Source of the DNA: a virus
DNA: 64,000 nucleotides
Strand: one strand, 5' to 3'
IMG/VR virus record: IMGVR_UViG_3300030107_004732
Span: 21,246 to 85,245 of that record
The position numbers were made by a program, and so were the translations under genes. The notes under the pieces were generated by a model. That model made no database searches. It had not been told where the DNA came from and worked only from the letters and a program-made list of their open reading frames with translations. This document shows positions 1 through 64,000 of the stretch, piece after piece (the first letter of the stretch is position 1; the number at the start of each line of letters is the position of its first letter).

Positions 1-1455
1 TATAGTATCATCATGCCCCATTCTTGGACCAAATGTAAAAATTTCATGTTGTAAATCATAATGATCTTTTCTTACAAACATACTTCTTATTGCAAATCTT
101 TGTGCTAATATTTCTTGTATTCTATCTCTTTTACTCATTCTATTTCCTGGCTTTTCAGCACAATATTTAACACTAAAATCATTCTTTCTTCTCATTTCTG
201 AAACCAATGCTTGAAAGACTGGTTTAGACATAGTAGTGTCTTCAATGGTAAAAAGAGAAGGGTGATAAATTTTGTTATAATCAAATAAATGATCCACAAT
301 CCCTTTTTTACCAGTTCCAGGAATCCCCAAAACAGGTAATGACCTATTACGAAGATAGTCAAGAACATAGCAATTATTGTCACTATCAATAGCGACCATG
401 ATGATAACACTAAAGTCAGTATCTCTTCTAGCGCTATCCGTAGCTGGGTCAACGCCCGCAAAGACATTAACAGGTTTTTCAGTTCCGTCTTCAAGTATGA
501 CGTAGTTAATCCCAGTATCTTCATCATGTTTAAATCTTCCATCCCAAAACTGTAAATGATCTCTTGTAAAAATAGCATCTTCACTATTTTGTACTTCCAT
601 CATATACTCTTGATAAAACTTTTGTGGCTGACCTGAATCGGCATAGAACTTCTTTTTACGTTCCATTTCTTTTTTTCCAAACCAACCAGGCCATAAAGAT
701 GAACCATCTGGCTGTAAAGCTTTATAACTTATCACATGCCAACTATATTTTTCACCTTGTTTAACAGCTTTTTCTTTACCCACAAGTATATTTTGTATAA
801 AGGAGTCAAAGTGAACAGGAGTTCCATTGATCCTAAGCCTACCCGTATGAGGCTCAAGAGCAGGGAAAACAACTGCGGTAACAAGATTCGCAATTTTAGC
901 ACGAGACTCAGACGTAATGGTATTATTTTCATCTTCAAAGTCGTCAAGAACAATGAGGTCATATCTTTTATGGAGTTTAGCTCCTCCTCTAATGCCTGAC
1001 AAATTTGATTTTGATATGAGTTTACATCCATTTGTTAGCTCTATATCGTCTTCTGTCCATTTCTTACCTTTTAAATTACCGAAATAATACGAAACTTTTT
1101 CATTATATTCCAAATGGTATTTTATATAATCCAAATTAGGTACACTGATTTTAGACGATGCGGCTACCCATCCATAAAATAAAGGGCTTGTAGCAAAACA
1201 AAAATCTCTCATAATACTACATTTAGTTAATACTGTTTTACCATGTCCTCTAGGCAGAATAACAGCTAACTGTCTTTTATCCATATCCATTAAAGAATCT
1301 GCTACCTCATAATGAAAAAAGGGAGTTTCACTTCTCATAAAATCGTCTGCTAAAAATAATTTACCAAATGAAATCATGTCTTTTTGTGCAAGCATAAGAG
1401 CTTCTTCTGCCTTGCTAACGTTTTCTTTATTTATATTTAAGTTATATTTTGACAT
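1..1455 (-). CDS. terL: Terminase large subunit, left-flank copy (3'-truncated by window edge; not in ORF track)
   Basis: Manual translation from ATG at 1455: MSKYNLNINKENVSKAEEAL...FMRSETPFFHYE...LPRGHGKT (Walker A)...LDDFEDE...GVDPATDS...GPRMGHDDTI; collinear with 52503..54059. Confidence 0.92.
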   Translation of the reverse strand, partial: MSKYNLNINKENVSKAEEALMLAQKDMISFGKLFLADDFMRSETPFFHYEVADSLMDMDKRQLAVILPRGHGKTVLTKCSIMRDFCFATSPLFYGWVAASSKISVPNLDYIKYHLEYNEKVSYYFGNLKGKKWTEDDIELTNGCKLISKSNLSGIRGGAKLHKRYDLIVLDDFEDENNTITSESRAKIANLVTAVVFPALEPHTGRLRINGTPVHFDSFIQNILVGKEKAVKQGEKYSWHVISYKALQPDGSSLWPGWFGKKEMERKKKFYADSGQPQKFYQEYMMEVQNSEDAIFTRDHLQFWDGRFKHDEDTGINYVILEDGTEKPVNVFAGVDPATDSARRDTDFSVIIMVAIDSDNNCYVLDYLRNRSLPVLGIPGTGKKGIVDHLFDYNKIYHPSLFTIEDTTMSKPVFQALVSEMRRKNDFSVKYCAEKPGNRMSKRDRIQEILAQRFAIRSMFVRKDHYDLQHEIFTFGPRMGHDDTI

Positions 1456-2606
1456 TAACGTTTATCATACATTAAATCTCTTAAAAGAGCTCCTGAAGCA
1501 GCCTTTGCATCAAATCCACCTTTATGAGAAAAAATTTGATTTTCAAATTGAACCATATTATCAGTTTGAGGTGTAAATCTAAAAACTTTAGTTATACTAT
1601 TTGGTCCAGAAATACGATTTAAATGTTCCCAACTATAAAATCTATGCTCTATACCTGATTGATGATCTCCTGCATCTTTTCCTTTCCAATGCGCATCAGT
1701 ATAATTACCAGAAGCAAATAAAACACCTTTTTCTGTAACATCTAATACAATCATAGAATGTTTACCAGATTCATTTCCAGCTCTTGCTGCAAAATCACCT
1801 TCTTCTCCCATAATAACCCAATCACCTGGTTGAGCATTTTGAAAAGAATTAGAAGGGTTTCCGTCACCAACAGTTGTCCAATGTTTCCAAGATTCAGAAG
1901 GATCTCCTTTGTTACCTTTTTGAATTGCGTCAATAATATAATTATTATTACTAGACCATTTATCTTCTGTTTTAGACCAAGGTAAATAATTAATTAGTCC
2001 AGCACCTGTATAAACTGCACATGCAGTATCAGCACATACTGAACCAGATCTTCCTTCTGGACCATCTTCACCAGGCATTAACGTAAAATGAGCTTTTCCG
2101 TCACCATAAGGAGATTCATAAATAGATTGTACCCCAGCTCTTTCTAAATAAGAGTTTACAATTTCTGCAGCATAAGGACTTGCTTCATCAAAATTAGCTA
2201 CACTTGTTCCATACATGTCTTTTGCAAGTTTTATTTCTACTTGTCTTTTAATTTCACGCATATGCACTTTATTATCTTTCATACCTTTTATAAAATAATA
2301 AAAATCATTAGTTTTGACTTGATTTAATTTTTTAGGGTTTTTTTCTAATTTGTTATGATCTACTAAAATATTATAAGCTATATTATCAATATCAATTGAA
2401 TATATTGATTTAAAGTCATTATCTGAACTATAAACAGGATAACTCCCTCCAAAAGTAAGTTCAGTTTCAGGAAACTCGTCAGGATGACGGCCTATAACCA
2501 TATTAGCCATACCTAGCCCAGAAGCTACAGCAGTTGATGCTTCTGAAAGCCTCCTTCTAGCTTCAGTTGTCCCTGCTTGCATTAGTACATCAAGTAACCC
2601 AGGCAT
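1455..2606 (-). CDS. Protein with putative C-terminal NlpC/P60/CHAP-like cysteine hydrolase domain
   Basis: 383-aa ORF; VCADTAC (candidate catalytic Cys), PGDWVIM, KHSMIV (His) in papain-like order. Confidence 0.5.
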   Translation of the reverse strand: MPGLLDVLMQAGTTEARRRLSEASTAVASGLGMANMVIGRHPDEFPETELTFGGSYPVYSSDNDFKSIYSIDIDNIAYNILVDHNKLEKNPKKLNQVKTNDFYYFIKGMKDNKVHMREIKRQVEIKLAKDMYGTSVANFDEASPYAAEIVNSYLERAGVQSIYESPYGDGKAHFTLMPGEDGPEGRSGSVCADTACAVYTGAGLINYLPWSKTEDKWSSNNNYIIDAIQKGNKGDPSESWKHWTTVGDGNPSNSFQNAQPGDWVIMGEEGDFAARAGNESGKHSMIVLDVTEKGVLFASGNYTDAHWKGKDAGDHQSGIEHRFYSWEHLNRISGPNSITKVFRFTPQTDNMVQFENQIFSHKGGFDAKAASGALLRDLMYDKR

Positions 2607-2800
2607 TAATAACTCTTATCTTTTTTTAATTGAGCTAACTCTTCATCTGTTATTGATCCATCAATTAGTCTATCAATAATATTTAATATTTGCGCTTGAG
2701 GCATGAATGCTTTTCCTACAGGTGAGTTAATAATATCAAATATTTGATCTGCAGAACTTCTTATATACTCATCAGTAACATCTAATTTCTTTGAAGCCAT
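2606..2800 (-). CDS. Hypothetical protein
   Basis: 64-aa ORF tightly coupled to both neighbours. Confidence 0.6.
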   Translation of the reverse strand: MASKKLDVTDEYIRSSADQIFDIINSPVGKAFMPQAQILNIIDRLIDGSITDEELAQLKKDKSY

Positions 2801-3532
2801 TTATTCTCCTATCTCTTTTGGCCTTTCAGCCTCTACTAAGTGTTTGTCTGCAAACCCCTGAAATAATGCTCCTGATACCTGAGTAACAGTAGTTTTGTTC
2901 TTATCTTCTAAATCCATAATATCCGATAATTTAAACAATGCTTTTAGTCTAGTTTCATCTTTCTCAGATGTTAATGCAATATTGTTAATGTTTTCAAGTA
3001 CAGCTTTTTCATCTATACCTATTTCTTTTAATATAGGCTTTAGTTCTTCTTTCATAGCCGTCATAATCCTTTTTGTTTTTACAAGTTGCGCAGATTTCTG
3101 TTTAGCATAACCAGGGCTATTTGTAGGAAAAGCCTTCATATAAGCTTCCTGTGGTGATAACCCAGATACAATATACCCAACGAATAGATGCTCATGCTTA
3201 CTTAGTACGGTCCGATCTAGCAGAACGTCTGCAGAGCTCTTATTCCCTCCAAAGGAATAAATATTGAGTCTGCGCGAAGTGTCCATCTTCGCCTTGGAGG
3301 TTACTGGAAAAGTCCCAGTGCACGTGCCAACGTATTCCCTAACCTTGTTCCGCCCTTTCGGCACGACCATCTTTCCTTTGCGCAATATTTGTATGTAACA
3401 GTTGTCATCAGCCTTTACCCAATCGCCTATATTAGCACTGCGCCAGTTACTTGCGATTTTTATACTGCTAGGTATTTCGCTAATGTCATCGAATACAGTA
3501 TGTTCTATTCTATTTACTTTATATACTCTCAT
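2801..3532 (-). CDS. Putative terminase small subunit, left-flank copy
   Basis: HTH-like AYMKAF..YAKQKSAQLV; paralog of 54052..54774, which directly precedes TerL. Confidence 0.7.
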   Translation of the reverse strand: MRVYKVNRIEHTVFDDISEIPSSIKIASNWRSANIGDWVKADDNCYIQILRKGKMVVPKGRNKVREYVGTCTGTFPVTSKAKMDTSRRLNIYSFGGNKSSADVLLDRTVLSKHEHLFVGYIVSGLSPQEAYMKAFPTNSPGYAKQKSAQLVKTKRIMTAMKEELKPILKEIGIDEKAVLENINNIALTSEKDETRLKALFKLSDIMDLEDKNKTTVTQVSGALFQGFADKHLVEAERPKEIGE

Positions 3533-3565
3533 AATAAACAGAGCCCCGTCAAGGGGCGGTAGGAA

Positions 3566-3742
3566 TCAAGCTTTAGCATAATCCTTACCTATTTTTATTA
3601 GTTGCATATCTTCTACAGTTAACTTATATACATTATCTTGAGTTATATCTATAATATCATCATCTTCTATTACTTCTTCCTGTATCCATTCTACAGTATC
3701 ACTATCTTCATCATATTTAATAGTTAGTATGTACTTTTTCAT
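3566..3742 (-). CDS. Small acidic hypothetical protein (58 aa; not in ORF track)
   Basis: Manual translation MKKYILTIKYDEDSDTVEWIQEEV...; positional and sequence counterpart of 54771..54986. Confidence 0.6.
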   Translation of the reverse strand: MKKYILTIKYDEDSDTVEWIQEEVIEDDDIIDITQDNVYKLTVEDMQLIKIGKDYAKA

Positions 3743-3747
3743 ATTGA

Positions 3748-3776
3748 AATTTATTAAATGGATTATTTAAAAGCAA
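3748..3776 (-). promoter_or_regulatory. Sigma70-like promoter TTGCTT-N17-TAAATT
   Basis: 17-nt spacer; closely similar element at 33513..33541. Confidence 0.6.
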
Positions 3777-3799
3777 CAATTATTTTAAAACGACTTTTG

Positions 3800-3819
3800 A
3801 AAATTGTGCAATTTTAGTG
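3800..3819. repeat. Junction motif AAAATTGTnnnATTTTAGTG, copy 1
   Basis: 17/20 identical to 55427..55446; same position between divergent arms. Confidence 0.6.
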
Positions 3820-3923
3820 CTTGGCTATATTACGCACCCCCGCCCCCCTTCGGGGGATTTCCAAATTTACTTTTTAGTTATTTTTGATTTATATTATTTC
3901 GTTAACTAACAAAAGGAGATCCG

Positions 3924-4292
3924 ATGGACGAGATCAAGAAAAAGATACTCGCAATTATCTTGCGAGGTATGGAAGCGCAGACTAACTGCGGTATCCAAGC
4001 TATGCAAATGCAAGCGATTAAAGGTAGAATGCCTAACTGGCAAGCACAACAGTTCATGACTAATAACAACCAAGCGTTGTTAGGGTTTGGAACGATGGCT
4101 CCCAACATATTAAATGGGACATTGCCTGCACAGCAAGGTAATCCTGAGTTGACTCAGCTTGTTGAGTTACTCAAGTCGTCAGACAAGGGGTCTAGCAAGA
4201 CAGATAAGAAGCTAGGTTACCTATCTAATGACATTAAGAACCTTACCGCAAGTGTTAAAGCATTAGTTGATTCACAACAACCTAAGCCGTAA
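3924..4292 (+). CDS. First early gene, Gln/Met-rich hypothetical protein
   Basis: 122 aa, AAAGGAG RBS, followed by a terminator. Confidence 0.75.
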   Translation: MDEIKKKILAIILRGMEAQTNCGIQAMQMQAIKGRMPNWQAQQFMTNNNQALLGFGTMAPNILNGTLPAQQGNPELTQLVELLKSSDKGSSKTDKKLGYLSNDIKNLTASVKALVDSQQPKP

Positions 4293-4313
4293 GCTTAACA
4301 GTTAACAGTAATT

Positions 4314-4333
4314 GGGGTCTTCGGGCCCCTTTT
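4314..4333 (+). terminator. Intrinsic terminator
   Basis: GGGGTC-TTCG-GGCCCC followed by TTTT. Confidence 0.7.
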
Positions 4334-4546
4334 ACCTATTTTATTACTAAAATAACTTAATATTTATACAAATACAGGCAAATATAGTGATATATGGTAT
4401 GATATAGACATACAGCAATATAGCCTGCTACAATGTATGCGTGTGTGTATGATATATATATAAACTTATACCACACATATAACAAGTATTTTGTTTTCTC
4501 CTAACCTATTAACGCCTAGTGTAAAAGCTAGGCAGAAAGGCATATC

Positions 4547-5044
4547 GTGATAGATATTAGCAATAAAGTCATTGGTACTTCATTAGGCCAATGCATTAGG
4601 GATATATTAGTTGGACATGTCAAGTTCACTGATGTAATAATGATATATTGTGGTACAAACATACAATCTCAAAGAGACCTTAATAAAGTAATTGATAGGT
4701 ATTCTAGAGATGTATGGGCTTTTCACAATGAAGAAGTAATTAGACAAGTGATAGATTATTTTCTATTTAGAGGTTTAATACAACAGGAAAGAGTTGGTAA
4801 TAACATTTATTATGGTTCTTATCCTAATCATACTAAACTTTGGTATAAACTATCAGACTTTGATGTTAAAATTCAAAAAGCGTTTACTGTAGTATTTAGC
4901 GCTAATTTGGATAATTCTGATAAAGGTGATATACCTGACGCTGATAAAAGACGCAATTCTTCAGTTAAAGAAGAGTTGGATGATTTAATATTAGCTAACG
5001 CAAAAATTTATGATGCTAAAAGAAGGAGGTGTTTAAATGATTAA
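4547..5044 (+). CDS. Hypothetical phage protein
   Basis: 165-aa ORF, co-oriented, overlaps next start. Confidence 0.65.
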   Translation: MIDISNKVIGTSLGQCIRDILVGHVKFTDVIMIYCGTNIQSQRDLNKVIDRYSRDVWAFHNEEVIRQVIDYFLFRGLIQQERVGNNIYYGSYPNHTKLWYKLSDFDVKIQKAFTVVFSANLDNSDKGDIPDADKRRNSSVKEELDDLILANAKIYDAKRRRCLND

Positions 5045-5411
5045 TATGATACCTATAAGAGATGATCATAAGAAAGTATTAGTGAGTGCTAAAGATATAA
5101 AAACTATCTTCACTTTTGAAAGAGAGCCACGTTCAGAGACATTAGAGCAAAGACTTGCTGCTAAAAGAAATAATGAACAAGTATATTGTATTAATATAAA
5201 ATATGATAGTTATTTTGAAGAAAATGGGATTGTTCTATCATATAGAAATGAATCAATACGAGATACGGTATTTGAGAGTATTTATAAAACATTAGACTCC
5301 CGATCTAATATAGTTGATAATAGTTCAACAAAGGCAATTGAGCCTGTGATGCGTAAAGATCCTAAGTTTACATTTTATGATGTATGTGTAGGAGGTGCTT
5401 TATATGAATGA
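5037..5411 (+). CDS. Hypothetical protein
   Basis: 124 aa, AGGAGG RBS. Confidence 0.65.
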   Translation: MINMIPIRDDHKKVLVSAKDIKTIFTFEREPRSETLEQRLAAKRNNEQVYCINIKYDSYFEENGIVLSYRNESIRDTVFESIYKTLDSRSNIVDNSSTKAIEPVMRKDPKFTFYDVCVGGALYE

Positions 5412-5619
5412 TATTTATACAGCAACATTATTGTTCCCAGATGGTCATTTAGAGGTCTGGGAGCATATTGTTTATAATTATGCAGATGCTAGAACAGTGC
5501 ATCTTTATTTAGAACTGTTTCGTCTTAATGGTGTGAAAATAGTAGATCAAACAAATGATAAACTACTATATATACCTAAAATAGTATCATCATATCAATT
5601 AAGGGGGATGTTACAATGA
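5395..5619 (+). CDS. Hypothetical protein
   Basis: Co-oriented ORF; true start probably the ATG at 5404 after GGAGG. Confidence 0.55.
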   Translation: MLYMNDIYTATLLFPDGHLEVWEHIVYNYADARTVHLYLELFRLNGVKIVDQTNDKLLYIPKIVSSYQLRGMLQ

Positions 5620-6179
5620 TAAGACTATTATTATTATTAAGTGTGTGTTATGGATATGTTAATCTTGACCTATTTGTAACACATGCTGCTAAACAGACTC
5701 ATAGTTTTGTACAATATGATGGGTCTTATTATGATATTGATTACCCAATGGGTGACATATCAAGAGATAAAGGTGTGTGTACTGATGTAATAATCAGAGC
5801 ATATCGTGATTGTTGTGGAGTAGATCTACAAGAGTTAGTGTACGTAGATATGATAAATAATAATCATTTATATGATACACCTTATGAGGTTGATAATAAT
5901 ATTGACCACAGAAGAGTAAAGAACTTAAGAGTATTCTTTGAGCATAACGGATATGTTAAGCCAAATGATGATGAGTTCTATCCAGGTGATATAATTACTT
6001 GGAACCTACGCAAAAGAGGTAGTTTACCTCATATAGGAATATTATCTCATTTATATAGTATAGATGGACATCCACTGGTTATCCACAATTCTGGTGGTGG
6101 TGTAGTTATTCAAGACATATTGTTTAAATATGATATAACTGGCCATTATGTATATCGTGGAGAAGGGAGAATAAGATAA
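5616..6179 (+). CDS. DUF1287 (YijF-like) protein, NlpC/P60-related, with signal-like N-terminus
   Basis: YPMGDISRDKGVCTDVIIRAYR, IDHRRVKNL, PGDIITW, PHIGI motifs. Confidence 0.85.
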   Translation: MIRLLLLLSVCYGYVNLDLFVTHAAKQTHSFVQYDGSYYDIDYPMGDISRDKGVCTDVIIRAYRDCCGVDLQELVYVDMINNNHLYDTPYEVDNNIDHRRVKNLRVFFEHNGYVKPNDDEFYPGDIITWNLRKRGSLPHIGILSHLYSIDGHPLVIHNSGGGVVIQDILFKYDITGHYVYRGEGRIR

Positions 6180-6180
6180 T

Positions 6181-6432
6181 ATGTTTAATCCTAACCAATT
6201 AAAGCTAGATACTACCATATTACAGTCTAGAACTGTTGGTAATCTAGTAGAAATATTAAGAGAAGGCTTAAAGTCTAATGATCCATTGATATTAAAAAAA
6301 ATGGTAAAGTATATACTTAAAGAAAGAGATAAATCTTTACATATGTACAGCACTAGATCAAAAGGTGGCCATAGAAAAACTACTGTTAATAAAAAAATAG
6401 AAACAATACAAAGGAGTAAAGATGATAATTAA
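6181..6432 (+). CDS. Hypothetical basic protein
   Basis: 83-aa ORF after GGAG. Confidence 0.55.
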   Translation: MFNPNQLKLDTTILQSRTVGNLVEILREGLKSNDPLILKKMVKYILKERDKSLHMYSTRSKGGHRKTTVNKKIETIQRSKDDN

Positions 6433-6896
6433 TATGATAAAATTATGTGCTTATACTTTAGCGATTGGCTTAACATTTGTTGGGGCATTTGCTATATTAT
6501 TCAATGTATTTATTAACATATAGGAGAAACTATGGATGAGGAACATGAGGCTTTTGAAGCAGCATTAGAAGATATGGGCTTAAATGATGCAATAGTATTT
6601 ATATTAGCCGATGAATATTATAATTTGTAACTAAAACAGGCTTTCTTTGTTGAGGACAATAGTAATGATACTAAGCAAATAAACAAAGGAGGTGTTATGA
6701 ATTATATTCGTGATAGTAGTAGTGTGGGATAACACTCATGCTACTGCTTGATCAAAAAATTATTAAACTTATCCTATACCAATGTTAACTTGCCCTTGGC
6801 TCATACCCAAGAAGGCGAGAGTCCTGAGATAACAACAGGTAAGGTATAGGAGCGCATTGCACGCATTGCAATACAACAATGAATAATGAAATAAAA

Positions 6897-7304
6897 TTGA
6901 GAGTTATGAAACAGGCCTGATCACCTGTGGATTAACGATGTGAAACCTGTAGAGCATTCTGGTGAGGAGTGTGCAGGTAGACTGTTAGGTGTGACCGCTA
7001 TAATATCAAGTGATGTTGTAGAACTAGTAGAGGCTAGAACAGTCGTAGAGCCAATATAAATGATAAGGGAATCCTTATCCAGTGGGTGTATATGTCTAGA
7101 GATAGACACTGAATACGGTAAGCAGGTCTTACATGAAAACAGATACACTATTTAGTCTATGGATTAACTACCCATATGTGACGACCTATCGGGGTAACCA
7201 GCCCTCATGGAGATAGGAGTAGCATACTTGATCACTCTTGTAGACGAAACACTGCCAATTAAAAATGGTATCTTGCGGGTGTCCCAAATCCCGCCACAAC
7301 TCAA
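6897..7304 (+). ncRNA. Candidate large structured ncRNA
   Basis: No + strand ORF, GC higher than flanks, closing GAGTT/AACTC pairing, several hairpins (ACAGG/CCTGT, GCGGG/CCCGC). Confidence 0.5.
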
Positions 7305-7334
7305 ATACTTTTAACCTACTAATCAAGGAGAATT

Positions 7335-7787
7335 ATGAATAAATTTACATGTGATATATGTGGAGACACATCTTATGGTCATTCACATAATACTCAACCA
7401 TTATTAAATGGACAATGTTGTGCACTATGTAATATGATATTTGTTACAGCATCTAGAATTACTGGTGTTGATTCATTAGATGAACAAATAGAATATATGA
7501 TGAAAATGAAAGATGAAGATGAACTACCTGATATGTTCTTAGAAGTTTTAGATAGAGTTCGTGACTATCAAGGTAAAATATTTCTAGAAGAAACAGCCAA
7601 AATATCTATAGAAGATCTAAACGCTAAATTAGATGAATTGGAAGAAGAGAAAGAAATAGAAAAGTTAAATATGTCAAAAGAAGAGATAATATATAACTTA
7701 AAAAAAGCATTTGACAATGCAATTAAAATAGAAGCTTATGAAGCTGCTGCATTTATTAAGAAAAGAATTGAGTCTCTAAAGAGTTGA
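7335..7787 (+). CDS. Zn-finger protein with C-terminal UVR-like motif
   Basis: CDIC...CCALC; C-terminus AIKIEAYEAAAFIKKRIESL. Confidence 0.65.
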   Translation: MNKFTCDICGDTSYGHSHNTQPLLNGQCCALCNMIFVTASRITGVDSLDEQIEYMMKMKDEDELPDMFLEVLDRVRDYQGKIFLEETAKISIEDLNAKLDELEEEKEIEKLNMSKEEIIYNLKKAFDNAIKIEAYEAAAFIKKRIESLKS

Positions 7788-7987
7788 TTGGTAGGAGAAC
7801 AACTGATCTGTAGTTGGCTTGACAAGTGCCCTATACTAAACTGCAGATATAGCACCCATCATCGATAGGAATACCTAAGGCAAATTGCACTGCATGAGCT
7901 GTTGGTGGGTGCTGAGATTTGTATATCATTTACTATAAATATAATGAAAATAAGAAAAAACATAGAAAAAATATGGAGGATATTAAA

Positions 7988-8488
7988 ATGGGCTTTGATT
8001 TAAGTGGTGTTAATCCACAAATAAATAAACCTGAATCTGAATATAAATACTTTAAAGAAGATAGTGAATTATGGATGTCAGACGACAAAAAAGAACGTGA
8101 AAAATACTTTAAAGAAATGGATGATTACCATGAAAATAATCCAGGAGTATATTTTCGCAATAATGTTTGGTGGTGGAGACCATTATGGTCTTATGTTATC
8201 AATTTATGTGACGATATACTTACAGATGATGATATGGAACATGGATCATATAATAATGGACATGAAATATCTCAAGAAAAAGCATATAAAATAGGTTTAA
8301 GACTATTAAAAGACATAGATTCAGGTAAAACTGCTGTTTATGAAGAATTACACACAAAAAATAATGCAGAATTAAGTCAATCTAGCGATAAAGATGCGGC
8401 ATTTATGTCTAATTATCCATTTGATGTAGATAATGTAAGAAATTTTGCTAATTTCTGCTTACAATCAGGAGGTTTTACAATATGTTAA
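7988..8488 (+). CDS. Conserved phage protein (YFRNNVWWWRPLW type), copy A
   Basis: Paralog of 60418..60930; GGAGG RBS before ATG 7988. Confidence 0.8.
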   Translation: MGFDLSGVNPQINKPESEYKYFKEDSELWMSDDKKEREKYFKEMDDYHENNPGVYFRNNVWWWRPLWSYVINLCDDILTDDDMEHGSYNNGHEISQEKAYKIGLRLLKDIDSGKTAVYEELHTKNNAELSQSSDKDAAFMSNYPFDVDNVRNFANFCLQSGGFTIC

Positions 8489-8798
8489 CATTTTACCCAG
8501 TAAAAACTGAAGAAGAACTAATAACTGAGCTTCATCATGTAAGAAATGATATTGCTTTATTAAAAATAAGGCAAAATAAGATAATTGATGAACTTGTAAC
8601 ATTAAAAGGAGATAAAGATGCCAAAAACTAAGAAAACTAGAGATCCAATAGATGAAATTGATAATATATTAAAAACTATAGATAAATTAGAAGGTAATAT
8701 GGATATTTTAAACACAAATATGCAACATGCTATTGATTTACAGGAAGAAATAGGAAGAGATTTAGACAAGATTAAAAAAAGGATGGGATTATGATAAA

Positions 8799-9074
8799 TT
8801 GGATGAATCTTTGTGTATATGGTGGAATATTTCTACTTGGAATGATAATGTGGTATTATATAGTGAAATGGTGGTTCTAATGGATATATTTGAACTAGAA
8901 AAAAACAATGTAGTACTTAAAAGAACTGTAAGATACCTTGATGGTGAAATAAAAGAAATAGTAGAAAAACAAATATTAAGTAACCTAACCAAGATTGATA
9001 ATTTCTTTGATGATTTAGAAAGAGAATATCAGTCTATTAACTCTTATGAAGAAGGAGGCCAAAATGGCAACTAA
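8799..9074 (+). CDS. Hypothetical protein
   Basis: ORF overlapping the Ubl start; start codon uncertain. Confidence 0.5.
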   Translation: MDESLCIWWNISTWNDNVVLYSEMVVLMDIFELEKNNVVLKRTVRYLDGEIKEIVEKQILSNLTKIDNFFDDLEREYQSINSYEEGGQNGN

Positions 9075-9282
9075 AACAATAAAATTTCTACAAGGTGGCG
9101 GCTTTGTAGAAAGACAAACTAACGCTGATACTGTTGAGCAATTAAGAAATGAATTTCCAGATGATATTAGTAATAATGCATCTGTTGCTGTTAATGGTGT
9201 TTCTGTAACTAACACTCATGCTATTGCTGAAGGTGATATTGTTGCAGCTGTTAATAATAATAAGTCTGGCGGTGATCAGTAA
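9064..9282 (+). CDS. Ubiquitin-like (ThiS/MoaD beta-grasp) protein, 72 aa
   Basis: AGGAGG RBS; TVEQL...VAVNG...IAEGDIV pattern; C-terminus KSGG-DQ. Confidence 0.85.
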   Translation: MATKTIKFLQGGGFVERQTNADTVEQLRNEFPDDISNNASVAVNGVSVTNTHAIAEGDIVAAVNNNKSGGDQ

Positions 9283-9363
9283 TTATTAACTTAAGGTGGT
9301 CGCTGGTCTCGAGACTAAAAGATAGATAGGCACTATTTAAAGCGCTATCTCCACCTTATAACT

Positions 9364-9448
9364 TATAGGGCTGTAGTGACAGGCGAGTCAATAACTGTAG
9401 CCAGCAATTGGCGTTATGTGAGACTAACGAGGGTCAATCAGCCCTATA
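9364..9448 (+). ncRNA. Structured leader RNA with AATAACTG/TATGTGA internal loop
   Basis: Outer stem TATAGGGCTG/CAGCCCTATA; loop core shared with the elements at 13792 and 62519. Confidence 0.55.
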
Positions 9449-9465
9449 TTAAACTTGGAGGGTTT

Positions 9466-10833
9466 ATGACAGATTATAGAGATTATGATTGCATTGTAGA
9501 TGGCTCAATAGAACAATGCTTAGAAGAAATAGAAGTAGGAGATCTTGAAGAACACATTTATTATGGTCCTCAAGCAGACATAATGGAGAAATTACAAAGA
9601 TTTAATGCTAGACACAGAGCCGATTTAGAAATTACTAAAACATTTAAATGGAAACGTGGTTCTTATGAAAGAGTTGCTGAACTTATGATGAGAGGTCTTG
9701 GATTTAGAAGAAGGCCAAGTGGTATGTATAATTATTTACATAGAGAAGATTGGTTTAGAACTCATACCTGGGATTCAATTAAAAGCCAATTACAAGATAT
9801 GGATTCTGACTTGTACAGGTTAAGAAATAATGGTGAAGTATGGTTAGATGATCCTTCTGTTCTTGTAGAAAGAAAAAATTTGTATTCTAATTATTTGATA
9901 GAAAAAGTAGAACTTGCTGATGAAATAATAGAAAATGTAGATATAATGGCTGAAATGTATCATCAGTTATTTGTTCATCCAACATCACGCTCAAGTAGAA
10001 GATATATGCTAGTAACAACACTACGTATTACTCCAGATGTAATGAAAGTTTATGTAACTGAAGGTAGAAATAGTAATGAACCTGCTAAACATATAGAAAA
10101 TATAGCTTGTGATACAGATGTATACTTAAATCTTATTACATATCCATTGCAAGTTATGACAAGACATTCTAATTATGATAGGCCTTCAATTGATGTAAGT
10201 ATTCTTGGTCAAGTTGAACAACCAAGCGATAAAGGATATTTATCATTTCCTTATATTTCTGGTAGCAGAAACTACAGAGGCGGTTATTTTGGAAATAGTG
10301 TTTGCTTTGGTGACCAATCAACAGATGTGCATAATTCATTATATAGATATGATTTACCATCTTTTGTATTGCAATGTATACCTTGGGCTACATCATATAC
10401 TAATATGACACAACCACATAGCAACATTAAAATGATGTATCATGGTGAACCTAGCAGATTATCTGATGAATACAGATCAATATTTGGTACAAATACATCT
10501 AATATGTGTACTTACATACCAGATGGTGATAATGATTATTGTGATGTAAATGAATGTGCTCTTAGACATAGTTGTACATTATATAAAGATGCACATCCTC
10601 AACCAGTAACACCAGAACAAGCTGAACAAATGACCTTACAATGGGCTACTAGAATGGGTGGCGTTAATCACGCTGCTCCAACTATAATACACACAACTGA
10701 TAATTCAGGCAATCCTGTAACTGTAACTAGAGATAGAACGTCAATGGAACAAGCTGCAGATGCTCAAGAACCACCAATACAAGGTGATCGTGAACAGTGG
10801 CCTGATGAATCACCACAAGGTGACGAAATGTAA
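9466..10833 (+). CDS. Putative prokaryotic E2-like conjugating protein with Cys-rich tail
   Basis: GGAGG RBS at 9457; FPYISG...GNSVCFGD resembles the E2 active-site segment; lies between Ubl and JAB. Confidence 0.55.
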   Translation: MTDYRDYDCIVDGSIEQCLEEIEVGDLEEHIYYGPQADIMEKLQRFNARHRADLEITKTFKWKRGSYERVAELMMRGLGFRRRPSGMYNYLHREDWFRTHTWDSIKSQLQDMDSDLYRLRNNGEVWLDDPSVLVERKNLYSNYLIEKVELADEIIENVDIMAEMYHQLFVHPTSRSSRRYMLVTTLRITPDVMKVYVTEGRNSNEPAKHIENIACDTDVYLNLITYPLQVMTRHSNYDRPSIDVSILGQVEQPSDKGYLSFPYISGSRNYRGGYFGNSVCFGDQSTDVHNSLYRYDLPSFVLQCIPWATSYTNMTQPHSNIKMMYHGEPSRLSDEYRSIFGTNTSNMCTYIPDGDNDYCDVNECALRHSCTLYKDAHPQPVTPEQAEQMTLQWATRMGGVNHAAPTIIHTTDNSGNPVTVTRDRTSMEQAADAQEPPIQGDREQWPDESPQGDEM

Positions 10834-10849
10834 CTTAAAAGGAGGAATA

Positions 10850-10993
10850 ATGGACGCTAGAACTTCATACTTTAGTAATGAAATTAAAGACTTACAGTTT
10901 AAGTTTAAATCATTGCGTAATGATCATGAAACACTTAAAAAAGAATATAAAATACTACAAAAACAAGTAAAAAAGCTCGAGGAGGGTAAATAA
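10850..10993 (+). CDS. Small coiled-coil protein
   Basis: AGGAGG RBS; heptad pattern; coupled to the JAB start. Confidence 0.6.
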   Translation: MDARTSYFSNEIKDLQFKFKSLRNDHETLKKEYKILQKQVKKLEEGK

Positions 10994-11964
10994 TGGAAAT
11001 ATTAATACATAAAGAATCTTGGGATAAGATTATAAATTATGCTAAAGCTGCTTATGTCACAGAAAAAGCTGAAATAGGTGGTATGGCTGTAGTAACACAA
11101 GATAAAGATGGTGACTGGACTATTGAAAATCCAGTTATATTACCACAAGAAATAGCAGGGACTACGTGTGACCTAGATAAAGAAGAATTGGCTACGTATT
11201 ATACTCAAATGGCTATGAAATACAAAGACCAGAAGTTTAGATTTTGTTGGTGGCACAGTCATCACACAATGAACGCATTCTGGAGTGGTACAGATTTATC
11301 TAGCATTGATGAGTATGGTGAAGGTGAATCAGACGTTTCATTTGCACTTGTTGTTAATCTAAAAGAAGAATACAAATGTAGAATATCTGTATGGAAACCA
11401 GTAGAAATACATCAAGATGTAGAAGTTAAAATATTAGATGATACACCTGAAATAGAAATACCACTTGATATAGTTACAGAAGTTAAAGCTAAATGTAGAA
11501 AACGTACTTATGTAAGTTCTTATAAATCTGGTGGATCTGTATTAGAATCGCCAAATAAAAAGCAGTTAGTAATTGGTCAAAATGGATTTGAAAGTAGTTA
11601 TAATTGGGCTAAATATAGTTGGCTTGATGATGATTTAGAAAAAATTGTTACACCACAAGAACAAACTAACTTTGAAGCTAAATGGGAATATGCGACTAAT
11701 AAAATAACAGAGTTTATTAGACAATTTAATACAGGAGCTTGGAATATGCACAAATATAAATCTGCTGTAACTCATACAAATAAAATATTAGAACCATATG
11801 GGATTCAAATAGAAACATTAAACAAGCGTGAGTTAACAGAGTTTATTGAAATGGATTCTGAACCATATGAACTGTTAACAGCTGATGATAAATATCATGA
11901 TATAGCAGAAAGTTTAATAGATTGCGCATCTTATAATCAATCTTATGGAGGGTATGGAATATGA
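10993..11964 (+). CDS. JAB/MPN+ (JAMM) metalloprotease
   Basis: N-terminal EIGG Glu plus WWHSHHTMNAFWSGTD (HxH-x7-S-x2-D). Confidence 0.9.
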   Translation: MEILIHKESWDKIINYAKAAYVTEKAEIGGMAVVTQDKDGDWTIENPVILPQEIAGTTCDLDKEELATYYTQMAMKYKDQKFRFCWWHSHHTMNAFWSGTDLSSIDEYGEGESDVSFALVVNLKEEYKCRISVWKPVEIHQDVEVKILDDTPEIEIPLDIVTEVKAKCRKRTYVSSYKSGGSVLESPNKKQLVIGQNGFESSYNWAKYSWLDDDLEKIVTPQEQTNFEAKWEYATNKITEFIRQFNTGAWNMHKYKSAVTHTNKILEPYGIQIETLNKRELTEFIEMDSEPYELLTADDKYHDIAESLIDCASYNQSYGGYGI

Positions 11965-12614
11965 TAAATACTAGAAGCCAAGATATTGCAGATATATCAG
12001 GCATTAAGTTTCACATTGTAGGTTGCGGGGCTATTGGAAGCTCCGTAGCCACACAATTAGTAAGACTTGGTGGCAATAATTTTGTTTTATATGATTTTGA
12101 TAAAGTTGAAATACCTAATGTAGGTGTAAGTCAATATAATGAACAAGATGTAGGGCTATCTAAAGTAGGTGCTCTAACAAATCATATGAAAAAAATTAAT
12201 GTAATGATTGAAATAGAGGGAATTGTTGATAAATTTAAATATTATCATGGAAATAAAGATGATATATTAGTATTAGGTTTAGATAGTATGTCTGCTCGTA
12301 TGGAAATAGTTAAATTGTTAGCAAAATGCCCTTATAAACCATCATTTGTAATAGATGGTCGTATGGGTGCAGAACAATATCAACAGTATATATATGATAA
12401 TATTACTGTTAAACAATATGAAAAAGATTGGTATTCTGATGAAGATTCTGATCCAGAACCATGCACTCGTAAAGCTACATCTTACTGTAGTAATATGAGT
12501 GGAAGTTTTATATCTAATTCTATTAAGAACATAGTTATGAAACAGCCTTACTTTAAGGAAATAATTTTCAACTTTTCAACATTAATACTTGATAAAAAGA
12601 AATTAGTTTCTTAA
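11961..12614 (+). CDS. E1-like ThiF/MoeB family adenylyltransferase
   Basis: GCGAIGS, YDFDKVEIPN, SKV, DGRMG; candidate catalytic Cys in EPCTRK. Confidence 0.92.
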   Translation: MINTRSQDIADISGIKFHIVGCGAIGSSVATQLVRLGGNNFVLYDFDKVEIPNVGVSQYNEQDVGLSKVGALTNHMKKINVMIEIEGIVDKFKYYHGNKDDILVLGLDSMSARMEIVKLLAKCPYKPSFVIDGRMGAEQYQQYIYDNITVKQYEKDWYSDEDSDPEPCTRKATSYCSNMSGSFISNSIKNIVMKQPYFKEIIFNFSTLILDKKKLVS

Positions 12615-12617
12615 ATT
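12589..12617 (+). promoter_or_regulatory. Sigma70-like promoter TTGATA-N17-TAAATT
   Basis: Upstream of ERF; equivalent element at 61278..61306. Confidence 0.6.
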
Positions 12618-12717
12618 CTAAACCCTTTATATCAAAGGGATCTTATGTATAGCACACTGAACAGGGTAGTATAACCCCTATTTCTGCCCTGTTCTCAAAA
12701 TAAAAAGGAGGAAGCTC

Positions 12718-13221
12718 GTGACAAATATCGATGTTTCAAAACAAACTGGTATTGCTAAAAGTGTATTAGAAGCAAAAGCCAAAAACGAATCAAATGAGAA
12801 ATCTTTTGATGAATCTCATGATAGAAGACATGATGAATGGAAATCACCTCAATTAGATCAATTAGCAGCAGCATTAGCTAAAGCTCAATCTGAAATGGAA
12901 GGTGCTAAAAAAGAGAGTACAAATCCATTCTTTAAGTCTAGTTATGCAGACTTACATGCAGTAATTAAATCTTCATTTCCATACTTATCTAAAAATGGAC
13001 TATCTGTTAGTCAAGGTAATGAAGTAATTAAAGGCGCTGTATGTGTAACAACAACATTAATGCACGCATCAGGTCAATGGATGAGAAGTAAAATTAAACT
13101 TCCATTAGCTAAAGTAGACGCACAAGGCGTTGGAGCTGCTGTAACTTATGGTAGAAGATATGGTTTATCTGCTATGGTAGGTATAGCTCAATACGATGAT
13201 GATGCACAATCAATTTCTTAA
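12718..13221 (+). CDS. ERF-family ssDNA annealing protein, copy A
   Basis: NPFFKSSYADL and QGVGAAVTYGRRYGLSAMVGI. Confidence 0.9.
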   Translation: MTNIDVSKQTGIAKSVLEAKAKNESNEKSFDESHDRRHDEWKSPQLDQLAAALAKAQSEMEGAKKESTNPFFKSSYADLHAVIKSSFPYLSKNGLSVSQGNEVIKGAVCVTTTLMHASGQWMRSKIKLPLAKVDAQGVGAAVTYGRRYGLSAMVGIAQYDDDAQSIS

Positions 13222-13234
13222 TTAAGGAGAACAT

Positions 13235-13771
13235 ATGAGAACAATGACAATAAAGTCAGGTAGTAGTAATAATCAATATTCTACTGGGTGGCATGAATTA
13301 ATAGTTTCAAAAGCTAAATATGGTGATTGGAATGGAACAAAATGTATAGACATTTACTTTGATGAATATCCAGAAAACTTTAACATGAGAGTTTATGCTA
13401 AAACAGGAACTGATGGTGAAGAATTTGCTATTGGTCAAATATATAGATTTGCTAATGCTGGAATAAGTAGCGCATTAGAAGGCCCTGATGGCACTAAAGT
13501 TGTTAAAATGGATGATAGTGAAGAAGCTTTAATAGGTAAAAAGATGAATGTTTACTTTTATAAAGATGGTAAATATTCTAGAATGTTATCTAAAACTGCT
13601 CCTACAGAATTTACAAATGCTGTAGAATCATTCACAACAGATGATGTTAGCTATTGGAAAGGTAAAGCTATAGATTTCTATAAGAAATATGTAGAACCTA
13701 AACTTAAAACAAGCTCAGAAGAATCCGTTTCTTCTTCCGAGACCTCCGAGAGTGACGATATACCCTTTTAA
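13235..13771 (+). CDS. Putative single-stranded DNA-binding protein, copy A
   Basis: Acidic tail ending DDIPF; follows ERF. Confidence 0.65.
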   Translation: MRTMTIKSGSSNNQYSTGWHELIVSKAKYGDWNGTKCIDIYFDEYPENFNMRVYAKTGTDGEEFAIGQIYRFANAGISSALEGPDGTKVVKMDDSEEALIGKKMNVYFYKDGKYSRMLSKTAPTEFTNAVESFTTDDVSYWKGKAIDFYKKYVEPKLKTSSEESVSSSETSESDDIPF

Positions 13772-13791
13772 GTGAGTAGGTAATCGTTAAT

Positions 13792-13875
13792 TATAGGGAG
13801 GCAACAACTGGTCCTGTAAGTCGTAAATGACCTACTGAGGAAATTTCCGCAAAGGAATATGTGAGTCTCCCTATA
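13792..13875 (+). ncRNA. Conserved structured RNA element, copy A
   Basis: 11-bp closing stem; cores AACAACTGGTCCTGTAAGTC and GCAAAGGAATATGTGA conserved at 62519..62600. Confidence 0.7.
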
Positions 13876-14319
13876 TAAAGATTTGGTAACAGTATAAAAA
13901 CTCCCTAGATAGTACTCAGTTTACTATCTGACATTTCAGAAATCTAAATTCCATTAGATTCCGATTATTTGTTTATGAGTATATTTCATACGTGACTATT
14001 GCCTGGCTGGAAGTTGCAGGAGTTACCAAAAAATTAAAGGAGAATTATGAGAGCGACAGAATTTATGCATTTTATGAATAGAACAGATATAGGTTTAGGA
14101 CAAAATCCTAAAGAAAGAGACTATACACACTATACCCCTAGAATGCTTGCAAAAAGAGCTAGATATGAGTATCAAAAGATGCTTAGAGAACAAAAAAAAT
14201 TAAAGAAATCGGAGGAAAAAAAATGATAGAAATAATACTTATAAGTTTATCAATATTTATATTAGCTGTAGGAACTTTAATACTGTTAATAAAAAGTGAA
14301 GTGGAGAATATACATGGAG

Positions 14320-16077
14320 ATGATTAAAGAAATAGCATTTGGAGTTAGTAATAGAGGTAATTTTCAATCTAAAGATGAAGTTTGTGAGTTACAAGGCACT
14401 GACACTGATCTATTTGTGTCTTTATATGACTATGATGAAACAGTTGTAGCATATTATAGTAAAAAAGGAAGTTTATCAGGATTTGATGGTAACATATATA
14501 TGCCTACAGAATTTATATTAGACGTTGATGGATCTAGTATAAGAAATGCTAGAGATAAATTAATAGGTTTATCAGATATATTAGATGATTGCAATCTATA
14601 CTATAGAATATATTTTAGCGGAACAGGTTTTCATGTTGGTATACACAATTCAGCATTTAAATGGGAACCAAGTCCTAATTTACACGTAAGAGTAAAAGAA
14701 GAGCTAACTAAAGCTGGTATCTATAAATTTGCAGACCCCTCTGTTACTGATAAAACAAGAATAATAAGACTAGTTAATACTAAAAATACTAAATCTGGAT
14801 TATATAAAATCTGTATAGAAGATAACTTACAAATATTATCTTCGTCAGATAAAGTGTTTAAAGAAGAGCTGATTAAATTAGCATCAGAACCTAGAAACAT
14901 AGATTACGAAGATATTGAATTGAGTAGCCCAGTATTTGATGTAAGAGATAAAGAAAAACCTGAAGAAAAACCTGAAATTAAGGTAAGAAATAAGCGTGAT
15001 CCTGTTGCTAACACTTGTATACAGAAAATGTTAGATGGTGCTCCACACGGTAAACGTCATATGGTCGCTCTTAGAATAGCATCTCATTTAAGATGGAACT
15101 TTCCAGAAAATATTGTAAGATTAATTATGGAAGATTGGCGCATTAGAGTTAACGAAGGTGCTAAAAGCGAGTTTAAAAAAGAAGAGATGGATGGTATAGT
15201 AGAAGGTTGTTATACTGGTCATGATGGACAAGGTTACAGATATGGTGCTGATGATCCAGTTATACAGTTTTATTGTAACTCTAAATGTACGTTACACAGA
15301 GGTGCTAAAGCCGAAAACATGATGGATTCAAGTAGTATGGAAGATGAATTAATAAACTTTTATGCTCAAGACTTAAAACCACTTAATTTAGGTGAGCCAT
15401 ATGATATGAATTTCCCTATATATCCAGGTGAAACAGTCATTATTCAAGCTCCACCTGCAAGTATGAAGACTATGTTGCTTCAAAATTGGGTAAATTATTT
15501 TAAAAGACCAACATACTTTGTTGAAATGGAAATGTCTCCAAGGCAAATATGGTCTAGATTTGTTCAGATAGAAATGGGGTGGGATGAAAATCAATTAGCT
15601 AATCATTACAAACAAATGAAAAATGGTATGGATAAAAGATTTGAATGGTTAACTGTAGACTATTCAGCTCCATATGCGCATGAATTAGAAAGAAGAATCA
15701 CCAGCCTACCTGTTAAGCCAGAAATAGTAATTGTTGACCATTTGGGGCTATTTAAGAGCAAACAGAAAGATAATAACATGAAAGTTGAGGAAGCTAGCCA
15801 AGCAATTATGGAATTAGCTGTAAGACAAAATGTGATCGTCTTTGCTGTAAGCGAAGTATCTAAAGCTGCCTTTAAAGAAGGTATGGACATATCTTCATCT
15901 AGAGGTTCATTTAGAATTGCATATAATGCAAATAAATTAATATCTTTAAAGCCATATAAGAACAAAGAAACAGGTCTTGTTGAGCTTATAGATATTAAAT
16001 CAGATAAAAACAGAGAGAAAGAACATCTGTACGCTAGATTAACAGTTAATAACGTAAGAATAGAAAAGGAGGGCTAA
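14320..16077 (+). CDS. Primase-helicase (AEP primase-polymerase plus RecA/DnaB-like domain), copy A
   Basis: ILDVD, FSGTGFH, TDKTRIIR; CIQKML..G.RH region; variant P-loop APPASMKT; IVDHL Walker B. Confidence 0.85.
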   Translation: MIKEIAFGVSNRGNFQSKDEVCELQGTDTDLFVSLYDYDETVVAYYSKKGSLSGFDGNIYMPTEFILDVDGSSIRNARDKLIGLSDILDDCNLYYRIYFSGTGFHVGIHNSAFKWEPSPNLHVRVKEELTKAGIYKFADPSVTDKTRIIRLVNTKNTKSGLYKICIEDNLQILSSSDKVFKEELIKLASEPRNIDYEDIELSSPVFDVRDKEKPEEKPEIKVRNKRDPVANTCIQKMLDGAPHGKRHMVALRIASHLRWNFPENIVRLIMEDWRIRVNEGAKSEFKKEEMDGIVEGCYTGHDGQGYRYGADDPVIQFYCNSKCTLHRGAKAENMMDSSSMEDELINFYAQDLKPLNLGEPYDMNFPIYPGETVIIQAPPASMKTMLLQNWVNYFKRPTYFVEMEMSPRQIWSRFVQIEMGWDENQLANHYKQMKNGMDKRFEWLTVDYSAPYAHELERRITSLPVKPEIVIVDHLGLFKSKQKDNNMKVEEASQAIMELAVRQNVIVFAVSEVSKAAFKEGMDISSSRGSFRIAYNANKLISLKPYKNKETGLVELIDIKSDKNREKEHLYARLTVNNVRIEKEG

Positions 16078-16224
16078 ATGCCTAAGAAAAGTAAAGAAAA
16101 ACTAAAATGGGAACATGCTGAAAAATTAGCTAACCTATATGAGCAAAGATCTAATTTGGAAGTAGCTTTTATAAAATTAAACGGAGCTATTGAAGTATTG
16201 GAATCAATAAAACCTAAGGAGTAA
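16078..16224 (+). CDS. Small hypothetical protein (48 aa; not in ORF track)
   Basis: GGAGG RBS; IKLNGAIE resembles IKVEGAIE in 61338..61520. Confidence 0.6.
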   Translation: MPKKSKEKLKWEHAEKLANLYEQRSNLEVAFIKLNGAIEVLESIKPKE

Positions 16225-16226
16225 TT

Positions 16227-16511
16227 ATGTATTACAACACTAATGATGAAACAGGGGGAACTCTGCAAAATAGTAGGAATGCTGCAATAAAACAAGAGGA
16301 TCAAATTCTTGGTATATTTCGAGCATTTCCAAATGAAGGTCTTACACCATTTGATATTGAAGATTTTGCAAATGATCAAGATGTTCATTGGCCTATAACA
16401 AGCATTAGAAGAGCTATTACAGATTTAACTAATGCTGGTAAATTAACTAAAACCGATATAACTAAACTAGGTAAGTACGGAAAGAAAGTACATACTTGGA
16501 AATTAGTATAA
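16227..16511 (+). CDS. Winged-HTH DNA-binding protein
   Basis: GLTPFDIE...ITSIRRAITDLTNAGKL. Confidence 0.65.
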   Translation: MYYNTNDETGGTLQNSRNAAIKQEDQILGIFRAFPNEGLTPFDIEDFANDQDVHWPITSIRRAITDLTNAGKLTKTDITKLGKYGKKVHTWKLV

Positions 16512-16527
16512 CACTCAGGAGGGAAGC

Positions 16528-16722
16528 ATGTCAAAAAATAAAAAACCTACAATGAATGAAGTAAGAGATGCAATAGCTGTAATGATTAGAAGAATTGATG
16601 ATTTATATAAAGTTATGCATCAAAGTAATTTAACCTTTACTGAATATTTAATGTTCAAAAAAGAAGGAGATAAATTTACTGAACATTTAAAGGAAAAATA
16701 CGATAAAAAGGAGGATGAATAA
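16528..16722 (+). CDS. Hypothetical protein
   Basis: 64 aa with GGAGG RBS. Confidence 0.6.
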   Translation: MSKNKKPTMNEVRDAIAVMIRRIDDLYKVMHQSNLTFTEYLMFKKEGDKFTEHLKEKYDKKEDE

Positions 16723-16934
16723 TGAGTTGGTTTTGTGATACTCAAGAAGCAAAAGATCATAAGAAAAATTGCAAGAAAAATCCTTGGAATTGTGGCAAAT
16801 GTGTTTGGATAGATGAATCAGCTATCGCTATGGGAAGATATGGTAAAGTTGTAGAATCTGAACCAGAAGCAGAAGAACTTCATCCTTTATTTGAACAGAT
16901 AATGGAGACTTTTAATGGCAGAAAAATTGACTAA
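16722..16934 (+). CDS. Small Cys/His-rich protein, copy A
   Basis: N-terminal 44 aa nearly identical to 59545..59760. Confidence 0.8.
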   Translation: MSWFCDTQEAKDHKKNCKKNPWNCGKCVWIDESAIAMGRYGKVVESEPEAEELHPLFEQIMETFNGRKID

Positions 16935-17150
16935 AAAACAATTAAAAGCAATTAAAAAACATAGGAAAGATAATCCTAAAGAAACAAGTCATGCTCGTAG
17001 AGCTAGATTATTAAAAAATAAACCTTGGTGGATGCCTCGTGACTAATTGCAATAAATGTAAATCAAAGTGCTTCCCTGTGTATAGTTTATCTATAGTTAA
17101 CGAAATATACGTATGCAGGGATTGCGCTTTTAAAATAATGGAAGGATATT

Positions 17151-17459
17151 ATGATAGAAGACCTATTAAAACTGAAAAGTCAGATTGATAGCATGGTAGA
17201 AACATATAAAGATCTACATCCAGATGAGTTTTATGACTTAATGGATAATGGTGAATATATTACTAAAGAAGAGTATGAAACTCATGACAGAGGTAATAAT
17301 ACACATCTAGACGGTATGAGTGAGTATAATCAAAAACAACAGGCACTTAAAAAAATAAGGGAGGGGACTTATGAAAGCACGTTCCGCGAAAAACAAGGGA
17401 AGAAAACTGCAGAACATGGTGAGGGATCGCCTTCGCTCTGTGTTTTCGGAGACTCTTGA
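17151..17459 (+). CDS. Hypothetical acidic protein
   Basis: 102 aa; 3' end overlaps the resolvase gene. Confidence 0.55.
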   Translation: MIEDLLKLKSQIDSMVETYKDLHPDEFYDLMDNGEYITKEEYETHDRGNNTHLDGMSEYNQKQQALKKIREGTYESTFREKQGKKTAEHGEGSPSLCVFGDS

Positions 17460-17724
17460 GACGAATGATATTGAATCCCAAGTTATGGGAATGAGTGGTG
17501 AGGATATTGTATTATCCCCAGCAGCTAAAAGAGCTATAAAATACAGTTTTGAATGTAAAAATCAAGAAAGATTAAACTTGTGGAAATCTTTAGAACAAGC
17601 AGAATCTAACTGTGATAATAGACATCCTGTACTAGTATTCAAAAGAAATAGAACAAAAACATATGTAGCTATAGAGTTTGATCACTTTATAGAATTAATC
17701 GATGAAAAACAAAAGGAGATTTAA
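17371..17724 (+). CDS. PD-(D/E)xK nuclease / Holliday junction resolvase-like
   Basis: SAKNKGRKLQ, GEDI, FECKNQE motifs. Confidence 0.8.
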   Translation: MKARSAKNKGRKLQNMVRDRLRSVFSETLETNDIESQVMGMSGEDIVLSPAAKRAIKYSFECKNQERLNLWKSLEQAESNCDNRHPVLVFKRNRTKTYVAIEFDHFIELIDEKQKEI

Positions 17725-17888
17725 TGGAATTAAATCACATAGATAAAACAAATTTAGAATGGATTGAACAATATTTAGAAAACACATCTTATTCTGAAAT
17801 ACCTGAATCATTTATCAATCAAGTTGACCAATGGTTTGAAACTGTTAGTTACATTAAAAGTTTAGTAGAATTAAAAAAACAAAGCTAG
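17724..17888 (+). CDS. Last early-arm gene, hypothetical (54 aa; not in ORF track)
   Basis: AGGAG RBS; ends 3 bp before the convergent stop at 17892. Confidence 0.55.
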   Translation: MELNHIDKTNLEWIEQYLENTSYSEIPESFINQVDQWFETVSYIKSLVELKKQS

Positions 17889-17891
17889 TGA

Positions 17892-20579
17892 CTAAAAGTC
17901 TTGTAGAGAAGAAAGTATTTGCAAGAGTTCCTCTTCTGAGTACTTCTTCTCTGCCTTTGATTTCTTAGTTTCTTTAGGGGTAAAATATGTAGATACAGGT
18001 TCTGGCATATATTTCTGAAGAGGCATTAATAAAGCATCTTTATAACCTGAAAGTTCAGGAGTGCCATATAAACCTAATTCTTGTCCTAATAATGTAGGTA
18101 CACCAGTACCATTTATAGATCTAGGTACAGTTGAGTAAATAAGTCTTCCAATCTGAGTATTTAAAGTTCTTACTATTTCTTCAGTAGAGTCAGTATTGTG
18201 TCTTTCATGGAATTTGATATAACCATTTGAATAAGTTGTCCATTCAGGTCCACCCATTTTCATAAAATTAGTAGCAGTTCCTATTCTTATTATATCACTT
18301 ACAAAAGGACCACCAAATGTTCCAGTAATAGGATCTAATCCAAAAAAGGCTTTCTTTTTAGCTTCTTCATCGCCAGTTAAATATTCTCTTAACCTAATAC
18401 CTCTTTCTAAAGTATCGTTTTGTACTAAATTATTAAAATTAGTATTTGTTAAAGCAGATAACCCTGTTATAAAAGTATATAACATACCCAATCTATATAA
18501 TCTCCAAGCTTCAGGACTGTTCCATTCTTTAGCAAGTATATCATTACCACCTTTTTTAGCTATCTTAGCTTGATAGTTAAAGAAATTAATAGCATAAGTT
18601 GAAAACTGACCTAAAACAGAACCTACAGGGCTTTTTGTTATATTTGGTTTAGCAAACCTATCATATTGATAGTGAAGCTCTTTAACCATTGCTGCTCCAT
18701 AATTAGAAGCTTTTTTTATAATTTGCCTTTCTACTTCAGGAGTAATATCCATTTCTGAATCTTTAGATTTTTTTAAGGTCTTTCTTAATAATTCTTGATT
18801 ACTTTTTAAATCTCTATATTTAGTCATAAATGCAATCTTAAATGTTAAACCCCTATTTATTTTATTTTCAACCCACTGCATAGGTTTACCAGTTATCCTT
18901 GCAGTATTTTCCATCCAATCATTTATTTTACTAGCAGCAGTTGGACCTTTTTCTATAACTCTACCTTCTGGAGTAACTTCTAAATGTGCCATCAAATCTC
19001 TAGGCATAGCAAGTTCTTGTATATTAACAAATTCGAAACCATGTCTTTTCATTTCATTGTCAACAATAGTTTTCATAGATTCTGATTGCAAATCTTTCAT
19101 AGCTGTATATATACCTTTATGACCAAAATATACCCAATTTTGTAAAGACTGGGTAGCATTTCTGGCAGCAGATCTTATATTTAATCCTAATTTAGACATA
19201 AATTGAAATGATGTAATAGCTTGAGAAAAATGAGCAAGTTTACTATCTCTAAATTTTGTGCCTAAAACAGCCTCATGTGTATCACCTATATAGCCTGCTA
19301 AGAACTGTAAATGTTGATCATAATCTTTTCCTTCTAATCTTCCCAACTCTTTTAAAGCATTAGTAGTTTCTTTTGTAACTCTTGCATTATAATTAAATCT
19401 TATAACATTATTTGAAAATGTATCAAGAAGACCTATAACATCTTTATTTTGAAAGTCAAACCTTCCAGATTTCTTTTCAAACGATAAACTAGGCATATTT
19501 AAATTGTCAGCTATATTTTTTATCATAGTACCCATATATCCGCTAACATCTTTATAATTTGTATTTACTTTACCAGAAAACATATCTTGACTAAATTTAG
19601 CAAATGTAGGAGCTATATCTAATACTTGTGTTGGAAAATAATCTTTAGGTTTTTTAGGAGGGGGAATTTCTTTACCATTTTTCTTTGTATAACGAAAATA
19701 ATCATTATATAAATTTTCTAATCTTTTTACCTCAAAACCTACACCATTAAACTCATTTTTATGAGATTCTAAAACTTTTATATAATCTAATATACCATTA
19801 CCTAATACTTTCCATAGTCTATCTTTTAATGGTGCTATATTTTGAGCAGGTTTACCATTATGCCAAAGATTAACAGCTTCTACTACTTCAGGTCCATATT
19901 TTAATTTTGCTGCATCTAAATCCTGTTTTTTAAACTTACTAGGATCTAGCATCAAATCATATAAAGCATTATTAATAGCCATTTGAGATTCAGGATCTAC
20001 ATTTTCAAGCCACTTTTTAGCATAAGCGTCAGCCTCTTCAACTTTGCCATCTTTCATTAACTTTTCATGAGTAATTTGGTGTTTTTTTAACTCTTCTTGA
20101 ACTTTATTTCTACCATAACCATACTTTCTCATAAACCCTGTATCACCCATAGCTCTGTTTAAAGAGTTTTTTATAATAGCTAAATCACTACCTATAGTTT
20201 GTAAATTACCATGATAGTAATTACTAGCTTGAACTAAATTATTAAAGTATTTCTTAGTAATGGGGTTTTTAGATAAAACATTTTCAGGAAGATTAAACAG
20301 TTTACCTAAAGTTGTAGGCTTTTTTTCTAATCCATTTAAAAACTTTGTTACATGCTTATCTAACTTATTTAACTCTTTAGCGTTTGGAAGTCTACTAAAC
20401 TCAAAATCTAAATTAGGAAGTATTTCGTTAAATACTCTTTCAAATTCATTAGATCTACCACCAGTCATAGCTTTTATAATTTTATTATCCATCCATTTAT
20501 CAACAATACCATTTAATCTATTAGCTCTATCTTGTTCACTAGCTTTGACATTTAAAGGATTTAAACATTTAACAGCCAT
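17892..20579 (-). CDS. Large internal virion/ejection protein
   Basis: ~895 aa helical protein at the end of the virion arm; start MAVKC after GGAGG. Confidence 0.6.
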   Translation of the reverse strand: MAVKCLNPLNVKASEQDRANRLNGIVDKWMDNKIIKAMTGGRSNEFERVFNEILPNLDFEFSRLPNAKELNKLDKHVTKFLNGLEKKPTTLGKLFNLPENVLSKNPITKKYFNNLVQASNYYHGNLQTIGSDLAIIKNSLNRAMGDTGFMRKYGYGRNKVQEELKKHQITHEKLMKDGKVEEADAYAKKWLENVDPESQMAINNALYDLMLDPSKFKKQDLDAAKLKYGPEVVEAVNLWHNGKPAQNIAPLKDRLWKVLGNGILDYIKVLESHKNEFNGVGFEVKRLENLYNDYFRYTKKNGKEIPPPKKPKDYFPTQVLDIAPTFAKFSQDMFSGKVNTNYKDVSGYMGTMIKNIADNLNMPSLSFEKKSGRFDFQNKDVIGLLDTFSNNVIRFNYNARVTKETTNALKELGRLEGKDYDQHLQFLAGYIGDTHEAVLGTKFRDSKLAHFSQAITSFQFMSKLGLNIRSAARNATQSLQNWVYFGHKGIYTAMKDLQSESMKTIVDNEMKRHGFEFVNIQELAMPRDLMAHLEVTPEGRVIEKGPTAASKINDWMENTARITGKPMQWVENKINRGLTFKIAFMTKYRDLKSNQELLRKTLKKSKDSEMDITPEVERQIIKKASNYGAAMVKELHYQYDRFAKPNITKSPVGSVLGQFSTYAINFFNYQAKIAKKGGNDILAKEWNSPEAWRLYRLGMLYTFITGLSALTNTNFNNLVQNDTLERGIRLREYLTGDEEAKKKAFFGLDPITGTFGGPFVSDIIRIGTATNFMKMGGPEWTTYSNGYIKFHERHNTDSTEEIVRTLNTQIGRLIYSTVPRSINGTGVPTLLGQELGLYGTPELSGYKDALLMPLQKYMPEPVSTYFTPKETKKSKAEKKYSEEELLQILSSLQDF

Positions 20580-23500
20580 CGACTCTTCCTCCAACTTTAC
20601 TATTTGTTATATTTTTTAATCTTTCAGCTCCGCCTGCAGGTGGATCTACAGGTAAATTTTCATATGGTGCTCTTTGAGGAACTTTTCTTGGTCCTCCATA
20701 AGTTAAATTTTGTTTAGAAGCATCACCAAGCATAATTTGATAACCATTTTCTACTGCTTTTAAATAGCTTTGACCACCATTAATAGCTCCATATTTAGTA
20801 GCACCAACAAACTCAGGTATATAACCAACAGGCATATAGTGTAAGAAACTAGCTTTAGCCATTTCAGAAGCAAAACTTGGTAATAAAGGTTGAGAAGACA
20901 TATAATAAGCTACATTTTTATTAGCATTTTCAAATCCAAATAAAGAAGAAACTCCAGGATTTATATGTCTTTGTTGAAAACTAGGCGACCAACTTTCAAA
21001 ACTAAACTGAGCAATATCATCAACTAAAGGAAACCCTCTAAATATATCATGTTTTGCATTTGCAGCATTTGTCATAGTATTATGAACTATTGTACCTCTT
21101 TCACCAGGTAATCCATAAACTGCTCTTAATGAGTTGTTTACATGCCCTGAAAGATGTGTAAATATCATGTCTTTTTGAAATTCTGTAATTAATTTAGAAT
21201 CAGCGCTAGATATAAAGTTTAACCCTAATCTAATCATAGATAAGCTTTCTTTCTTAAAAGAAGGAGTTAAACGATCATGTAAATATGTAAATTTAAAAGG
21301 CTCTACTTCTGGAGACATAAGTTTCCATAATAATAGCTGCCCATATCCACCCTCAGATTGATATTTAGTATATAATCTTTCTAATCTATCCATAATAACA
21401 GTATTAGAACGAGTATTATCCATATACCATTCTTGCCCATTAAAGTTCTTTTTCCAAGTTTCTCTATAAAACTTTTTAAAATCTTTTACATCTTTCTCAA
21501 ATTGCTTAGAAAGTTCTTTATTTGTAATATTTTCATTTATAAATATTTTGTTATATCTATCAAAAGCATTAAACCATATAAGTCTTTCTATTTGATCTAC
21601 AGAACTAACACCTTCAACACGAACAACGTTATTTTTTGAAATGTATTTATTTAAAGCATTATCGTTTCTTTTAGCCCAAGAACTTACTGTTGCATAATCA
21701 AAAGAGTCAGGTAAAGGACCTTCAGCCCAACCTTTAGGAGCTTTTCTGTCTTTAATCATATCATCAATCAGTTTTCTTTTTGAAGCTTCTCTTATACCTT
21801 TAGCCCAAGGAACAGATTGTCCAGAACCTGATAAAACCATTTGCTTTTCTATTTCTCTTTTTTGATTTTTAAGTTGAAAAATATCCTCAGTTAAATACTC
21901 TATATATTGTTTATCACCTTTACCATAAGCATTAAATCTAGCTTTTTGTTGACTTCTTATTCTATAGTCTAAATAGTTAACGTAATTAAGATATTTGTTA
22001 TTTTGATTTAATTCTTTCATAAACTCTGAAGCTACTGTACTAAAATCTTCAGAATACATACCTTTTTCACTAAACTTTTTAAATTCAGTAAGCATTTCCC
22101 CGCCAATTCTACCAGGGTTTTGAAGTCTCATATTATCATGATAACTAACAACAGACATAGCTCTTTCAAATGGAAGTTGATTATCCATCCACTGAGTTGT
22201 TGCTTTGTTATCTCTAGCAAAATTTGGCCTTATAGAATTGCCATAATTACCAAATATATTAACAATATTATTTTGGTTATCTCTGAACATTCTATTTACT
22301 TCACCCTTATCTTGCTTACTTAGGCCCTTTGTTTTCATTGCTTTCCAATATGCATACTGAGAAAGATTAGCCATTTGATTATCAAAAGTAGTAGTTTGGG
22401 TTATTATATCATCATAACTTATTTTTTCTCTTTTACCACTAGAAAATTTACCAGTTGCTAATCCTAATAAATGTTGATAAGGAGCTATAACTGCTTTAAT
22501 AACTGCTTTTTCTGCATTAGTAAATGTATGACCTGTATCTTCTGGTAACCATTTATTTTTAAATTTACCAGAATCATTATAAATTGCTTTACTAAATATA
22601 CCGCTATAACCATGCTCACTATCTCCAAACAAAACTCTATCAAACCACATATCATTGTATTTTTCAGCATTATAACCTTGTCTAGAATCAGTAATGTTTT
22701 GTATATCTGTAGCTAATTTATCTATAGTCTTTTCAATTTTAACAGGATCAACATATAACTTTCCACCACCATCAGCATTCCTTAATCTCATAGCGAAACC
22801 AGCAAAATCTGATTTTGTTTCTGGATTAAAAACACCACCAGAATTATAATGTTTTAAAGCATTTAATATCCTAGGAGTTTTAACTATTACCCCTCTTAAT
22901 CTTTGAGCAGCATAATCACTAGCATAAAACTTATTCATAGAAGAAGCGTCTAAGAATGACAGATTTTTAGGTAGACTTGTTTTTTGGTTTACTCCATCAG
23001 GATTAACTCTTATAACTCTACCAGATAAAGCATTCCATTCTCTTACAACTTCAGTAGGAGCATTCCACCAAAAATCTAATTTATCAACATCAAAATCACC
23101 TTCATGTCTCATAGCAAAATCATAAGCATTTAATTTGACTTGATTACCGTAATCTTCAGTAAGTATTTTTTTAACACCTATAGCACTTACATCACCTGGT
23201 CTTGTATGTGGGTTTCTTCTAAAGTTTGCCATAACTTGATAATTTTTATTACCTTCTATCTTTTTTACAACATCAGATAATTTGTCGCCTTTAACAATAG
23301 ATTCATTACCTGTTTCTTTTATAAATTGCTTTAAATCTATAAGATCATCTTGACCTTTTGGATTTCTTTTTATAAAATGTAAATTTCCTAAATCAACTTC
23401 TTTTTGTCCAGCTCTATATGGTAGTTCAGCTTCACCATAAGTATTTACTTCTCTACTTCCATTATCCATTTCTCTAAAAGTAGTATAAAGTAATTTTTCA

Positions 23501-26500
23501 CCTGGACTAACAACTGATTGACCACCTAATTCAGTTTTCATACTTAGTATACCAGGTTTATCAATAAGATTAGATTTTAATTGATTTCTAAATTGATTAG
23601 CAAATGTTGATATTTGAGGTAATCCATTATTTTTAATCCATCTATTATAAGAAGAAGCATTATCTTGGACTTTCATATTTTCCATTAAATACTTACTATA
23701 AGCCAATCCATCAACTAAATTGTTAGAATCAAACTTTTTGTCAGACTCTTTAATTAAATTCTCTAAACTTCCCCTTAAAAGCCAATTAAACGCCTTATTT
23801 GATGCAGATCCACTTAAATGGTTTAATGCAGAATGAGATATTGTGGCGCTGTGGTCAGCGTTTACTATAGAGCCAATAGAAATATCTTCACCTTTAAGCA
23901 ACTCTAAATGAGCTTCTCTAAAATCTTTTATTTTTTTACTACTACCTTTTAAATTAAGGTTGATTAAATCATCAAAAGTTTCCCAATCTTCAAATATTTT
24001 TTCTCTATTTTTTATTTTTGTTGCGCTTTCAAACATTACAGCATCAAGACCATTCTTTTTTAACATAGGATTTAATCTAGGGTCTGCTATAAATGCTGTT
24101 TTACCTATAATAACATTATTTCCAACTCTATGTACAATAGGTTTTATTCCGCCTAAACCAGGAGTATTTGCTGCTCCTGCTAAAGCGTAAAGACCTTGCA
24201 TAGCTTCTGTACTAACCGCCATATAAGAATCATATTTACTTACTTCTCCGCCACCTGCCCAAGTTCTTCCACCTTCACCAAATTCATTAACAATTTTACT
24301 ATCATATTTAAGTTCTGAATCAATTTGCTCTTTTAATTCTTGAAGTATATTAGCGCTTCTACCTTTTTTTAATTCTCCATTTTTAAACATTTCGTCAGCA
24401 ACAACAATAATTTCTAGCCCACCATTCTTTTTGATTCTTTCTAAACCTTTCATCATTTCAGGGTTTTGTTTTTTACTTATATTGTGGTTGTTATAAAACT
24501 CAAATGTTTCTTTTATATAATCAGTAGACATTTCTTTCATAGCAGTATTAGCTAAAAGTCTTAATCTACCAGCATATTTAGCCGTGGCTTCTGCTCCCTC
24601 TGTTTTCATATGTTCCCAAAAATTCTTACCCATATTTTTGTCCATAAACATAAATGTAAACATAGTTTGTAATCTTTCAGACTGAATTGTAGCATCAGGT
24701 AAATCCCATTCATATTCAAATTTACCAGTTCCCTCATTTTTTTCATTTAAGATTTCTTTTTTAGATTTAGTAGACGATTTTAATAGCCCCTCTAAAGATT
24801 CAAAAACACTATTAGGTACATCAGGATTATCTTTTTTCCATTTTTCTAACTTTTTCTCAAACTTTTCAAGAATCTTAGGAATATTTTCTCTTTTAACACC
24901 TATTCCCCAAGAAAGATCAGCAAGTCTAATCATAATATGACCGCCTGTATTTTCATGAGCGAGAACACCCCATTCATCTGTTCTAAGATTTTTGTCTATA
25001 CTAGTTTTAGATAAGGCAACACGATTAATGATTTCGTTCATCATATTAGCATTATCACGAGCATTTATAAGTTTGTTATTTTTTCCCGCAACAACCATAT
25101 CAACTATAGAGAAAGAATCTTTTCCAAAAATATCTATTATTTCTCTAAATACATGGTTATCCATAACTGTATGTCTAAAATCAGTATGGACACCGTATCC
25201 TTCTGATACAGATAATCTATGAACATTTATTTGGCTTCTTGAACCTAAAATTAATTGTTGAACATCATTCATCAACTCAAATTGTTGGTTGCTATCCATA
25301 TCTTCAAACTTTAATTCTTTATTATTTTTATCATAAAGTATAGCATCATTTATAAGCTGTTCTCTAGTAGTGTTTTTTGTAAACTCATAATCTTTTTCCA
25401 AGCCATATTTTTGTTTAAATGCATCTCTTGTCACAGATTGATACATGTCAATATCAGAAGCTTTACCCATAGCGCTTCTATAATAATTTACTTGAGATTC
25501 TAAATTAGCAATTTCTACGCCTTGTGCTATATCAAATTTTGCCTTATCATAAATTTCTTGCATATCTTTTTTAAGATTTTTATTCAAAGGATCAAGAGCC
25601 AATTCATCTTTAACTATATCATAATAACCTTTTTTTCTTAAAGCTTCTATAATTTCATTAGAATTAACTGATTTATTTCCATACATCTGATATATATAGT
25701 GTATCATTTCTCTTGTTTCTGAGTCAAATTTAGAATTGTTTTTTATAGCCCCTAATTGCTTTAAGAAATTATCATGAAGCATATTATTCATATCTTTTCT
25801 GACAGCTGTTAATTGACTTATCATTTCATGCAATTGAGAAGGTGTAACAGAAGCTACAGTAGATGTAGTTTTTATAAAACCTGTCTGTTTCCCATCTTTC
25901 ATTTGAACTAAATAGGGACTAATTAAATCTTTGTAATTTCTAAATAACTCAGCAGCTAAAAATTGTTTTTCAATACCCAATTCAACAGATAGTTGTTCAA
26001 ATAGTTTATCCATAGTTGGCTCTTTATCAAAGATAGTATCTATTACTACTCTCCAGCCCTTACCCATTTTATTTTTACTATTTAAATCTAATTTTTTTAA
26101 GTCTATATTATTTACTTTAGATGACATTTGATTTATAACGCCAATTAATTCAACCATATCCATATTAGGAGTTAACATTTTAAAATCCAAAAGCTTAGAT
26201 AAAACTTTTCTATCAGTAGAGTTTAATATACTTCCATCTCTTTTTGTTGCTCCTTTAAAGAATTGATCCATAGCTCTTTCTTGATAAATAGCTTTGAACA
26301 TATTAGATTCTGTCATATCTCCAGTGCTAAACATAGTTTCCATACCATTGTTTCTAAACACTCTTCTTAACTCTTTAATATCTCTTATTTGTTCTTGAGT
26401 AAATTTAACTTTAGAACCTGTATTATCTAATATTCTTTGTTCATAATTAGGATCTGTTCTTAATATAGATAATAAACTATTTACAAATCTTGCTTCTGCC

Positions 26501-29500
26501 CCTGATAAACCTTTTGTGCTAAATTCAGAAATTAAAACACTATCATTGCCTATAAATATTTTACCAATTAAATCTTTAGCAACAATACCATCATGCTTAC
26601 CAGAAAAATCTCCCCATAAAGGACTTTCTAAATCAGTCATTTTGTTATGAATCTGCCTTACTCCTCTATAGAAATTCTGATGAATAATTAAATCCATCAA
26701 ATACCCTTCTTCCATTAAACCATAAGCTCTTCCAACTTCAGGGCCTTGTCTAGTACCATTAATTAATTCATCTATTTTAGTATCAAAAGATTCAACTTTT
26801 TCTTTTAATCCTTCAAAATCTTTGTTTTTAACTTGTAAAGGTTTAGGGTGTCTTTCATTATATTTTAATTGCCTTCCATTTAAAGTCTTTACAATTCTGT
26901 TGTATTTGTCTAATATTATTCTATTAGAATCAGTAAGAGGCTCACCAGCCTGTATTTTGATTGGTAAAAAATCAGGTAACAATTGTTTTCCTGAAGCAGT
27001 TTTTCCAGGCTCTTGAAGCATTCTATCGTAATTACCACCTAAGTGATTGTAAATTTCACTAGCAGCTAAAACGTGATGATTTACAACATCTTTCATAGCT
27101 GAATCAGCAGCATCAAATATTATATCATCTAAATGATTAGGGTTTCTTATTCCGCCTGTTGCCGCTTTAAAATTTGTTTCTGCTAATTTCGCTTCTAAAG
27201 CTTTTACTTCTTTTACGGTAAGTTCTGTTGCTCCACGCATTCTTTCACCGCTTCCAGACAAATAGCCATCAAATATCTGTTGAACTGAATCATACAAAGG
27301 ATGTTCACCTTCTGCAGGACCCTTTTTGTTAGTTTTAATAGCAGAGCCATCGTCTTTTACTACCAAACCTTGATCTCTTAATATTTTAACAAGACCTTGA
27401 ACATCTTCATTCATTTCTAAGTTTCTTAAATGCTTTCTTTCTAAGATTCCAGCATTATATAAAGCTTGAGCATTATATATTTTAGGATTAACGCCTAATA
27501 AATCTAAATAAGTATTAGCATCTATAAAGTCTTTACCTACATCTTTATGTCTTTCAGCAAAAAACGTTGAAACTTTTCCATCTTTAGAAACATAATCAAC
27601 TCTTTTCCCTTGTTTTGTCATAAATGCACCTAACATAAAATTAAAAACTTTATCTTCTAATGGTACATTGTCATCAAAAACCACCTCATAATTAAACACC
27701 ATTGATCCTGCTAACATTCTTGGTGTTGAGCCAATTAAGTCAGAAGTAGCTTCTTTAAAAAATTCATTCTTCCACCTAGCGCCCCAATTCTTTTCTAGGT
27801 TACTTAAAGCTGATTTTATCTTTTCAGCACCAGCTTTTGTTTGCCCTAATACTTTAATATCATCTAATGTTGTAAAAGTATCATCGCTCCATTTACTTTT
27901 ATTTCCTACCTTTTTAAATAAAGATCTAGCCATAGTAACTAATTGATCTCTTTGTTTTTGAGTATCCGTTAAATAAGTAGAATAAGGTTGATGTTTTTTA
28001 GAAGCATTTTGCCAACCCTTAAGTATAGACCTTCCTATTTTAAAATCTTGCCCATCTGGCATCTTTAAACCACCAGGAATCATCTTTGCTGCACCTAATG
28101 CATTACCTAATAAGAAAGCATGTTTCCATCTTCCTGTAAAATCAAACTCTCTTTCTTGGTCTAGCGCCTGAAAAAATTCCATAGGTGTTTCTACCATAGC
28201 AAACAATAAACCTTCTTCAATAGTATGTGAAGCTATAGTAGCTATTCTTCCAGCTCCTGGAGTTCCACCTAAAGCAATTGCAATTCTTTGCTGTAAATTA
28301 GTAATAGGTTGAACAGATTTATTGCTTAAACCTAACGCTTTATCTACAATATTTTTAATTTGAGCTATATTTTGATCAGTATCTCTTAAGCCGTATTTTT
28401 TTAATTGCTCTCTTATAACTCTGTTACTATTTTCATTCCAGCCTTTTATAAATAAGTCTTTACCTTTTTTACTAGCAATACTTTGAGCAATTGCTGTCAT
28501 ACCTTGTGAAGATGATACTCCTTCTCCATACAAGAAGTCCATAAATTTGTTCTGTTCTTTTAAAGGTAAATTTTGAAACTTTTTATAACCTTGTGCTTTT
28601 ACGCCTGCTTGTTTTCCTAAAAATTCTGCACCTTCTTGAGCAACTTTTTTAGCAACAGCATTAGCTCCATACTTACTTAATCCTTTTATTCCTGCAGTAA
28701 CTGCTGCTTTAGTGCCTCCAAAAGGTACTAAAAATCCAGCAAAACCACCAAGTCCAGCACCTACTCTACCTGCAAATGTTTCTGGCATATACTCACCAGG
28801 TTTGTCGCCATATTCTTTACCAAACACAGCTTCATCTACATCTAAATAATCTAATAATCCAAAGGTTGATAAGTCAGCAGCGTTCCAAAGAAAATTACCT
28901 ACAAAATCAGCAGCAGAACTTCTAGGTTCTGTATATCCAGCTGGTTTATATCTAGAAGCAATATCAGAAATAGCACTTAAACTAGACTGTAAATCTGAAG
29001 TAGGGGCAACTTGAGGCATATTATTTGTGTAATCGCTAATAGCTCTAGAAATATCTCCACCATAATTTCTTACAACTTGTGGATCTGAACTTCCAGAATA
29101 TTCTTGAGCAAACGCTTCGCCAAATCCATTATCATTAGGTCTTAATCCAGTTTTTTTAACAACATTATTGATTACTTGATTAGTTATGAATATTGAAGCT
29201 TTTTCACCTTGTTCAAAAGTATCATATTTAGCTGTCCAATATTGACCAGATCCACCCTCTCTATTAGGCCCAACAAAAGATTCTCCCTTTTTTGCTCCAA
29301 AATTTTCTTCAAGCTCTGGAGTCCAAATATGTCCACCTGGGTTATTATGAGATTGAGAACGTGTGCTGTCTTTATATTCCCATTTTTGTATAACATTAAA
29401 AATCTCTCCACCTAAATCACTTTGCATTATAGGTTGAGTATATCGTTTATCTTCTTGCACAGACATATAATCTAGTATCTGCTGATCAGACCAGTTTATA

Positions 29501-29547
29501 CCTCTTTTTGCAAGACTTTCTTTGAATAGTTGAAAATCTGCGGACAT
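20569..29547 (-). CDS. Giant virion protein, putative single-chain two-barrel RNA polymerase
   Basis: 2992 aa; RRNPHTRPGD followed by HEGDFDVDK (DFDVD at 23083-23097), like the DFDID motif of crAss-type vRNAPs. Confidence 0.75.
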   Translation of the reverse strand: MSADFQLFKESLAKRGINWSDQQILDYMSVQEDKRYTQPIMQSDLGGEIFNVIQKWEYKDSTRSQSHNNPGGHIWTPELEENFGAKKGESFVGPNREGGSGQYWTAKYDTFEQGEKASIFITNQVINNVVKKTGLRPNDNGFGEAFAQEYSGSSDPQVVRNYGGDISRAISDYTNNMPQVAPTSDLQSSLSAISDIASRYKPAGYTEPRSSAADFVGNFLWNAADLSTFGLLDYLDVDEAVFGKEYGDKPGEYMPETFAGRVGAGLGGFAGFLVPFGGTKAAVTAGIKGLSKYGANAVAKKVAQEGAEFLGKQAGVKAQGYKKFQNLPLKEQNKFMDFLYGEGVSSSQGMTAIAQSIASKKGKDLFIKGWNENSNRVIREQLKKYGLRDTDQNIAQIKNIVDKALGLSNKSVQPITNLQQRIAIALGGTPGAGRIATIASHTIEEGLLFAMVETPMEFFQALDQEREFDFTGRWKHAFLLGNALGAAKMIPGGLKMPDGQDFKIGRSILKGWQNASKKHQPYSTYLTDTQKQRDQLVTMARSLFKKVGNKSKWSDDTFTTLDDIKVLGQTKAGAEKIKSALSNLEKNWGARWKNEFFKEATSDLIGSTPRMLAGSMVFNYEVVFDDNVPLEDKVFNFMLGAFMTKQGKRVDYVSKDGKVSTFFAERHKDVGKDFIDANTYLDLLGVNPKIYNAQALYNAGILERKHLRNLEMNEDVQGLVKILRDQGLVVKDDGSAIKTNKKGPAEGEHPLYDSVQQIFDGYLSGSGERMRGATELTVKEVKALEAKLAETNFKAATGGIRNPNHLDDIIFDAADSAMKDVVNHHVLAASEIYNHLGGNYDRMLQEPGKTASGKQLLPDFLPIKIQAGEPLTDSNRIILDKYNRIVKTLNGRQLKYNERHPKPLQVKNKDFEGLKEKVESFDTKIDELINGTRQGPEVGRAYGLMEEGYLMDLIIHQNFYRGVRQIHNKMTDLESPLWGDFSGKHDGIVAKDLIGKIFIGNDSVLISEFSTKGLSGAEARFVNSLLSILRTDPNYEQRILDNTGSKVKFTQEQIRDIKELRRVFRNNGMETMFSTGDMTESNMFKAIYQERAMDQFFKGATKRDGSILNSTDRKVLSKLLDFKMLTPNMDMVELIGVINQMSSKVNNIDLKKLDLNSKNKMGKGWRVVIDTIFDKEPTMDKLFEQLSVELGIEKQFLAAELFRNYKDLISPYLVQMKDGKQTGFIKTTSTVASVTPSQLHEMISQLTAVRKDMNNMLHDNFLKQLGAIKNNSKFDSETREMIHYIYQMYGNKSVNSNEIIEALRKKGYYDIVKDELALDPLNKNLKKDMQEIYDKAKFDIAQGVEIANLESQVNYYRSAMGKASDIDMYQSVTRDAFKQKYGLEKDYEFTKNTTREQLINDAILYDKNNKELKFEDMDSNQQFELMNDVQQLILGSRSQINVHRLSVSEGYGVHTDFRHTVMDNHVFREIIDIFGKDSFSIVDMVVAGKNNKLINARDNANMMNEIINRVALSKTSIDKNLRTDEWGVLAHENTGGHIMIRLADLSWGIGVKRENIPKILEKFEKKLEKWKKDNPDVPNSVFESLEGLLKSSTKSKKEILNEKNEGTGKFEYEWDLPDATIQSERLQTMFTFMFMDKNMGKNFWEHMKTEGAEATAKYAGRLRLLANTAMKEMSTDYIKETFEFYNNHNISKKQNPEMMKGLERIKKNGGLEIIVVADEMFKNGELKKGRSANILQELKEQIDSELKYDSKIVNEFGEGGRTWAGGGEVSKYDSYMAVSTEAMQGLYALAGAANTPGLGGIKPIVHRVGNNVIIGKTAFIADPRLNPMLKKNGLDAVMFESATKIKNREKIFEDWETFDDLINLNLKGSSKKIKDFREAHLELLKGEDISIGSIVNADHSATISHSALNHLSGSASNKAFNWLLRGSLENLIKESDKKFDSNNLVDGLAYSKYLMENMKVQDNASSYNRWIKNNGLPQISTFANQFRNQLKSNLIDKPGILSMKTELGGQSVVSPGEKLLYTTFREMDNGSREVNTYGEAELPYRAGQKEVDLGNLHFIKRNPKGQDDLIDLKQFIKETGNESIVKGDKLSDVVKKIEGNKNYQVMANFRRNPHTRPGDVSAIGVKKILTEDYGNQVKLNAYDFAMRHEGDFDVDKLDFWWNAPTEVVREWNALSGRVIRVNPDGVNQKTSLPKNLSFLDASSMNKFYASDYAAQRLRGVIVKTPRILNALKHYNSGGVFNPETKSDFAGFAMRLRNADGGGKLYVDPVKIEKTIDKLATDIQNITDSRQGYNAEKYNDMWFDRVLFGDSEHGYSGIFSKAIYNDSGKFKNKWLPEDTGHTFTNAEKAVIKAVIAPYQHLLGLATGKFSSGKREKISYDDIITQTTTFDNQMANLSQYAYWKAMKTKGLSKQDKGEVNRMFRDNQNNIVNIFGNYGNSIRPNFARDNKATTQWMDNQLPFERAMSVVSYHDNMRLQNPGRIGGEMLTEFKKFSEKGMYSEDFSTVASEFMKELNQNNKYLNYVNYLDYRIRSQQKARFNAYGKGDKQYIEYLTEDIFQLKNQKREIEKQMVLSGSGQSVPWAKGIREASKRKLIDDMIKDRKAPKGWAEGPLPDSFDYATVSSWAKRNDNALNKYISKNNVVRVEGVSSVDQIERLIWFNAFDRYNKIFINENITNKELSKQFEKDVKDFKKFYRETWKKNFNGQEWYMDNTRSNTVIMDRLERLYTKYQSEGGYGQLLLWKLMSPEVEPFKFTYLHDRLTPSFKKESLSMIRLGLNFISSADSKLITEFQKDMIFTHLSGHVNNSLRAVYGLPGERGTIVHNTMTNAANAKHDIFRGFPLVDDIAQFSFESWSPSFQQRHINPGVSSLFGFENANKNVAYYMSSQPLLPSFASEMAKASFLHYMPVGYIPEFVGATKYGAINGGQSYLKAVENGYQIMLGDASKQNLTYGGPRKVPQRAPYENLPVDPPAGGAERLKNITNSKVGGRVDGC

Positions 29548-31404
29548 TTATCCCTCTAATATTTTTTGTATATCTAACTTTTTAGCCAGCACTTCGCCTT
29601 GCTTTGCTCTAGCTTGATTTATAGATTCAATCCATTGATTGTATTCTTCAAAAGCTTTTCTTACTTTAGGAATTTCACTTGCTACACCAGAAGCGCCTTG
29701 TGGAAATAGTTGTGCTAAAAGACCAACCATTGGAATGTATTCTAAAAAACTATTAGGAACATTAGGATTTAATCTTCTAGCCTGCATTTTTATAAACCTT
29801 TCAGATATTCTTTCTAATTCTGTGTCAGTAGGAATATAATTATGTGGTCGACTACCTGCTATACCTTTTACAGCATTATCTCCCCAAGGAAAAGGAGTAC
29901 CTTGACCAAAATTAGCGGCAGCAAACTTATCTAACCCCCGTCTAACTTCTTCTTTAAGAGCTCTATCTTCATCTATTAAAGCATCTCTTTCAGCTACTTC
30001 TGTTTCTAGCTGTCCAAGTCCTTCCATAATCGAATCAACATTTAATGCTTTAGGATCGGTTTCAGTATTTTCTTCTTGTGAAATTCTTAGATGTTCTAAC
30101 CAAGCTTCATATGCAGGATTGGTTTCATTATTAAAATCTATAAATCTTTGTCCTTCTCTATCTATAAACTCTAAACTATCGTTAATAGCGTTATACCCAA
30201 AACCTTCAGCTAATAAAGCTTCTGCATTATTTGCATTTATCGTACCCAAAGAAGATATTACATTATCTTTTGCCGCATCTATACCAGTTGCAAGTTCTAG
30301 TAAATCTATATCGTAATTACCCCCCATATCTCTAGCTAAAACACCTGCTTGTTGATATTGTGTTACTCTATTATGTAATCCAGCATAAATTGGATCTCCC
30401 ACCCATTGACCATCTTCATCAACTAAAGAAGGATCAAATACTGTTAAATATTGTTTTAAATCACCATAAGCAGAAGATAATAAAGAAACAAATCCATCAT
30501 AAGGGCCAGCTACTCCATCAATAGTATCTCTTTCAATGTAGTTAGCTATTCCAGAACCTAATGCTGTAGATATATCTGGAAAATTAGTTTGTATTGCAAT
30601 ATTTAAATTATTCCATTCTTCAGTAGCAACATCTACTTGATCTTTATCGCCTTTTAAATTATTTTTTATTACTGCTAATTTAGAGAAAATAGGTGAAGAA
30701 TTTGTCACTTGAGCAATAATACTAGGACCTAAGTCCATTGTAGCTATATTAATCTCTTTAGTTGCTCTTTCTAAATCTAAGTTTGCTAAATGTATATGAC
30801 TTTCTTTTAATTTAGCTGCAGCCCCAGCTCTGTTTAAAGCAAATTCATAAGTATTAAAAGTATCAAAACCTTCAATAAATCCTGGCATATTAGCCAAATT
30901 AGGATCAACTCCTAGCTGTTCAAAACTTTGAAACAATTTAGTTTTTTCATCTTCGCTATATCTAAAAGGATTTACACCTGTTTCTCCTTTAGTAAATGCA
31001 CCAACATCTGTAATGCCATCACCATCAATATCTGCACCTGCAGCATAAGTTTCAGCTATTCTTTGACCTGTAGCAAAAGAGCTTTTAACATTACTTAAAT
31101 TATTTAAGTTTACTGAAGATTGAGCATAAAGTGCATTTAAAGTATCAAGCAAAGGTTGATTTCCTGCGCTATTTACTATATCTACATAATTACTGCTTCT
31201 ATATTCTTCAGGTAAATTTACGCCAGCATCTAACAGTTGATTTCTGTATTCATTTTCAAGATTCATTTGATTTTGAAATAAAGAAGCAACTATTTGTTGT
31301 TTTTGCATTAAATCATTTTCTTTTCTTTGAAAATAATGATCAAAAACTTTATTGCTTAAACTATCTAAGGCTTCCCCTATTGCTTGTTTAGCTGCTGCGC
31401 TCAT
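29548..31404 (-). CDS. Putative internal virion/ejection protein
   Basis: 618 aa, immediately upstream of the vRNAP gene. Confidence 0.55.
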   Translation of the reverse strand: MSAAAKQAIGEALDSLSNKVFDHYFQRKENDLMQKQQIVASLFQNQMNLENEYRNQLLDAGVNLPEEYRSSNYVDIVNSAGNQPLLDTLNALYAQSSVNLNNLSNVKSSFATGQRIAETYAAGADIDGDGITDVGAFTKGETGVNPFRYSEDEKTKLFQSFEQLGVDPNLANMPGFIEGFDTFNTYEFALNRAGAAAKLKESHIHLANLDLERATKEINIATMDLGPSIIAQVTNSSPIFSKLAVIKNNLKGDKDQVDVATEEWNNLNIAIQTNFPDISTALGSGIANYIERDTIDGVAGPYDGFVSLLSSAYGDLKQYLTVFDPSLVDEDGQWVGDPIYAGLHNRVTQYQQAGVLARDMGGNYDIDLLELATGIDAAKDNVISSLGTINANNAEALLAEGFGYNAINDSLEFIDREGQRFIDFNNETNPAYEAWLEHLRISQEENTETDPKALNVDSIMEGLGQLETEVAERDALIDEDRALKEEVRRGLDKFAAANFGQGTPFPWGDNAVKGIAGSRPHNYIPTDTELERISERFIKMQARRLNPNVPNSFLEYIPMVGLLAQLFPQGASGVASEIPKVRKAFEEYNQWIESINQARAKQGEVLAKKLDIQKILEG

Positions 31405-31424
31405 TTACTACCTTTCTATCCTTA

Positions 31425-32207
31425 CTATGCTTGGTCTGGATCTAGCAGACCTGGGTCTTGTTCTGCTATCTCCATTATACTACCATAAAAATTTCTTTTG
31501 TAAGCTTCTCTAAGATTAGATATACCCATATCTTCTGCTAGGTTTGCTTTTTTAATTTGTAAATCTAAACCTTGTTTAACATCCCCCCATATATTTTTTG
31601 CTCTTCCTGAATCTAAATTTAAACGTCCAATACTTGATTGAGTTTTCATAAGCGTATCTCCAAATTGAGATGTAAAGTTTTCTATATCAAGTTTAGTATC
31701 TTGTTTTAAATAACCTTCTTTTTTTGCATCGTAAGGACTAACATATTTAGAATATTTATCTTTCCAAGGTTGATATTCTTCATATACTTCAATCCAAAGG
31801 TCCGAAATATTATCCATATCATGCATAATTCCGTGATTTATCTGGTCTTCCAACTTAAGACCCAAAGCATATAACACTGAATCGCCATGACTATCAAGAT
31901 CTAACAACATATCTCTTGCTGTTTCCATATCTGAATTATATATTTGTGCAAAGAAGTCAGAATCTTCTCCTAGAACCTGAGATAATTCTTCATAATAACT
32001 TGAAGGAGTTTGAACCCATTCACATTCACCGTTTTCACAAATCTGTACGCCGTTAGCCATAACCTGCGTCCAATGATCTTCAGTTCCACTGTTTGGGTTT
32101 CCATAATCTCCAAGATACCAATATTCATCTGCTACACTCGATGTATAATCTGAAACTTCGAAAACACTTTCCCATAAATCTTCCATAAAATCAAAATTTT
32201 CGTCCAT
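31425..32207 (-). CDS. Acidic hypothetical virion-arm protein
   Basis: 260 aa, D/E/W-rich. Confidence 0.55.
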   Translation of the reverse strand: MDENFDFMEDLWESVFEVSDYTSSVADEYWYLGDYGNPNSGTEDHWTQVMANGVQICENGECEWVQTPSSYYEELSQVLGEDSDFFAQIYNSDMETARDMLLDLDSHGDSVLYALGLKLEDQINHGIMHDMDNISDLWIEVYEEYQPWKDKYSKYVSPYDAKKEGYLKQDTKLDIENFTSQFGDTLMKTQSSIGRLNLDSGRAKNIWGDVKQGLDLQIKKANLAEDMGISNLREAYKRNFYGSIMEIAEQDPGLLDPDQA

Positions 32208-32215
32208 AAATCTCC

Positions 32216-32713
32216 TTAATCAGGGTCTTCGCTAAATGCGCCCATTGACATTAAATTAGTAAACATATCAAGATAACTTTGTCCATAATTAGCCCAAGCA
32301 GATTCTTGACTTCTTTGAAACTTTGTATTTATAGGTTGATAACCTGCATTGTAATCTTCAACAAAATTTGAATCACCACCCATGCTACTTGTAGTGCCTA
32401 TATTAGCTGCTTCAGCAAATCCTGTTGCACCCATTTTTTCTTCTGGAGGCATAAATCCTAATTGAAATTCTTCAGTTTCAAGATCTCTTAACTGTTCAAT
32501 AAAATCAAAACTTTCTTGATCCCATGTACTTCCAATATTTTCTACAAAAGAACCATATTCCATCCACCAAACATCAGGATCATCAGTCCAAGAATCTTCA
32601 AGCCACCCCTGTTCAGTTAGAAAGTTCGTAAAATAATCTTGTATACTTCCACCACTTCGTTCCCAAGAATAAAGTTCTTCACCTATAGTAGCTGCATCAT
32701 AACCATTTGACAT
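32216..32713 (-). CDS. Acidic hypothetical virion-arm protein
   Basis: 165 aa, D/E/W-rich. Confidence 0.55.
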   Translation of the reverse strand: MSNGYDAATIGEELYSWERSGGSIQDYFTNFLTEQGWLEDSWTDDPDVWWMEYGSFVENIGSTWDQESFDFIEQLRDLETEEFQLGFMPPEEKMGATGFAEAANIGTTSSMGGDSNFVEDYNAGYQPINTKFQRSQESAWANYGQSYLDMFTNLMSMGAFSEDPD

Positions 32714-33489
32714 TAATTATTTTCCCTTTGAAAATTTAATAAATCATATAAAGTTTTACCTTTTTCATATCCTGGCATCACTTCTTCAAATAAGCTTTGT
32801 CTCCAAACCTTCCCTTCTTTAGAAAAAAAGCCTGGAGTTGAAATTTCTCCAGTTATAGGATCAAACATTCTTCCAGTAGATAAAGTTTGAGGATCCCATC
32901 CATAACCTGCCATAGGAGTTAGATCTGTATTTAAACCCATACCTGCTAATTCTTGTTCTGAAACATGAAAACCTGCCTCATCATAAACAACTCCATCTTC
33001 AATAGTCCAATCTGCAATAGATTGCCCAGCAGTTTCAGCGCCTTCTCGTATTGCTACATCAGTAGCGTACTTTCCCGCACTATATAGACTGGTTACAATA
33101 CTAAAAAGATCAGTCCCAATGCCAATAAGATTTGCTGTTTTTTCACCTTCAAGCCTAGCTTCTTCATCATCAAGCATCTTCTGGCCTTCTACTTTATTCC
33201 ATCTACCATAACCAATATCAGGTGTATCGTAACCTGGTTCGTAACCCGTCCATTCTGTAACTTCTTGTCCAACTCTGTTTCCAGCAGTATAAGCTGCAGA
33301 AGCTAAGTAAGGGTTACCTGTGGCCATAAAAGTTCCAACACCTGCAACAATACCAGTAATTGACCCCCAAAAACTTTGATTAGCAGCATCAGCAGCTATT
33401 CTTTCTTGGTATTCTTTCCACTCTTGATATTCATCCCAAGCTTCAACTTGTTGATCTTTTAGTAAACTTATATATGCTAAATTACTCAT
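32713..33489 (-). CDS. Putative ejection protein with Gly/Ala-rich hydrophobic segments
   Basis: FWGSITGIVAGVGTFMATGNPYLA segment typical of DNA-ejection proteins. Confidence 0.55.
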   Translation of the reverse strand: MSNLAYISLLKDQQVEAWDEYQEWKEYQERIAADAANQSFWGSITGIVAGVGTFMATGNPYLASAAYTAGNRVGQEVTEWTGYEPGYDTPDIGYGRWNKVEGQKMLDDEEARLEGEKTANLIGIGTDLFSIVTSLYSAGKYATDVAIREGAETAGQSIADWTIEDGVVYDEAGFHVSEQELAGMGLNTDLTPMAGYGWDPQTLSTGRMFDPITGEISTPGFFSKEGKVWRQSLFEEVMPGYEKGKTLYDLLNFQRENN

Positions 33490-33512
33490 AACTAATTCCT
33501 TTTCATCAAGTT

Positions 33513-33541
33513 AATTTATTAAATGGTTTTTTAAAAAACAA
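33513..33541 (-). promoter_or_regulatory. Sigma70-like promoter TTGTTT-N17-TAAATT
   Basis: Upstream of the ejection-protein genes; shares CCATTTAATAAATT with 3748..3776. Confidence 0.6.
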
Positions 33542-33573
33542 CAACTTTTTTTTCTTTATTATCTTGTTACCAT

Positions 33574-36500
33574 TTATCCTGAATCTGCGTTTCCAGTTGG
33601 ATTACTTAATGAATACCAATTTGTTCCATTACAATAAAGTGTATATCCACCATAACCTACAACTCTTTCATCAGACCCTGTTGTTAAAAAAATCTTTTGA
33701 TGTGTTCCTACTGCAGGACTTTCATTGTGTTCTAATTGTATAAAGTTTGTAGTATCTGTTTTAACTATATATAAAATCTGTCCTGCTACACCACCACTAA
33801 ATCCACCTATAGTTACATTATTACTTGAAGTATCTACTTCTAATACTGTAGTATCTGATACATCAATACTATCTGTAGGCCCTGCAGTACTAAATACAGT
33901 ATGTTTATACGACACAGTACCTTCTACGTCAAGTGTAGTAGTAGGAGCAGTAAGACCTATACCTATTTTACCATTAGAATCTATATTTAAATTTCCTGCG
34001 TGTGTTGTGTTATTAGCACCTAATGATAAAGTTGAGTTATTTGATACTATATGATTAGTAGTATCATCATCTTGTATTTGTATTCTTGCTGTACTATCTG
34101 AACTTTTAAATATTGCTACTGTATCAGATGTACTTGAATCAACGTGTAATTTTACTGAAGGACTTGTAGTACCTATACCTACATTACCTGCATTTATAAA
34201 GTTATCTGTTCCATCTGTATATAAGGATACTTTTAAAGTACCACCATCATACATATGTAATCTACCACCATCAGTAGACTTTTCGCCAATCTGTACAACA
34301 GGATTTGTATTAGAATTATCCATAAGAGTAAATCCACTATTGGCTGAACTTGTGCTATTAGATTTAATAGTTAATGGAGCAACAGTAGTTGTAGTACCTA
34401 TACCTACATTACCATCAACGTGTAAATATCCATTTGCTTGTATATTACCTGAACTATCTAATGTAGAACCTGAAGAACCATATCCACCCCCTACATTTAA
34501 ATATGTGCCAGTTATATTAGTAATACCACTAACATCTAATCTTCCTGACATTTTTACTTTTTCAGAAGAGTTTGTAGTTACTATTTCTAGTATTCCAGCT
34601 TTACCAGAAGAATCAAATGATAAAGCACTTGCATTATTATCTGTTAAATCAATATCAATAGCAGCATTAGTTAAATCTATATCACCATCATTTCTAAAAC
34701 CCCCTTGGATTTGAACAGTACCAGTCATAGTAACATCATCTAAATTAGATGTTCCATCAATATCAATGTCTCCACTAAAATCACCATCTACTGCTTTTAC
34801 ATTACCATCTACATGAAGTGTTTCAGTAGGATTAGTAAGTCCAATACCTACATTTTGTGTTGAATGAGCAATAACTAAAGCTGGAGTATGACTATCAGAT
34901 ACGTCTTCAATTCCCCAGTAACTTGCAGGTATATTTGAATTTGTTGAACTTCCTCCGCCTACTCCTGCTCTCCAACTATAGGATGTACCTCTTTGGTATC
35001 TTATAGTACCACCATAACTAGCGTGACCTTCAACCAATATAGCTTCACCATCAGCATTGTCTCCATCTAAATGAAGAAGATGAGTAGGACTTGTTGTGCC
35101 TATACCAACCGTTCCATCTGTATTTAACGTAACTAAACTATCGGTTCCACCAGCACCAAAGTACAATTTTTTTGTTGAAGCTGCCTTGAGATACATATGT
35201 CCAGCACTTGTAATGTTTGTGTTATCTCCTCCATTAAAATTAAGTTCTGTAGCAGAATCACTTGTAATGTTTATACCACTACCTGATAAGTTTAATTTAC
35301 CTGCATTTATAGTTGCGTCTGAAGGATTATAAGTAAAGTTACCATCTGATTCTAAACCTAAATTACCACCATCTGTATCTGCACCTGCTGCAAATATAAT
35401 AGCATTGTTTTCATCTGTGCTTTCATTATCTGTAATAGTTACTGTTGTAGCTATTGCTGCTGTACCTGTAGTGTCTTGGTTAAGAGTGGCTACATATGAA
35501 GCTCCTATTGCAGTTCCTTGCCAAACTCCTGTACTTATTGTACCTACGCTTGTAAGTGAAGAATTAAGTACACCACTACCTAATGTAGTAGCACTTAATA
35601 CTGAACTTGCATTTATTTTATAACTATGTCCTGTTGGTATATTGACATCTCCATATCCATCTGCATTTCTATCCCAATCAGTAGTCCATGGTCCTGTATT
35701 TCTATCACTTACATAGGTATTTAGTATACCAATATTTTTAATATTAACTCTATCGTTACCACCTGCAGAGGCATCCCAAGCAGGAAATTCTATTGTTATT
35801 CTAACGTGAGTATCATTACTGTGAACACCGCTATTTTTATAATACATTAAAAGACCCCATTGGTCTGATATTCCTGTAGTATGCCAATCTGTTGAAAAAG
35901 GTGTATGTGTAGTCCAATCGTTAGCACTATCATCACTATCATTAAAAGTTCCATCAAGCATTTCTACAGTCATAGTAGGACACATAGAGCCACCTGCAGA
36001 ACTACCAGATGAATATGATGTAGAAGACCAAGTTGTGTCTACATAAAAGCATTGGTCGTCTGCCCAAGTAGATTCTCTTTCTATAACAAATCTAAATTTT
36101 CTCCACTCATCATCTAACTGCCAAGCAGTATTTCTTTCTCCATCTAATGTATTTTTAAGTCCTGTTAAATTAGTAGTAGGATTATTTTCACTTGTTGTTC
36201 CTGATATAGCATCTACCCAAGCACTGCCATTCCATCTTTCTAATGTTAATGGTGTTTGATGTCTAATTAAATCTTGATGTGATGTTCTTAACATATGTGT
36301 TAAGCCCATTTTACCAAAACTACCAAAATATCCATGGTCATTTTCCATTTCAAGACCACCAACAGGCATATTCATTCTACCGTTATCACCTATTTTTAAT
36401 CTAAAAGTAGTTTGATTACTGTCGGCTATAGTAAGGCATTTATCACCTACATCAAGGTCAAGTATATTATTACTTGCATTATCTCTCCAGCCAAAATTAA

Positions 36501-37608
36501 TATCTGCATCTGATGTTTTCCAGACAAAAGTATTTCCTGTTAAACCTACTTCAGTATAGTCAGTATTGCTATCATCTGTAAATTTAACTTGTGGAAATGC
36601 TCTATTAAATGTTTTCTGACCTGTGATTGTTTCATTGCCTGTTAAAGATACTTTAGTTGCTAAACTATTAGTAACTGTAGTAGAAAAACTTGCATCATCA
36701 TTTAGTGCAGCAGCAAGTTCATTAAGTGTATCTAAAGCACCTGGCGCACCATTTACAAGAGCGCTTATTTCTGTAGCTATTTCAGTATCTACATATGCTT
36801 TTACTGATTGTTGTGTAGGTACTTTTGTTGCCGAGTTTGAAGACATATTATCTTCATCTACTAAATCAGCACCATCTAATTTATCTGCATTTAAATTTGT
36901 AACTACTGTTGTAGAAGCTACAGTAAAAGGAGCTGTTCCTGTTGATACATCTGATTCAAAAGTTTGCGCTCTAAATTCATAAGCTCCTATATCAGTATTA
37001 GCACCAACACCTTCAACTATTGCCTTTTTTTGAGCAGCTGAAGTAGTTAATGTTCCGCCTGATATATCTAAAGTTCCTGTACTTGTAATATTTGCAAAAG
37101 TAGTTAAATCATTATTAAATGCACTTAGTTTTATTTCATTTATAGCTTTTCTTTTATGCTGTTTAGGGTCTGCATCTTTATATTCTAAAACAAATAGTTC
37201 ATCACCAGCTCCAATATCTGCTGTTAAATCTGCTAGAGTATCAAATTCTATATTATCAGGATGAATACCTTCATCAGGAGAAACATTACTTACAGAATGT
37301 TGATGAATATTCCAATCAGGAATTGACAAAATATTATTTGCTGATGTCTTTATTTTTAATTTACTTGAATATAAAGTTATTTCACCAGGAGTTAATGGGA
37401 TTTTACCTAAAGGAAGTTTAACTATTGTGTTATTTTCTTCATCAGTTGGTTTGTATCTACTTAATCTTGAAGAATACCAAATACCATTCATTTTGTATAA
37501 AAAAAACGTCCCTCTTCCTGGAACCCTTCTTACAGTTGTATCACCATCTTTTCCTTCTCTTTTAGATGGCCATCCTGTTTGATATGATATGGCTTTTTGT
37601 TTTTTCAT
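33574..37608 (-). CDS. Tail fibre / receptor-binding protein
   Basis: LVNGAPGALDTLNELAAAL, repeated VGIGTTSP motifs, T/S/G/D-rich. Confidence 0.85.
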   Translation of the reverse strand: MKKQKAISYQTGWPSKREGKDGDTTVRRVPGRGTFFLYKMNGIWYSSRLSRYKPTDEENNTIVKLPLGKIPLTPGEITLYSSKLKIKTSANNILSIPDWNIHQHSVSNVSPDEGIHPDNIEFDTLADLTADIGAGDELFVLEYKDADPKQHKRKAINEIKLSAFNNDLTTFANITSTGTLDISGGTLTTSAAQKKAIVEGVGANTDIGAYEFRAQTFESDVSTGTAPFTVASTTVVTNLNADKLDGADLVDEDNMSSNSATKVPTQQSVKAYVDTEIATEISALVNGAPGALDTLNELAAALNDDASFSTTVTNSLATKVSLTGNETITGQKTFNRAFPQVKFTDDSNTDYTEVGLTGNTFVWKTSDADINFGWRDNASNNILDLDVGDKCLTIADSNQTTFRLKIGDNGRMNMPVGGLEMENDHGYFGSFGKMGLTHMLRTSHQDLIRHQTPLTLERWNGSAWVDAISGTTSENNPTTNLTGLKNTLDGERNTAWQLDDEWRKFRFVIERESTWADDQCFYVDTTWSSTSYSSGSSAGGSMCPTMTVEMLDGTFNDSDDSANDWTTHTPFSTDWHTTGISDQWGLLMYYKNSGVHSNDTHVRITIEFPAWDASAGGNDRVNIKNIGILNTYVSDRNTGPWTTDWDRNADGYGDVNIPTGHSYKINASSVLSATTLGSGVLNSSLTSVGTISTGVWQGTAIGASYVATLNQDTTGTAAIATTVTITDNESTDENNAIIFAAGADTDGGNLGLESDGNFTYNPSDATINAGKLNLSGSGINITSDSATELNFNGGDNTNITSAGHMYLKAASTKKLYFGAGGTDSLVTLNTDGTVGIGTTSPTHLLHLDGDNADGEAILVEGHASYGGTIRYQRGTSYSWRAGVGGGSSTNSNIPASYWGIEDVSDSHTPALVIAHSTQNVGIGLTNPTETLHVDGNVKAVDGDFSGDIDIDGTSNLDDVTMTGTVQIQGGFRNDGDIDLTNAAIDIDLTDNNASALSFDSSGKAGILEIVTTNSSEKVKMSGRLDVSGITNITGTYLNVGGGYGSSGSTLDSSGNIQANGYLHVDGNVGIGTTTTVAPLTIKSNSTSSANSGFTLMDNSNTNPVVQIGEKSTDGGRLHMYDGGTLKVSLYTDGTDNFINAGNVGIGTTSPSVKLHVDSSTSDTVAIFKSSDSTARIQIQDDDTTNHIVSNNSTLSLGANNTTHAGNLNIDSNGKIGIGLTAPTTTLDVEGTVSYKHTVFSTAGPTDSIDVSDTTVLEVDTSSNNVTIGGFSGGVAGQILYIVKTDTTNFIQLEHNESPAVGTHQKIFLTTGSDERVVGYGGYTLYCNGTNWYSLSNPTGNADSG

Positions 37609-38018
37609 TATTCAAAAGTATTTGAACTAACTTGTCGCTTTAATCTATAAATAATAGATATATCATTAATACCAATTTCACCATTCATGCTTCCCCATAA
37701 TTTTAATTGAAATCCAGTAATATTAGAAATAGGACTACCAAAATAAAATCTGTATTCTTGAGATTTTAAGTTAGTATTTGTAGATACATTATATATTGAA
37801 CCAGGTAATGGAAACCAAGTTCCGTTTTCAGAAGTTCTATAAGCAAATCTTAAATTGTAAAATGAAGCACTTTTTGATTCAGTCATATTAATTATATATC
37901 CTAATATACTTTTTTTAGCATAAGTATTATCAAAGTCTTGCAACTTTGTTACCATAACAAACTCATTAAGAGGTTGAGGGTTTGATGTCCATTGTTTTGA
38001 GTAAATTTGATTAGCCAT
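37608..38018 (-). CDS. Putative tail protein
   Basis: 136 aa beta-rich, translationally coupled. Confidence 0.55.
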   Translation of the reverse strand: MANQIYSKQWTSNPQPLNEFVMVTKLQDFDNTYAKKSILGYIINMTESKSASFYNLRFAYRTSENGTWFPLPGSIYNVSTNTNLKSQEYRFYFGSPISNITGFQLKLWGSMNGEIGINDISIIYRLKRQVSSNTFE

Positions 38019-41000
38019 TATTGAGGCTCATTTCCAAGAGATTCATCATCTAATCCTTCATCTCCTTTAGCTAAATAAGTTAAAGTTCCATTACTACCAA
38101 AATTTATAATATTTGTCATATTTTTATTAGTCCCATTATAAAAAATCCTTTTTCCAAAAGTCCAAAAATCTCCACGTATATTATAAACATAAGCGTTTCC
38201 TGAATTAATAGAAGCACCAGTACTTGATTTAATTACGAATATTTCTTTATTTTCAGGATTATATCCACATATACTTGCATCACTTACATGGTTTTTCCAA
38301 TCTGTTTTATTTATTCTTAATTTAGTATTTTCCTCTCCTACTGAAGTTTCTAACAAGTCTGTAATTTCTGAAGAATCTTCTCCTTCTCTATACATATAAG
38401 CTGAATTTTTGTTAAACCAAAAAACTCCACCATCAACTTCTATTGAGTGATTTTTACTAGTTATGCCTTTAAATTTATTTCTAGATTCAACAAAAAACTG
38501 GTCAGGAGTTCCAGATGATATATCTATAACATATAATACATTTGTTTTAAACTGAAAGATTTTATCACCAATACTAAACAAAGCAACTATTTCATCACCA
38601 TCAGATATATCTAAATCTAAGACATTTTGAGGATATGGAAATACATCTAAAGAATTAACTGGGCTATATACCATTCTATCATTATATCTAGTTTTTGCAT
38701 TACCTTCTGTAACTTCAATATTACCTATAAAAGCTCTTCTACCACCAATACATGCTGTTTTATATCTTATATTAGATGTTGTTGAAACATCATAAGGATT
38801 ATATCCTGCAAAATCAACATATTCTTTTAATTTTGGAGCAGCATACCAACTTATTATATCTGTTGTGCCATTGTGTAATTGAACAATATCAGAACCTTGA
38901 GTTAAAGATTTCCATTCATAAGTAGCTGTATTACCTTCAGTAGAATCTAAAGTTGTAATTTCACCACCTTTAATAAAACCTACTTGAAAGTCAATAATTC
39001 CTAAATCCCAAAATATTTCATGGTCGTCTTTTAAATCTGTAAAATATAAATGCAATCCTTTTATTCTTCTGTCAGGAAAACATAATTCTCCTGCAGAATT
39101 TTCAGGCCTCATATATATTTGTGCTTGCAAATGTCTAAATTGTCCTTCTGTACCCATATCAAATATGTGAGAACTACCACTACTTTGAAATGCGTGCCCA
39201 GGTAAAGACTCTGAACCATCCTTATACATAGCAGATGCATAAATTTTTATATCTGACTCATCCCAATCTAAACCTGAATCAGTATCAACTACATCAAACT
39301 CTATTCTTACCATTGCTTCATCGGCAGACCATTCCATAGAACTAATTGTATCAGTATAAGCATTTTTTTGAACACCTAAATTGTCTTTGTTATCTCCGTA
39401 ATTACTATCTCCATTAGTATATTTCCATTCTTTAGAATTATCATCACAAAAGAATCCAAGAAGATTTTCAGATTCCATAAATTGAAATTGTTGTTCTCCT
39501 TCACTATTTTTAAAAAATGAAGTATTATCTATAAAGCCATAATATTTGTTTTTATTAGGTAACAAAAAATTACCTTCAATCATTCTCATTATTCCTGCTT
39601 CATTATAAAATACAGGTTTTGATTTATAATTATTTTCACTACCATAAACCCAATCAAAATTTTGTCCCTTATTTACATTAATATGTTCTCCATTAAATTT
39701 ATCAACCCAACTAGATATATCTTTAGAATATACATCTAAATCAAGTTTTTTTATTGTTCCTCCACCTTCAACAGTAGTATCACTAGTTGAAACTGCTTCC
39801 GAAATTAATAAAACCTGCTCATCTGCTGCACTTGTATTATAAGCGGCAGATTGAAAATCAATATAAAAAGAAACTTTAAATCCTGCACTTTGCCCTGCTG
39901 CATCTGCTGTTAAAACTAAAGTTTTTCCACTATTTTCTTCTGTACAAGTAATATATCCGCTAAATTGTGTATTTATCAAAGCTCTAAGATTATCTACTAC
40001 ATCTTCTATTGTTGCAAAATTATCTGTTAAAAATGACCTTGACCATTCTGAACCGTCTGAATTTCTAGTAATTTTAATATTTACTCTTCCTGCAACATCT
40101 AACCCTCCATCAAAAGCTAATTTCCAAACTCCTGTTATTGCATTAACTCCTCCTGACGTTGTTTTATCTCCAGCTATTCTAAGTAAACAATTGTCTCCTG
40201 CTTCACTAACAAAACCATTTCGCCATATAGTACCTAAATTTTCCATTTGGCCTGGAACAATTTTTGAGTTAGTAAAATCACTACTATCATATAAATCATC
40301 TATAAGAGTTACACTATTTCCTAAAGTAGTCGAAACAGTTACATGAGGTCTAATAGCTTTATTATTATCTGATGTTCCAACTACATTCTTTGTTAATCTT
40401 ATTTCATATCCTGCGTTATATAAAGGATTACCTAAATCATTAGTTTGATTTCCTAATAAAGATTCTTGAGTTAATTCTGCTGTCCATCCTGATGTTGAGG
40501 TGTAATCATTAATTTCTTTTACTAACCATTGAGCAAATGAGTATTTAGAATGAGTATAAGCTAAATAATTTTGATTAGATATATCAAAGTTATCATTATC
40601 ATTATAATTATACCAAGGTAATGCAAAGTTCCAATTATCTCCAGGTTTATCTTGTATAAGTATTTCAAAAAATCCAATACATCTTCTTGATTCATTGCCA
40701 GCTCCAAAAAATTGAGTATCATTAAAAATAGTTGAATCATTTTGTGATACATACCAAGAAATAGTATTCTTTGCAAATATAGGACCACCACCATCATAAT
40801 AAATGTCAAAATCACTTCCATCCGCATCATATAAACTATTATCAAATATATCGCCTGCTTCTTGGTCTGAATCTGTATCATCAGCTGAAGAAAAATCAAT
40901 AATTCTAGAACCTGCATCATCAGGCATTAAATATTCTGATGCTCCTAATTTTAATCTGAACCTTAGTCTTCCAGTACTACCAGGGTCACCACTCATCATT

Positions 41001-41356
41001 ACAACTAAATCTTCTATTGTAAATCTAGCACTTGCCTTTTCACCATTAGTAGCAATTGCATGCTCTGTTAAAGTAAATTGTAGATTTTCATCTGAAACTA
41101 AGCCCTGCCAAGAATTATCGCTTCTTAAATAACCTAAACCTTCTCCACTAATCAATTCACCAGCTATAGTGTTTCCTGGAATATTATTATCAACATCTTT
41201 ATTACGAATAGCACTTCCTGAACCTTTAATTTGACCAAATTTATTTAAATCAAGGTTTATTGCTTCTGCTAATTCATCAGCATCTAAATCTTTGGGGTCT
41301 GAATTATTGTTCAAACCCCCAGAAAAGTTCTCTAATCTCCAAACTTCTTTAGCCAT
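38018..41356 (-). CDS. Tail nozzle/stabilisation protein (podovirus-type)
   Basis: N-terminal FSGGLN..DP.DL motif; beta-propeller-like C-terminal half. Confidence 0.7.
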   Translation of the reverse strand: MAKEVWRLENFSGGLNNNSDPKDLDADELAEAINLDLNKFGQIKGSGSAIRNKDVDNNIPGNTIAGELISGEGLGYLRSDNSWQGLVSDENLQFTLTEHAIATNGEKASARFTIEDLVVMMSGDPGSTGRLRFRLKLGASEYLMPDDAGSRIIDFSSADDTDSDQEAGDIFDNSLYDADGSDFDIYYDGGGPIFAKNTISWYVSQNDSTIFNDTQFFGAGNESRRCIGFFEILIQDKPGDNWNFALPWYNYNDNDNFDISNQNYLAYTHSKYSFAQWLVKEINDYTSTSGWTAELTQESLLGNQTNDLGNPLYNAGYEIRLTKNVVGTSDNNKAIRPHVTVSTTLGNSVTLIDDLYDSSDFTNSKIVPGQMENLGTIWRNGFVSEAGDNCLLRIAGDKTTSGGVNAITGVWKLAFDGGLDVAGRVNIKITRNSDGSEWSRSFLTDNFATIEDVVDNLRALINTQFSGYITCTEENSGKTLVLTADAAGQSAGFKVSFYIDFQSAAYNTSAADEQVLLISEAVSTSDTTVEGGGTIKKLDLDVYSKDISSWVDKFNGEHINVNKGQNFDWVYGSENNYKSKPVFYNEAGIMRMIEGNFLLPNKNKYYGFIDNTSFFKNSEGEQQFQFMESENLLGFFCDDNSKEWKYTNGDSNYGDNKDNLGVQKNAYTDTISSMEWSADEAMVRIEFDVVDTDSGLDWDESDIKIYASAMYKDGSESLPGHAFQSSGSSHIFDMGTEGQFRHLQAQIYMRPENSAGELCFPDRRIKGLHLYFTDLKDDHEIFWDLGIIDFQVGFIKGGEITTLDSTEGNTATYEWKSLTQGSDIVQLHNGTTDIISWYAAPKLKEYVDFAGYNPYDVSTTSNIRYKTACIGGRRAFIGNIEVTEGNAKTRYNDRMVYSPVNSLDVFPYPQNVLDLDISDGDEIVALFSIGDKIFQFKTNVLYVIDISSGTPDQFFVESRNKFKGITSKNHSIEVDGGVFWFNKNSAYMYREGEDSSEITDLLETSVGEENTKLRINKTDWKNHVSDASICGYNPENKEIFVIKSSTGASINSGNAYVYNIRGDFWTFGKRIFYNGTNKNMTNIINFGSNGTLTYLAKGDEGLDDESLGNEPQ

Positions 41357-41535
41357 TATTTTAGAATAGCTTTCTTGATTACTTCTTCAACAGAATCATA
41401 AATAGCAGTAAGTATTTTTTCTTCTGTTTTTTCAGAAATAATAGGAATATCAACATTTTCATTTAACTCTTTAACAATTTTTTCTTTCATTTCTTCGTTA
41501 AAGATATATTCTACTATCATTTGCTTTATATCCAT
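41356..41535 (-). CDS. Small hypothetical protein (59 aa; not in ORF track)
   Basis: Manual translation MDIKQMIVEYIF...NENVDIPIISEKTEEKIL. Confidence 0.6.
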   Translation of the reverse strand: MDIKQMIVEYIFNEEMKEKIVKELNENVDIPIISEKTEEKILTAIYDSVEEVIKKAILK

Positions 41536-41663
41536 TAGTAACTCCTTCTTCTTCTTGTTGTTGTTTTTTTGTTCATTCTTTTGCCAGTTCTACCAGCATA
41601 AGCCTTAGCGGCTGCTTTACCTTTTTTTGTATAAGGGAATTTCTTACCTCCAACTTTAGGCAT
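41535..41663 (-). CDS. Small basic protein (42 aa; not in ORF track)
   Basis: Manual translation MPKVGGKKFPYTKKGKAAAKAYA; AGGAGG RBS. Confidence 0.6.
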   Translation of the reverse strand: MPKVGGKKFPYTKKGKAAAKAYAGRTGKRMNKKTTTRRRRSY

Positions 41664-41868
41664 TTTTACCTCCTTTTGTTTTACAGTTACACTTAAAATT
41701 TTTAGGTGGATGTGCCATTTTTTCTAATAAATTAAGGCGTTTATCCATATCTTTAACTTTATCGTCTAACTCATTATCATCAAATACATAAGCCATCATT
41801 TTGTCTAATTTAAAATGTTTAGTCAATCTGCTAGCTACTGCATTTATTATCATTTTAGAAACTATCAT
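41656..41868 (-). CDS. Hypothetical protein
   Basis: 70 aa, coupled to neighbours. Confidence 0.55.
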   Translation of the reverse strand: MIVSKMIINAVASRLTKHFKLDKMMAYVFDDNELDDKVKDMDKRLNLLEKMAHPPKNFKCNCKTKGGKNA

Positions 41869-42644
41869 TTTTTGTTTCCATCAATTAAATTACCCCATAG
41901 GGATGTTTTACCATTTATTATTTGTATTATATGCACTGTAAATAACCCTTTAGCATAATAATCTACTATTGCAAATGCATGTGCCCAATTTATAGGTCTT
42001 CCTGCAAGCCATTCATTTGACTTTGGTCCCATATCTTTTAAGCATCCAATACTCCAAGCTGACTTTGGTCCATCCATATGAGTAGCAGACATTTGCTGTA
42101 AATCATGCCAATGCCCATACATTATATTGCAACCAAATTTCCGAATATGGTTAGCAGTATGATATTGACCACCATATTGATGGCCATGATAAAAGTATAA
42201 TTTTCCCAATTTAAGATGTTTTCCGAATTTGTAATATTTATAGCCACGAACATCCAACTTAACAGCATTAGCAAATTTATACTGAGGAATATAGGGATAT
42301 TTTTCAACTGCCATATTACACCAATTGTCATGATTACCCTCAGTAAAGTACTTTTCTTTACAATTAGCCTTATCGAGAGACTCATCAATTTGGTCCATTC
42401 CACGGTTAACATCTTTCACATCCTTATCAAAATCATTTATTAAATATTCTAATGGCGGTGCCTTTTTTCTCTTAAATCTCCAAGCACTAAATGCATGCCA
42501 TTCACCAACGTCACCCAAATCTACATAAGCATCTGGTTTAACTATTTCAATTGTCTTTTTGAGACAGTTAATTGCAGGTTGGTCATGAAGAGGAAAGTGT
42601 TTATCTGGCGTTACTATTACTCTTTTAACCACACCTTTATCCAT
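41865..42644 (-). CDS. Calcineurin-like metallophosphoesterase
   Basis: PDKH, LGD, GNHD, HGH, GHWH motifs. Confidence 0.85.
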   Translation of the reverse strand: MDKGVVKRVIVTPDKHFPLHDQPAINCLKKTIEIVKPDAYVDLGDVGEWHAFSAWRFKRKKAPPLEYLINDFDKDVKDVNRGMDQIDESLDKANCKEKYFTEGNHDNWCNMAVEKYPYIPQYKFANAVKLDVRGYKYYKFGKHLKLGKLYFYHGHQYGGQYHTANHIRKFGCNIMYGHWHDLQQMSATHMDGPKSAWSIGCLKDMGPKSNEWLAGRPINWAHAFAIVDYYAKGLFTVHIIQIINGKTSLWGNLIDGNKK

Positions 42645-42646
42645 AA

Positions 42647-42808
42647 CTACTCCTTTAGTTGTTTCTTAATTAACATTATTTTGTAAACAAAATAGACAAT
42701 AGTAACTATTCCCACACCCATTTTTACTAATTCAGGTAAAAAATCCATAAATTGAACAGTTATTCCTCCACTACCTATTATTGCCGATTTTAAAGTATCT
42801 AAATCCAT
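42647..42808 (-). CDS. Small membrane protein, possible holin (53 aa; not in ORF track)
   Basis: Hydrophobic GVGIVTIVYFVYKI; directly after the lysozyme. Confidence 0.5.
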   Translation of the reverse strand: MDLDTLKSAIIGSGGITVQFMDFLPELVKMGVGIVTIVYFVYKIMLIKKQLKE

Positions 42809-43215
42809 TATACTTCTAAAGCCTTTACTCTGTTACTTAATTCTTTTGCTCTATTAGGCGTTTGTCTTGCCCATAAACTATCAAGCATTTCTACTGATGC
42901 TTCTTTCCATTGTTTATTTCTTAAAAACGCTATAGTTTTTTTAAACTTAGAAACACCAGTAACTCCTAACTGATAACACATTTCCATTACAACATCTTGA
43001 ATTTCTGGAGGCATGTATTTAAACCAATCAAATTTAAGTTTTATCATAGATTTTAAATTGTCTAATTTGCGGTCAAGAATCATATCACATATATCTTCAT
43101 CTAATTCTAAATCCTTAATTGCAAAGCCATATCCAATAGTATCTATACCTAAACTATCTTTATAAACTATACCTACATATCCTTCATGCTGTTTAATACT
43201 TTCTTTTAAATCCAT
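42808..43215 (-). CDS. T4-type (GH24) lysozyme / endolysin
   Basis: HEG...YKDSLGIDTIGYG; DSLWARQTPNRA. Confidence 0.9.
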   Translation of the reverse strand: MDLKESIKQHEGYVGIVYKDSLGIDTIGYGFAIKDLELDEDICDMILDRKLDNLKSMIKLKFDWFKYMPPEIQDVVMEMCYQLGVTGVSKFKKTIAFLRNKQWKEASVEMLDSLWARQTPNRAKELSNRVKALEV

Positions 43216-43216
43216 A

Positions 43217-43516
43217 TTATCCCCTATAAACTATTGCTGTATCATTTGCACCTATAGTAACTGAAGACCATCTACCATATATAGTAGTCCCTTCAGGCAC
43301 TTCTAAAGAACTTAAATTATCTCCTAAATTAGTATCAACAGATGTAGCAGTAACTGTGCCACTTGCAGTATTATCTGCTATAACTTCTGTTCCTACTAGT
43401 ATTGTAATTGCTATATATGTGTGTGAATTGACAGTTGCATTTGTTACTATATCCCAACCGCCTTGACCTAATTTAAGATTATTAGATTCTTGAACTGTGT
43501 ATTTATTTATTGCCAT
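43217..43516 (-). CDS. Putative virion protein
   Basis: 99 aa beta-rich, GTTIYGRW. Confidence 0.55.
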   Translation of the reverse strand: MAINKYTVQESNNLKLGQGGWDIVTNATVNSHTYIAITILVGTEVIADNTASGTVTATSVDTNLGDNLSSLEVPEGTTIYGRWSSVTIGANDTAIVYRG

Positions 43517-43567
43517 ATTTACCTCCTGCTCTAAGCACTGGCTGTGCGTGAATGAGCTTGTTTATTG

Positions 43568-44041
43568 TTATCGTATACCATGTGAGCCTGGAACAATTAT
43601 TCTAGGTCCACTAATTTTGCTTGATTCGTGTTTCTCTACCATTTTTTTAAATTCTCTCATAAAATATTCTTTTACTTCCATATTCATAACATCTTCCGCA
43701 AGTCTAGCTTTAACATAATAAACTAAAGCTTTTGCTAAATATGGAGGTAAATCTAAAACATCATCTTCATCTTTAAGATTTTCAGGACTATAAACATATT
43801 GTATTTCAATACCATTTTCAATAGTCCCTTGAGGAGATTTCCAAAGTTGTCTTTGAGCTCCTGGGCCAAAATCTTTGTTTTCAACATTATTATCAAAAGA
43901 TGTATCTTTCTCTATTAATGCAAATTTATTACCTTTTACATAATATCCATATTGGCGAATAGCTGAACCACTTGACCATGTTCCTCCAGCATTTTCACAA
44001 GTTGTTCTGCTTGAATAACCATCTAAACTACAATATCCCAT
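43568..44041 (-). CDS. Putative head-tail adaptor protein
   Basis: DLPPYLAKALVYYVKA helix typical of adaptor C-termini. Confidence 0.5.
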   Translation of the reverse strand: MGYCSLDGYSSRTTCENAGGTWSSGSAIRQYGYYVKGNKFALIEKDTSFDNNVENKDFGPGAQRQLWKSPQGTIENGIEIQYVYSPENLKDEDDVLDLPPYLAKALVYYVKARLAEDVMNMEVKEYFMREFKKMVEKHESSKISGPRIIVPGSHGIR

Positions 44042-44322
44042 TATAAACCATCCTCATCTTTTGTTAAGGGTTCTCCAACTAATCGTAACACACTTCTATA
44101 TTCATCTCTTTGATTTAAATGATTTTTAGCTCTTATATCTAAAACTTTAATCATATTAGAAGGATAATCATAAAATCTTTTATCTTCTATTATGTCCATT
44201 CTTGTTGTAGCAACATGAACTTCAGAAATCATATTTATTTCTTCTATACCATCTTGAATATAAGCAAGTGCTCTACCAGTTTCTTTAATTCCAACTCTTT
44301 CCATCAATTGTTTAATTTTCAT
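44041..44322 (-). CDS. Putative virion protein (adaptor N-terminal-like)
   Basis: 93 aa, coupled; YDYPSNMIKV. Confidence 0.45.
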   Translation of the reverse strand: MKIKQLMERVGIKETGRALAYIQDGIEEINMISEVHVATTRMDIIEDKRFYDYPSNMIKVLDIRAKNHLNQRDEYRSVLRLVGEPLTKDEDGL

Positions 44323-44807
44323 TATGCATCATCCAATACTGCATACACTAATACTTTAATATCATTAGCTGCTGCTATTGCTGTAAAATCTGCTGTATCT
44401 GCTGTTCCTGCAAGTCTACCCCACCAAACATCACCAGGTTCTAATGTTAAATTACCTGTAGCATTAGCTGCTGCTACACCATGAGTAAAATTAATATATA
44501 AGTTATCTCTAGATTTAGTAGTTCCATCAGACCTAAATCCTGAATGTTTTATAACTATAAATTCTATATTATCAGACGCTGAAGTTCTAGTAGGAGTTGT
44601 GTTTCCAGCTGTGCCTTGTAAATATCCTATATCAGCAACTATCAAAGCCTCACTAGAAGTATCAATATCTTGAGCATAAGAAATCCATTTACAATCATCT
44701 CCAGCACCATCATTTAAATCATATTCAATATCGCCACTTACATGAGTTCTCATATCGTCTGGCAAAACAGATGCAGTAATATTAATTAAGCCATTATTTG
44801 CCGCCAT
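44322..44807 (-). CDS. Putative virion structural protein
   Basis: 161 aa beta-rich. Confidence 0.55.
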   Translation of the reverse strand: MAANNGLINITASVLPDDMRTHVSGDIEYDLNDGAGDDCKWISYAQDIDTSSEALIVADIGYLQGTAGNTTPTRTSASDNIEFIVIKHSGFRSDGTTKSRDNLYINFTHGVAAANATGNLTLEPGDVWWGRLAGTADTADFTAIAAANDIKVLVYAVLDDA

Positions 44808-45859
44808 TATTCACCTCTTTTTCCTTTTTTAGGTTCTTCTTGTTGAGGAGGCGGTGATGCTGCTATTCTTAAACCATTAATAAATTGATTCATTAAATCA
44901 GTAGCTTGAGCTTCCCACCATCCATATTTATAAGTTATTCTAGCAATATCTTTTTCGTATTTAATTACTTTTTCTTTATAGATTGCTATTTTACTCGTTA
45001 TTTGTCTTTCTTTATCCTTATCTGTAGAATCTAATTTTGAAGTATATATTTGCATTTCTCTATCAAATTTTTTGCTTGCTATATCAGCTTCTTTATCAAA
45101 TTTTTCTAATTTTTTAGTAACCAATTCTAATTCTTTATCAGCCATTTCTAAATCTTCTGCTGTCAATTGAGTTTTTGTATCAGTTAAGTTAAACTCTATT
45201 GCAGGCGGAGCATATCTAGGTAAATCTGGTATATTTATATCTTCATATAAAGCTGTTAATTCTTCTAAAGTAGGTAATAAGCTATGACATTCATTAGCCT
45301 TAGCTTTACAAACAAAAGATGCTGCATATAGTACTACTAAATATTCGTATTCATTTGGAAAATTTAAAATACCTTCACTATTAAAATCTAATGCACTTCC
45401 TGATGAAGGGTCACTTTCTTTTGTTGAATAATCTAAATGAGTTACTGATGTCTTATTATCAGAACTAGTTGTAACAGGTACTGTAAAAACTTTACCATCC
45501 AACATATACCAACCTGGATTATATTTACTTCTATATTTCAAACTTTCAACATCAGTTGCTTCATATCTATCTGCTGCATCCATTAAAGATGCAGGTCTAA
45601 ATTGTCCAGCGCTTCCATCTTGTCTAACAACACTTAATACTCTTCCTATTACAGTTACTCCACCACCACTAGTATCATCGGTAGTCTGAGAAAATTTTAA
45701 TGCTTCTGCAGGATTCATAACTAATATATTATTAACAACAGCTTTTACACCATCTTGAATCCAATAGCCTGCTTCTGTAGTGCTAGGAACAGTAGTAGAT
45801 GTTATATCTTCTCCAATTATAGCACTTAATCTAGTTCCAAATGTTACTGATTCTATCAT
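44807..45859 (-). CDS. Putative head-tail adaptor/ring protein with coiled-coil
   Basis: FPNEYEYLVVLYAA followed by coiled-coil. Confidence 0.55.
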   Translation of the reverse strand: MIESVTFGTRLSAIIGEDITSTTVPSTTEAGYWIQDGVKAVVNNILVMNPAEALKFSQTTDDTSGGGVTVIGRVLSVVRQDGSAGQFRPASLMDAADRYEATDVESLKYRSKYNPGWYMLDGKVFTVPVTTSSDNKTSVTHLDYSTKESDPSSGSALDFNSEGILNFPNEYEYLVVLYAASFVCKAKANECHSLLPTLEELTALYEDINIPDLPRYAPPAIEFNLTDTKTQLTAEDLEMADKELELVTKKLEKFDKEADIASKKFDREMQIYTSKLDSTDKDKERQITSKIAIYKEKVIKYEKDIARITYKYGWWEAQATDLMNQFINGLRIAASPPPQQEEPKKGKRGE

Positions 45860-46332
45860 TATGCGCTCACTACGAAAAGCTCAACTTTAATTGCATTTCC
45901 ACCAGGTTGAATTACTATACTTTCTAAATCAACTAAATCAGTTACAAGATTAGCATTTGCATCAGAAACGCCTACAGCATCTTCAGGATAACCCATTACA
46001 AAAGTACTTCCAGCTTTAACTAATATTGTTGCCGATGTATCTGCAGAAGAATCATCTTCGCCTACATCTATTTGTAAACTCATTTTTAAATCATTGCTTC
46101 CATCTAAATTAGTTAATCTTATATATCTAACACTTTGCATATCCACAGGGGATAAAGTTCCATCTGCAACAGAACTATGAAAATTTATTAATGTAGTTTC
46201 ACTATTAGCTGGACATGTTACAATTCTTTTATATACTTCGTTGACAGATGCAATAGTTAATGTATTAGTACTACCCTGTTGAGAACCATTTAAAGTCAAA
46301 CTTTCAGTATGCGTCACTGTTAATGTCGCCAT
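45859..46332 (-). CDS. Putative virion structural protein
   Basis: 157 aa; VRYIRLTNLD. Confidence 0.55.
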   Translation of the reverse strand: MATLTVTHTESLTLNGSQQGSTNTLTIASVNEVYKRIVTCPANSETTLINFHSSVADGTLSPVDMQSVRYIRLTNLDGSNDLKMSLQIDVGEDDSSADTSATILVKAGSTFVMGYPEDAVGVSDANANLVTDLVDLESIVIQPGGNAIKVELFVVSA

Positions 46333-46415
46333 TTTAACTCCTTCTTTTTTAAGGGCTCACCCTCCACTCGGAGAAACAACCAAATGGAGGGGTCACCCAG
46401 TTTATTTACTACGTA

Positions 46416-46904
46416 TTAAGATGCAACATAACTTCCAGATACTGAATCAGTTGGTTTTGACCAGATTACAAGAAATCTAGTCTCTCCAGCAGTACCAGCA
46501 CCACCAGTAGTTATCTTTGCAGTAACTGTTCTAGTAGATGATGAATAACCACCTAGAGCACCATCGTCATCTGTAACGTAAGCACCTTTTTCTCCTCCAT
46601 CATGATTAAAAGCGAAAACTTCGCCAGCAGCTAATGCTCCACCACTTTTTATATTAGTAGCTTCGTAAAAACCGTTGTCGTCATCTTCATCACCTACAAT
46701 CATAGACGCAGAAGAAGCTGAATCCCATAGCGTAACGCCATGAACCTGAACATCATTCAAATAAGCTCCAGCAGGGATAGTTACTGATGCAGTATATACA
46801 CCTGCAGCAGAAAAACCATCACCATCAGTTATTTTAATGACCATTTCAGCTGTATTTGGATTCCAGCTAGATTTGTATGTTTGTCTATCTAAAGTTGCCA
46901 TCAT
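46416..46904 (-). CDS. Putative capsid-associated/decoration protein
   Basis: TIPAGA...VGD motif; downstream of MCP. Confidence 0.55.
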   Translation of the reverse strand: MMATLDRQTYKSSWNPNTAEMVIKITDGDGFSAAGVYTASVTIPAGAYLNDVQVHGVTLWDSASSASMIVGDEDDDNGFYEATNIKSGGALAAGEVFAFNHDGGEKGAYVTDDDGALGGYSSSTRTVTAKITTGGAGTAGETRFLVIWSKPTDSVSGSYVAS

Positions 46905-46911
46905 CTACCTC

Positions 46912-47223
46912 CTATGCTTTAATTACTAAAACATTAGCAGTGCCAGAGGCTATATCAATAGCGCCACCAGTATTATTAGCTATTATTAGTGTTACTGTAT
47001 CAGCAGCTGTAACTGCTCCACGTAAAACACCATCTATTATATCAACATTTAAGCTTGATAATACAAAGTCACCTAAAGCAGCACCTGTGACAGTAACTTC
47101 TAATGCTTCTTCATCACCATCAGCAATAGAACCTGGATTCCAAGCTTTAGAAGCGGCTAAAATATTATCTAACCTCCCTAAACTGTCACCAGCTTTATTT
47201 TGTCCATACATTGGAATTGCCAT
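46912..47223 (-). CDS. Putative capsid decoration protein
   Basis: VTVTGAALGDFV..S...AVTAADTVT; directly after MCP. Confidence 0.6.
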   Translation of the reverse strand: MAIPMYGQNKAGDSLGRLDNILAASKAWNPGSIADGDEEALEVTVTGAALGDFVLSSLNVDIIDGVLRGAVTAADTVTLIIANNTGGAIDIASGTANVLVIKA

Positions 47224-47233
47224 AATAAACCTC

Positions 47234-48766
47234 CTATGTCCACATAGCGTGAGCTTCTGGCATAGACCATTCCATTCCCGCTTCTGTTAAGATTAAGTCA
47301 ACTCTACGGTCAACACCTGAGTTCTCAAGGGTTTGTACACCCACGTGAACTGAAGTATCTCTGTTAACACCGTTGCCCACAAGTGGACGATACGCACAAT
47401 GTTTCATATCAATACCTAATAACTTCACATTAGTTCCATCTAAGTGGATATTTCTAGCCACATTCATGTCACCATATGGAGTTGAGAAAGTTGTAATATC
47501 AACACCGAATATTTTTTTCTTGCCAGTCATTGCAATATCAGACCTAAAGTTAGGAGATATTTCAAGATTATTCTTGAAGTAACCACCCATTTTATGTAGC
47601 CAGTTATATACTGCAGTATTACAGAAGAATACATTAGCACTTTGTGAATTATATCTTGGGTCCATATAGTTAGACATGTCATCTAAGAAATCATCAGCAG
47701 TCTTAGTTGCAATATCTAAACTAAATACATTACCATAATTAGCGATATAATCTACAGCACCTTGTGTAGTCTGTGTAGTAGTAGTTTGTTGAGCACCAAA
47801 CAATAAAGATGTTTCAATATCCCATTTATGTTCAATAAGCTTTTCTTTCCAAACTCTAGCCCATTCGTTGCCTTCGTATTTTAATACTGTAGCACGAGCA
47901 GTGTTTGTCATAGCCATTGAAGTTTTCCAGATTTGAGTGTATCCATATTGAGTACTGTAAGGTTGGTCTTTCCATGTTTCAGGATAACCAGAACCTTCTT
48001 CATGTGCTGTACCTACTACATAACATCTTGAACCTTCTAAAGATGTTGCGATTGCCTCATCATATACTTGAGTATCAATCTCATCGCCAGACCATCCAGC
48101 AAGATAAACTGCAGATGTATTAACACAATCTCTAACTAACTTACAAGTTAATTTTACAGATTCTCTACTATCTTTATCGTCATCTGTAGCGGTAACTACT
48201 TTTACTATTAGGTAATCAACAGCATCACCACCTCCGTCTGTAGTAGACATAGGTATTTTAACTAATTGACCTGGTAAAAAGAAATTAGGTCTAGTACCAG
48301 TTGCACCAACTGCAATAGCACCGTTAGATTGACCATATACATTTTGAATGTTACCTTCTGATTTGTAATCAGCAGCCATCCAAATAATTAAGTCATCACC
48401 AACAGTCATTGCTCCTGGAGCACCACCATCATTAGATGCTACTAAATCAGCATCTCCACCACTACCGCCAGTAGCTACTGTGCCACTGTTATCTTCGTGT
48501 GCTGAAACATAAGCATAACGCTTATGGTAAGAACCTCTTTTTTCAGTAAATTTGAAAGAAGGGTCGTCTGTAGGTTTTTTACCTACTTTTGACAGAAATC
48601 GAAAAAATGGGTCTTGAGCTATTGCTAACTCAGAAACCCTGTCGCCAAAGTTATACTTCCTACGCAGGTCACCAGTATCTACATCAGATGTAGCAGTACC
48701 TGGACCATTAGAAAGAACGTCTGTAACTCCCAATTCCGATAACTGTACGTAATCATTTAAAGCCAT
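47234..48766 (-). CDS. Major capsid protein
   Basis: 510 aa after scaffold; EGSGYP, YTQIWKT, EHKWDIETSLLFG, TPYG, ILTEAGME. Confidence 0.85.
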   Translation of the reverse strand: MALNDYVQLSELGVTDVLSNGPGTATSDVDTGDLRRKYNFGDRVSELAIAQDPFFRFLSKVGKKPTDDPSFKFTEKRGSYHKRYAYVSAHEDNSGTVATGGSGGDADLVASNDGGAPGAMTVGDDLIIWMAADYKSEGNIQNVYGQSNGAIAVGATGTRPNFFLPGQLVKIPMSTTDGGGDAVDYLIVKVVTATDDDKDSRESVKLTCKLVRDCVNTSAVYLAGWSGDEIDTQVYDEAIATSLEGSRCYVVGTAHEEGSGYPETWKDQPYSTQYGYTQIWKTSMAMTNTARATVLKYEGNEWARVWKEKLIEHKWDIETSLLFGAQQTTTTQTTQGAVDYIANYGNVFSLDIATKTADDFLDDMSNYMDPRYNSQSANVFFCNTAVYNWLHKMGGYFKNNLEISPNFRSDIAMTGKKKIFGVDITTFSTPYGDMNVARNIHLDGTNVKLLGIDMKHCAYRPLVGNGVNRDTSVHVGVQTLENSGVDRRVDLILTEAGMEWSMPEAHAMWT

Positions 48767-48833
48767 TTTGACTCCTTTACTATTTTATTTTACGTTTAAG
48801 TTCGGCTAGGGATTAACCTAAATGCCAAACATG

Positions 48834-49736
48834 TTATCCAAATAAGTTGTCTAATTCACCATCTGAACTCTTAAGCATATCAAACACATTGTCTTCTGCA
48901 CTTACTTTTTCAGGTTGGCTATTAGCACTCCCTTGGCTTACTGGAATATCTCGAACACCTTTCATCTGATTAAGCATATCTTCTTTAGTTGCATTTGCAA
49001 CATTTTGATTTACTTGACCTCTATTAAGCAAAGTATACATATCATCAAATGATAAACCGCCTTTAGAAAATCTTTGTTGAGCAGTATCTACAAACTGTTG
49101 AAATTGTTCATCAGTCATGTTATACCTTTCTTTAAACTCATCTGCTTGATTTTTTAAAGCAATTTTATGATTCATATGTTGTGCTTTTTGTCTTTCAGAA
49201 CTTAGAATTTCATTAGTACGCTTTTGAACAATACCGTCCACCATTGTATTAAATACTTTTCTAGAATCAGATTCAGGTTTAGTAATCATTTCGTCAGCAT
49301 CGAACATAAAATCTTCGTCTAAATTTAAACGTTCTTTTACATTATCAGGGACACTGCCTCCATTACTAAAATATCCTCGAACATGTTCCACTAAACCACT
49401 ATCTTTTTTCATCGCATCTAGTACAGGAATAAAAGGTTGCAACTCATTGAGTTGGGCTTTTAATCTTTGTGCTTCACGACTGGAATCACTATACCTTTTT
49501 CGCATATTATTTAGCTCATCAGGTTCTTGTGACACCTGGCCTTGTGCCTCTACATTATTGGGGTCCTGCTGTGCAGGAGTTACCTCAGTTTGGGTCTCTG
49601 GCGTTTGGTTGTCTTGAATACCTCCATTAACTTGGTCTTCAAGGTCACTAAAAAAGTCACCACTATTGGAGCCAAAAACAGCTTCATCAACTGTTTGTGG
49701 GTTACCTTGTGTATTTTCTTCCATTATATTCTCCAT
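48834..49736 (-). CDS. Capsid scaffolding protein
   Basis: Acidic coiled-coil, KRYSDSSREA; between portal and MCP. Confidence 0.75.
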   Translation of the reverse strand: MENIMEENTQGNPQTVDEAVFGSNSGDFFSDLEDQVNGGIQDNQTPETQTEVTPAQQDPNNVEAQGQVSQEPDELNNMRKRYSDSSREAQRLKAQLNELQPFIPVLDAMKKDSGLVEHVRGYFSNGGSVPDNVKERLNLDEDFMFDADEMITKPESDSRKVFNTMVDGIVQKRTNEILSSERQKAQHMNHKIALKNQADEFKERYNMTDEQFQQFVDTAQQRFSKGGLSFDDMYTLLNRGQVNQNVANATKEDMLNQMKGVRDIPVSQGSANSQPEKVSAEDNVFDMLKSSDGELDNLFG

Positions 49737-49760
49737 TTTTTTGTTGTTAATTTAATTAAT

Positions 49761-52034
49761 TTATTTCCTCTTTTGCAAATCAATTATTCTTTGATTGACA
49801 TCTTCGTAAGCTTTTGTATTAGTTGTTTCATTTTTTTCACGCATTGTTTTTTGATGTGCTTTAGACTCAAGCTCTTCTTTATAGATGCCAGATTTAGTAG
49901 CTTCTTTTTGCTTGTTGATTTCAACATCTGCTTGCATGACTTTATTTTTAATATTAGATTGTATAATTTGTCTTTCAAGTGTTTCATTAGTGCCTTTCTC
50001 TTTTTTGAGTTGCTCTTCTAATCCAGAAATTTGAGATTGTAATTGAGCATATAATGATTTTCTTTTTACTACAGATTCTTTATTTCTTATATCAGTTTCT
50101 GCAAGAACAGCAATATCATCAACTACTCCTAATCTCATTAATTCTTTTAATTCAGATAAATAAGCCCATCTATTTACAGGCAATGTAGAACCAGCAATTA
50201 CTTTTACATCAAATTTAGATGATGCATAATCTCTCCATTTACCAATAGCTTGACCTAAATCATTATATAATGGAACATTAATTTCAACTACTTTTTCTTC
50301 GTCAATAGCTTGAGGTTGAACAATTCTAAAGACTTTATGTGCTGTATATATAGCCTGTGAATATTCTTTAATAACATTACCTAATTGTTTTAATGCAGGT
50401 TCAATAGCATGCTTTAGCCAATATTTAATTCTTCTTGTTCCATATTCGTCCATAGCGAGCATACCTTTATAAGGCATCTCTGCAGTTGCGGAAGTATCAC
50501 CTTGCATTGCAGAATATATACCAGCCAAATATTCCATATCCTGTTTTCCAGTTTGAGTTAAACTAAAAAATGCATTATTTAACTGAAATGGCATAACAGG
50601 TGTTGGCGGCTCATATCCTTGCCTTTTAGGTAATAAAGCCCCAGGCGCGCTAGAATACTTTTCCCAATAATCAGTATCAACACTACCTTCTTCATATATC
50701 CATCTCAAACTACTTCCAAGAGATGCATTATGTATCATCAATTGATGCGCTTTATTTAATTCTCTTTGCTTACCAATTAAAGGAGATACAGCAGACATAG
50801 GAAAAGGTGTGCCTGTCCATTTATAATGAAATGGTATAATAGGATATTCTTTTATAGGAAGATATTTAGTATATAAAGTTTTATCTCCTACAACACAACA
50901 TAATTTTATAGCGTTCTCATGAAACTTAATTTGGTCAACTAAATTTTTAGCAAACCTTTTGTTTTTCATAAGAATATTAAATTCTTTTTCAGAAACAACA
51001 TTATTATCTATTTTAGAGTTTTCTTGATGTAGTCTATTTTCAACCTCAATAGCAAAAGACTCTATTTGTTGTTGCATCATTTCTTGTTCTTTTTGTAATT
51101 CTAATTGCATTCTTTCAGGTAGCATTTTACCTTCTTGTACTGCTATTTGCATTTCTTGTTGTTTTTCCATAAATGAAACTTGCATTTCAGCTTTAAGTTT
51201 CTCAACTTGTTTAGCAGCTTCTTGTTTTATATTTTGAATCATTTCTTTATCAGGCGGTATTCTGTAGAAATAATTTATATATGGTATTTTTTCTTTTTCA
51301 TAGCATTCATAAAATTCTAGTAATTCATTTTCTTTATCAGAATAAACAGCATTATTATTATCCATATCTTTAAAGCCAAAATCTTTTTGGTCTTGGTCTT
51401 TTGATTTTTCTGAATAGTTTTCATAAGATTCTTGGTTAGATGATGCCGCTAATATCTTTCTTTTGCTATCAGGGAACAGGTTTATAAGATGACCTTTAGG
51501 AAGGATTTTGCGGATTAAAATATAAGCAGCATCTCTAAACAAAACATCTCTAGATTTATTATCTACATATACATCAAAAGGGTCAGGCTGTTGTATTACA
51601 ACTTCTCCCATACCTCTATCAGCATCAGGGTCAACAGTAACTAAAAGATAGCCCATTGACTTTGTGACACTATCATTAATAGCATTAGAAAGTAATGTTT
51701 CTCCATTTGAGTTGTCCCATATATAATCAGATATATCTGAAAAAACAGAAGCAACATCAGAATCATCACCTGTAACACCAATTGCTTGCCACCTAGGGTT
51801 ATTTGCTGTTGCATAAAAATTAAGCATTTCAACTACAGGAGTTATTCTATTTATTGTAAAAGTAGGCATCCCTTGCTCTTCTAAATCTACTTTTTCTTTT
51901 GCAGATATTTGATTATCATTTGCAAAGTCAAATCCTTTTTGGTTTATATATTCCCATTGGATTCTATTTTCAGTTTTAGAATATTCGTATATTCTATGAA
52001 CTCTTTCTGCGTTTTTATCTTTTCTTTTAGCCAT
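49761..52034 (-). CDS. Portal protein (P22-like)
   Basis: 757 aa; TINRI, DPFDVYVD, YPIIPF, QRELNK; C-terminal coiled-coil. Confidence 0.88.
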   Translation of the reverse strand: MAKRKDKNAERVHRIYEYSKTENRIQWEYINQKGFDFANDNQISAKEKVDLEEQGMPTFTINRITPVVEMLNFYATANNPRWQAIGVTGDDSDVASVFSDISDYIWDNSNGETLLSNAINDSVTKSMGYLLVTVDPDADRGMGEVVIQQPDPFDVYVDNKSRDVLFRDAAYILIRKILPKGHLINLFPDSKRKILAASSNQESYENYSEKSKDQDQKDFGFKDMDNNNAVYSDKENELLEFYECYEKEKIPYINYFYRIPPDKEMIQNIKQEAAKQVEKLKAEMQVSFMEKQQEMQIAVQEGKMLPERMQLELQKEQEMMQQQIESFAIEVENRLHQENSKIDNNVVSEKEFNILMKNKRFAKNLVDQIKFHENAIKLCCVVGDKTLYTKYLPIKEYPIIPFHYKWTGTPFPMSAVSPLIGKQRELNKAHQLMIHNASLGSSLRWIYEEGSVDTDYWEKYSSAPGALLPKRQGYEPPTPVMPFQLNNAFFSLTQTGKQDMEYLAGIYSAMQGDTSATAEMPYKGMLAMDEYGTRRIKYWLKHAIEPALKQLGNVIKEYSQAIYTAHKVFRIVQPQAIDEEKVVEINVPLYNDLGQAIGKWRDYASSKFDVKVIAGSTLPVNRWAYLSELKELMRLGVVDDIAVLAETDIRNKESVVKRKSLYAQLQSQISGLEEQLKKEKGTNETLERQIIQSNIKNKVMQADVEINKQKEATKSGIYKEELESKAHQKTMREKNETTNTKAYEDVNQRIIDLQKRK

Positions 52035-52177
52035 TATAACCTCTCCAGTAATTTTTTGCCAACTAAAACTAATATTATTATAAATGCAACAGTCAATACA
52101 TCAAATGCATGACTACCACTATCACTTTCAATAGAGCCGATTGGAGTTTCTATTACAACTCTCTTAGTGCTATTCAT
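52034..52177 (-). CDS. Small membrane protein (47 aa; not in ORF track)
   Basis: Manual translation ...FDVLTVAFIIILVLVGKK. Confidence 0.5.
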   Translation of the reverse strand: MNSTKRVVIETPIGSIESDSGSHAFDVLTVAFIIILVLVGKKLLERL

Positions 52178-52478
52178 CACTCATTCCACCCTGCTCCATA
52201 ATTCTTAAAAATTTATCTTTTAAACCATTGCCACTTAATCTTGCTATGATTTCTACTTGAGCCTTAAAAATTCCATTTAATTTTTTTTGCTCCATTTGTA
52301 CTAATTTTTGTTGGTCTATTAATTTTATAATAATACCTTCTAATCTTTTAAAGTCTTGGTCCAACTCATTCATTAATGTACTTTGTATGAACCTGTTTTG
52401 TTTCCAAATAAAAAAACCAAATGCCATTGCAACTGCAACTGGTATACCAAATTGTTCCAATATTTGTAAAATATCCAT
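52170..52478 (-). CDS. Membrane protein with coiled-coil (holin-like)
   Basis: N-terminal TM FGIPVAVAMAFGFFIW. Confidence 0.55.
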   Translation of the reverse strand: MDILQILEQFGIPVAVAMAFGFFIWKQNRFIQSTLMNELDQDFKRLEGIIIKLIDQQKLVQMEQKKLNGIFKAQVEIIARLSGNGLKDKFLRIMEQGGMSDE

Positions 52479-52502
52479 ATCATAAGATAAGAAATAAATA
52501 TA

Positions 52503-54059
52503 CTAAGCTACAACCCATGATTTTGCAACAGGTCTTTTCTTGTAAAAACTACGTTTACCTTTACCTTCATGAATACCTACAGGTGGATTAGCATATTTAC
52601 AAGCATATGCAAGTGCATCTATAGTATCATCGTGAGCCATTCTTGGACCAAAAGTTATAATTTCATGTTCTAAATCATATTGCTCTTTCTTTAAATGTAT
52701 CTGCCCAATCGCAAATCTTTGAGCAAGTATTTCTTGTATTCTATCTCTTTTAGACATCCTTGTACCAGGTTTTTCTTCTTTAAATCTTACAGTAAAGTCG
52801 TTTCTTCTTCTTGTTTCAGCTCTTAAGGCCTGAAATACAGGTTTACTCATTGTAGTATCTTCTACAACATACAAACTTGGGTGAAATATTTTAGATATAT
52901 CAAACATATAATCTACTATACCCTTTTTATCTTCACCTGGAATACCTAATACTGGTATACCTCTTTTTCTAATATAATCTAATATATAAATATTATTGTC
53001 AGGGTCAACTGCAACAGTTAATATTACACTATAGTCAGCATCTCTTCTTTGACTATCTGTTGCTGGGTCAACTCCAGAAAATATATTTACAGGTTTTAAT
53101 TCTCCATCTATCTTCACAAAAGATATATCTTGTTCTTCATCATGAACAAATTGTCCGTCCCAATATTTAATATGGTTTCTTGTAAAGATAGAGTCATCTT
53201 CACTTTGAACTTCCATCATGTACTCTTGATAGAATTTGTATGGCTGTCCAGAATCAGCGTAAAACTTTTTCTTTCTATCCATTTCTTTTTTGCCGAACCA
53301 GCTATCCCATAGCATAGTCCCATCATCTGCTATCGCTTTCTTAAGAACAACATCCCAAGAAAACTCTTCATTGTTTTTAACAGATTTTTCATAGCTAACA
53401 ATAAGATTATTAATAAAAGAATCAAAATGCACAGGAGTGCCATTAATCCGTAACCTACCAGTATGAGGCTCAAGAGCAGGGAATACCACAGCAGTAATAA
53501 GGTTGGAGTTTTTTGCTCTAGCTTCAGGAGTGATAGTGTTATTTTCGTCTTCAAAATCATCGAGAATAACGAGGTCATATCTTTTATGTAGTTTCGCGCC
53601 TCCTCGTATACCTGAGATATTCGATTTAGAAATAAGTTTACAACCGTTTGTAGTCTCAATGTCTGTCTCCGTCCATTTAGTTCCTTTTAGTCTACCAAAA
53701 TAATACTGAATCCTTTCATTAAATTCCAAATGATATTTAATATAATCCATATTACCTGTGGCCAACTTTGCTGTTGCAGAAACCCAGCCATAAAATAATG
53801 GTTCTTTTGTAAAACAAAATTGATGTAATATGTCACATTTAGTAAGTACTGTTTTTCCATGACCTCTAGGCAAAATAATTGCTGTTTGTTTTTTTTCTTT
53901 ATCTCCAATCGTATCTGCTATTTCATAATGAAAAGGCGGAGTTTCACTTCTCATAAAGTCATCAGGTAAAAATAATTTACCAAATGCGATTAAATCTTTA
54001 GACGCAAGTAATAATGCTTCTTCAGCTTTACTAACATTTTGAGTATTAATATTAGCCAT
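52503..54059 (-). CDS. terL: Terminase large subunit
   Basis: PRGHGKT Walker A, ILDDFEDE Walker B, GTP, GVDPA, HDDTIDALAY nuclease motifs. Confidence 0.93.
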   Translation of the reverse strand: MANINTQNVSKAEEALLLASKDLIAFGKLFLPDDFMRSETPPFHYEIADTIGDKEKKQTAIILPRGHGKTVLTKCDILHQFCFTKEPLFYGWVSATAKLATGNMDYIKYHLEFNERIQYYFGRLKGTKWTETDIETTNGCKLISKSNISGIRGGAKLHKRYDLVILDDFEDENNTITPEARAKNSNLITAVVFPALEPHTGRLRINGTPVHFDSFINNLIVSYEKSVKNNEEFSWDVVLKKAIADDGTMLWDSWFGKKEMDRKKKFYADSGQPYKFYQEYMMEVQSEDDSIFTRNHIKYWDGQFVHDEEQDISFVKIDGELKPVNIFSGVDPATDSQRRDADYSVILTVAVDPDNNIYILDYIRKRGIPVLGIPGEDKKGIVDYMFDISKIFHPSLYVVEDTTMSKPVFQALRAETRRRNDFTVRFKEEKPGTRMSKRDRIQEILAQRFAIGQIHLKKEQYDLEHEIITFGPRMAHDDTIDALAYACKYANPPVGIHEGKGKRSFYKKRPVAKSWVVA

Positions 54060-54774
54060 TTAGTTTTTTAGGCCTTTCGGCAACATCAATCATTTTATCA
54101 TCAAATCCTTGAAATTGCACACCTGTTATTTGTTGTACTTTAGCTGTATTCTTATCTTCTAAGTCCATTATATCAGATAGTTTAAATAATGCTTTTAATC
54201 TTGTTTCGTCCTTTTCAGATGATTGAGCTATATTATTTATATTTTCTAACACTGTTGTTTCATTAATACCAAGTTCTTCTAATACTGGTTTTAATTCTTC
54301 TTTCATAGCTGTTTTTACCCTTTCAGTTTTAATTAAATTAACTGCTTTCATTCGAGCATATTGTTTATTATTAGTAGGGAATGCTTTTACATAAGCATCT
54401 TGAGGCTGAATACCAGCAGCAACATATTGAACAAACAATTCTTCATTAGCAGTTAGTTCTCTTCTAGACGCTACTATTTCTTCAGGCGTTTTATTACCTC
54501 CAAAAGAATATATATTAGCTCTTCTGTCGGCATCCATTATAGTTTTTTTATTGATTATAAAGGTACCAGTACAAGTACCTAGGTAAGTTACTTCTTTATT
54601 TTTTTGAAGCATTGAACCTTTACGAATAACTTGAATAACACATTCATCATCCGTTAATACCCAATCTCCAATAGTCCCATTACGCCAGTTTTTTACTATA
54701 GTAATATTACCTGGAACTTCGTCCACACTATCATATACAGTATGTAAAACTCTATTTACTTTATAACTTCTCAA
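54052..54774 (-). CDS. Putative terminase small subunit
   Basis: Overlaps the TerL start; HTH-like AYVKAF..YARMKA. Confidence 0.7.
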   Translation of the reverse strand: MRSYKVNRVLHTVYDSVDEVPGNITIVKNWRNGTIGDWVLTDDECVIQVIRKGSMLQKNKEVTYLGTCTGTFIINKKTIMDADRRANIYSFGGNKTPEEIVASRRELTANEELFVQYVAAGIQPQDAYVKAFPTNNKQYARMKAVNLIKTERVKTAMKEELKPVLEELGINETTVLENINNIAQSSEKDETRLKALFKLSDIMDLEDKNTAKVQQITGVQFQGFDDKMIDVAERPKKLNG

Positions 54775-54986
54775 GATTCACCTATAACTAAAGTATCATC
54801 TAATAATGACAAATCATCATCTGAATAATAATCTAATATATATACGTACTCACCTTCAAAATGTCTGTAGTTAAACTCATTTTCAACCTTTTCTTCAATA
54901 TATTCAATTTCTTCAGTCTCTTCATTAAAAGCTACTTCTAATGTGTATATTGTTAAGTCTTTATTGGATTTATTCTTTTTTGGCAT
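54771..54986 (-). CDS. Small acidic hypothetical protein
   Basis: Counterpart of 3566..3742; start probably MPKK at 54986. Confidence 0.6.
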   Translation of the reverse strand: MPKKNKSNKDLTIYTLEVAFNEETEEIEYIEEKVENEFNYRHFEGEYVYILDYYSDDDLSLLDDTLVIGES

Positions 54987-55355
54987 GCACATAATATAAT
55001 ATAGTGTGAGCCAAATTTCCAAATTTGGTGAACACAATTAAGTATTTGACGCAAAAAGCCCCTGGGAAAGTTGATTAAAGTTTAAATTTCGTTTAAAGCC
55101 AGTTCTCTTTTTATTACTAGGTTTCAATAAAGTAAGCTTAATTAGTCTATTGGAGACACTCTCAATCTCATCTTACCTTTATCCATCTAATATTAAGTTT
55201 GGTCCATACTCTAACTTATATTAAACTAATTTTCGGAAGTTATCGGTGAAAATCCTTTCTTCTATATGAAGTGGCAAACCGACTTCTGACCCTCTACTTG
55301 CGTGCAAAGCCTTCAAGGGTGATAATTTAAAAAAATTACTTCCTAATAGGTGTAT

Positions 55356-55385
55356 AAGTTACTGTAGCTTAATTCTTAAAGTCAA
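55356..55385 (-). promoter_or_regulatory. Sigma70-like promoter TTGACT-N18-TAACTT
   Basis: Same relative position as the 3748..3776 promoter. Confidence 0.45.
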
Positions 55386-55426
55386 CTAATTTAGTTAAAA
55401 ATGATTTGAAAAAAGGGAAGGTTTCA

Positions 55427-55446
55427 AAAATTGTAGGATTTTAGTG
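55427..55446. repeat. Junction motif AAAATTGTnnnATTTTAGTG, copy 2
   Basis: 17/20 identical to 3800..3819. Confidence 0.6.
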
Positions 55447-55550
55447 GAGACCCATATTTAAGCGAGTAGCCTGCCCCATTTCACTTTTTATATATGGAAA
55501 ATGGGTTATTTTTCATTTTAATCAAAAACAAAAACGAAAGGACTAATACA

Positions 55551-55910
55551 ATGAAACAGTATTATTCAACAGCAAAAGCAAAAGCCATCATCTTTACAGA
55601 TGATACAGGCAATGAAAAAACATTTTATCAGCTTACCAACGACACATCTTTACCTGTCAATTTCCTTGGTGAGCAAACCGAAACATTATCTCACAATGTC
55701 TTTGGTATCAAAGCTTCCAACGAGCCACAAGTCAGCATCTATCTGTCTGAAGAGCAATTCAACAAAATGCAAAACAAAACTTATCATTGCATTATTTCTC
55801 TTACTGAATCAGGTGCTCCTCAAATTACTCAAGTATCTGAAAAGCAATCTGAAATACCAAAAGCATTGCTTGCTCATACTTCCTTCTACAATCCTCTTAC
55901 TATCTCATAG
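55551..55910 (+). CDS. First early gene of the right-flank unit, hypothetical
   Basis: AAAGGA RBS; followed by a terminator. Confidence 0.7.
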   Translation: MKQYYSTAKAKAIIFTDDTGNEKTFYQLTNDTSLPVNFLGEQTETLSHNVFGIKASNEPQVSIYLSEEQFNKMQNKTYHCIISLTESGAPQITQVSEKQSEIPKALLAHTSFYNPLTIS

Positions 55911-55925
55911 TTCCTTGCACACTTC

Positions 55926-55969
55926 AAGAGCCATTGACTCACACTCTTTGGCTCTTACCCCTTTTTTTT
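55926..55969 (+). terminator. Intrinsic terminator
   Basis: AAGAGCCA/TGGCTCTT stem followed by T8. Confidence 0.55.
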
Positions 55970-56036
55970 ATACGATAGACTTCGTGTGATAAACTTGTAT
56001 TATAAATAAACATACCCTAAACATAAAGGAGAAACG

Positions 56037-56510
56037 ATGATATACTTAATATCAGCAACAATTATACTTTGGATTACTGTTTGTATACTTATAGGCAACA
56101 GTTTCTACCAAGATAAACAACTAGAAAAGCTAAAGCAAGACTACTTCAAACTCTTTGCTCAAACTGAACATGTCAAGTTAGCTGAACGCAACACATTTGA
56201 CTATGCGTTTGATAACATTGCTCAAGTAAGGCAACAGATAAGAGACTTAAATGTTGATGAACGACTTGGTCACTTAACTAAATCTATACTTGATGTAAAG
56301 ACAGACATGAAGATAGCATTTGAACAAGAGAATGAATACATTGAGTCAAGAATAGATGATGTAAGAAGAGAGTTTGGTGCTAAAGATGTGTTACCATTTA
56401 AAGAAATTGTAAAACCAGCACAATGCTATTTACCTGACGTCACAGATGATGAATACACTGTTAAATGGACTACAAATCAAGAACAATATAGTAATAAGGA
56501 GGACAAATAA
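56037..56510 (+). CDS. Membrane-anchored hypothetical protein
   Basis: N-terminal TM; AAGGAG RBS. Confidence 0.65.
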   Translation: MIYLISATIILWITVCILIGNSFYQDKQLEKLKQDYFKLFAQTEHVKLAERNTFDYAFDNIAQVRQQIRDLNVDERLGHLTKSILDVKTDMKIAFEQENEYIESRIDDVRREFGAKDVLPFKEIVKPAQCYLPDVTDDEYTVKWTTNQEQYSNKEDK

Positions 56511-56671
56511 TGGAGTTTATTAAACTATTCTTATCAACTATAGTAATTATTGTTCTATCATTTATATCATACAGTTCTGTTATAATAAGTGAGGTATTCT
56601 ATCATATTTATAAGTATACAATGAGATGTATCAAGTATATTATGATTAATTGTATGGAAGGAGCTGAATAA

Positions 56672-57055
56672 ATGGAATATTGTAAAAGATGTGACAGTTT
56701 CTACCAAGTAAATGATTACCACACTTGTTTTAGTGAGTATGAGAACATTAGGAGAATGAATAAGGCTTACACATTAAAACAGCAAAGTAAAGATGGTATT
56801 GCTAACTATGATATTAATGATATAGTAACTATTGATAAAGACTTATTACATCATATACTTAGAGATGAGATGATGAATAACTTGTTAACTATTCTTGGTA
56901 TCAACGACTTTAACAAATGGTATGTTGAGACAGTAGGTGGTCCAGCACCATTTATTAATGTTGGCCATAAGAAGAAAACAAGAACCAAACAAACAAGAAG
57001 GTATAAGAACCAGAAATACCATATTCTTGATGAAAAGGAAATGGAATTTAAATAA
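56672..57055 (+). CDS. Hypothetical protein (CxxC..HxC N-terminus)
   Basis: 127 aa with RBS. Confidence 0.6.
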   Translation: MEYCKRCDSFYQVNDYHTCFSEYENIRRMNKAYTLKQQSKDGIANYDINDIVTIDKDLLHHILRDEMMNNLLTILGINDFNKWYVETVGGPAPFINVGHKKKTRTKQTRRYKNQKYHILDEKEMEFK

Positions 57056-57081
57056 CCAAACAAATAACTTAGGAGACTAAC

Positions 57082-57558
57082 ATGAAATTATATAAAAAGA
57101 TAAATACTAAATACGGTGTTGTTTATAAGAAGGTAGATAAAAGCGAGAGTGAAGGCGGCGCGGATGTTGAAAGAATTACTCCTGACACTCTTTTAACTAA
57201 AGAACAACGAGAAATGGTTAAAGAGGCTATTGCAAGGCAAGATAGGCAATTAGCATCAGGTAACTTTGAGGTAATAGAAAGAGATACGATTAATGGTAAA
57301 GCATTATCTATGAGGCCTAAAAATCCTCTTGATATAACTAATTGGAATGAAGATACTATCTATCGAGACTTAAATGGTAGATATGAAAATATATTCTCAC
57401 ATATGAATAAACTATGGTGTGACGGTCATGGCTTTGAAGATTGTAGTAAATGTAGTATGTATGCGAGAATGTTAGTAGAAGTATTTGATAAGATAAATGA
57501 ATTGAGTGGCCGCGACATGTCACAAGATTTATGCTCTTATCATAAAGACGACAAATAA
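57082..57558 (+). CDS. Hypothetical protein with Cys cluster
   Basis: 158 aa; CDGHGFEDCSKC. Confidence 0.6.
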   Translation: MKLYKKINTKYGVVYKKVDKSESEGGADVERITPDTLLTKEQREMVKEAIARQDRQLASGNFEVIERDTINGKALSMRPKNPLDITNWNEDTIYRDLNGRYENIFSHMNKLWCDGHGFEDCSKCSMYARMLVEVFDKINELSGRDMSQDLCSYHKDDK

Positions 57559-57769
57559 CCAAAAATAATAAAATTAGGCAGAGTCCTTAAATCGCGAGAT
57601 TAAGGGAGTGTTTTGACATAGTGTGAACATAGTAATCCTCCAAAGAGTATCACACAGTCTCCTTTAGCACTTGGTTAACTCTGCCGCTTAATTAGAGAGA
57701 AAGTTGTGGCTAAAACTACCATTCACTGAAAGCGTAGTCTTTCTCTCTACACACTAAAAGGAGAAATAA

Positions 57770-58360
57770 ATGATAACATCAATAATAATAATAATAGCTA
57801 TAGTTTTATTAACATACAAACAAAGAACTATAAATAACCAATTACATAACGAAATAACTACTAATTCTAATTGTATTGAAGAGTTAGAATCATTTACGTA
57901 TCACGATGAATCTGAAATAAAAGATTGGATAGAAGATGGAACTCGTGACATACAATATGATTTAGATAATCACTCTTCAGAAATAGAAGACCTAAGTTAT
58001 GATAAAGCTAATAATAACTATGTAGATGGAGAAATAGAAGACCTTCATAAGAAACTAACAAAAATAATAAAAGAAGAGATGGAAGAATGGAGTGTATTAT
58101 TTGATAGAGTTCGTAATATAACTGCATATCTAAGTTCTACAACATCTGATTTTCAAAAGACTCTTAATGATAGTGGTAATCCTATTGCATATGATAAAGA
58201 CAATAATGCAGAAAAGGCTGTTCGTATTCTTCAATTATGTAAAGATGCAATTAATAATAATTTCCCTGATGATGAGGTAGGTGATATATCTATTACATTT
58301 AATGGTGATGAATATTCTCTTGCAACTAATGAAATTGAAGGAGCTGAAGACAATGAATAG
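57770..58360 (+). CDS. Membrane-anchored coiled-coil protein
   Basis: N-terminal TM, acidic coiled-coil. Confidence 0.65.
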   Translation: MITSIIIIIAIVLLTYKQRTINNQLHNEITTNSNCIEELESFTYHDESEIKDWIEDGTRDIQYDLDNHSSEIEDLSYDKANNNYVDGEIEDLHKKLTKIIKEEMEEWSVLFDRVRNITAYLSSTTSDFQKTLNDSGNPIAYDKDNNAEKAVRILQLCKDAINNNFPDDEVGDISITFNGDEYSLATNEIEGAEDNE

Positions 58361-58569
58361 TTTTGCTAACTTACAAAAATGGCTTGATAAAGCAGGTTAT
58401 AAATTAGGGTATGATATTCATAATATACCTGAACCAAAATACTGGCATTTAATTGAAAGATTAGGTATTTACGCTCACACTTGGTATGGCTATAACGAGC
58501 AAGAACAGTATGATTGGTATGAAAACGATAATTATAGAGACTTTTTAAATAAATATGAAGGGAGTTAAG

Positions 58570-58836
58570 ATGACATATGATATGCATTTAGTATCAAATG
58601 AAATTGAAGATAACAGAGAACCAGAAGATAGGGATAATAAAATCTTTTGGCTTGATAAATTTCAAGGCGAAGCAAAAGGTGGTTTAATGTATCGCTCTAA
58701 AACAGCTATAGATATAGAAACTGTTGAAGAAAAGTTTAATGTTAAAGTAGTTGGTATAAAAATTGACCCTGACTATGAATCAGGTAAAGCTTCTTGGACA
58801 ATAGAATATATCACAGCGGTGGAGGGAGATAAATGA
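58570..58836 (+). CDS. Hypothetical protein
   Basis: GGGAG RBS before ATG 58570. Confidence 0.6.
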   Translation: MTYDMHLVSNEIEDNREPEDRDNKIFWLDKFQGEAKGGLMYRSKTAIDIETVEEKFNVKVVGIKIDPDYESGKASWTIEYITAVEGDK

Positions 58837-58995
58837 TTATGAAATGTTGTTTTGATGATTGTTATAATGATTGTGGTATTTACGGACATAATGCAGAACC
58901 TGCAGCATCTGGGAGGTGCTGTGGGGACTGTAATGGGACTGTTGTAGTTCCATTTAGAATACATTTATTAGTAACCGATAAAATAGGAGATAAAA

Positions 58996-59283
58996 ATGAG
59001 ACAAGATAACCAACCTCAAGGTGATAGAGAACAAGAAGAGCTTAAAGGTATTAGAGCATCTTGGATAGAAACAGCAAGTAAATTGCTATTAGGACGTAAA
59101 ATAGTTAAAGTAGATTACATACCTGTTAAAGAAACAGATGAAATGATGTGGCAGCATCAACCTGTATGTTTTCTTTTAGATAACGGTGATTGGGTATATC
59201 CTATGGCAGATGATGAAGGTAACGATGCAGGTGCTTTAGTAGTCGGACAAGACCTGTTACCAGTATTGAGAGGTGATAAATGA
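58996..59283 (+). CDS. Hypothetical phage protein
   Basis: 95 aa; AGGAG RBS; DDEGNDAGAL. Confidence 0.7.
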   Translation: MRQDNQPQGDREQEELKGIRASWIETASKLLLGRKIVKVDYIPVKETDEMMWQHQPVCFLLDNGDWVYPMADDEGNDAGALVVGQDLLPVLRGDK

Positions 59284-59544
59284 TAAACTGGACTAATATA
59301 ATATTATATGGTAGCATCACTGTAAGTTCTATATTTATATGGTACTTAATAGTTTACTATTTAATAGATTGGTGGTGTAAATGAAAAAATGGAAACTAAA
59401 AGAATATCCTGATGAAGACTTGTTTGAAGATGGAGAACTTGATGAGTCTACAACTAAAATGATAGCTATAACACCTGTTCAAGAAAAGATACTATGGCTT
59501 TTAAGCACAGGCAGAGCAGTTCTTGCTGAATGGGAGGAATCAAA

Positions 59545-59760
59545 ATGAGTTGGTTTTGTGATACAGAAGAAGCTAAGGAACATAAAAAGAACTGTAAAAA
59601 AAATCCTTGGAATTGTGGTAAATGTGTCTGGATAGATGAATCTGCTATTGCTATGGGTAGATATGGTAAAGTAGTAAAAAAAGAAAGAGACTTAGGAGAA
59701 CCACACCCTTTAACTGACTTAATAATAGAAAAGTTCAATGGGAGAATAATAGATGAATAA
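59545..59760 (+). CDS. Small Cys/His-rich protein, copy B
   Basis: Paralog of 16722..16934. Confidence 0.8.
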   Translation: MSWFCDTEEAKEHKKNCKKNPWNCGKCVWIDESAIAMGRYGKVVKKERDLGEPHPLTDLIIEKFNGRIIDE

Positions 59761-59879
59761 AATACATACTGAATTAAGAATTGTCTGGATAACACCAGAT
59801 GGTAATTACTTTTTAAACAAACAACTCGCAGAAAAACACTGTGATAACTTTAACCTCTTAAAAGAAGAAGGAGAAATAA

Positions 59880-60416
59880 ATGAAGAAATCTAAAATGTCA
59901 GTCCAACAAAGAAAATACTTTGTCGAGAGAATAAGTAAAACAATTAATGAGCAAATATTAAACTTGAGACAACAAAGCGCTTCTCATGTTTATGATGTTT
60001 CCGAACAAGCTTATAAGAAATACTTAAAAGCAGTTGGTTTAGATAAAACTATTAATAAGTATAATAAGTTAAAACCTCAAATAGATGAATTAGGTGATAA
60101 AATAAGAGCAGTATTTGATGAAATTAAAAATACTCTTGATAATGAGGATTTATCTTGGCAAATAAGACAAAATCAACCAAGTCTTTATGGTAGTAATCAT
60201 ACTATAACAGATATAAATAGAGCATTTAGATGGTGTTGTAACGAAACAGCAAAGAAAAATGATAAATCCCTTACAATAACTGATGATATTAAGAAGTTAG
60301 AAGAAAAAAGAGATAGAGCTATTGATATACTTCATGGTGTAGATGAGTTTTCTGATACATTAGAATCTGTTAATAAAATGTTAAAGGGAACAGCAGTTCC
60401 TAGATTAGGAGAATAA
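59880..60416 (+). CDS. Hypothetical helical protein
   Basis: 178 aa, AAGGAG RBS. Confidence 0.65.
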   Translation: MKKSKMSVQQRKYFVERISKTINEQILNLRQQSASHVYDVSEQAYKKYLKAVGLDKTINKYNKLKPQIDELGDKIRAVFDEIKNTLDNEDLSWQIRQNQPSLYGSNHTITDINRAFRWCCNETAKKNDKSLTITDDIKKLEEKRDRAIDILHGVDEFSDTLESVNKMLKGTAVPRLGE

Positions 60417-60417
60417 A

Positions 60418-60930
60418 ATGGGAATGGATGTATATGGTAATAACCCTACAATACACAAATCTAAAGATGAGTTTCCTCTTTATGCTAAATATGAAGATGT
60501 GCCTTGGGGTGATAGAGAAAAGGACCCTGAATGGGAAAAAGTTAAAGATGCGTATTGGGAAGAATATAATGCTTATGAAAAAGCTAATCCTGGTGTTTAT
60601 TTTCGTAATAATTGTTGGTGGTGGAGACCATTATGGAATTATTGTTACTTTATAAGTAGACATTACAATCTAAATCTTATTGATGAAGAATTATTTCAAT
60701 CAGGTCATGCTAATGATGGCGCAGGTTTAGACGCTGAAGGTTCTATGACACTTGCAATGCATCTACAAATGAGTATTGAAGATGGCACAGCAGAAAACTA
60801 TGATTCAGAATATAAAGAGGAAATGGAAGCATCAGATGATGAATTTGCTAAAAGTTATCCTTTTGATATAAGAAATGTAGCAGATTTTGCTGAGTTTCTT
60901 GAATATTCAGGTGGATTTAGTATTAATTAA
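60418..60930 (+). CDS. Conserved phage protein (YFRNNCWWWRPLW type), copy B
   Basis: Paralog of 7988..8488. Confidence 0.8.
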   Translation: MGMDVYGNNPTIHKSKDEFPLYAKYEDVPWGDREKDPEWEKVKDAYWEEYNAYEKANPGVYFRNNCWWWRPLWNYCYFISRHYNLNLIDEELFQSGHANDGAGLDAEGSMTLAMHLQMSIEDGTAENYDSEYKEEMEASDDEFAKSYPFDIRNVADFAEFLEYSGGFSIN

Positions 60931-61063
60931 TCTTGCCGATAGGATATTATACTTACGAGTATAAATTACTATTTTAGAGATTAAAATGAGGGTGGAAATT
61001 CGAGGTTCTGCCCTCATTAAACTTACACAGTCAATAATAAATATAACAATAGGAGACAAAACA

Positions 61064-61270
61064 GTGAAAAAAGATAAAAAAGTTAGTAAAAAATCTAAAG
61101 TTCTAGCACATTTAGTTTCAGGTGAGTCAATTACACCACTTGAAGCGTTAGAATTGTATGGAAGTTTTAGATTAGGTGCAATTATATTTGAATTAAGAGC
61201 AGATGGACATAAAATTGACACCGAAATTGCTAAAGGCTCAGGACATGCAATTTATTCATACATAAAGTAA
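61064..61270 (+). CDS. Winged-HTH DNA-binding protein
   Basis: SITPLEALELYGSFRLGAIIFELRADG; GTG start after AGGAG. Confidence 0.8.
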   Translation: MKKDKKVSKKSKVLAHLVSGESITPLEALELYGSFRLGAIIFELRADGHKIDTEIAKGSGHAIYSYIK

Positions 61271-61277
61271 TATTTTC

Positions 61278-61306
61278 TTGGATAATTGTGCGAGAAAATG
61301 TAAATT
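61278..61306 (+). promoter_or_regulatory. Sigma70-like promoter TTGGAT-N17-TAAATT
   Basis: Upstream of the ERF operon, as at 12589. Confidence 0.6.
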
Positions 61307-61337
61307 AACAGGCTATTAATAGAGGAGAACAAACAAA

Positions 61338-61520
61338 ATGGCTAAAACTAATAAAAATACAAAAAAACAAGAAAATTCTGTTGTAGAGAATTTAAAAACT
61401 GCATTAGCTAATTACAGAAAAAGCCACGAACACCTTCAAGTAACTATAATAAAAGTTGAAGGAGCAATTGAGGCTACTCAAAATATGTTAAAAGAGTATG
61501 AGGAGGAAGTAAATGGATAA
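61338..61520 (+). CDS. Small hypothetical protein
   Basis: 60 aa; related to 16078..16224. Confidence 0.6.
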   Translation: MAKTNKNTKKQENSVVENLKTALANYRKSHEHLQVTIIKVEGAIEATQNMLKEYEEEVNG

Positions 61521-61959
61521 TGAAACAATCGAAACACCTGAAGAAAGAAGAATATCAGATTGGAAATCACAAGAGATTGATAAATTAGCAACTGCTCTTG
61601 CAAAAGTACAATCAGAACTTGAGGGTGCTAAAAAAGAAAGTACTAATCCATTCTTCAACTCAAGCTATGCTGATTTACATAGTGTAATTAAATCATCGTT
61701 TCCATTTTTATCTAAACACGGTTTATCTGTGTCACAAGGTAATGAAGTTATACCTGGTGCTGTATGTGTAACTACTACACTTATGCATTCATCAGGACAA
61801 TGGATTCGTTCTAAAGTAAAACTTCCATTAGAAAAGAAAAACGCTCAAGGCGTAGGTTCTGCTATTACTTATGGAAGAAGATATGGATTATCAGCTATTG
61901 TTGGTATTGCACAATATGATGATGATGGTAATTATGTATCACCCCCTAAACCTAGATAA
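61513..61959 (+). CDS. ERF-family ssDNA annealing protein, copy B
   Basis: NPFFNSSYADL; QGVGSAITYGRRYGLSAIVGI. Confidence 0.9.
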   Translation: MDNETIETPEERRISDWKSQEIDKLATALAKVQSELEGAKKESTNPFFNSSYADLHSVIKSSFPFLSKHGLSVSQGNEVIPGAVCVTTTLMHSSGQWIRSKVKLPLEKKNAQGVGSAITYGRRYGLSAIVGIAQYDDDGNYVSPPKPR

Positions 61960-61980
61960 TAAATAACAAGGAGAATAAAA

Positions 61981-62502
61981 ATGCCTATAACAATAAAAGA
62001 AAGCTCTAACAAATCTTATGCAGAAGGATGGCATAATGTAACTGTAAGAGAGGCAAAAGTAGGAGACTTTAATGGGTCTAAATATATAGACTTATGGTTT
62101 GTAGATTACCCAGACAACTTAAAATGTCGTATTTGGGAAGCTCGTAATAAAGATGGAGAAGAATTTTCTGTATCAAATATGATAAGATACTCTAATCCTG
62201 ATATTTTAGAGCATTCTGAAGGAGCTGATGGTGCTGTTACAGCTCAAGTTGATGATTCAGCATCTTCTATAAAGGGTAAGCAGTTTCAAGCCTATTTCTA
62301 CAAAAAAGCAAATGGTTATACTGAAATATCTCAGAAATTAGCACCTGCTACACCATTTAAGAATATTGTAGAATCATATGATGAAGAAAGAATACATCGT
62401 ATAAAAACTTCAGCAGAGGAATATACTAAGCGTAGGAATACGACAGTCCCTACTTCTCTAAACGAAGAGACAAGTAGCTCAGAGGAGGAAGTCCCTTTCT
62501 AA
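61981..62502 (+). CDS. Putative SSB, copy B
   Basis: Ends EEVPF; GWH and GEEF motifs shared with 13235..13771. Confidence 0.65.
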   Translation: MPITIKESSNKSYAEGWHNVTVREAKVGDFNGSKYIDLWFVDYPDNLKCRIWEARNKDGEEFSVSNMIRYSNPDILEHSEGADGAVTAQVDDSASSIKGKQFQAYFYKKANGYTEISQKLAPATPFKNIVESYDEERIHRIKTSAEEYTKRRNTTVPTSLNEETSSSEEEVPF

Positions 62503-62518
62503 GGACTACCTAACTAAT

Positions 62519-62600
62519 AAAGAGAGCCAATAACTGGTCCTGTAAGTCCAAACTGATTCGTAGATGATGCCTTGGCGAAGGAATATGTGAGGCTCTCTTT
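62519..62600 (+). ncRNA. Conserved structured RNA element, copy B
   Basis: Closing stem AAAGAGAGCC/GGCTCTCTTT; same cores as 13792..13875. Confidence 0.7.
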
Positions 62601-62623
62601 TAATTTAAATAACAAAAGGAGAA

Positions 62624-64000
62624 ATGATGATAAGAGAATTTGCGTTTGGTCTATCCAATAGACACCACTTTTTCGATACGCGAGAGTCAGTAAAATGGGA
62701 AAATGTTGCTAAAGACACTTTTATGTCTCTCTATGGTTATGATGATAATGTTGTTAAATATTATGAAGAAAAGAAAACTTTATCAGGTTATGATGGAGTT
62801 ATTTATATGCCTAAAGAGTTTCTTCTTGATGTTGATGGTCCTGACACCAAAGATGCTCAAGAAAAAACTATTGAATTACTTAAAATACTAAAAGATTTAA
62901 AAGTTCCATATAATTTATATTTTAGTGGCAGAGGATTTCATATTGGAATACCTGATTCAGCATTTAAATGGAAACCACATGCAAACTTACATATCAAAGT
63001 AAAAAAAGTATTAGATAACTTTGGTATATATAAGTATGCGGATGTTTCTGTTACTGATAAGACAAGAATAATAAGGTTAAACAATACATTAAACTCTAAA
63101 TCAAGATTATGGAAAATACATATTACAGAGTATGAATTAGAAAACACATATTATCTTGAATTGCAAGAATTGGCTAAAAAACCTAGAGTTTCTAAAATTC
63201 CTGAATTAACCTGTGAACCTGTATTTGATGTAATGATAAAAGAGAAAGTTAAAAAAGAGAATAAACCAACTGTTTCTTTAAAACCTACATTAGGTAAAGA
63301 ACCAGACCCTATGCTATATCCTTGTATTCAAACAATGTTGAGTGGTTCAGAATATGGTAACAGACATGCATTAGCATTAAGAATAGCAGCTTGGCTAAGA
63401 TGGAGATACCCAGAACATGTAGTTCAATTAATAATGGAAGACTGGAGAAAAAGAGTTACTACAGTAGAGCATCCATTTAAAGAAGACGAGATGAAACGAT
63501 TAGTTAATGATTGCTATACAGGTCATGGCGGCAATGGTTATAGATATGGATGTATGGATAAAATAATGGATAAGTATTGTAATTCTACTTGCACATTATT
63601 TAAAGCTAAAAAGTCTCAAGGTCTTATGAGTGCTGAAGATATGGAAGATAATCTTATTAGTTGGTTAAAAGGTGATGTAAAACCAATTAATATAGGAGAA
63701 TTATATGGCAAAAACTTTCCTATATATCCTGGTGAACTAGTTGTTGTGCAAGCACCACCTAAATCTATGAAAACTATGTTGATACAGAATTGGGTAAATG
63801 AACTAAAAAGACCTACTTATTTCTTAGAAATGGAAATGTCACCAAGACAAATATGGTCTAGATTTATTCAAATAGAACAAAGATGGAATGAAGATGAGAT
63901 GAGAGCTCATTATCAAGATGGTAGCCAAAGTTTAACAAGTAAATTTAAATGGTTAAATGTCGATTATCAACCTTGTTTTGGTGTAGAGCTTGAAAAAAGA
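62624..64000 (+). CDS. Primase-helicase, copy B (3'-truncated by window edge; not in ORF track)
   Basis: Manual translation MMIREFAFGLSNR...LLDVDG...FSGRGFH...APPKSMKT...EMEMSPRQIWSRF. Confidence 0.9.
   Translation, partial: MMIREFAFGLSNRHHFFDTRESVKWENVAKDTFMSLYGYDDNVVKYYEEKKTLSGYDGVIYMPKEFLLDVDGPDTKDAQEKTIELLKILKDLKVPYNLYFSGRGFHIGIPDSAFKWKPHANLHIKVKKVLDNFGIYKYADVSVTDKTRIIRLNNTLNSKSRLWKIHITEYELENTYYLELQELAKKPRVSKIPELTCEPVFDVMIKEKVKKENKPTVSLKPTLGKEPDPMLYPCIQTMLSGSEYGNRHALALRIAAWLRWRYPEHVVQLIMEDWRKRVTTVEHPFKEDEMKRLVNDCYTGHGGNGYRYGCMDKIMDKYCNSTCTLFKAKKSQGLMSAEDMEDNLISWLKGDVKPINIGELYGKNFPIYPGELVVVQAPPKSMKTMLIQNWVNELKRPTYFLEMEMSPRQIWSRFIQIEQRWNEDEMRAHYQDGSQSLTSKFKWLNVDYQPCFGVELEKR

What the first reader, a model, noticed from the sequence alone, without database searches (positions are those of the whole stretch)
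9064..12614. Phage-encoded ubiquitin-like conjugation cassette (Ubl, E2-like, coiled-coil, JAB, E1)
Seen: five co-oriented genes encoding a beta-grasp protein with C-terminal GG, a 455-aa protein with an E2-like Cys motif, a small coiled-coil, a JAMM protease (HSH-x7-S-x2-D) and a ThiF/E1 (GCGAIGS, free Cys). No sulfur-transfer or thiamine/molybdopterin genes are nearby. Known: Ubl+E1+E2+JAB sets define bacterial ubiquitination-like systems such as the Bil antiphage system and PRTRC cassettes; CBASS Cap2/Cap3 use related enzymes. Inference: here the virus carries the machinery in its early arm, possibly to tag host or phage proteins or to counter host Ubl-based defence. The matching interval of the sister arm (60930-61513) lacks it, so it is an accessory module.
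Basis: partly seen in the sequence, partly recalled or inferred. Interest (0 to 1): 0.92.

Follow-up and report, generated by a model that had tools for sequence, protein, structure and literature searches.

The report
Phage-owned ubiquitin-like tagging gene cassette
An uncultured ocean phage carries, next to its DNA-replication genes, a small ubiquitin-like protein made as a precursor, a trimming protease, an activating enzyme and a large unclassified cysteine protein, which together look like a virus-run version of the protein-tagging kits so far studied in bacteria as anti-phage defences.

Summary
The five genes exist as described. The E1 is firm: ThiF 4.7e-19, UBA5 1.9e-14. The JAB has a complete JAMM motif, invariant in 13 of 13 sequences. 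The 72-aa ThiS-like Ubl always ends GG plus an extension: DQ, K or 8 residues.

Ubl, X, JAB and E1 keep this order in every related phage contig that reaches the genes, and in two distant lineages where X is about 20% identical. All four genes are under purifying selection. Parts occur in marine RNA libraries.

The weak point is the "E2". The 455-aa protein X belongs to a large unnamed viral family with one lone invariant Cys after an [H/F]-P-[Y/F]-[I/V]-S motif. No HMM, profile or Foldseek search links it to any E2, even with a pLDDT 91 model. Only a language-model lead points to Prok-E2_D.

The coiled-coil gene is optional. Distant JAB-E1 pairs sit in crAss-like and Flavobacterium phages.

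It is not a member of Bil, Bub, CBASS, PRTRC or ThiS/ThiF. This scan noted similar phage cassettes on other DNA before. No paper found describes one.

The parts
9064..9282 (+). Ubl precursor, 72 aa, ThiS/MoaD-like, ending NNNKSGG-DQ
   Evidence: ORF; RBS. ThiS 9.2e-4, matched by 9 of 11 homologues. The C-terminus is invariant in 11 of 11 close homologues. Distant lineages end GGG-K and TGG plus 8 aa. It has the lowest dN of the cassette.
9283..9465 (+). 183-nt spacer between Ubl and X with inverted repeats
   Evidence: Sequence read. Not analysed here. Another first-reader note (e1-6113772) proposes an RNA motif here.
9466..10833 (+). Protein X, 455 aa: helical N-domain, alpha/beta central domain with lone invariant Cys280, four-Cys cluster (C348, C359, C364, C370), disordered acidic tail. 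Candidate Ubl-transfer (E2/E3-like) component.
   Evidence: Family of 385 representatives. Column counts. Models. No known family or fold. Atlas lead to Prok-E2_D.
10850..10993 (+). Optional 47-aa coiled-coil ORF
   Evidence: Found in 4 of 19 related contigs.
10993..11964 (+). JAB/JAMM metallopeptidase (residues 1-145) plus a 175-aa C-terminal region of unknown fold
   Evidence: Motif invariant in 13 of 13. Weak alignment to an Rpn11-like protein, E 0.42.
11961..12614 (+). Minimal E1-like adenylation enzyme, 217 aa, invariant Cys168
12623..12639 (+). Weak terminator-like hairpin after E1
   Evidence: Consensus scan only; the number of such sites is no higher than in shuffles.

Best explanation
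This is a phage-encoded ubiquitin-like modifier pathway, carried at the head of the replication/recombination block of 53-57 kb uncultured marine phages.

Proposed course, all chemistry inferred:
1. The Ubl is made as a precursor. The JAMM peptidase removes the short extension (DQ here) and exposes Gly-Gly.
2. The minimal E1 adenylates that C-terminus. It may then hold the Ubl on invariant Cys168.
3. The Ubl passes to the lone invariant Cys280 of protein X. X acts as a combined transfer and specificity factor, an E2/E3 analogue of a fold not yet in the PDB.
4. X attaches the Ubl to target proteins, most plausibly at the replication fork or among host factors.
5. The JAB can also reverse the mark.

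Shown here: the genes, their motifs, strict co-occurrence and order across distant lineages, purifying selection, and presence in RNA libraries.

Inferred: every chemical step, the role of X and the targets.
For: E1 is a bona fide E1-superfamily domain. It matches ThiF at 4.7e-19. Its profile matches UBA5 at 1.9e-14, MccB, UBA6, UBA3, MoeB at 6e-10, ThiF at 1e-8, Cap2 at 1.5e-8 and BubCD at 1.7e-6. R5, G21, G23, D45, D47, K68, D108 and C168 are invariant, including in the crAss001 and FpV4 homologues.

The JAB has a full JAMM motif in 13 of 13 sequences.

The Ubl is ThiS-like. Its GG is always followed by an extension of 1, 2 or 8 residues, which ties it to the peptidase.

The order Ubl-X-JAB-E1 is kept in 12 of 12 X-anchored loci as far as each contig reaches. 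It is also kept in two distant lineages: L016-L018, where X is 22% identical to the window's, and L049-L051. This is the same component order as BilA-B-C-D as listed in PMC11601596 section 5.

Across 75 diverse members X has one lone invariant Cys, preceded by [H/F]-P-[Y/F]-[I/V]-S. This is reminiscent of the HPN...Cys signature of E2s, which I recall rather than tested.

The DSSP order of the model is a long helix, a beta meander, a loop with the Cys, then helices.

In the Atlas, the three best named clusters for residues 125-345 all carry Prok-E2_D (score 0.89, 171-175 shared features).

X evolves fastest of the four genes (dN/dS up to 0.56) and the Ubl slowest, as expected for a specificity factor and a shared tag.

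No sulfur-acceptor genes were found.

RNA-library contigs from two studies match parts of Ubl, JAB and E1 with 0 mismatches, and one lower-identity piece (20 other letters in 541) lies on X.
Against: X matches no E2 model:
- Pfam scans of 75 members at E up to 10 gave no UBC or Prok-E2 family.
- The PF14460 HMM found nothing in the window's own record, in 5 related records, or in 401 genomes.
- hhalign against a Cap2 E2 region gave probability 0.3%.
- A profile search with the domain found 37 proteins, none with a Pfam domain.
- Foldseek against the PDB gave no hit at E <= 1e-3. No E2 appears in the 50 rows printed for a pLDDT 91.4 model, and TMq is 0.20 or less.

An Atlas score of 0.89 is by the tool's own statement only a lead.

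The E1 has no Cys domain or UFD. The Arg of UBA5's N-M-N-R aligns with V56.

Ubl and JAB family matches are below Pfam's cut-offs.

RNA-library contigs do not prove transcription.

No conjugate has been observed.
Confidence: 0.55

Rival explanations
1. The Ubl pathway is real, but X is not the transfer enzyme. The E1 acts without an E2, as recalled for archaeal SAMP/UbaA and Urm1/Uba4. X would then be the regulated target, a replication factor, or itself a C-terminally activated substrate in the manner of the CD-NTase in type II CBASS.
For: No E2 homology or fold was found for X. X carries a conserved C-terminal helix...QWATRMGG in this clade. 14 of 75 family members have W-A-x(2-5)-G-G near the end. 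9 of 75 end in P-F like SSB tails, against 0.09 expected, which points to the replisome. The cassette always abuts ERF or Sak4-like, SSB-like and primase genes.
Against: The GG after the helix is present in only 14 of 75 members, so it is not a general processing site. The lone invariant Cys, the conserved motif before it and the fixed position between Ubl and JAB fit a catalytic partner better than a passive target.
Confidence: 0.2
2. It is a sulfur-carrier system. The Ubl is trimmed by the JAB, adenylated and thiocarboxylated. This follows the recalled examples of QbsE/QbsD/QbsC and CysO/Mec+. X would be a new sulfur-using enzyme, for example one that modifies a nucleotide, DNA or a cofactor.
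For: The Ubl's only family match is ThiS/MoaD, and one public source names it a molybdopterin converting factor small subunit. The best NCBIfam E1 hits are ThiF models. The E1 has only the adenylation domain, like ThiF/MoeB. X has a Cys and a four-Cys cluster. The cassette lies among DNA-metabolism genes.
Against: The E1 scores far below the ThiF and MoeB cut-offs (70.9 against 159 bits), and its profile ranks UBA5, MccB and UBA6 above MoeB and ThiF. The E1 has no rhodanese domain. No rhodanese, MoaE, ThiG or PP-loop enzyme is in the record. The near-invariance of the whole Ubl surface (92-97% identity while X is 43-77%) suggests many protein partners.
Confidence: 0.15
3. The main role is counter-defence. 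The phage kit interferes with host Ubl-based immunity (Bil, Bub or type II CBASS), for instance by deconjugating host marks or flooding the host pathway.
For: PADLOC's CBASS E1-E2 and JAB models are the best defence-library matches. The module is accessory and clade-specific. X evolves fast.
Against: A JAB alone would suffice for deconjugation. The cassette sits in the replication block in every lineage seen, and in crAss-like phages too. No host is known, so no host Ubl system can be named. Only one bacterial contig, a 3.9-kb MAG contig, carries relatives.
Confidence: 0.1

Closest known systems
Bil operons (BilA Ubl, BilB E2, BilC JAB, BilD E1), a bacterial anti-phage system. Source: PMC11601596 section 5 read; passages of 10.1101/2023.09.04.556158.
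   Same: Four separate genes in the same order: tag, second enzyme, JAB, E1. The C-terminal Gly is conserved. Some BilA homologues also carry 2-9 aa overhangs after the Gly.
   Different: This cassette is encoded by a phage, not a host. Its E1 is a 217-aa single adenylation domain, not IAD-AAD-CYS. Its Ubl has one small ThiS-like domain. X is 455 aa with no detectable UBC homology.
Type I Bub (6E.1) operons: BubAB Ubl-E2 fusion, BubCD JAB-E1 fusion, BubE. Source: PMC11601596 abstract and section 5.
   Same: A JAB next to a small E1 that lacks a Cys domain. The Ubl is released by JAB cleavage. BubCD is among the E1 profile's PDB matches at 1.7e-6.
   Different: The genes here are not fused. No DUF6527 match appeared in the Pfam scans. 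X and the E1 keep invariant cysteines, whereas Bub works through oxyesters.
Type II CBASS Cap2 (E2-E1) and Cap3 (JAB)
   Same: These are the best defence-library matches for the E1 and the JAB. Cap2 is among the PDB matches.
   Different: There is no CD-NTase and no E2-E1 fusion. A dedicated Ubl is present. hhalign of X against a Cap2 E2 region gave probability 0.3%.
crAss001 gp79-gp76 and Flavobacterium phage FpV4 gp52-gp50, annotated as hypothetical, metalloprotease and 'thiamine biosynthesis protein ThiF'
   Same: An E1 homologue at about 30% identity occurs in 80 phage records. A JAB with the H-S-H...S-G-T-D motif lies directly upstream. A protein of about 420-444 aa lies upstream of that, inside the replication genes. 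Foldseek links the X domain to crAss-like virus proteins at probability 0.97-0.98.
   Different: gp78 and gp52 show no sequence similarity to X by hhalign. The crAss001 E1 has a 160-aa N-terminal extension. A Ubl in gp79 is only suspected by eye.
PRTRC cassettes (ParB-related, ThiF-related) of plasmids and integrative elements
   Same: The same kinds of parts are present: ThiF, JAB-like protein A and a small Ubl (composition recalled). One distant phage lineage has a ParB-like gene just upstream.
   Different: All NCBIfam PRTRC scores are far below their cut-offs, or there is no hit at all.

Membership tests
Bil (BilABCD) | [quoted passage not shown] | tested here: not met
   The E1 is 217 aa with one adenylation domain. 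ThiF matches residues 9-119 only.
Bil (BilABCD) | E2 (BilB) of the UBC fold | tested here: inconclusive
   There is no HMM, profile or Foldseek link. The only support is an Atlas lead to Prok-E2_D. The VIA aligners were unavailable.
Bil (BilABCD) | Ubl with a conserved C-terminal Gly, and a JAB peptidase | tested here: met
   GG is conserved in all 11 aligned Ubls. The JAMM motif is present in 13 of 13.
Bub (6E) | Ubl-E2 and JAB-E1 (or E2-E1) fusions plus the DUF6527 protease BubE | tested here: not met
   The genes are separate. No DUF6527 match appeared in the Pfam scans of the five proteins.
Type II CBASS (Cap2/Cap3) | E2-E1 fusion Cap2 with a CD-NTase and an effector | tested here: not met
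   PADLOC E1-E2 models match only their E1 part, model positions 335-411 of 711. No nucleotidyltransferase is in the cassette.
PRTRC | NCBIfam models PRTRC_ThiF and PRTRC_A, B and C above their cut-offs | tested here: not met
   PRTRC_ThiF scores 30.7 against 144.75 bits. PRTRC_A scores 12.9 against 101.8 bits. X and the Ubl have no hit.
ThiS/ThiF and MoaD/MoeB sulfur carriers | E1 above the ThiF or MoeB equivalog cut-offs, with partner enzymes (ThiG, MoaE, rhodanese) | tested here: not met
   NF006395 scores 70.9 against 159 bits, and TIGR02355 scores 27.9 against 376.55 bits. No ThiG, MoaE, rhodanese or PP-loop enzyme is in the record.
E1 superfamily (ThiF fold) | Gly-rich nucleotide loop, Asp for Mg, and a Pfam ThiF score above the cut-off | tested here: met
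   ThiF scores 68.9 bits against a cut-off of 28.1. G21, G23 and D108 are invariant.
JAMM/MPN+ peptidases | E ... H-x-H-x7-S-x2-D | tested here: met
   The motif was read in the sequence and is invariant in 13 of 13. The Pfam scores of 21.5 and 21.0 bits are just below the cut-offs.
UBC/E2 superfamily, including Prok-E2_D (PF14460) | UBC fold with a catalytic Cys, detectable by HMM or by structure | tested here: inconclusive
   There is no HMM hit. Foldseek against the PDB shows no E2 in the 50 rows printed. The invariant Cys, the motif before it and the helix, beta-meander, Cys, helices order are compatible. The Atlas lead scores 0.89.

The most novel reading that the evidence does not exclude
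Tailed phages of several deep lineages own a ubiquitin-like conjugation system. These are the marine 53-57 kb phages here and, more distantly, crAss-like and Flavobacterium phages. Its transfer enzyme (X) has a fold with no solved relative. It is deployed with the replication genes to tag host or phage replisome proteins. On this reading, ubiquitin-type tagging is a weapon on both sides of the phage-host conflict, not only a bacterial defence.
Probability: 0.35. Interest if true: 0.88.

Novelty: new variant of a known kind. Interest (0 to 1): 0.74.

Why it matters
In prokaryotes, ubiquitin-like conjugation has so far been characterised as host machinery: Bil, Bub, CBASS Cap2/Cap3 and archaeal SAMPs. 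A complete phage-owned kit, conserved and under purifying selection, would show that viruses of bacteria also use this chemistry. It would also add an unclassified family of at least 385 sequence clusters as the candidate transfer enzyme.

The idea is directly testable with four small genes. Its distant relatives sit in culturable phages, crAss001 and FpV4, where 'ThiF' and 'metalloprotease' annotations currently hide them.

Tried and rejected
Searches for an E2 link in X that found nothing:
- Sequence searches of X in Pfam, NCBIfam, PHROGs and PADLOC.
- Pfam scans of 75 family members at E <= 0.01 and at E <= 10.
- PDB sequence and profile searches with A1 and A2.
- Foldseek against the PDB with the whole model and with the domain model.
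- hhalign of X profiles against crAss001 gp78, FpV4 gp52 and a Cap2 E2 region.
- The PF14460 HMM on the window's own record, on 5 related records and on 401 genomes of one bacterial class.
- A profile search with the domain: 37 proteins, none with a Pfam domain.

Other searches without result:
- The Ubl profile against PDB gave noise only.
- The Ubl profile against the crAss001 gp79 N-terminal part gave probability 3%.
- No DNA or protein match for the cassette or for X in GenBank phages.
- Bacterial genomes hold no relative of X and one 3.9-kb MAG contig for the E1, so no host could be named.
- Three of five distant X proteins had no relative in IMG/VR.

Rejected idea: that the GG after the C-terminal helix of X is a general cleavage site. 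It is present in only 14 of 75 members.

Literature. Searches found no paper describing a phage-encoded Ubl-E1-JAB cassette. This covers only the open-access library. Supplementary tables were not opened: Table S1 of PMC11601596 and Table S6 of the Bil preprint. They could list phage-borne homologues.

Full report
WHERE IT LIES. The window is bases 21246-85245 of an 85,245-bp IMG/VR virus record. The cassette sits in a + strand block of early and replication genes. Directly downstream come an ERF recombinase (12718-13221, Pfam ERF 5.9e-23), an SSB-like gene ending DDIPF (13235-13771) and a primase/DnaB-like helicase (14296-16077). Samples that hold it are marine, and the proteins are on record from Tara and other ocean data.

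- The Ubl (9064-9282) and X (9466-10833) each have a strong Shine-Dalgarno sequence.
- The JAB and E1 genes overlap by four bases.
- The E1 is solid: ThiF 4.7e-19 (above Pfam's cut-off), PADLOC E1-E2 2.9e-16, phrog_15670 2.7e-17.
- A profile of 13 E1 homologues matches UBA5 at 1.9e-14. MccB, UBA6, TcdA, UBA3, MoeB (6e-10), ThiF (1e-8), Cap2 (1.5e-8) and BubCD (1.7e-6) follow. So it is a generic E1-superfamily adenylation domain, no closer to the sulfur-carrier enzymes than to true E1s.
- R5, G21, G23, D45, D47, K68, D108 and C168 are invariant even in the crAss001 and FpV4 homologues.
- One oddity: the Arg of UBA5's N-M-N-R aligns with V56.
- The JAB scores just under Pfam's cut-offs (21.5 and 21.0 bits) and 4.6e-7 against a PADLOC JAB model. 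It has the whole E...H-S-H-x7-S-x2-D motif, invariant in 13 of 13 sequences.
- The Ubl matches ThiS at 9.2e-4 (below the cut-off), as do 9 of 11 homologues. No solved structure matches by sequence. Both structure-prediction jobs went to X, so the beta-grasp fold is inferred and not modelled.

THE GENES BELONG TOGETHER. All 12 IMG/VR loci found with X carry Ubl-X-JAB-E1 in this order as far as each contig reaches, followed by ERF, the SSB-like gene and the primase.

Of 28 loci anchored on ERF, 22 have E1 directly upstream. These are all the loci whose ERF is at least 72% identical. The other six (ERF 40-67% identical) show no E1 in the upstream sequence held, though L042 holds only 126 bp there.

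The related second phage in the same window also lacks the cassette: g7919 homologue, two small ORFs, then ERF. So the cassette is a clade-specific accessory module.

It recurs in two much more distant lineages.
- L016-L018: X is 601 aa and 22% identical. The Ubl ends GGG-K. A ParB-like gene lies upstream, an HNH insert is present, and a Sak4-like gene stands in place of ERF.
- L049-L051: X is 532 aa. The Ubl ends TGG plus 8 residues.

Three other distant X proteins had no IMG/VR relatives, so they give no information.

Against 9 related loci all four genes are under purifying selection:
- Ubl: dN/dS 0.065-0.19
- X: 0.22-0.56
- JAB: 0.21-0.27
- E1: 0.18-0.285

The Ubl is 88-97% identical where X is 43-77%. 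The window's JAB is nearest to L022, L028, L030 and L035 (84-86%), while its X is nearest to L004-L007 (71-77%). The parts are therefore exchanged between lineages.

The X-JAB junction is an insertion hot spot. It holds the 47-aa coiled-coil ORF in 4 of 19 contigs, an 83-100 aa ORF in three, and a 287-aa ORF in one.

WHAT X IS. X has no match in Pfam, NCBIfam, PHROGs or PADLOC.

Its family is large. 48 clusters were found at 90% identity, none with a Pfam domain or an informative name. Among 1.84 billion representatives, 385 match at E <= 1e-3 and 212 at E <= 1e-10.

Across 75 diverse members the conserved features are as follows:
- Invariant columns: C280, P317 and C364.
- Position 261: His in 46, Phe in 25.
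- P262 in 70; Tyr or Phe at 263 in 75; I264 in 62; S265 in 46.
- N319 in 71; G327 in 73.
- A four-Cys cluster: C348 in 74, C359 in 74, C364 in 75, C370 in 70.

So there is one lone invariant Cys after an [H/F]-P-[Y/F]-[I/V]-S motif, followed by a probable zinc knuckle.

The whole-protein model has pLDDT 75.6 with a disordered acidic tail. Residues 125-345, modelled with 103 sequences, reach pLDDT 91.4 and pTM 0.88. The order of elements is a long helix, a five-strand meander, a short helix, a further strand, a loop bearing the motif and the Cys, then helices. That order resembles the UBC layout, which I recall rather than tested.

The tests did not confirm it. Foldseek against the PDB gave no hit at E <= 1e-3, a best E of 0.14 and TMq of 0.20 or less, with no E2 in the 50 rows printed. 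The slower aligners were not installed. All HMM and profile tests were negative.

Against predicted viral structures, the domain finds its own UniProt entry, five family members (3e-11 to 5e-9) and then uncharacterised proteins of crAss-like and other podoviruses (probability 0.97-0.98, TMq 0.35-0.44).

The ESM Atlas gives the only positive pointer. The three best named clusters for residues 125-345 all carry Prok-E2_D in 39%, 14% and 75% of their members. The score is 0.89 with 171-175 shared features, which the tool itself rates as a lead.

My reading: X is the Cys-dependent partner of the pathway. Whether it descends from E2s is open.

RELATIVES IN CULTURED PHAGES. The E1 has homologues at about 30% identity in 80 GenBank phage records. 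They are mostly crAss-like Bacteroides phages and Flavobacterium phages, and are usually annotated 'thiamine biosynthesis protein'.

In crAss001 the order is gp78 (444 aa, hypothetical), gp77 (JAB motif, blastp 5e-5 against the window's JAB), gp76 (ThiF). In FpV4 it is gp52, gp51, gp50. In both phages the genes lie among replication genes.

gp78 and gp52 are not similar to X by hhalign. By eye, gp78 has H-S-H-V-S, then 15 residues, then P-C-T-G. gp79 has ...K-S-G-A followed by 140 more residues. hhalign does not support the gp79 link, at probability 3%.

BACTERIAL GENOMES. No relative of X was found in one genome from each of 185,579 species. One 3.9-kb contig of a MAG carries the JAB and E1. 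The module is therefore essentially viral.

MECHANISM AND RIVALS. The conserved GG-plus-extension, the adjacent JAMM peptidase and the E1 make precursor trimming followed by C-terminal adenylation the natural reading. Bil and Bub provide the experimental precedents.

I put 0.55 on a conjugation pathway in which X takes the Ubl on Cys280. An E2-independent pathway, with X as target or replisome adaptor, gets 0.2. It is helped by the P-F ends of 9 of 75 X proteins, which resemble SSB tips and are expected 0.09 times by chance.

A sulfur-carrier pathway gets 0.15. The ThiS-like tag and the minimal E1 fit it. However, no rhodanese, MoaE, ThiG or PP-loop gene is in the record, and the E1 scores far below the ThiF and MoeB cut-offs.

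Counter-defence as the main role gets 0.1.

EXPRESSION. Contigs of two marine metatranscriptome runs from two studies lie on parts of the cassette. X4 matches 9084-9354, 11538-11749, 11925-12076 and 12074-12301 with no mismatch. X2 matches 11319-11583 and 11800-12059 with no mismatch. The only piece on X itself, X2 at 9697-10236, has 20 other letters in 541 and may come from a related phage.

In the same three RNA runs the bin 7000-7333 is far deeper (45, 20 and 24), while the DNA run is flat at about 23. This argues that the RNA libraries are not mere DNA carry-over. Contigs cannot prove transcription.

COMPARISON AND NOVELTY. The cassette works like Bil in its parts and their order. It fails Bil's E1 architecture and Bub's fusions. 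It lacks the CD-NTase and E2-E1 fusion of type II CBASS. It falls below the NCBIfam cut-offs for PRTRC and for the sulfur-carrier equivalogs. It is therefore a new variant of a known kind.

Eight literature searches of the open library found no description of a phage-encoded cassette of this type. Iyer et al. 2006, of which I read passages, report only the tail-assembly Ubl/JAB of lambdoid phages. Supplementary tables could not be seen.

This scan has noted comparable phage cassettes on other DNA before: e1-3290011, e1-5357637, e1-3773852, e1-5942128 and others. That is not independent evidence, but it means this window is one more instance of a recurrent theme.

VERDICT. E1, JAB and a precursor Ubl are firm. 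The E2 label for X is a hypothesis. Interest 0.74.

Noticed in passing
whole record; window 1-17800 against 17892-64000; window 34091-34182: The 85-kb record is about 1.6 genome lengths of two related phages (65-80% nt identity) laid end to end. Its first 92 bases are 100% identical to record 55336-55427. Related records rated 99-100% complete are 53-57 kb. It is probably an assembly chimera or concatemer. IMGVR_UViG_3300030451_002683 (104 kb) likewise holds two ERF loci.
   Followed up: partly
window 7000-7333: Three marine RNA-library runs show contig depth of 45, 20 and 24 here, against 0-7 in the neighbouring bins. The DNA run is flat at about 23. This coincides with the gene-free stretch another note calls an ornate non-coding RNA (e1-6128787).
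   Followed up: partly
C-termini of X-family proteins (A2): 9 of 75 X-family proteins end in Pro-Phe, one more in P-L-F and two in E-P-F-L-N(N)-S. About 0.09 P-F ends are expected by chance. The phage's SSB-like proteins end DDIPF, EEVPF, DDLPF and SDVPF. This suggests X docks where SSB tails dock.
   Followed up: partly
window 10620-10690 (X residues 385-399) and 11920-11961 (JAB C-terminus): X has an invariant ...Q-W-A-T-R-M-G-G before its acidic tail. The JAB ends ...Y-G-G plus 3 residues in most relatives. An inserted 94-100 aa ORF in L002 and L012 ends Y-G-G-P-K or Y-G-G-V-K. Several cassette proteins thus carry GG near their ends. The meaning is unknown.
   Followed up: partly
between X and JAB: window 10834-10992; L003 3486-4349; L010 1563-1814; L022, L030, L035: This junction is an insertion hot spot holding different small genes in different phages. 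L016 also has an HNH-like gene between the Ubl and X.
   Followed up: partly
window 9283-9465: A 183-nt spacer with inverted repeats (AAGGTGG ... CCACCTT) lies between the Ubl and X. Another note proposes a recurrent RNA motif here (e1-6113772).
   Followed up: no
L014 2232-2909 (crAss001 gp79): The first 90 or so residues end ...K-K-I-K-S-G-A, resembling the ...N-K-S-G-G tail of the marine Ubl, and are followed by 140 more residues. This may be a fused Ubl precursor. hhalign does not support it, at probability 3%.
   Followed up: partly
L047/L048 (CAYFGZ010000200.1, 3.9 kb): This is the only bacterial-genome hit for the E1 and JAB. It is a short contig of a MAG labelled uncultured Nisaea sp. 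It is likely a phage contig binned with the MAG, so it is not usable as host evidence.
   Followed up: partly
window 5616-6179: The early arm encodes a DUF1287 protein (3.3e-50).
   Followed up: no

What the first reader, a model, noticed from the sequence alone, without database searches (positions are those of the whole stretch)
13792..13875. Recurrent structured RNA motif with covarying stems (AAYAACUG / UAUGUGA loop)
Between SSB and primase in both arms, different closing stems (TATAGGGAGGC/GTCTCCCTATA vs AAAGAGAGCC/GGCTCTCTTT at 62519-62600) enclose near-invariant cores AAYAACTGGTCCTGTAAGTC and GCRAAGGAATATGTGA around a variable middle. Compensatory stem changes with conserved loops are the signature of a functional RNA. 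I cannot assign it to a named family; it could be a riboswitch, ribozyme or protein-binding site.
Basis: seen in the sequence. Interest (0 to 1): 0.72.

Follow-up and report, generated by a model that had tools for sequence, protein, structure and literature searches.

The report
Conserved folded RNA in marine phages
Both copies belong to a widespread family of folded RNA elements, found in no RNA catalogue searched, that sits between replication genes of uncultured ocean phages; its core is almost invariant, its closing stem covaries and its function is unknown.

Summary
The window has two copies, at 13792-13875 and 62519-62600 on the + strand. Each lies between an SSB-like gene and a primase-helicase gene.

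Their architecture:
- P1: an 11-bp closing stem with compensatory changes at 10 of 11 pairs.
- An almost invariant internal loop, AAYAACUGG opposite AUAUGUGA.
- P2: an invariant 4-bp helix, UCCU/AGGA.
- Usually a junction, RUAAGUC...GCAA.
- Zero to three hypervariable hairpins, with an insert of 4-147 nt in all.

In P1, G.U pairs outnumber A.C 70 to 9, so the gene-sense strand folds. Insert lengths show no codon periodicity.

The element matches no Rfam 15 family, no cultured phage in INPHARED, and only one of 185,579 species genomes. Complete 52-56 kb phage records carry one or two copies.

The function is not shown. I favour an intercistronic processing or stability module read by a trans-acting factor (0.35). 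Rivals are a new self-cleaving ribozyme, a riboswitch or operator, an excised small RNA, and a DNA-level site.

This scan met the same family before on other DNA (e1-3421417). It may also be one of the 8,495 unnamed candidates of Fremin et al. 2023; their supplement was closed.

The parts
13792..13802 (+). Copy 1, P1 5' strand (TATAGGGAGGC), purine-rich
   Evidence: Pairs with 13865-13875. P1 covaries across the family.
13803..13811 (+). Copy 1, 5' side of the invariant internal loop (AACAACTGG)
   Evidence: In the 76 distinct rows not anchored on this side, each of these positions is 70-75 of 74-75 identical; the exception is the Y position, T 59 / C 16.
13812..13815 (+). Copy 1, P2 5' strand (TCCT)
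   Evidence: Pairs with AGGA at 13853-13856. Two contigs cap P2 directly with a short loop (L192, L203). There is one UA-to-AU compensation and two CG-to-UG changes.
13816..13822 (+). Copy 1, junction motif GTAAGTC; the final C closes P3
   Evidence: 132 of 138 distinct elements carry at least one TAAG[ACT]C motif in the insert. C-G closing pair: 63 of 64.
13823..13848 (+). Copy 1, hypervariable insert (P3 'cargo')
   Evidence: The same insert occurs in L105 with a different P1, GAGAGCC.
13849..13852 (+). Copy 1, 3' side of the junction (GCAA); the G pairs with C13822
13853..13856 (+). Copy 1, P2 3' strand (AGGA)
13857..13864 (+). Copy 1, 3' side of the invariant internal loop (ATATGTGA)
   Evidence: Identical in all 64 sequences that were anchored on the 5' core only.
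13865..13875 (+). Copy 1, P1 3' strand (GTCTCCCTATA), pyrimidine-rich
62519..62528 (+). Copy 2, P1 5' strand (AAAGAGAGCC)
   Evidence: Pairs with 62591-62600.
62529..62548 (+). Copy 2, 5' core: internal loop AATAACTGG, P2 strand TCCT (62538-62541), junction GTAAGTC
62549..62574 (+). Copy 2, hypervariable insert
   Evidence: The same insert occurs in L085 with a different P1, and as the second hairpin of a two-hairpin element in L145.
62575..62590 (+). Copy 2, 3' core: GCGA, P2 strand AGGA (62579-62582), internal loop ATATGTGA
62591..62600 (+). Copy 2, P1 3' strand (GGCTCTCTTT)
13235..13771 (+). Upstream neighbour of copy 1: SSB-like protein, 178 aa, with an acidic ...DDIPF tail
   Evidence: No Pfam, PHROG or PDB sequence hit. 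A protein-atlas lead points to DUF669 in 15% of one cluster. This family is the upstream neighbour in 32 of 97 contexts.
61981..62502 (+). Upstream neighbour of copy 2: SSB-like protein, 173 aa
   Evidence: 39% identical to the arm-1 protein.
14296..16077 (+). Primase-helicase of arm 1; the likely start is the Met at 14320
   Evidence: Pfam DnaB_C, 1.6e-09. PHROG primase and DnaB-like helicase hits for a family member. Alignment with arm 2 begins at residue 9.
62624..64000 (+). Primase-helicase of arm 2; it runs off the record

Best explanation
The two sites are members of one family of structured RNA domains. They are carried on the sense strand of the polycistronic early/replication transcript of uncultured marine phages. 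A stable, covarying 9-11 bp stem (P1) closes the domain just after the upstream stop codon and just before the next ribosome-binding site. Inside P1 lie an almost invariant internal loop (AAYAACUGG opposite AUAUGUGA) and a 4-bp helix (UCCU/AGGA). Beyond those comes a junction (RUAAGUC...GCAA) that carries 0-3 interchangeable hairpins. Shown here: the fold, its strand, the invariance of the core, its intercistronic position and its low copy number. Inferred: the domain works in cis as an intercistronic processing or stability ('punctuation') module. In this reading the invariant core is the recognition site of a trans-acting factor, a ribonuclease or an RNA-binding protein of phage or host. Cutting at or beside the domain, or the stable domain left at a 3' end, would then uncouple the fate of the upstream message (most often the SSB-like gene) from that of the downstream message (often the primase-helicase).
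For: Real fold on the sense strand:
- 10 of 11 P1 pairs show double changes; 97.6% of cells pair against 84.0% in shuffles, with 0 of 500 shuffles reaching it. A second set repeats this.
- In P1 of 138 distinct elements, G.U outnumbers A.C 70 to 9.
- Insert lengths fall 49/42/47 by remainder on division by 3, and 110 of 138 elements have stops in all three forward frames.

Sequence-specific core:
- The 5' loop and P2 are 70-75 of 74-75 identical in rows that were not anchored on them.
- The 3' loop is identical in 64 of 64 rows anchored only on the 5' core.
- The flanking proteins of the two window copies are only 39% and 51% identical.

Intercistronic and co-oriented:
- A same-strand ORF ends within 25 nt upstream in 79 of 94 contexts.
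- A same-strand ORF starts within 45 nt downstream in 61 of 91 contexts.
- An SD-like motif plus start codon follows within 45 nt in 67 of 97 contexts.

Tied more to the upstream gene than the downstream one:
- The SSB-like family is the upstream neighbour in 32 of 97 contexts. The largest downstream family, the primase-helicase, accounts for 10.
- In arm 1, extra DNA and a 59-aa ORF lie after the element, not before it.

The same slot holds other stable structures in relatives. Six of the 12 SSB-related loci lack the element. They carry plain hairpins (L196, L199, L200, L201) or a different structured RNA (L197, L198) right after the SSB stop.

tRNA genes, which are themselves processing signals, abut the element with 0-6 nt of spacing in 3 of 60 loci scanned.

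P1 is long and stable: the 53-nt minimal form folds at -22.2 kcal/mol. That suits a constitutive structure better than a switching helix.

Copy number is one or two per complete 52-56 kb record.
Against: - No RNA end, cleavage product or bound factor was seen. The two marine RNA libraries that hold parts of the region are kept only as contigs, which cannot show ends, and contig breaks at the element are expected from k-mers shared between phages.
- Known processing sites such as the T7 RNase III signals (recalled, not checked here) need no core of about 25 invariant bases and occur about ten times per genome. This element occurs once or twice.
- No candidate protein partner was found. The SSB-like neighbour is present in only a third of contexts.
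- The invariance fits a catalytic or ligand-binding core at least as well.
- Minimal forms that lack the junction exist in only 2 contigs and may be decayed copies, so the minimal functional unit is uncertain.
Confidence: 0.35

Rival explanations
1. It is a new class of small self-cleaving ribozyme. The invariant loop, P2 and junction form the catalytic core, P1 and the distal hairpins are the usual variable scaffolding, and cleavage separates the flanking cistrons.
For: The conservation pattern is that of small ribozymes: invariant unpaired bases, covarying helices, and optional peripheral stems of variable length. Gene contexts are varied, with 45 clusters among 146 flanking proteins. The element is phage-restricted: 1 of 185,579 species genomes. 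It is small, with a 53-nt minimal form.
Against: No known ribozyme family matches, even at E<=10. No known ribozyme lies nearby in 148 kb of 11 related loci. The predicted fold is an almost continuous rod, with no evident second domain or pseudoknot to build an active site. No permuted forms were seen. No cleavage evidence could be obtained.
Confidence: 0.18
2. It is a riboswitch or protein-operated translational operator for the downstream gene. The invariant loop binds a small molecule or a protein. The SD-like purine-rich 5' strand of P1, the anti-SD-like pyrimidine-rich 3' strand, and the true SD just downstream form a three-part switch.
For: The core is aptamer-like. The inner 7 bases of the P1 5' strand are 72% purine and those of the 3' strand 28%. 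An SD-like motif begins a median of 8 nt after P1, in 67 of 97 contexts. In copy 2 the P1 3' strand CUCUUUU can pair with AAAAGGAG at the primase ribosome-binding site (my reading).
Against: Downstream genes are diverse and mostly of unknown function; the strongest association is with the upstream gene. P1 has 9-11 bp and is very stable, unlike a switching P1. No terminator or other expression platform is evident: a run of 5 or more T in 13 of 97 contexts, and no terminator-like site at either window copy. Any pyrimidine tract can pair with an SD, so the three-part arrangement is not specific evidence. In arm 1 about 170 nt separate the element from the next ORF.
Confidence: 0.17
3. It is a stable small RNA excised from the transcript that acts in trans, built like a Y RNA: a terminal stem formed by both ends, a conserved protein-binding bulge, and a variable module. 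It would serve as a scaffold, decoy or sponge.
For: The terminal stem is formed by the two ends, with a conserved internal loop and a swappable distal module. tRNA genes abut P1 flush, so tRNA processing would set an end of the element. Seventeen of the 24 insert families with two or more members occur with two or more different P1 types.
Against: No Y RNA or YrlA match in Rfam. No TROVE/Ro60 gene in 5 of 5 phage records searched, although the control genomes gave hits. The 3' strand lacks the Ro-binding complement (recalled motif; my reading). No promoter-like or terminator-like site of its own. Inserts are only weakly structured, with a mean z of -0.98.
Confidence: 0.12
4. The signal is at the DNA level. 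Either it is a replication origin or primase-helicase loading site that folds as single-stranded DNA, or it is a conserved recombination linker that lets phages swap modules.
For: It sits in the replication module beside ERF, SSB-like and primase-helicase genes, with one or two copies per genome. In L136 two elements lie about 2 kb apart. Inserts are exchanged between different P1 backgrounds, as expected for crossovers in the identical cores. PeSL cassettes of T4-type phages mediate such shuffling (abstract of PMC2839356).
Against: Compensatory changes with a 70 to 9 excess of G.U over A.C point to a folded single strand of fixed polarity, always the mRNA-sense strand. Many contexts lie outside the replication genes, including next to tRNA genes. 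No iterons or promoter-like sites were seen. A linker for recombination needs neither a covarying stem nor an invariant asymmetric loop.
Confidence: 0.08

Closest known systems
Intercistronic RNase III processing signals of phage T7 (R0.3, R0.5, R1.1 and others; recalled from textbook knowledge, no paper read here)
   Same: Both are irregular hairpins of roughly two helical turns, with an internal loop, lying between co-transcribed phage genes. Such a signal can leave a protective hairpin on the upstream message.
   Different: T7 has about ten sites per genome and little invariant sequence. This element occurs once or twice per genome, has about 25 near-invariant bases and carries swappable distal hairpins. 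No cleavage was shown.
Small self-cleaving ribozymes found in phage and metagenome DNA (hammerhead, twister, twister-sister, pistol, hatchet, hairpin)
   Same: Conservation pattern (invariant loops, covarying stems, optional stems), size, varied gene contexts and restriction to phages.
   Different: No Rfam model of any of them matches, even at E<=10. No evident tertiary partner or pseudoknot. Cleavage untested.
Single-internal-loop riboswitches such as THF-II (folE motif) (recalled)
   Same: The 53-nt minimal form is a hairpin whose conserved bases lie in one internal loop between two helices.
   Different: No consistent downstream gene class, a very stable P1, and no expression platform.
PeSL (promoter-early stem-loop) cassettes of T4-type phages (Arbiol et al. 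2010, PMC2839356; abstract read)
   Same: Both are conserved intergenic cassettes in phage genomes at which modular exchange takes place. Here the hairpin inserts are exchanged between backgrounds.
   Different: By that abstract, PeSLs combine a strong sigma-70-like promoter with a terminator stem-loop and are numerous. Here no promoter-like or terminator-like site lies at the element, copy number is 1-2, and there is an invariant internal loop.
Y RNAs / YrlA bound by Ro60 (Rsr)
   Same: A terminal stem made by both ends, a conserved internal loop or bulge, and a variable distal module. The 5' strand shares CUGGUCC with the 5' end of vertebrate Y RNAs (recalled).
   Different: No Rfam Y_RNA or YrlA hit. 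The opposite strand does not provide the Ro-binding helix (recalled). No TROVE gene in 5 of 5 phage records.

Membership tests
Any Rfam 15 family (4227 models) | Match to a curated covariance model at its gathering score | tested here: not met
   0 matches over the 64-kb window. 0 at E<=10 around copy 1. Around copy 2 only six sub-threshold hits of 12.6-17.7 bits, against cut-offs of 37-80. 0 in 148 kb of 11 related loci.
Self-cleaving ribozyme (generic) | Site-specific self-scission of the transcript | not testable with these tools
   Only contigs of RNA libraries were available, and these cannot show ends.
Self-cleaving ribozyme (generic) | Invariant unpaired core framed by covarying helices with optional peripheral stems | tested here: met
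Riboswitch | Consistent association with downstream genes of one pathway | tested here: not met
   146 flanking proteins fall into 45 clusters. The largest downstream cluster (primase-helicase) has 10 members, and most others have no PHROG function.
Riboswitch | Expression platform (terminator or SD-sequestering helix) that competes with the aptamer's P1 | tested here: inconclusive
   No terminator-like site at either copy. A T-run in 13 of 97 contexts. The pyrimidine-rich P1 3' strand could pair with the SD that follows a median of 8 nt later, but this is not specific, and P1 is 9-11 bp and stable.
Riboswitch | Binding of a small-molecule ligand | not testable with these tools
   Needs in-line probing or an equivalent assay.
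T7-type RNase III processing signal | Irregular double-stranded hairpin of about 20 bp or more between cistrons | tested here: met
   P1 (11 bp) + AYA/UGU + loop + P2 (4 bp). Intercistronic position.
T7-type RNase III processing signal | Many sites per genome, at most gene boundaries of an operon | tested here: not met
   One strong hit in 4 complete records and two in one. Two in the 85-kb record, which holds about one and a half genome units.
T7-type RNase III processing signal | Cleavage by RNase III | not testable with these tools
   No end-resolved RNA data.
Y RNA / YrlA | Ro60-binding helix and a Ro60 (TROVE) partner | tested here: not met
   No Rfam Y_RNA or YrlA hit. TROVE absent from 5 of 5 phage records, while the control found it in 2 of 14 known genomes. 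The host genome is unknown.
PeSL cassette | Strong sigma-70-like promoter joined to a terminator stem-loop | tested here: not met
   No promoter-like or terminator-like site at either element. Definition taken from the abstract of PMC2839356.
Intrinsic terminator | Compact GC-rich hairpin followed by a U-run | tested here: not met
   60-200 nt lie between the P1 strands. A run of 5 or more T in 13 of 97 contexts. None at the window copies.
Dispersed intergenic repeats (REP, ERIC, Correia) | Many copies per genome with conserved termini | tested here: not met
   1-2 copies per genome. The termini (P1) vary with compensation while the interior is invariant.
Protein-coding micro-gene | Open frame and length variation in multiples of three | tested here: not met
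   Insert lengths fall 49/42/47 by remainder on division by 3. 110 of 138 elements have stops in all forward frames.

The most novel reading that the evidence does not exclude
The invariant loop, P2 and junction form the active site of a previously unknown class of small self-cleaving ribozyme, or the pocket of a phage-specific aptamer. Marine phages would use it to cut or gate their replication-module transcript. The distal hairpin slots would then be a natural plug-in scaffold.
Probability: 0.25. Interest if true: 0.88.

Novelty: new member of a known kind. Interest (0 to 1): 0.62.

Why it matters
About 25 near-invariant bases are held between genes whose proteins have drifted to 39-51% identity. 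Conservation that strong is what has led to new ribozyme and riboswitch classes in the past. It is absent from Rfam 15 and from cultured phages, and it is small enough (53-100 nt) to test at the bench in days.

Whatever its mechanism, it marks a control point at the SSB / primase-helicase boundary of a large group of uncultured marine phages. Its slots, which accept 0-3 unrelated hairpins without disturbing the core, are a natural example of a modular RNA scaffold. If it proves to be only a processing or stability hairpin, it is still a useful annotation feature for these genomes.

Tried and rejected
Known families. Rfam at gathering score and at E<=10 gave nothing usable.

Cultured phages. 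blastn of either copy against INPHARED found nothing at E<=0.01. At E<=10 it gave only four 23-nt chance hits to the variable middle, and none to the cores. The primase has only one distant relative there, a Moorella phage at 24% identity.

Host. I do not take this as a host assignment, because a viral contig can be binned by mistake and the phage genes carry strong SD-like sites.

Literature. A full-text search for the core as RNA or DNA letters returned only unrelated primer hits. A keyword search on new ribozyme classes returned nothing on this motif. Fremin et al. 2023 (PMC10690425; passages read) list 8,495 unnamed candidates from IMG/VR intergenic regions. Their supplement was closed, so I cannot say whether this motif is among them.

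RNA evidence. Runs X3 and X4, from marine RNA libraries, hold parts of 11000-17000, but only as contigs. Their pieces stop at 13773, 13822 and 13860, which are different places, and shared k-mers between phages explain breaks there. I draw no verdict on transcript ends or even on transcription.

Hairpin ribozyme, K-turn, loop E, 11-nt tetraloop receptor, SRP domain IV, bulge-helix-bulge. I compared each by eye with motifs recalled from memory. None fitted on both strands. These are not tests.

Start-stop micro-ORF (AAGGA..AUGUGA). Rejected, because the SD-to-AUG spacing is about 2 nt.

T7-like promoter reading of TATAGGGAGG. Rejected, because there are only 1-2 copies per genome and the outer P1 pairs covary.

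The giant 2992-aa protein as a lineage marker. It was found in only 1 of 5 other records carrying the element, so the element is not tied to it, or the search is too insensitive.

Weak model hits in the window. The hits at 56655-56706 (19.4 bits) and 35637-35737 (19.1 bits) look like a ribosome-binding site plus start codon, and chance.

Inserts. They are only weakly structured (mean z -0.98 over 83; 14% below -2). I did not test them for antisense targets.

Full report
**The observation**

The window carries two copies of the described motif on the + strand, at 13792-13875 and 62519-62600. The 20-nt 5' core and the 16-nt 3' core occur only at these two sites, even with mismatches allowed. None of 100 dinucleotide-preserving shuffles gave two matches for either core. 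The closing stems differ between the copies and both pair. Both + strand folds keep the stem: -28.8 kcal/mol (z -3.54) and -24.5 kcal/mol (z -2.38).

Each copy lies after an ORF of 178 or 173 aa that ends in an acidic ...DDIPF / ...EEVPF tail, which I call SSB-like. This protein has no Pfam, PHROG or PDB sequence hit, and there is only a protein-atlas lead to DUF669. Each copy lies before a primase-helicase ORF (DnaB_C in Pfam; primase and DnaB-like PHROGs in a family member). An ERF-family gene precedes each SSB-like gene. The paired proteins of the two arms are 39% and 51% identical. The RNA cores differ at 2 of 36 positions.

**The record**

The window is bases 21246-85245 of an 85,245-bp IMG/VR virus record. 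ORF strands show an early or replication block on the + strand (about 3.9-17.9 kb), a long block on the - strand (17.9-54.8 kb), then a second + block from 55.5 kb that runs off the end. The second block repeats the gene order of the first in diverged form. One element per unit agrees with what complete relatives show, described below.

**The family**

Ninety-nine elements in them also had the 3' core, 84 of them distinct. A scan for a 16-mer of the 3' core also stopped at its limit. Among 140 distinct hits, 81 had the canonical 5' 16-mer. Most of the rest were true elements with point variants or an extra hairpin, and a few were chance hits in coding sequence (L132, L156, L166).

With a relaxed pattern I count 138 distinct full elements in the loci held.

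Outside IMG/VR the element is rare:
- No cultured phage in INPHARED matches the cores.
- A gapped pattern found only one of 185,579 species genomes, a Flavobacteriales MAG contig.
- The runs that hold the region are marine metagenomes.

**Structure**

An alignment of 64 members (A1) supports an 11-bp P1.
- Ten of 11 pairs change on both sides.
- 97.6% of cells pair, against 84.0% in shuffles (0 of 500 reach it) and 23-56% with slid partners.
- RNAalifold finds the same P1, a 4-bp P2 (UCCU/AGGA) and the first pairs of a distal P3, of which one covaries (CG 58, GC 4, UA 2).
- A second alignment of 84 model hits (76 distinct; partly overlapping A1 and fitted to the model) gives 97.1% paired against 82.3%. 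In P2 it shows one UA-to-AU compensation and two CG-to-UG changes.

Two contigs cap P2 directly with a short loop (L192 and L203). This independently supports P2 and defines a 53-nt minimal form that folds at -22.2 kcal/mol, z -5.16.

The single variable base of the 5' loop (Y) faces a G and is C or U, which is compatible with an AYA/UGU mini-helix. The second G of CUGG is A in 3 of 74 rows, which is compatible with pairing to a U.

**What is invariant**

In the 76 distinct rows that were not selected on the 5' side, every base of A-AYA-ACUGG-UCCU is identical in 70-75 of 74-75 rows, apart from Y. In the 64 rows selected only on the 5' side, AGGAAUAUGUGA is identical in all. P1 positions, by contrast, vary freely with compensation.

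The junction RUAAGUC...GCAA is less strict, with G/A and U/C/A variants. At least one junction motif is present in 132 of 138 elements, two in 13, and three in one.

Beyond it the insert runs from 4 to 147 nt, with a median of 49. It forms 93 sequence clusters, of which 69 are singletons. Seventeen of the 24 clusters with two or more members occur with two or more different P1 types. The same hairpin can sit in the first or the second slot (L008 against L125, L136, L143). The inserts are closed by a few pairs but are otherwise only weakly structured (mean z -0.98).

A rarer variant carries a 20-nt insertion between AUAUGU and GA (L014, L046, L081, L091).

**RNA on the sense strand, and non-coding**

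- In P1 of the 138 elements there are 1368 Watson-Crick cells, 70 G.U, 9 A.C and 71 other. The opposite strand would therefore pair worse.
- Insert lengths fall 49/42/47 by remainder on division by 3, and 110 of 138 elements have stops in all forward frames.
- The element is co-oriented with its neighbours. A same-strand ORF ends within 25 nt upstream in 79 of 94 contexts. One starts within 45 nt downstream in 61 of 91. Reverse-strand ORFs of 40 aa or more abut it in only 10 of 89 and 7 of 87.

**Context and copy number**

- Among 97 distinct contexts, the SSB-like family is the upstream neighbour in 32. The primase-helicase family is upstream in 13 and downstream in 10. The remaining 91 close flanking proteins fall into 43 further clusters, mostly without PHROG function.
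- The model finds one strong hit in four complete 52-56 kb records and two in a fifth. It finds two in the window's own record.
- Of 12 loci fetched through the SSB-like protein, the six closest (77-91% identity) carry the element right after the stop. The six more distant ones (47-58%) carry plain hairpins or an unrelated structured RNA at the same place instead. Rfam has no match for these either.
- In 3 of 60 loci scanned, a tRNA gene abuts P1 with 0-6 nt between them, on either side.
- No sigma-70-like promoter or intrinsic-terminator-like site lies at either window copy. A run of five or more T follows P1 in 13 of 97 contexts.

**How it most likely works**

Shown here: a folded, sense-strand RNA domain with a sequence-specific core, placed exactly between cistrons, at low copy number.

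Inferred: it is a processing or stability module read by a trans-acting factor. I favour this at 0.35 for four reasons.
- The element follows the upstream gene more faithfully than the downstream one.
- Relatives keep some stable structure in the same slot.
- tRNA genes, which are natural processing signals, sit flush against it.
- P1 is too long and stable for a switching helix.

The invariance argues for a specific partner or for catalysis, so a new self-cleaving ribozyme stays a serious rival (0.18). A riboswitch or operator is less likely (0.17), because downstream genes are diverse and no expression platform is evident. It is not excluded, because the purine-rich and pyrimidine-rich strands of P1 plus the nearby SD could form a three-part switch. 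The excised trans-acting small RNA (0.12) and the DNA-level readings (0.08) have the least support. No Ro60 gene was found in 5 of 5 records, and the G.U excess fixes the folding strand.

The RNA libraries available were contigs only and decide nothing.

**Comparison with what is known, and novelty**

The element works most like an intercistronic processing hairpin of the T7 type, or like a small ribozyme. It fails the membership tests of every named family I could test: Rfam families, Y RNA, PeSL, intrinsic terminator and dispersed repeats.

I file it as a new family within the known kind 'conserved structured RNA motif of phage intergenic regions'. Three caveats apply.
- This scan already met the family on another genome and reached a similar description (e1-3421417). 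I re-derived that description here from the data.
- A 2023 survey predicted 8,495 unnamed candidates from IMG/VR intergenic regions (PMC10690425; passages read).
- My searches of the held literature, by core sequence and by keywords, found no description of it.

Noticed in passing
window 13877-14046: The spacer of about 168 nt after copy 1 is an indel module. A DNA contig of run X1 joins 13877 to 14046 with 11 other letters between. The same block, which contains a hairpin, follows elements in L016, L038, L076, L089, L103, L115 and L192.
   Followed up: partly
L197:3031-3160 and L198:2434-2570 (approximate): A second, unrelated structured RNA with its own purine-rich/pyrimidine-rich stems occupies the slot after the SSB-like gene. 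It has no Rfam hit at E<=1, and its exact 17-mer occurs only in these two IMG/VR contigs.
   Followed up: partly
L134:9951-10125, L175:774-948, L163:5280-5454: tRNA-Met directly precedes P1 in L134 and L175, and tRNA-Cys directly follows it in L163, with 0-6 nt between tRNA and element.
   Followed up: partly
L014, L046, L081, L091 (elements found): A variant of the element with a conserved 20-nt insertion between AUAUGU and GA of the 3' loop. Part of the insertion could pair with CCUGU of the 5' core or with the insert.
   Followed up: no
L142:6528-6624; L162:2234-2288: Divergent or decayed second copies on contigs that also hold a canonical element. L142 keeps P1, P2 and the junction, but both sides of its loop are changed. 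L162 keeps only P1 and the loop ends.
   Followed up: no
window 1-64000 (record 85,245 bp): The record holds about one and a half genome units. The early/replication block at 3.9-17.9 kb recurs in diverged form from 55.5 kb (SSB-like 39%, primase 51% identity). This looks like a chimeric or head-to-tail join of two related phages.
   Followed up: partly
window 10993-12614: Adjacent genes with JAB/MPN (weak, below the Pfam cut-off) and ThiF/E1 (4.7e-19) domains lie just upstream of the ERF gene.
   Followed up: no
window 20569-29547 (- strand): A 2992-aa ORF. A homologue split into three ORFs, at 75-76% identity, is present in only 1 of 5 other phage records that carry the element.
   Followed up: partly
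L109 and L142 inserts: One insert family contains AGGGAAUGGUGCAAAUCC, which resembles the conserved start of cobalamin riboswitches (recalled). The insert is far too short to be a full aptamer, so this is probably chance.
   Followed up: no
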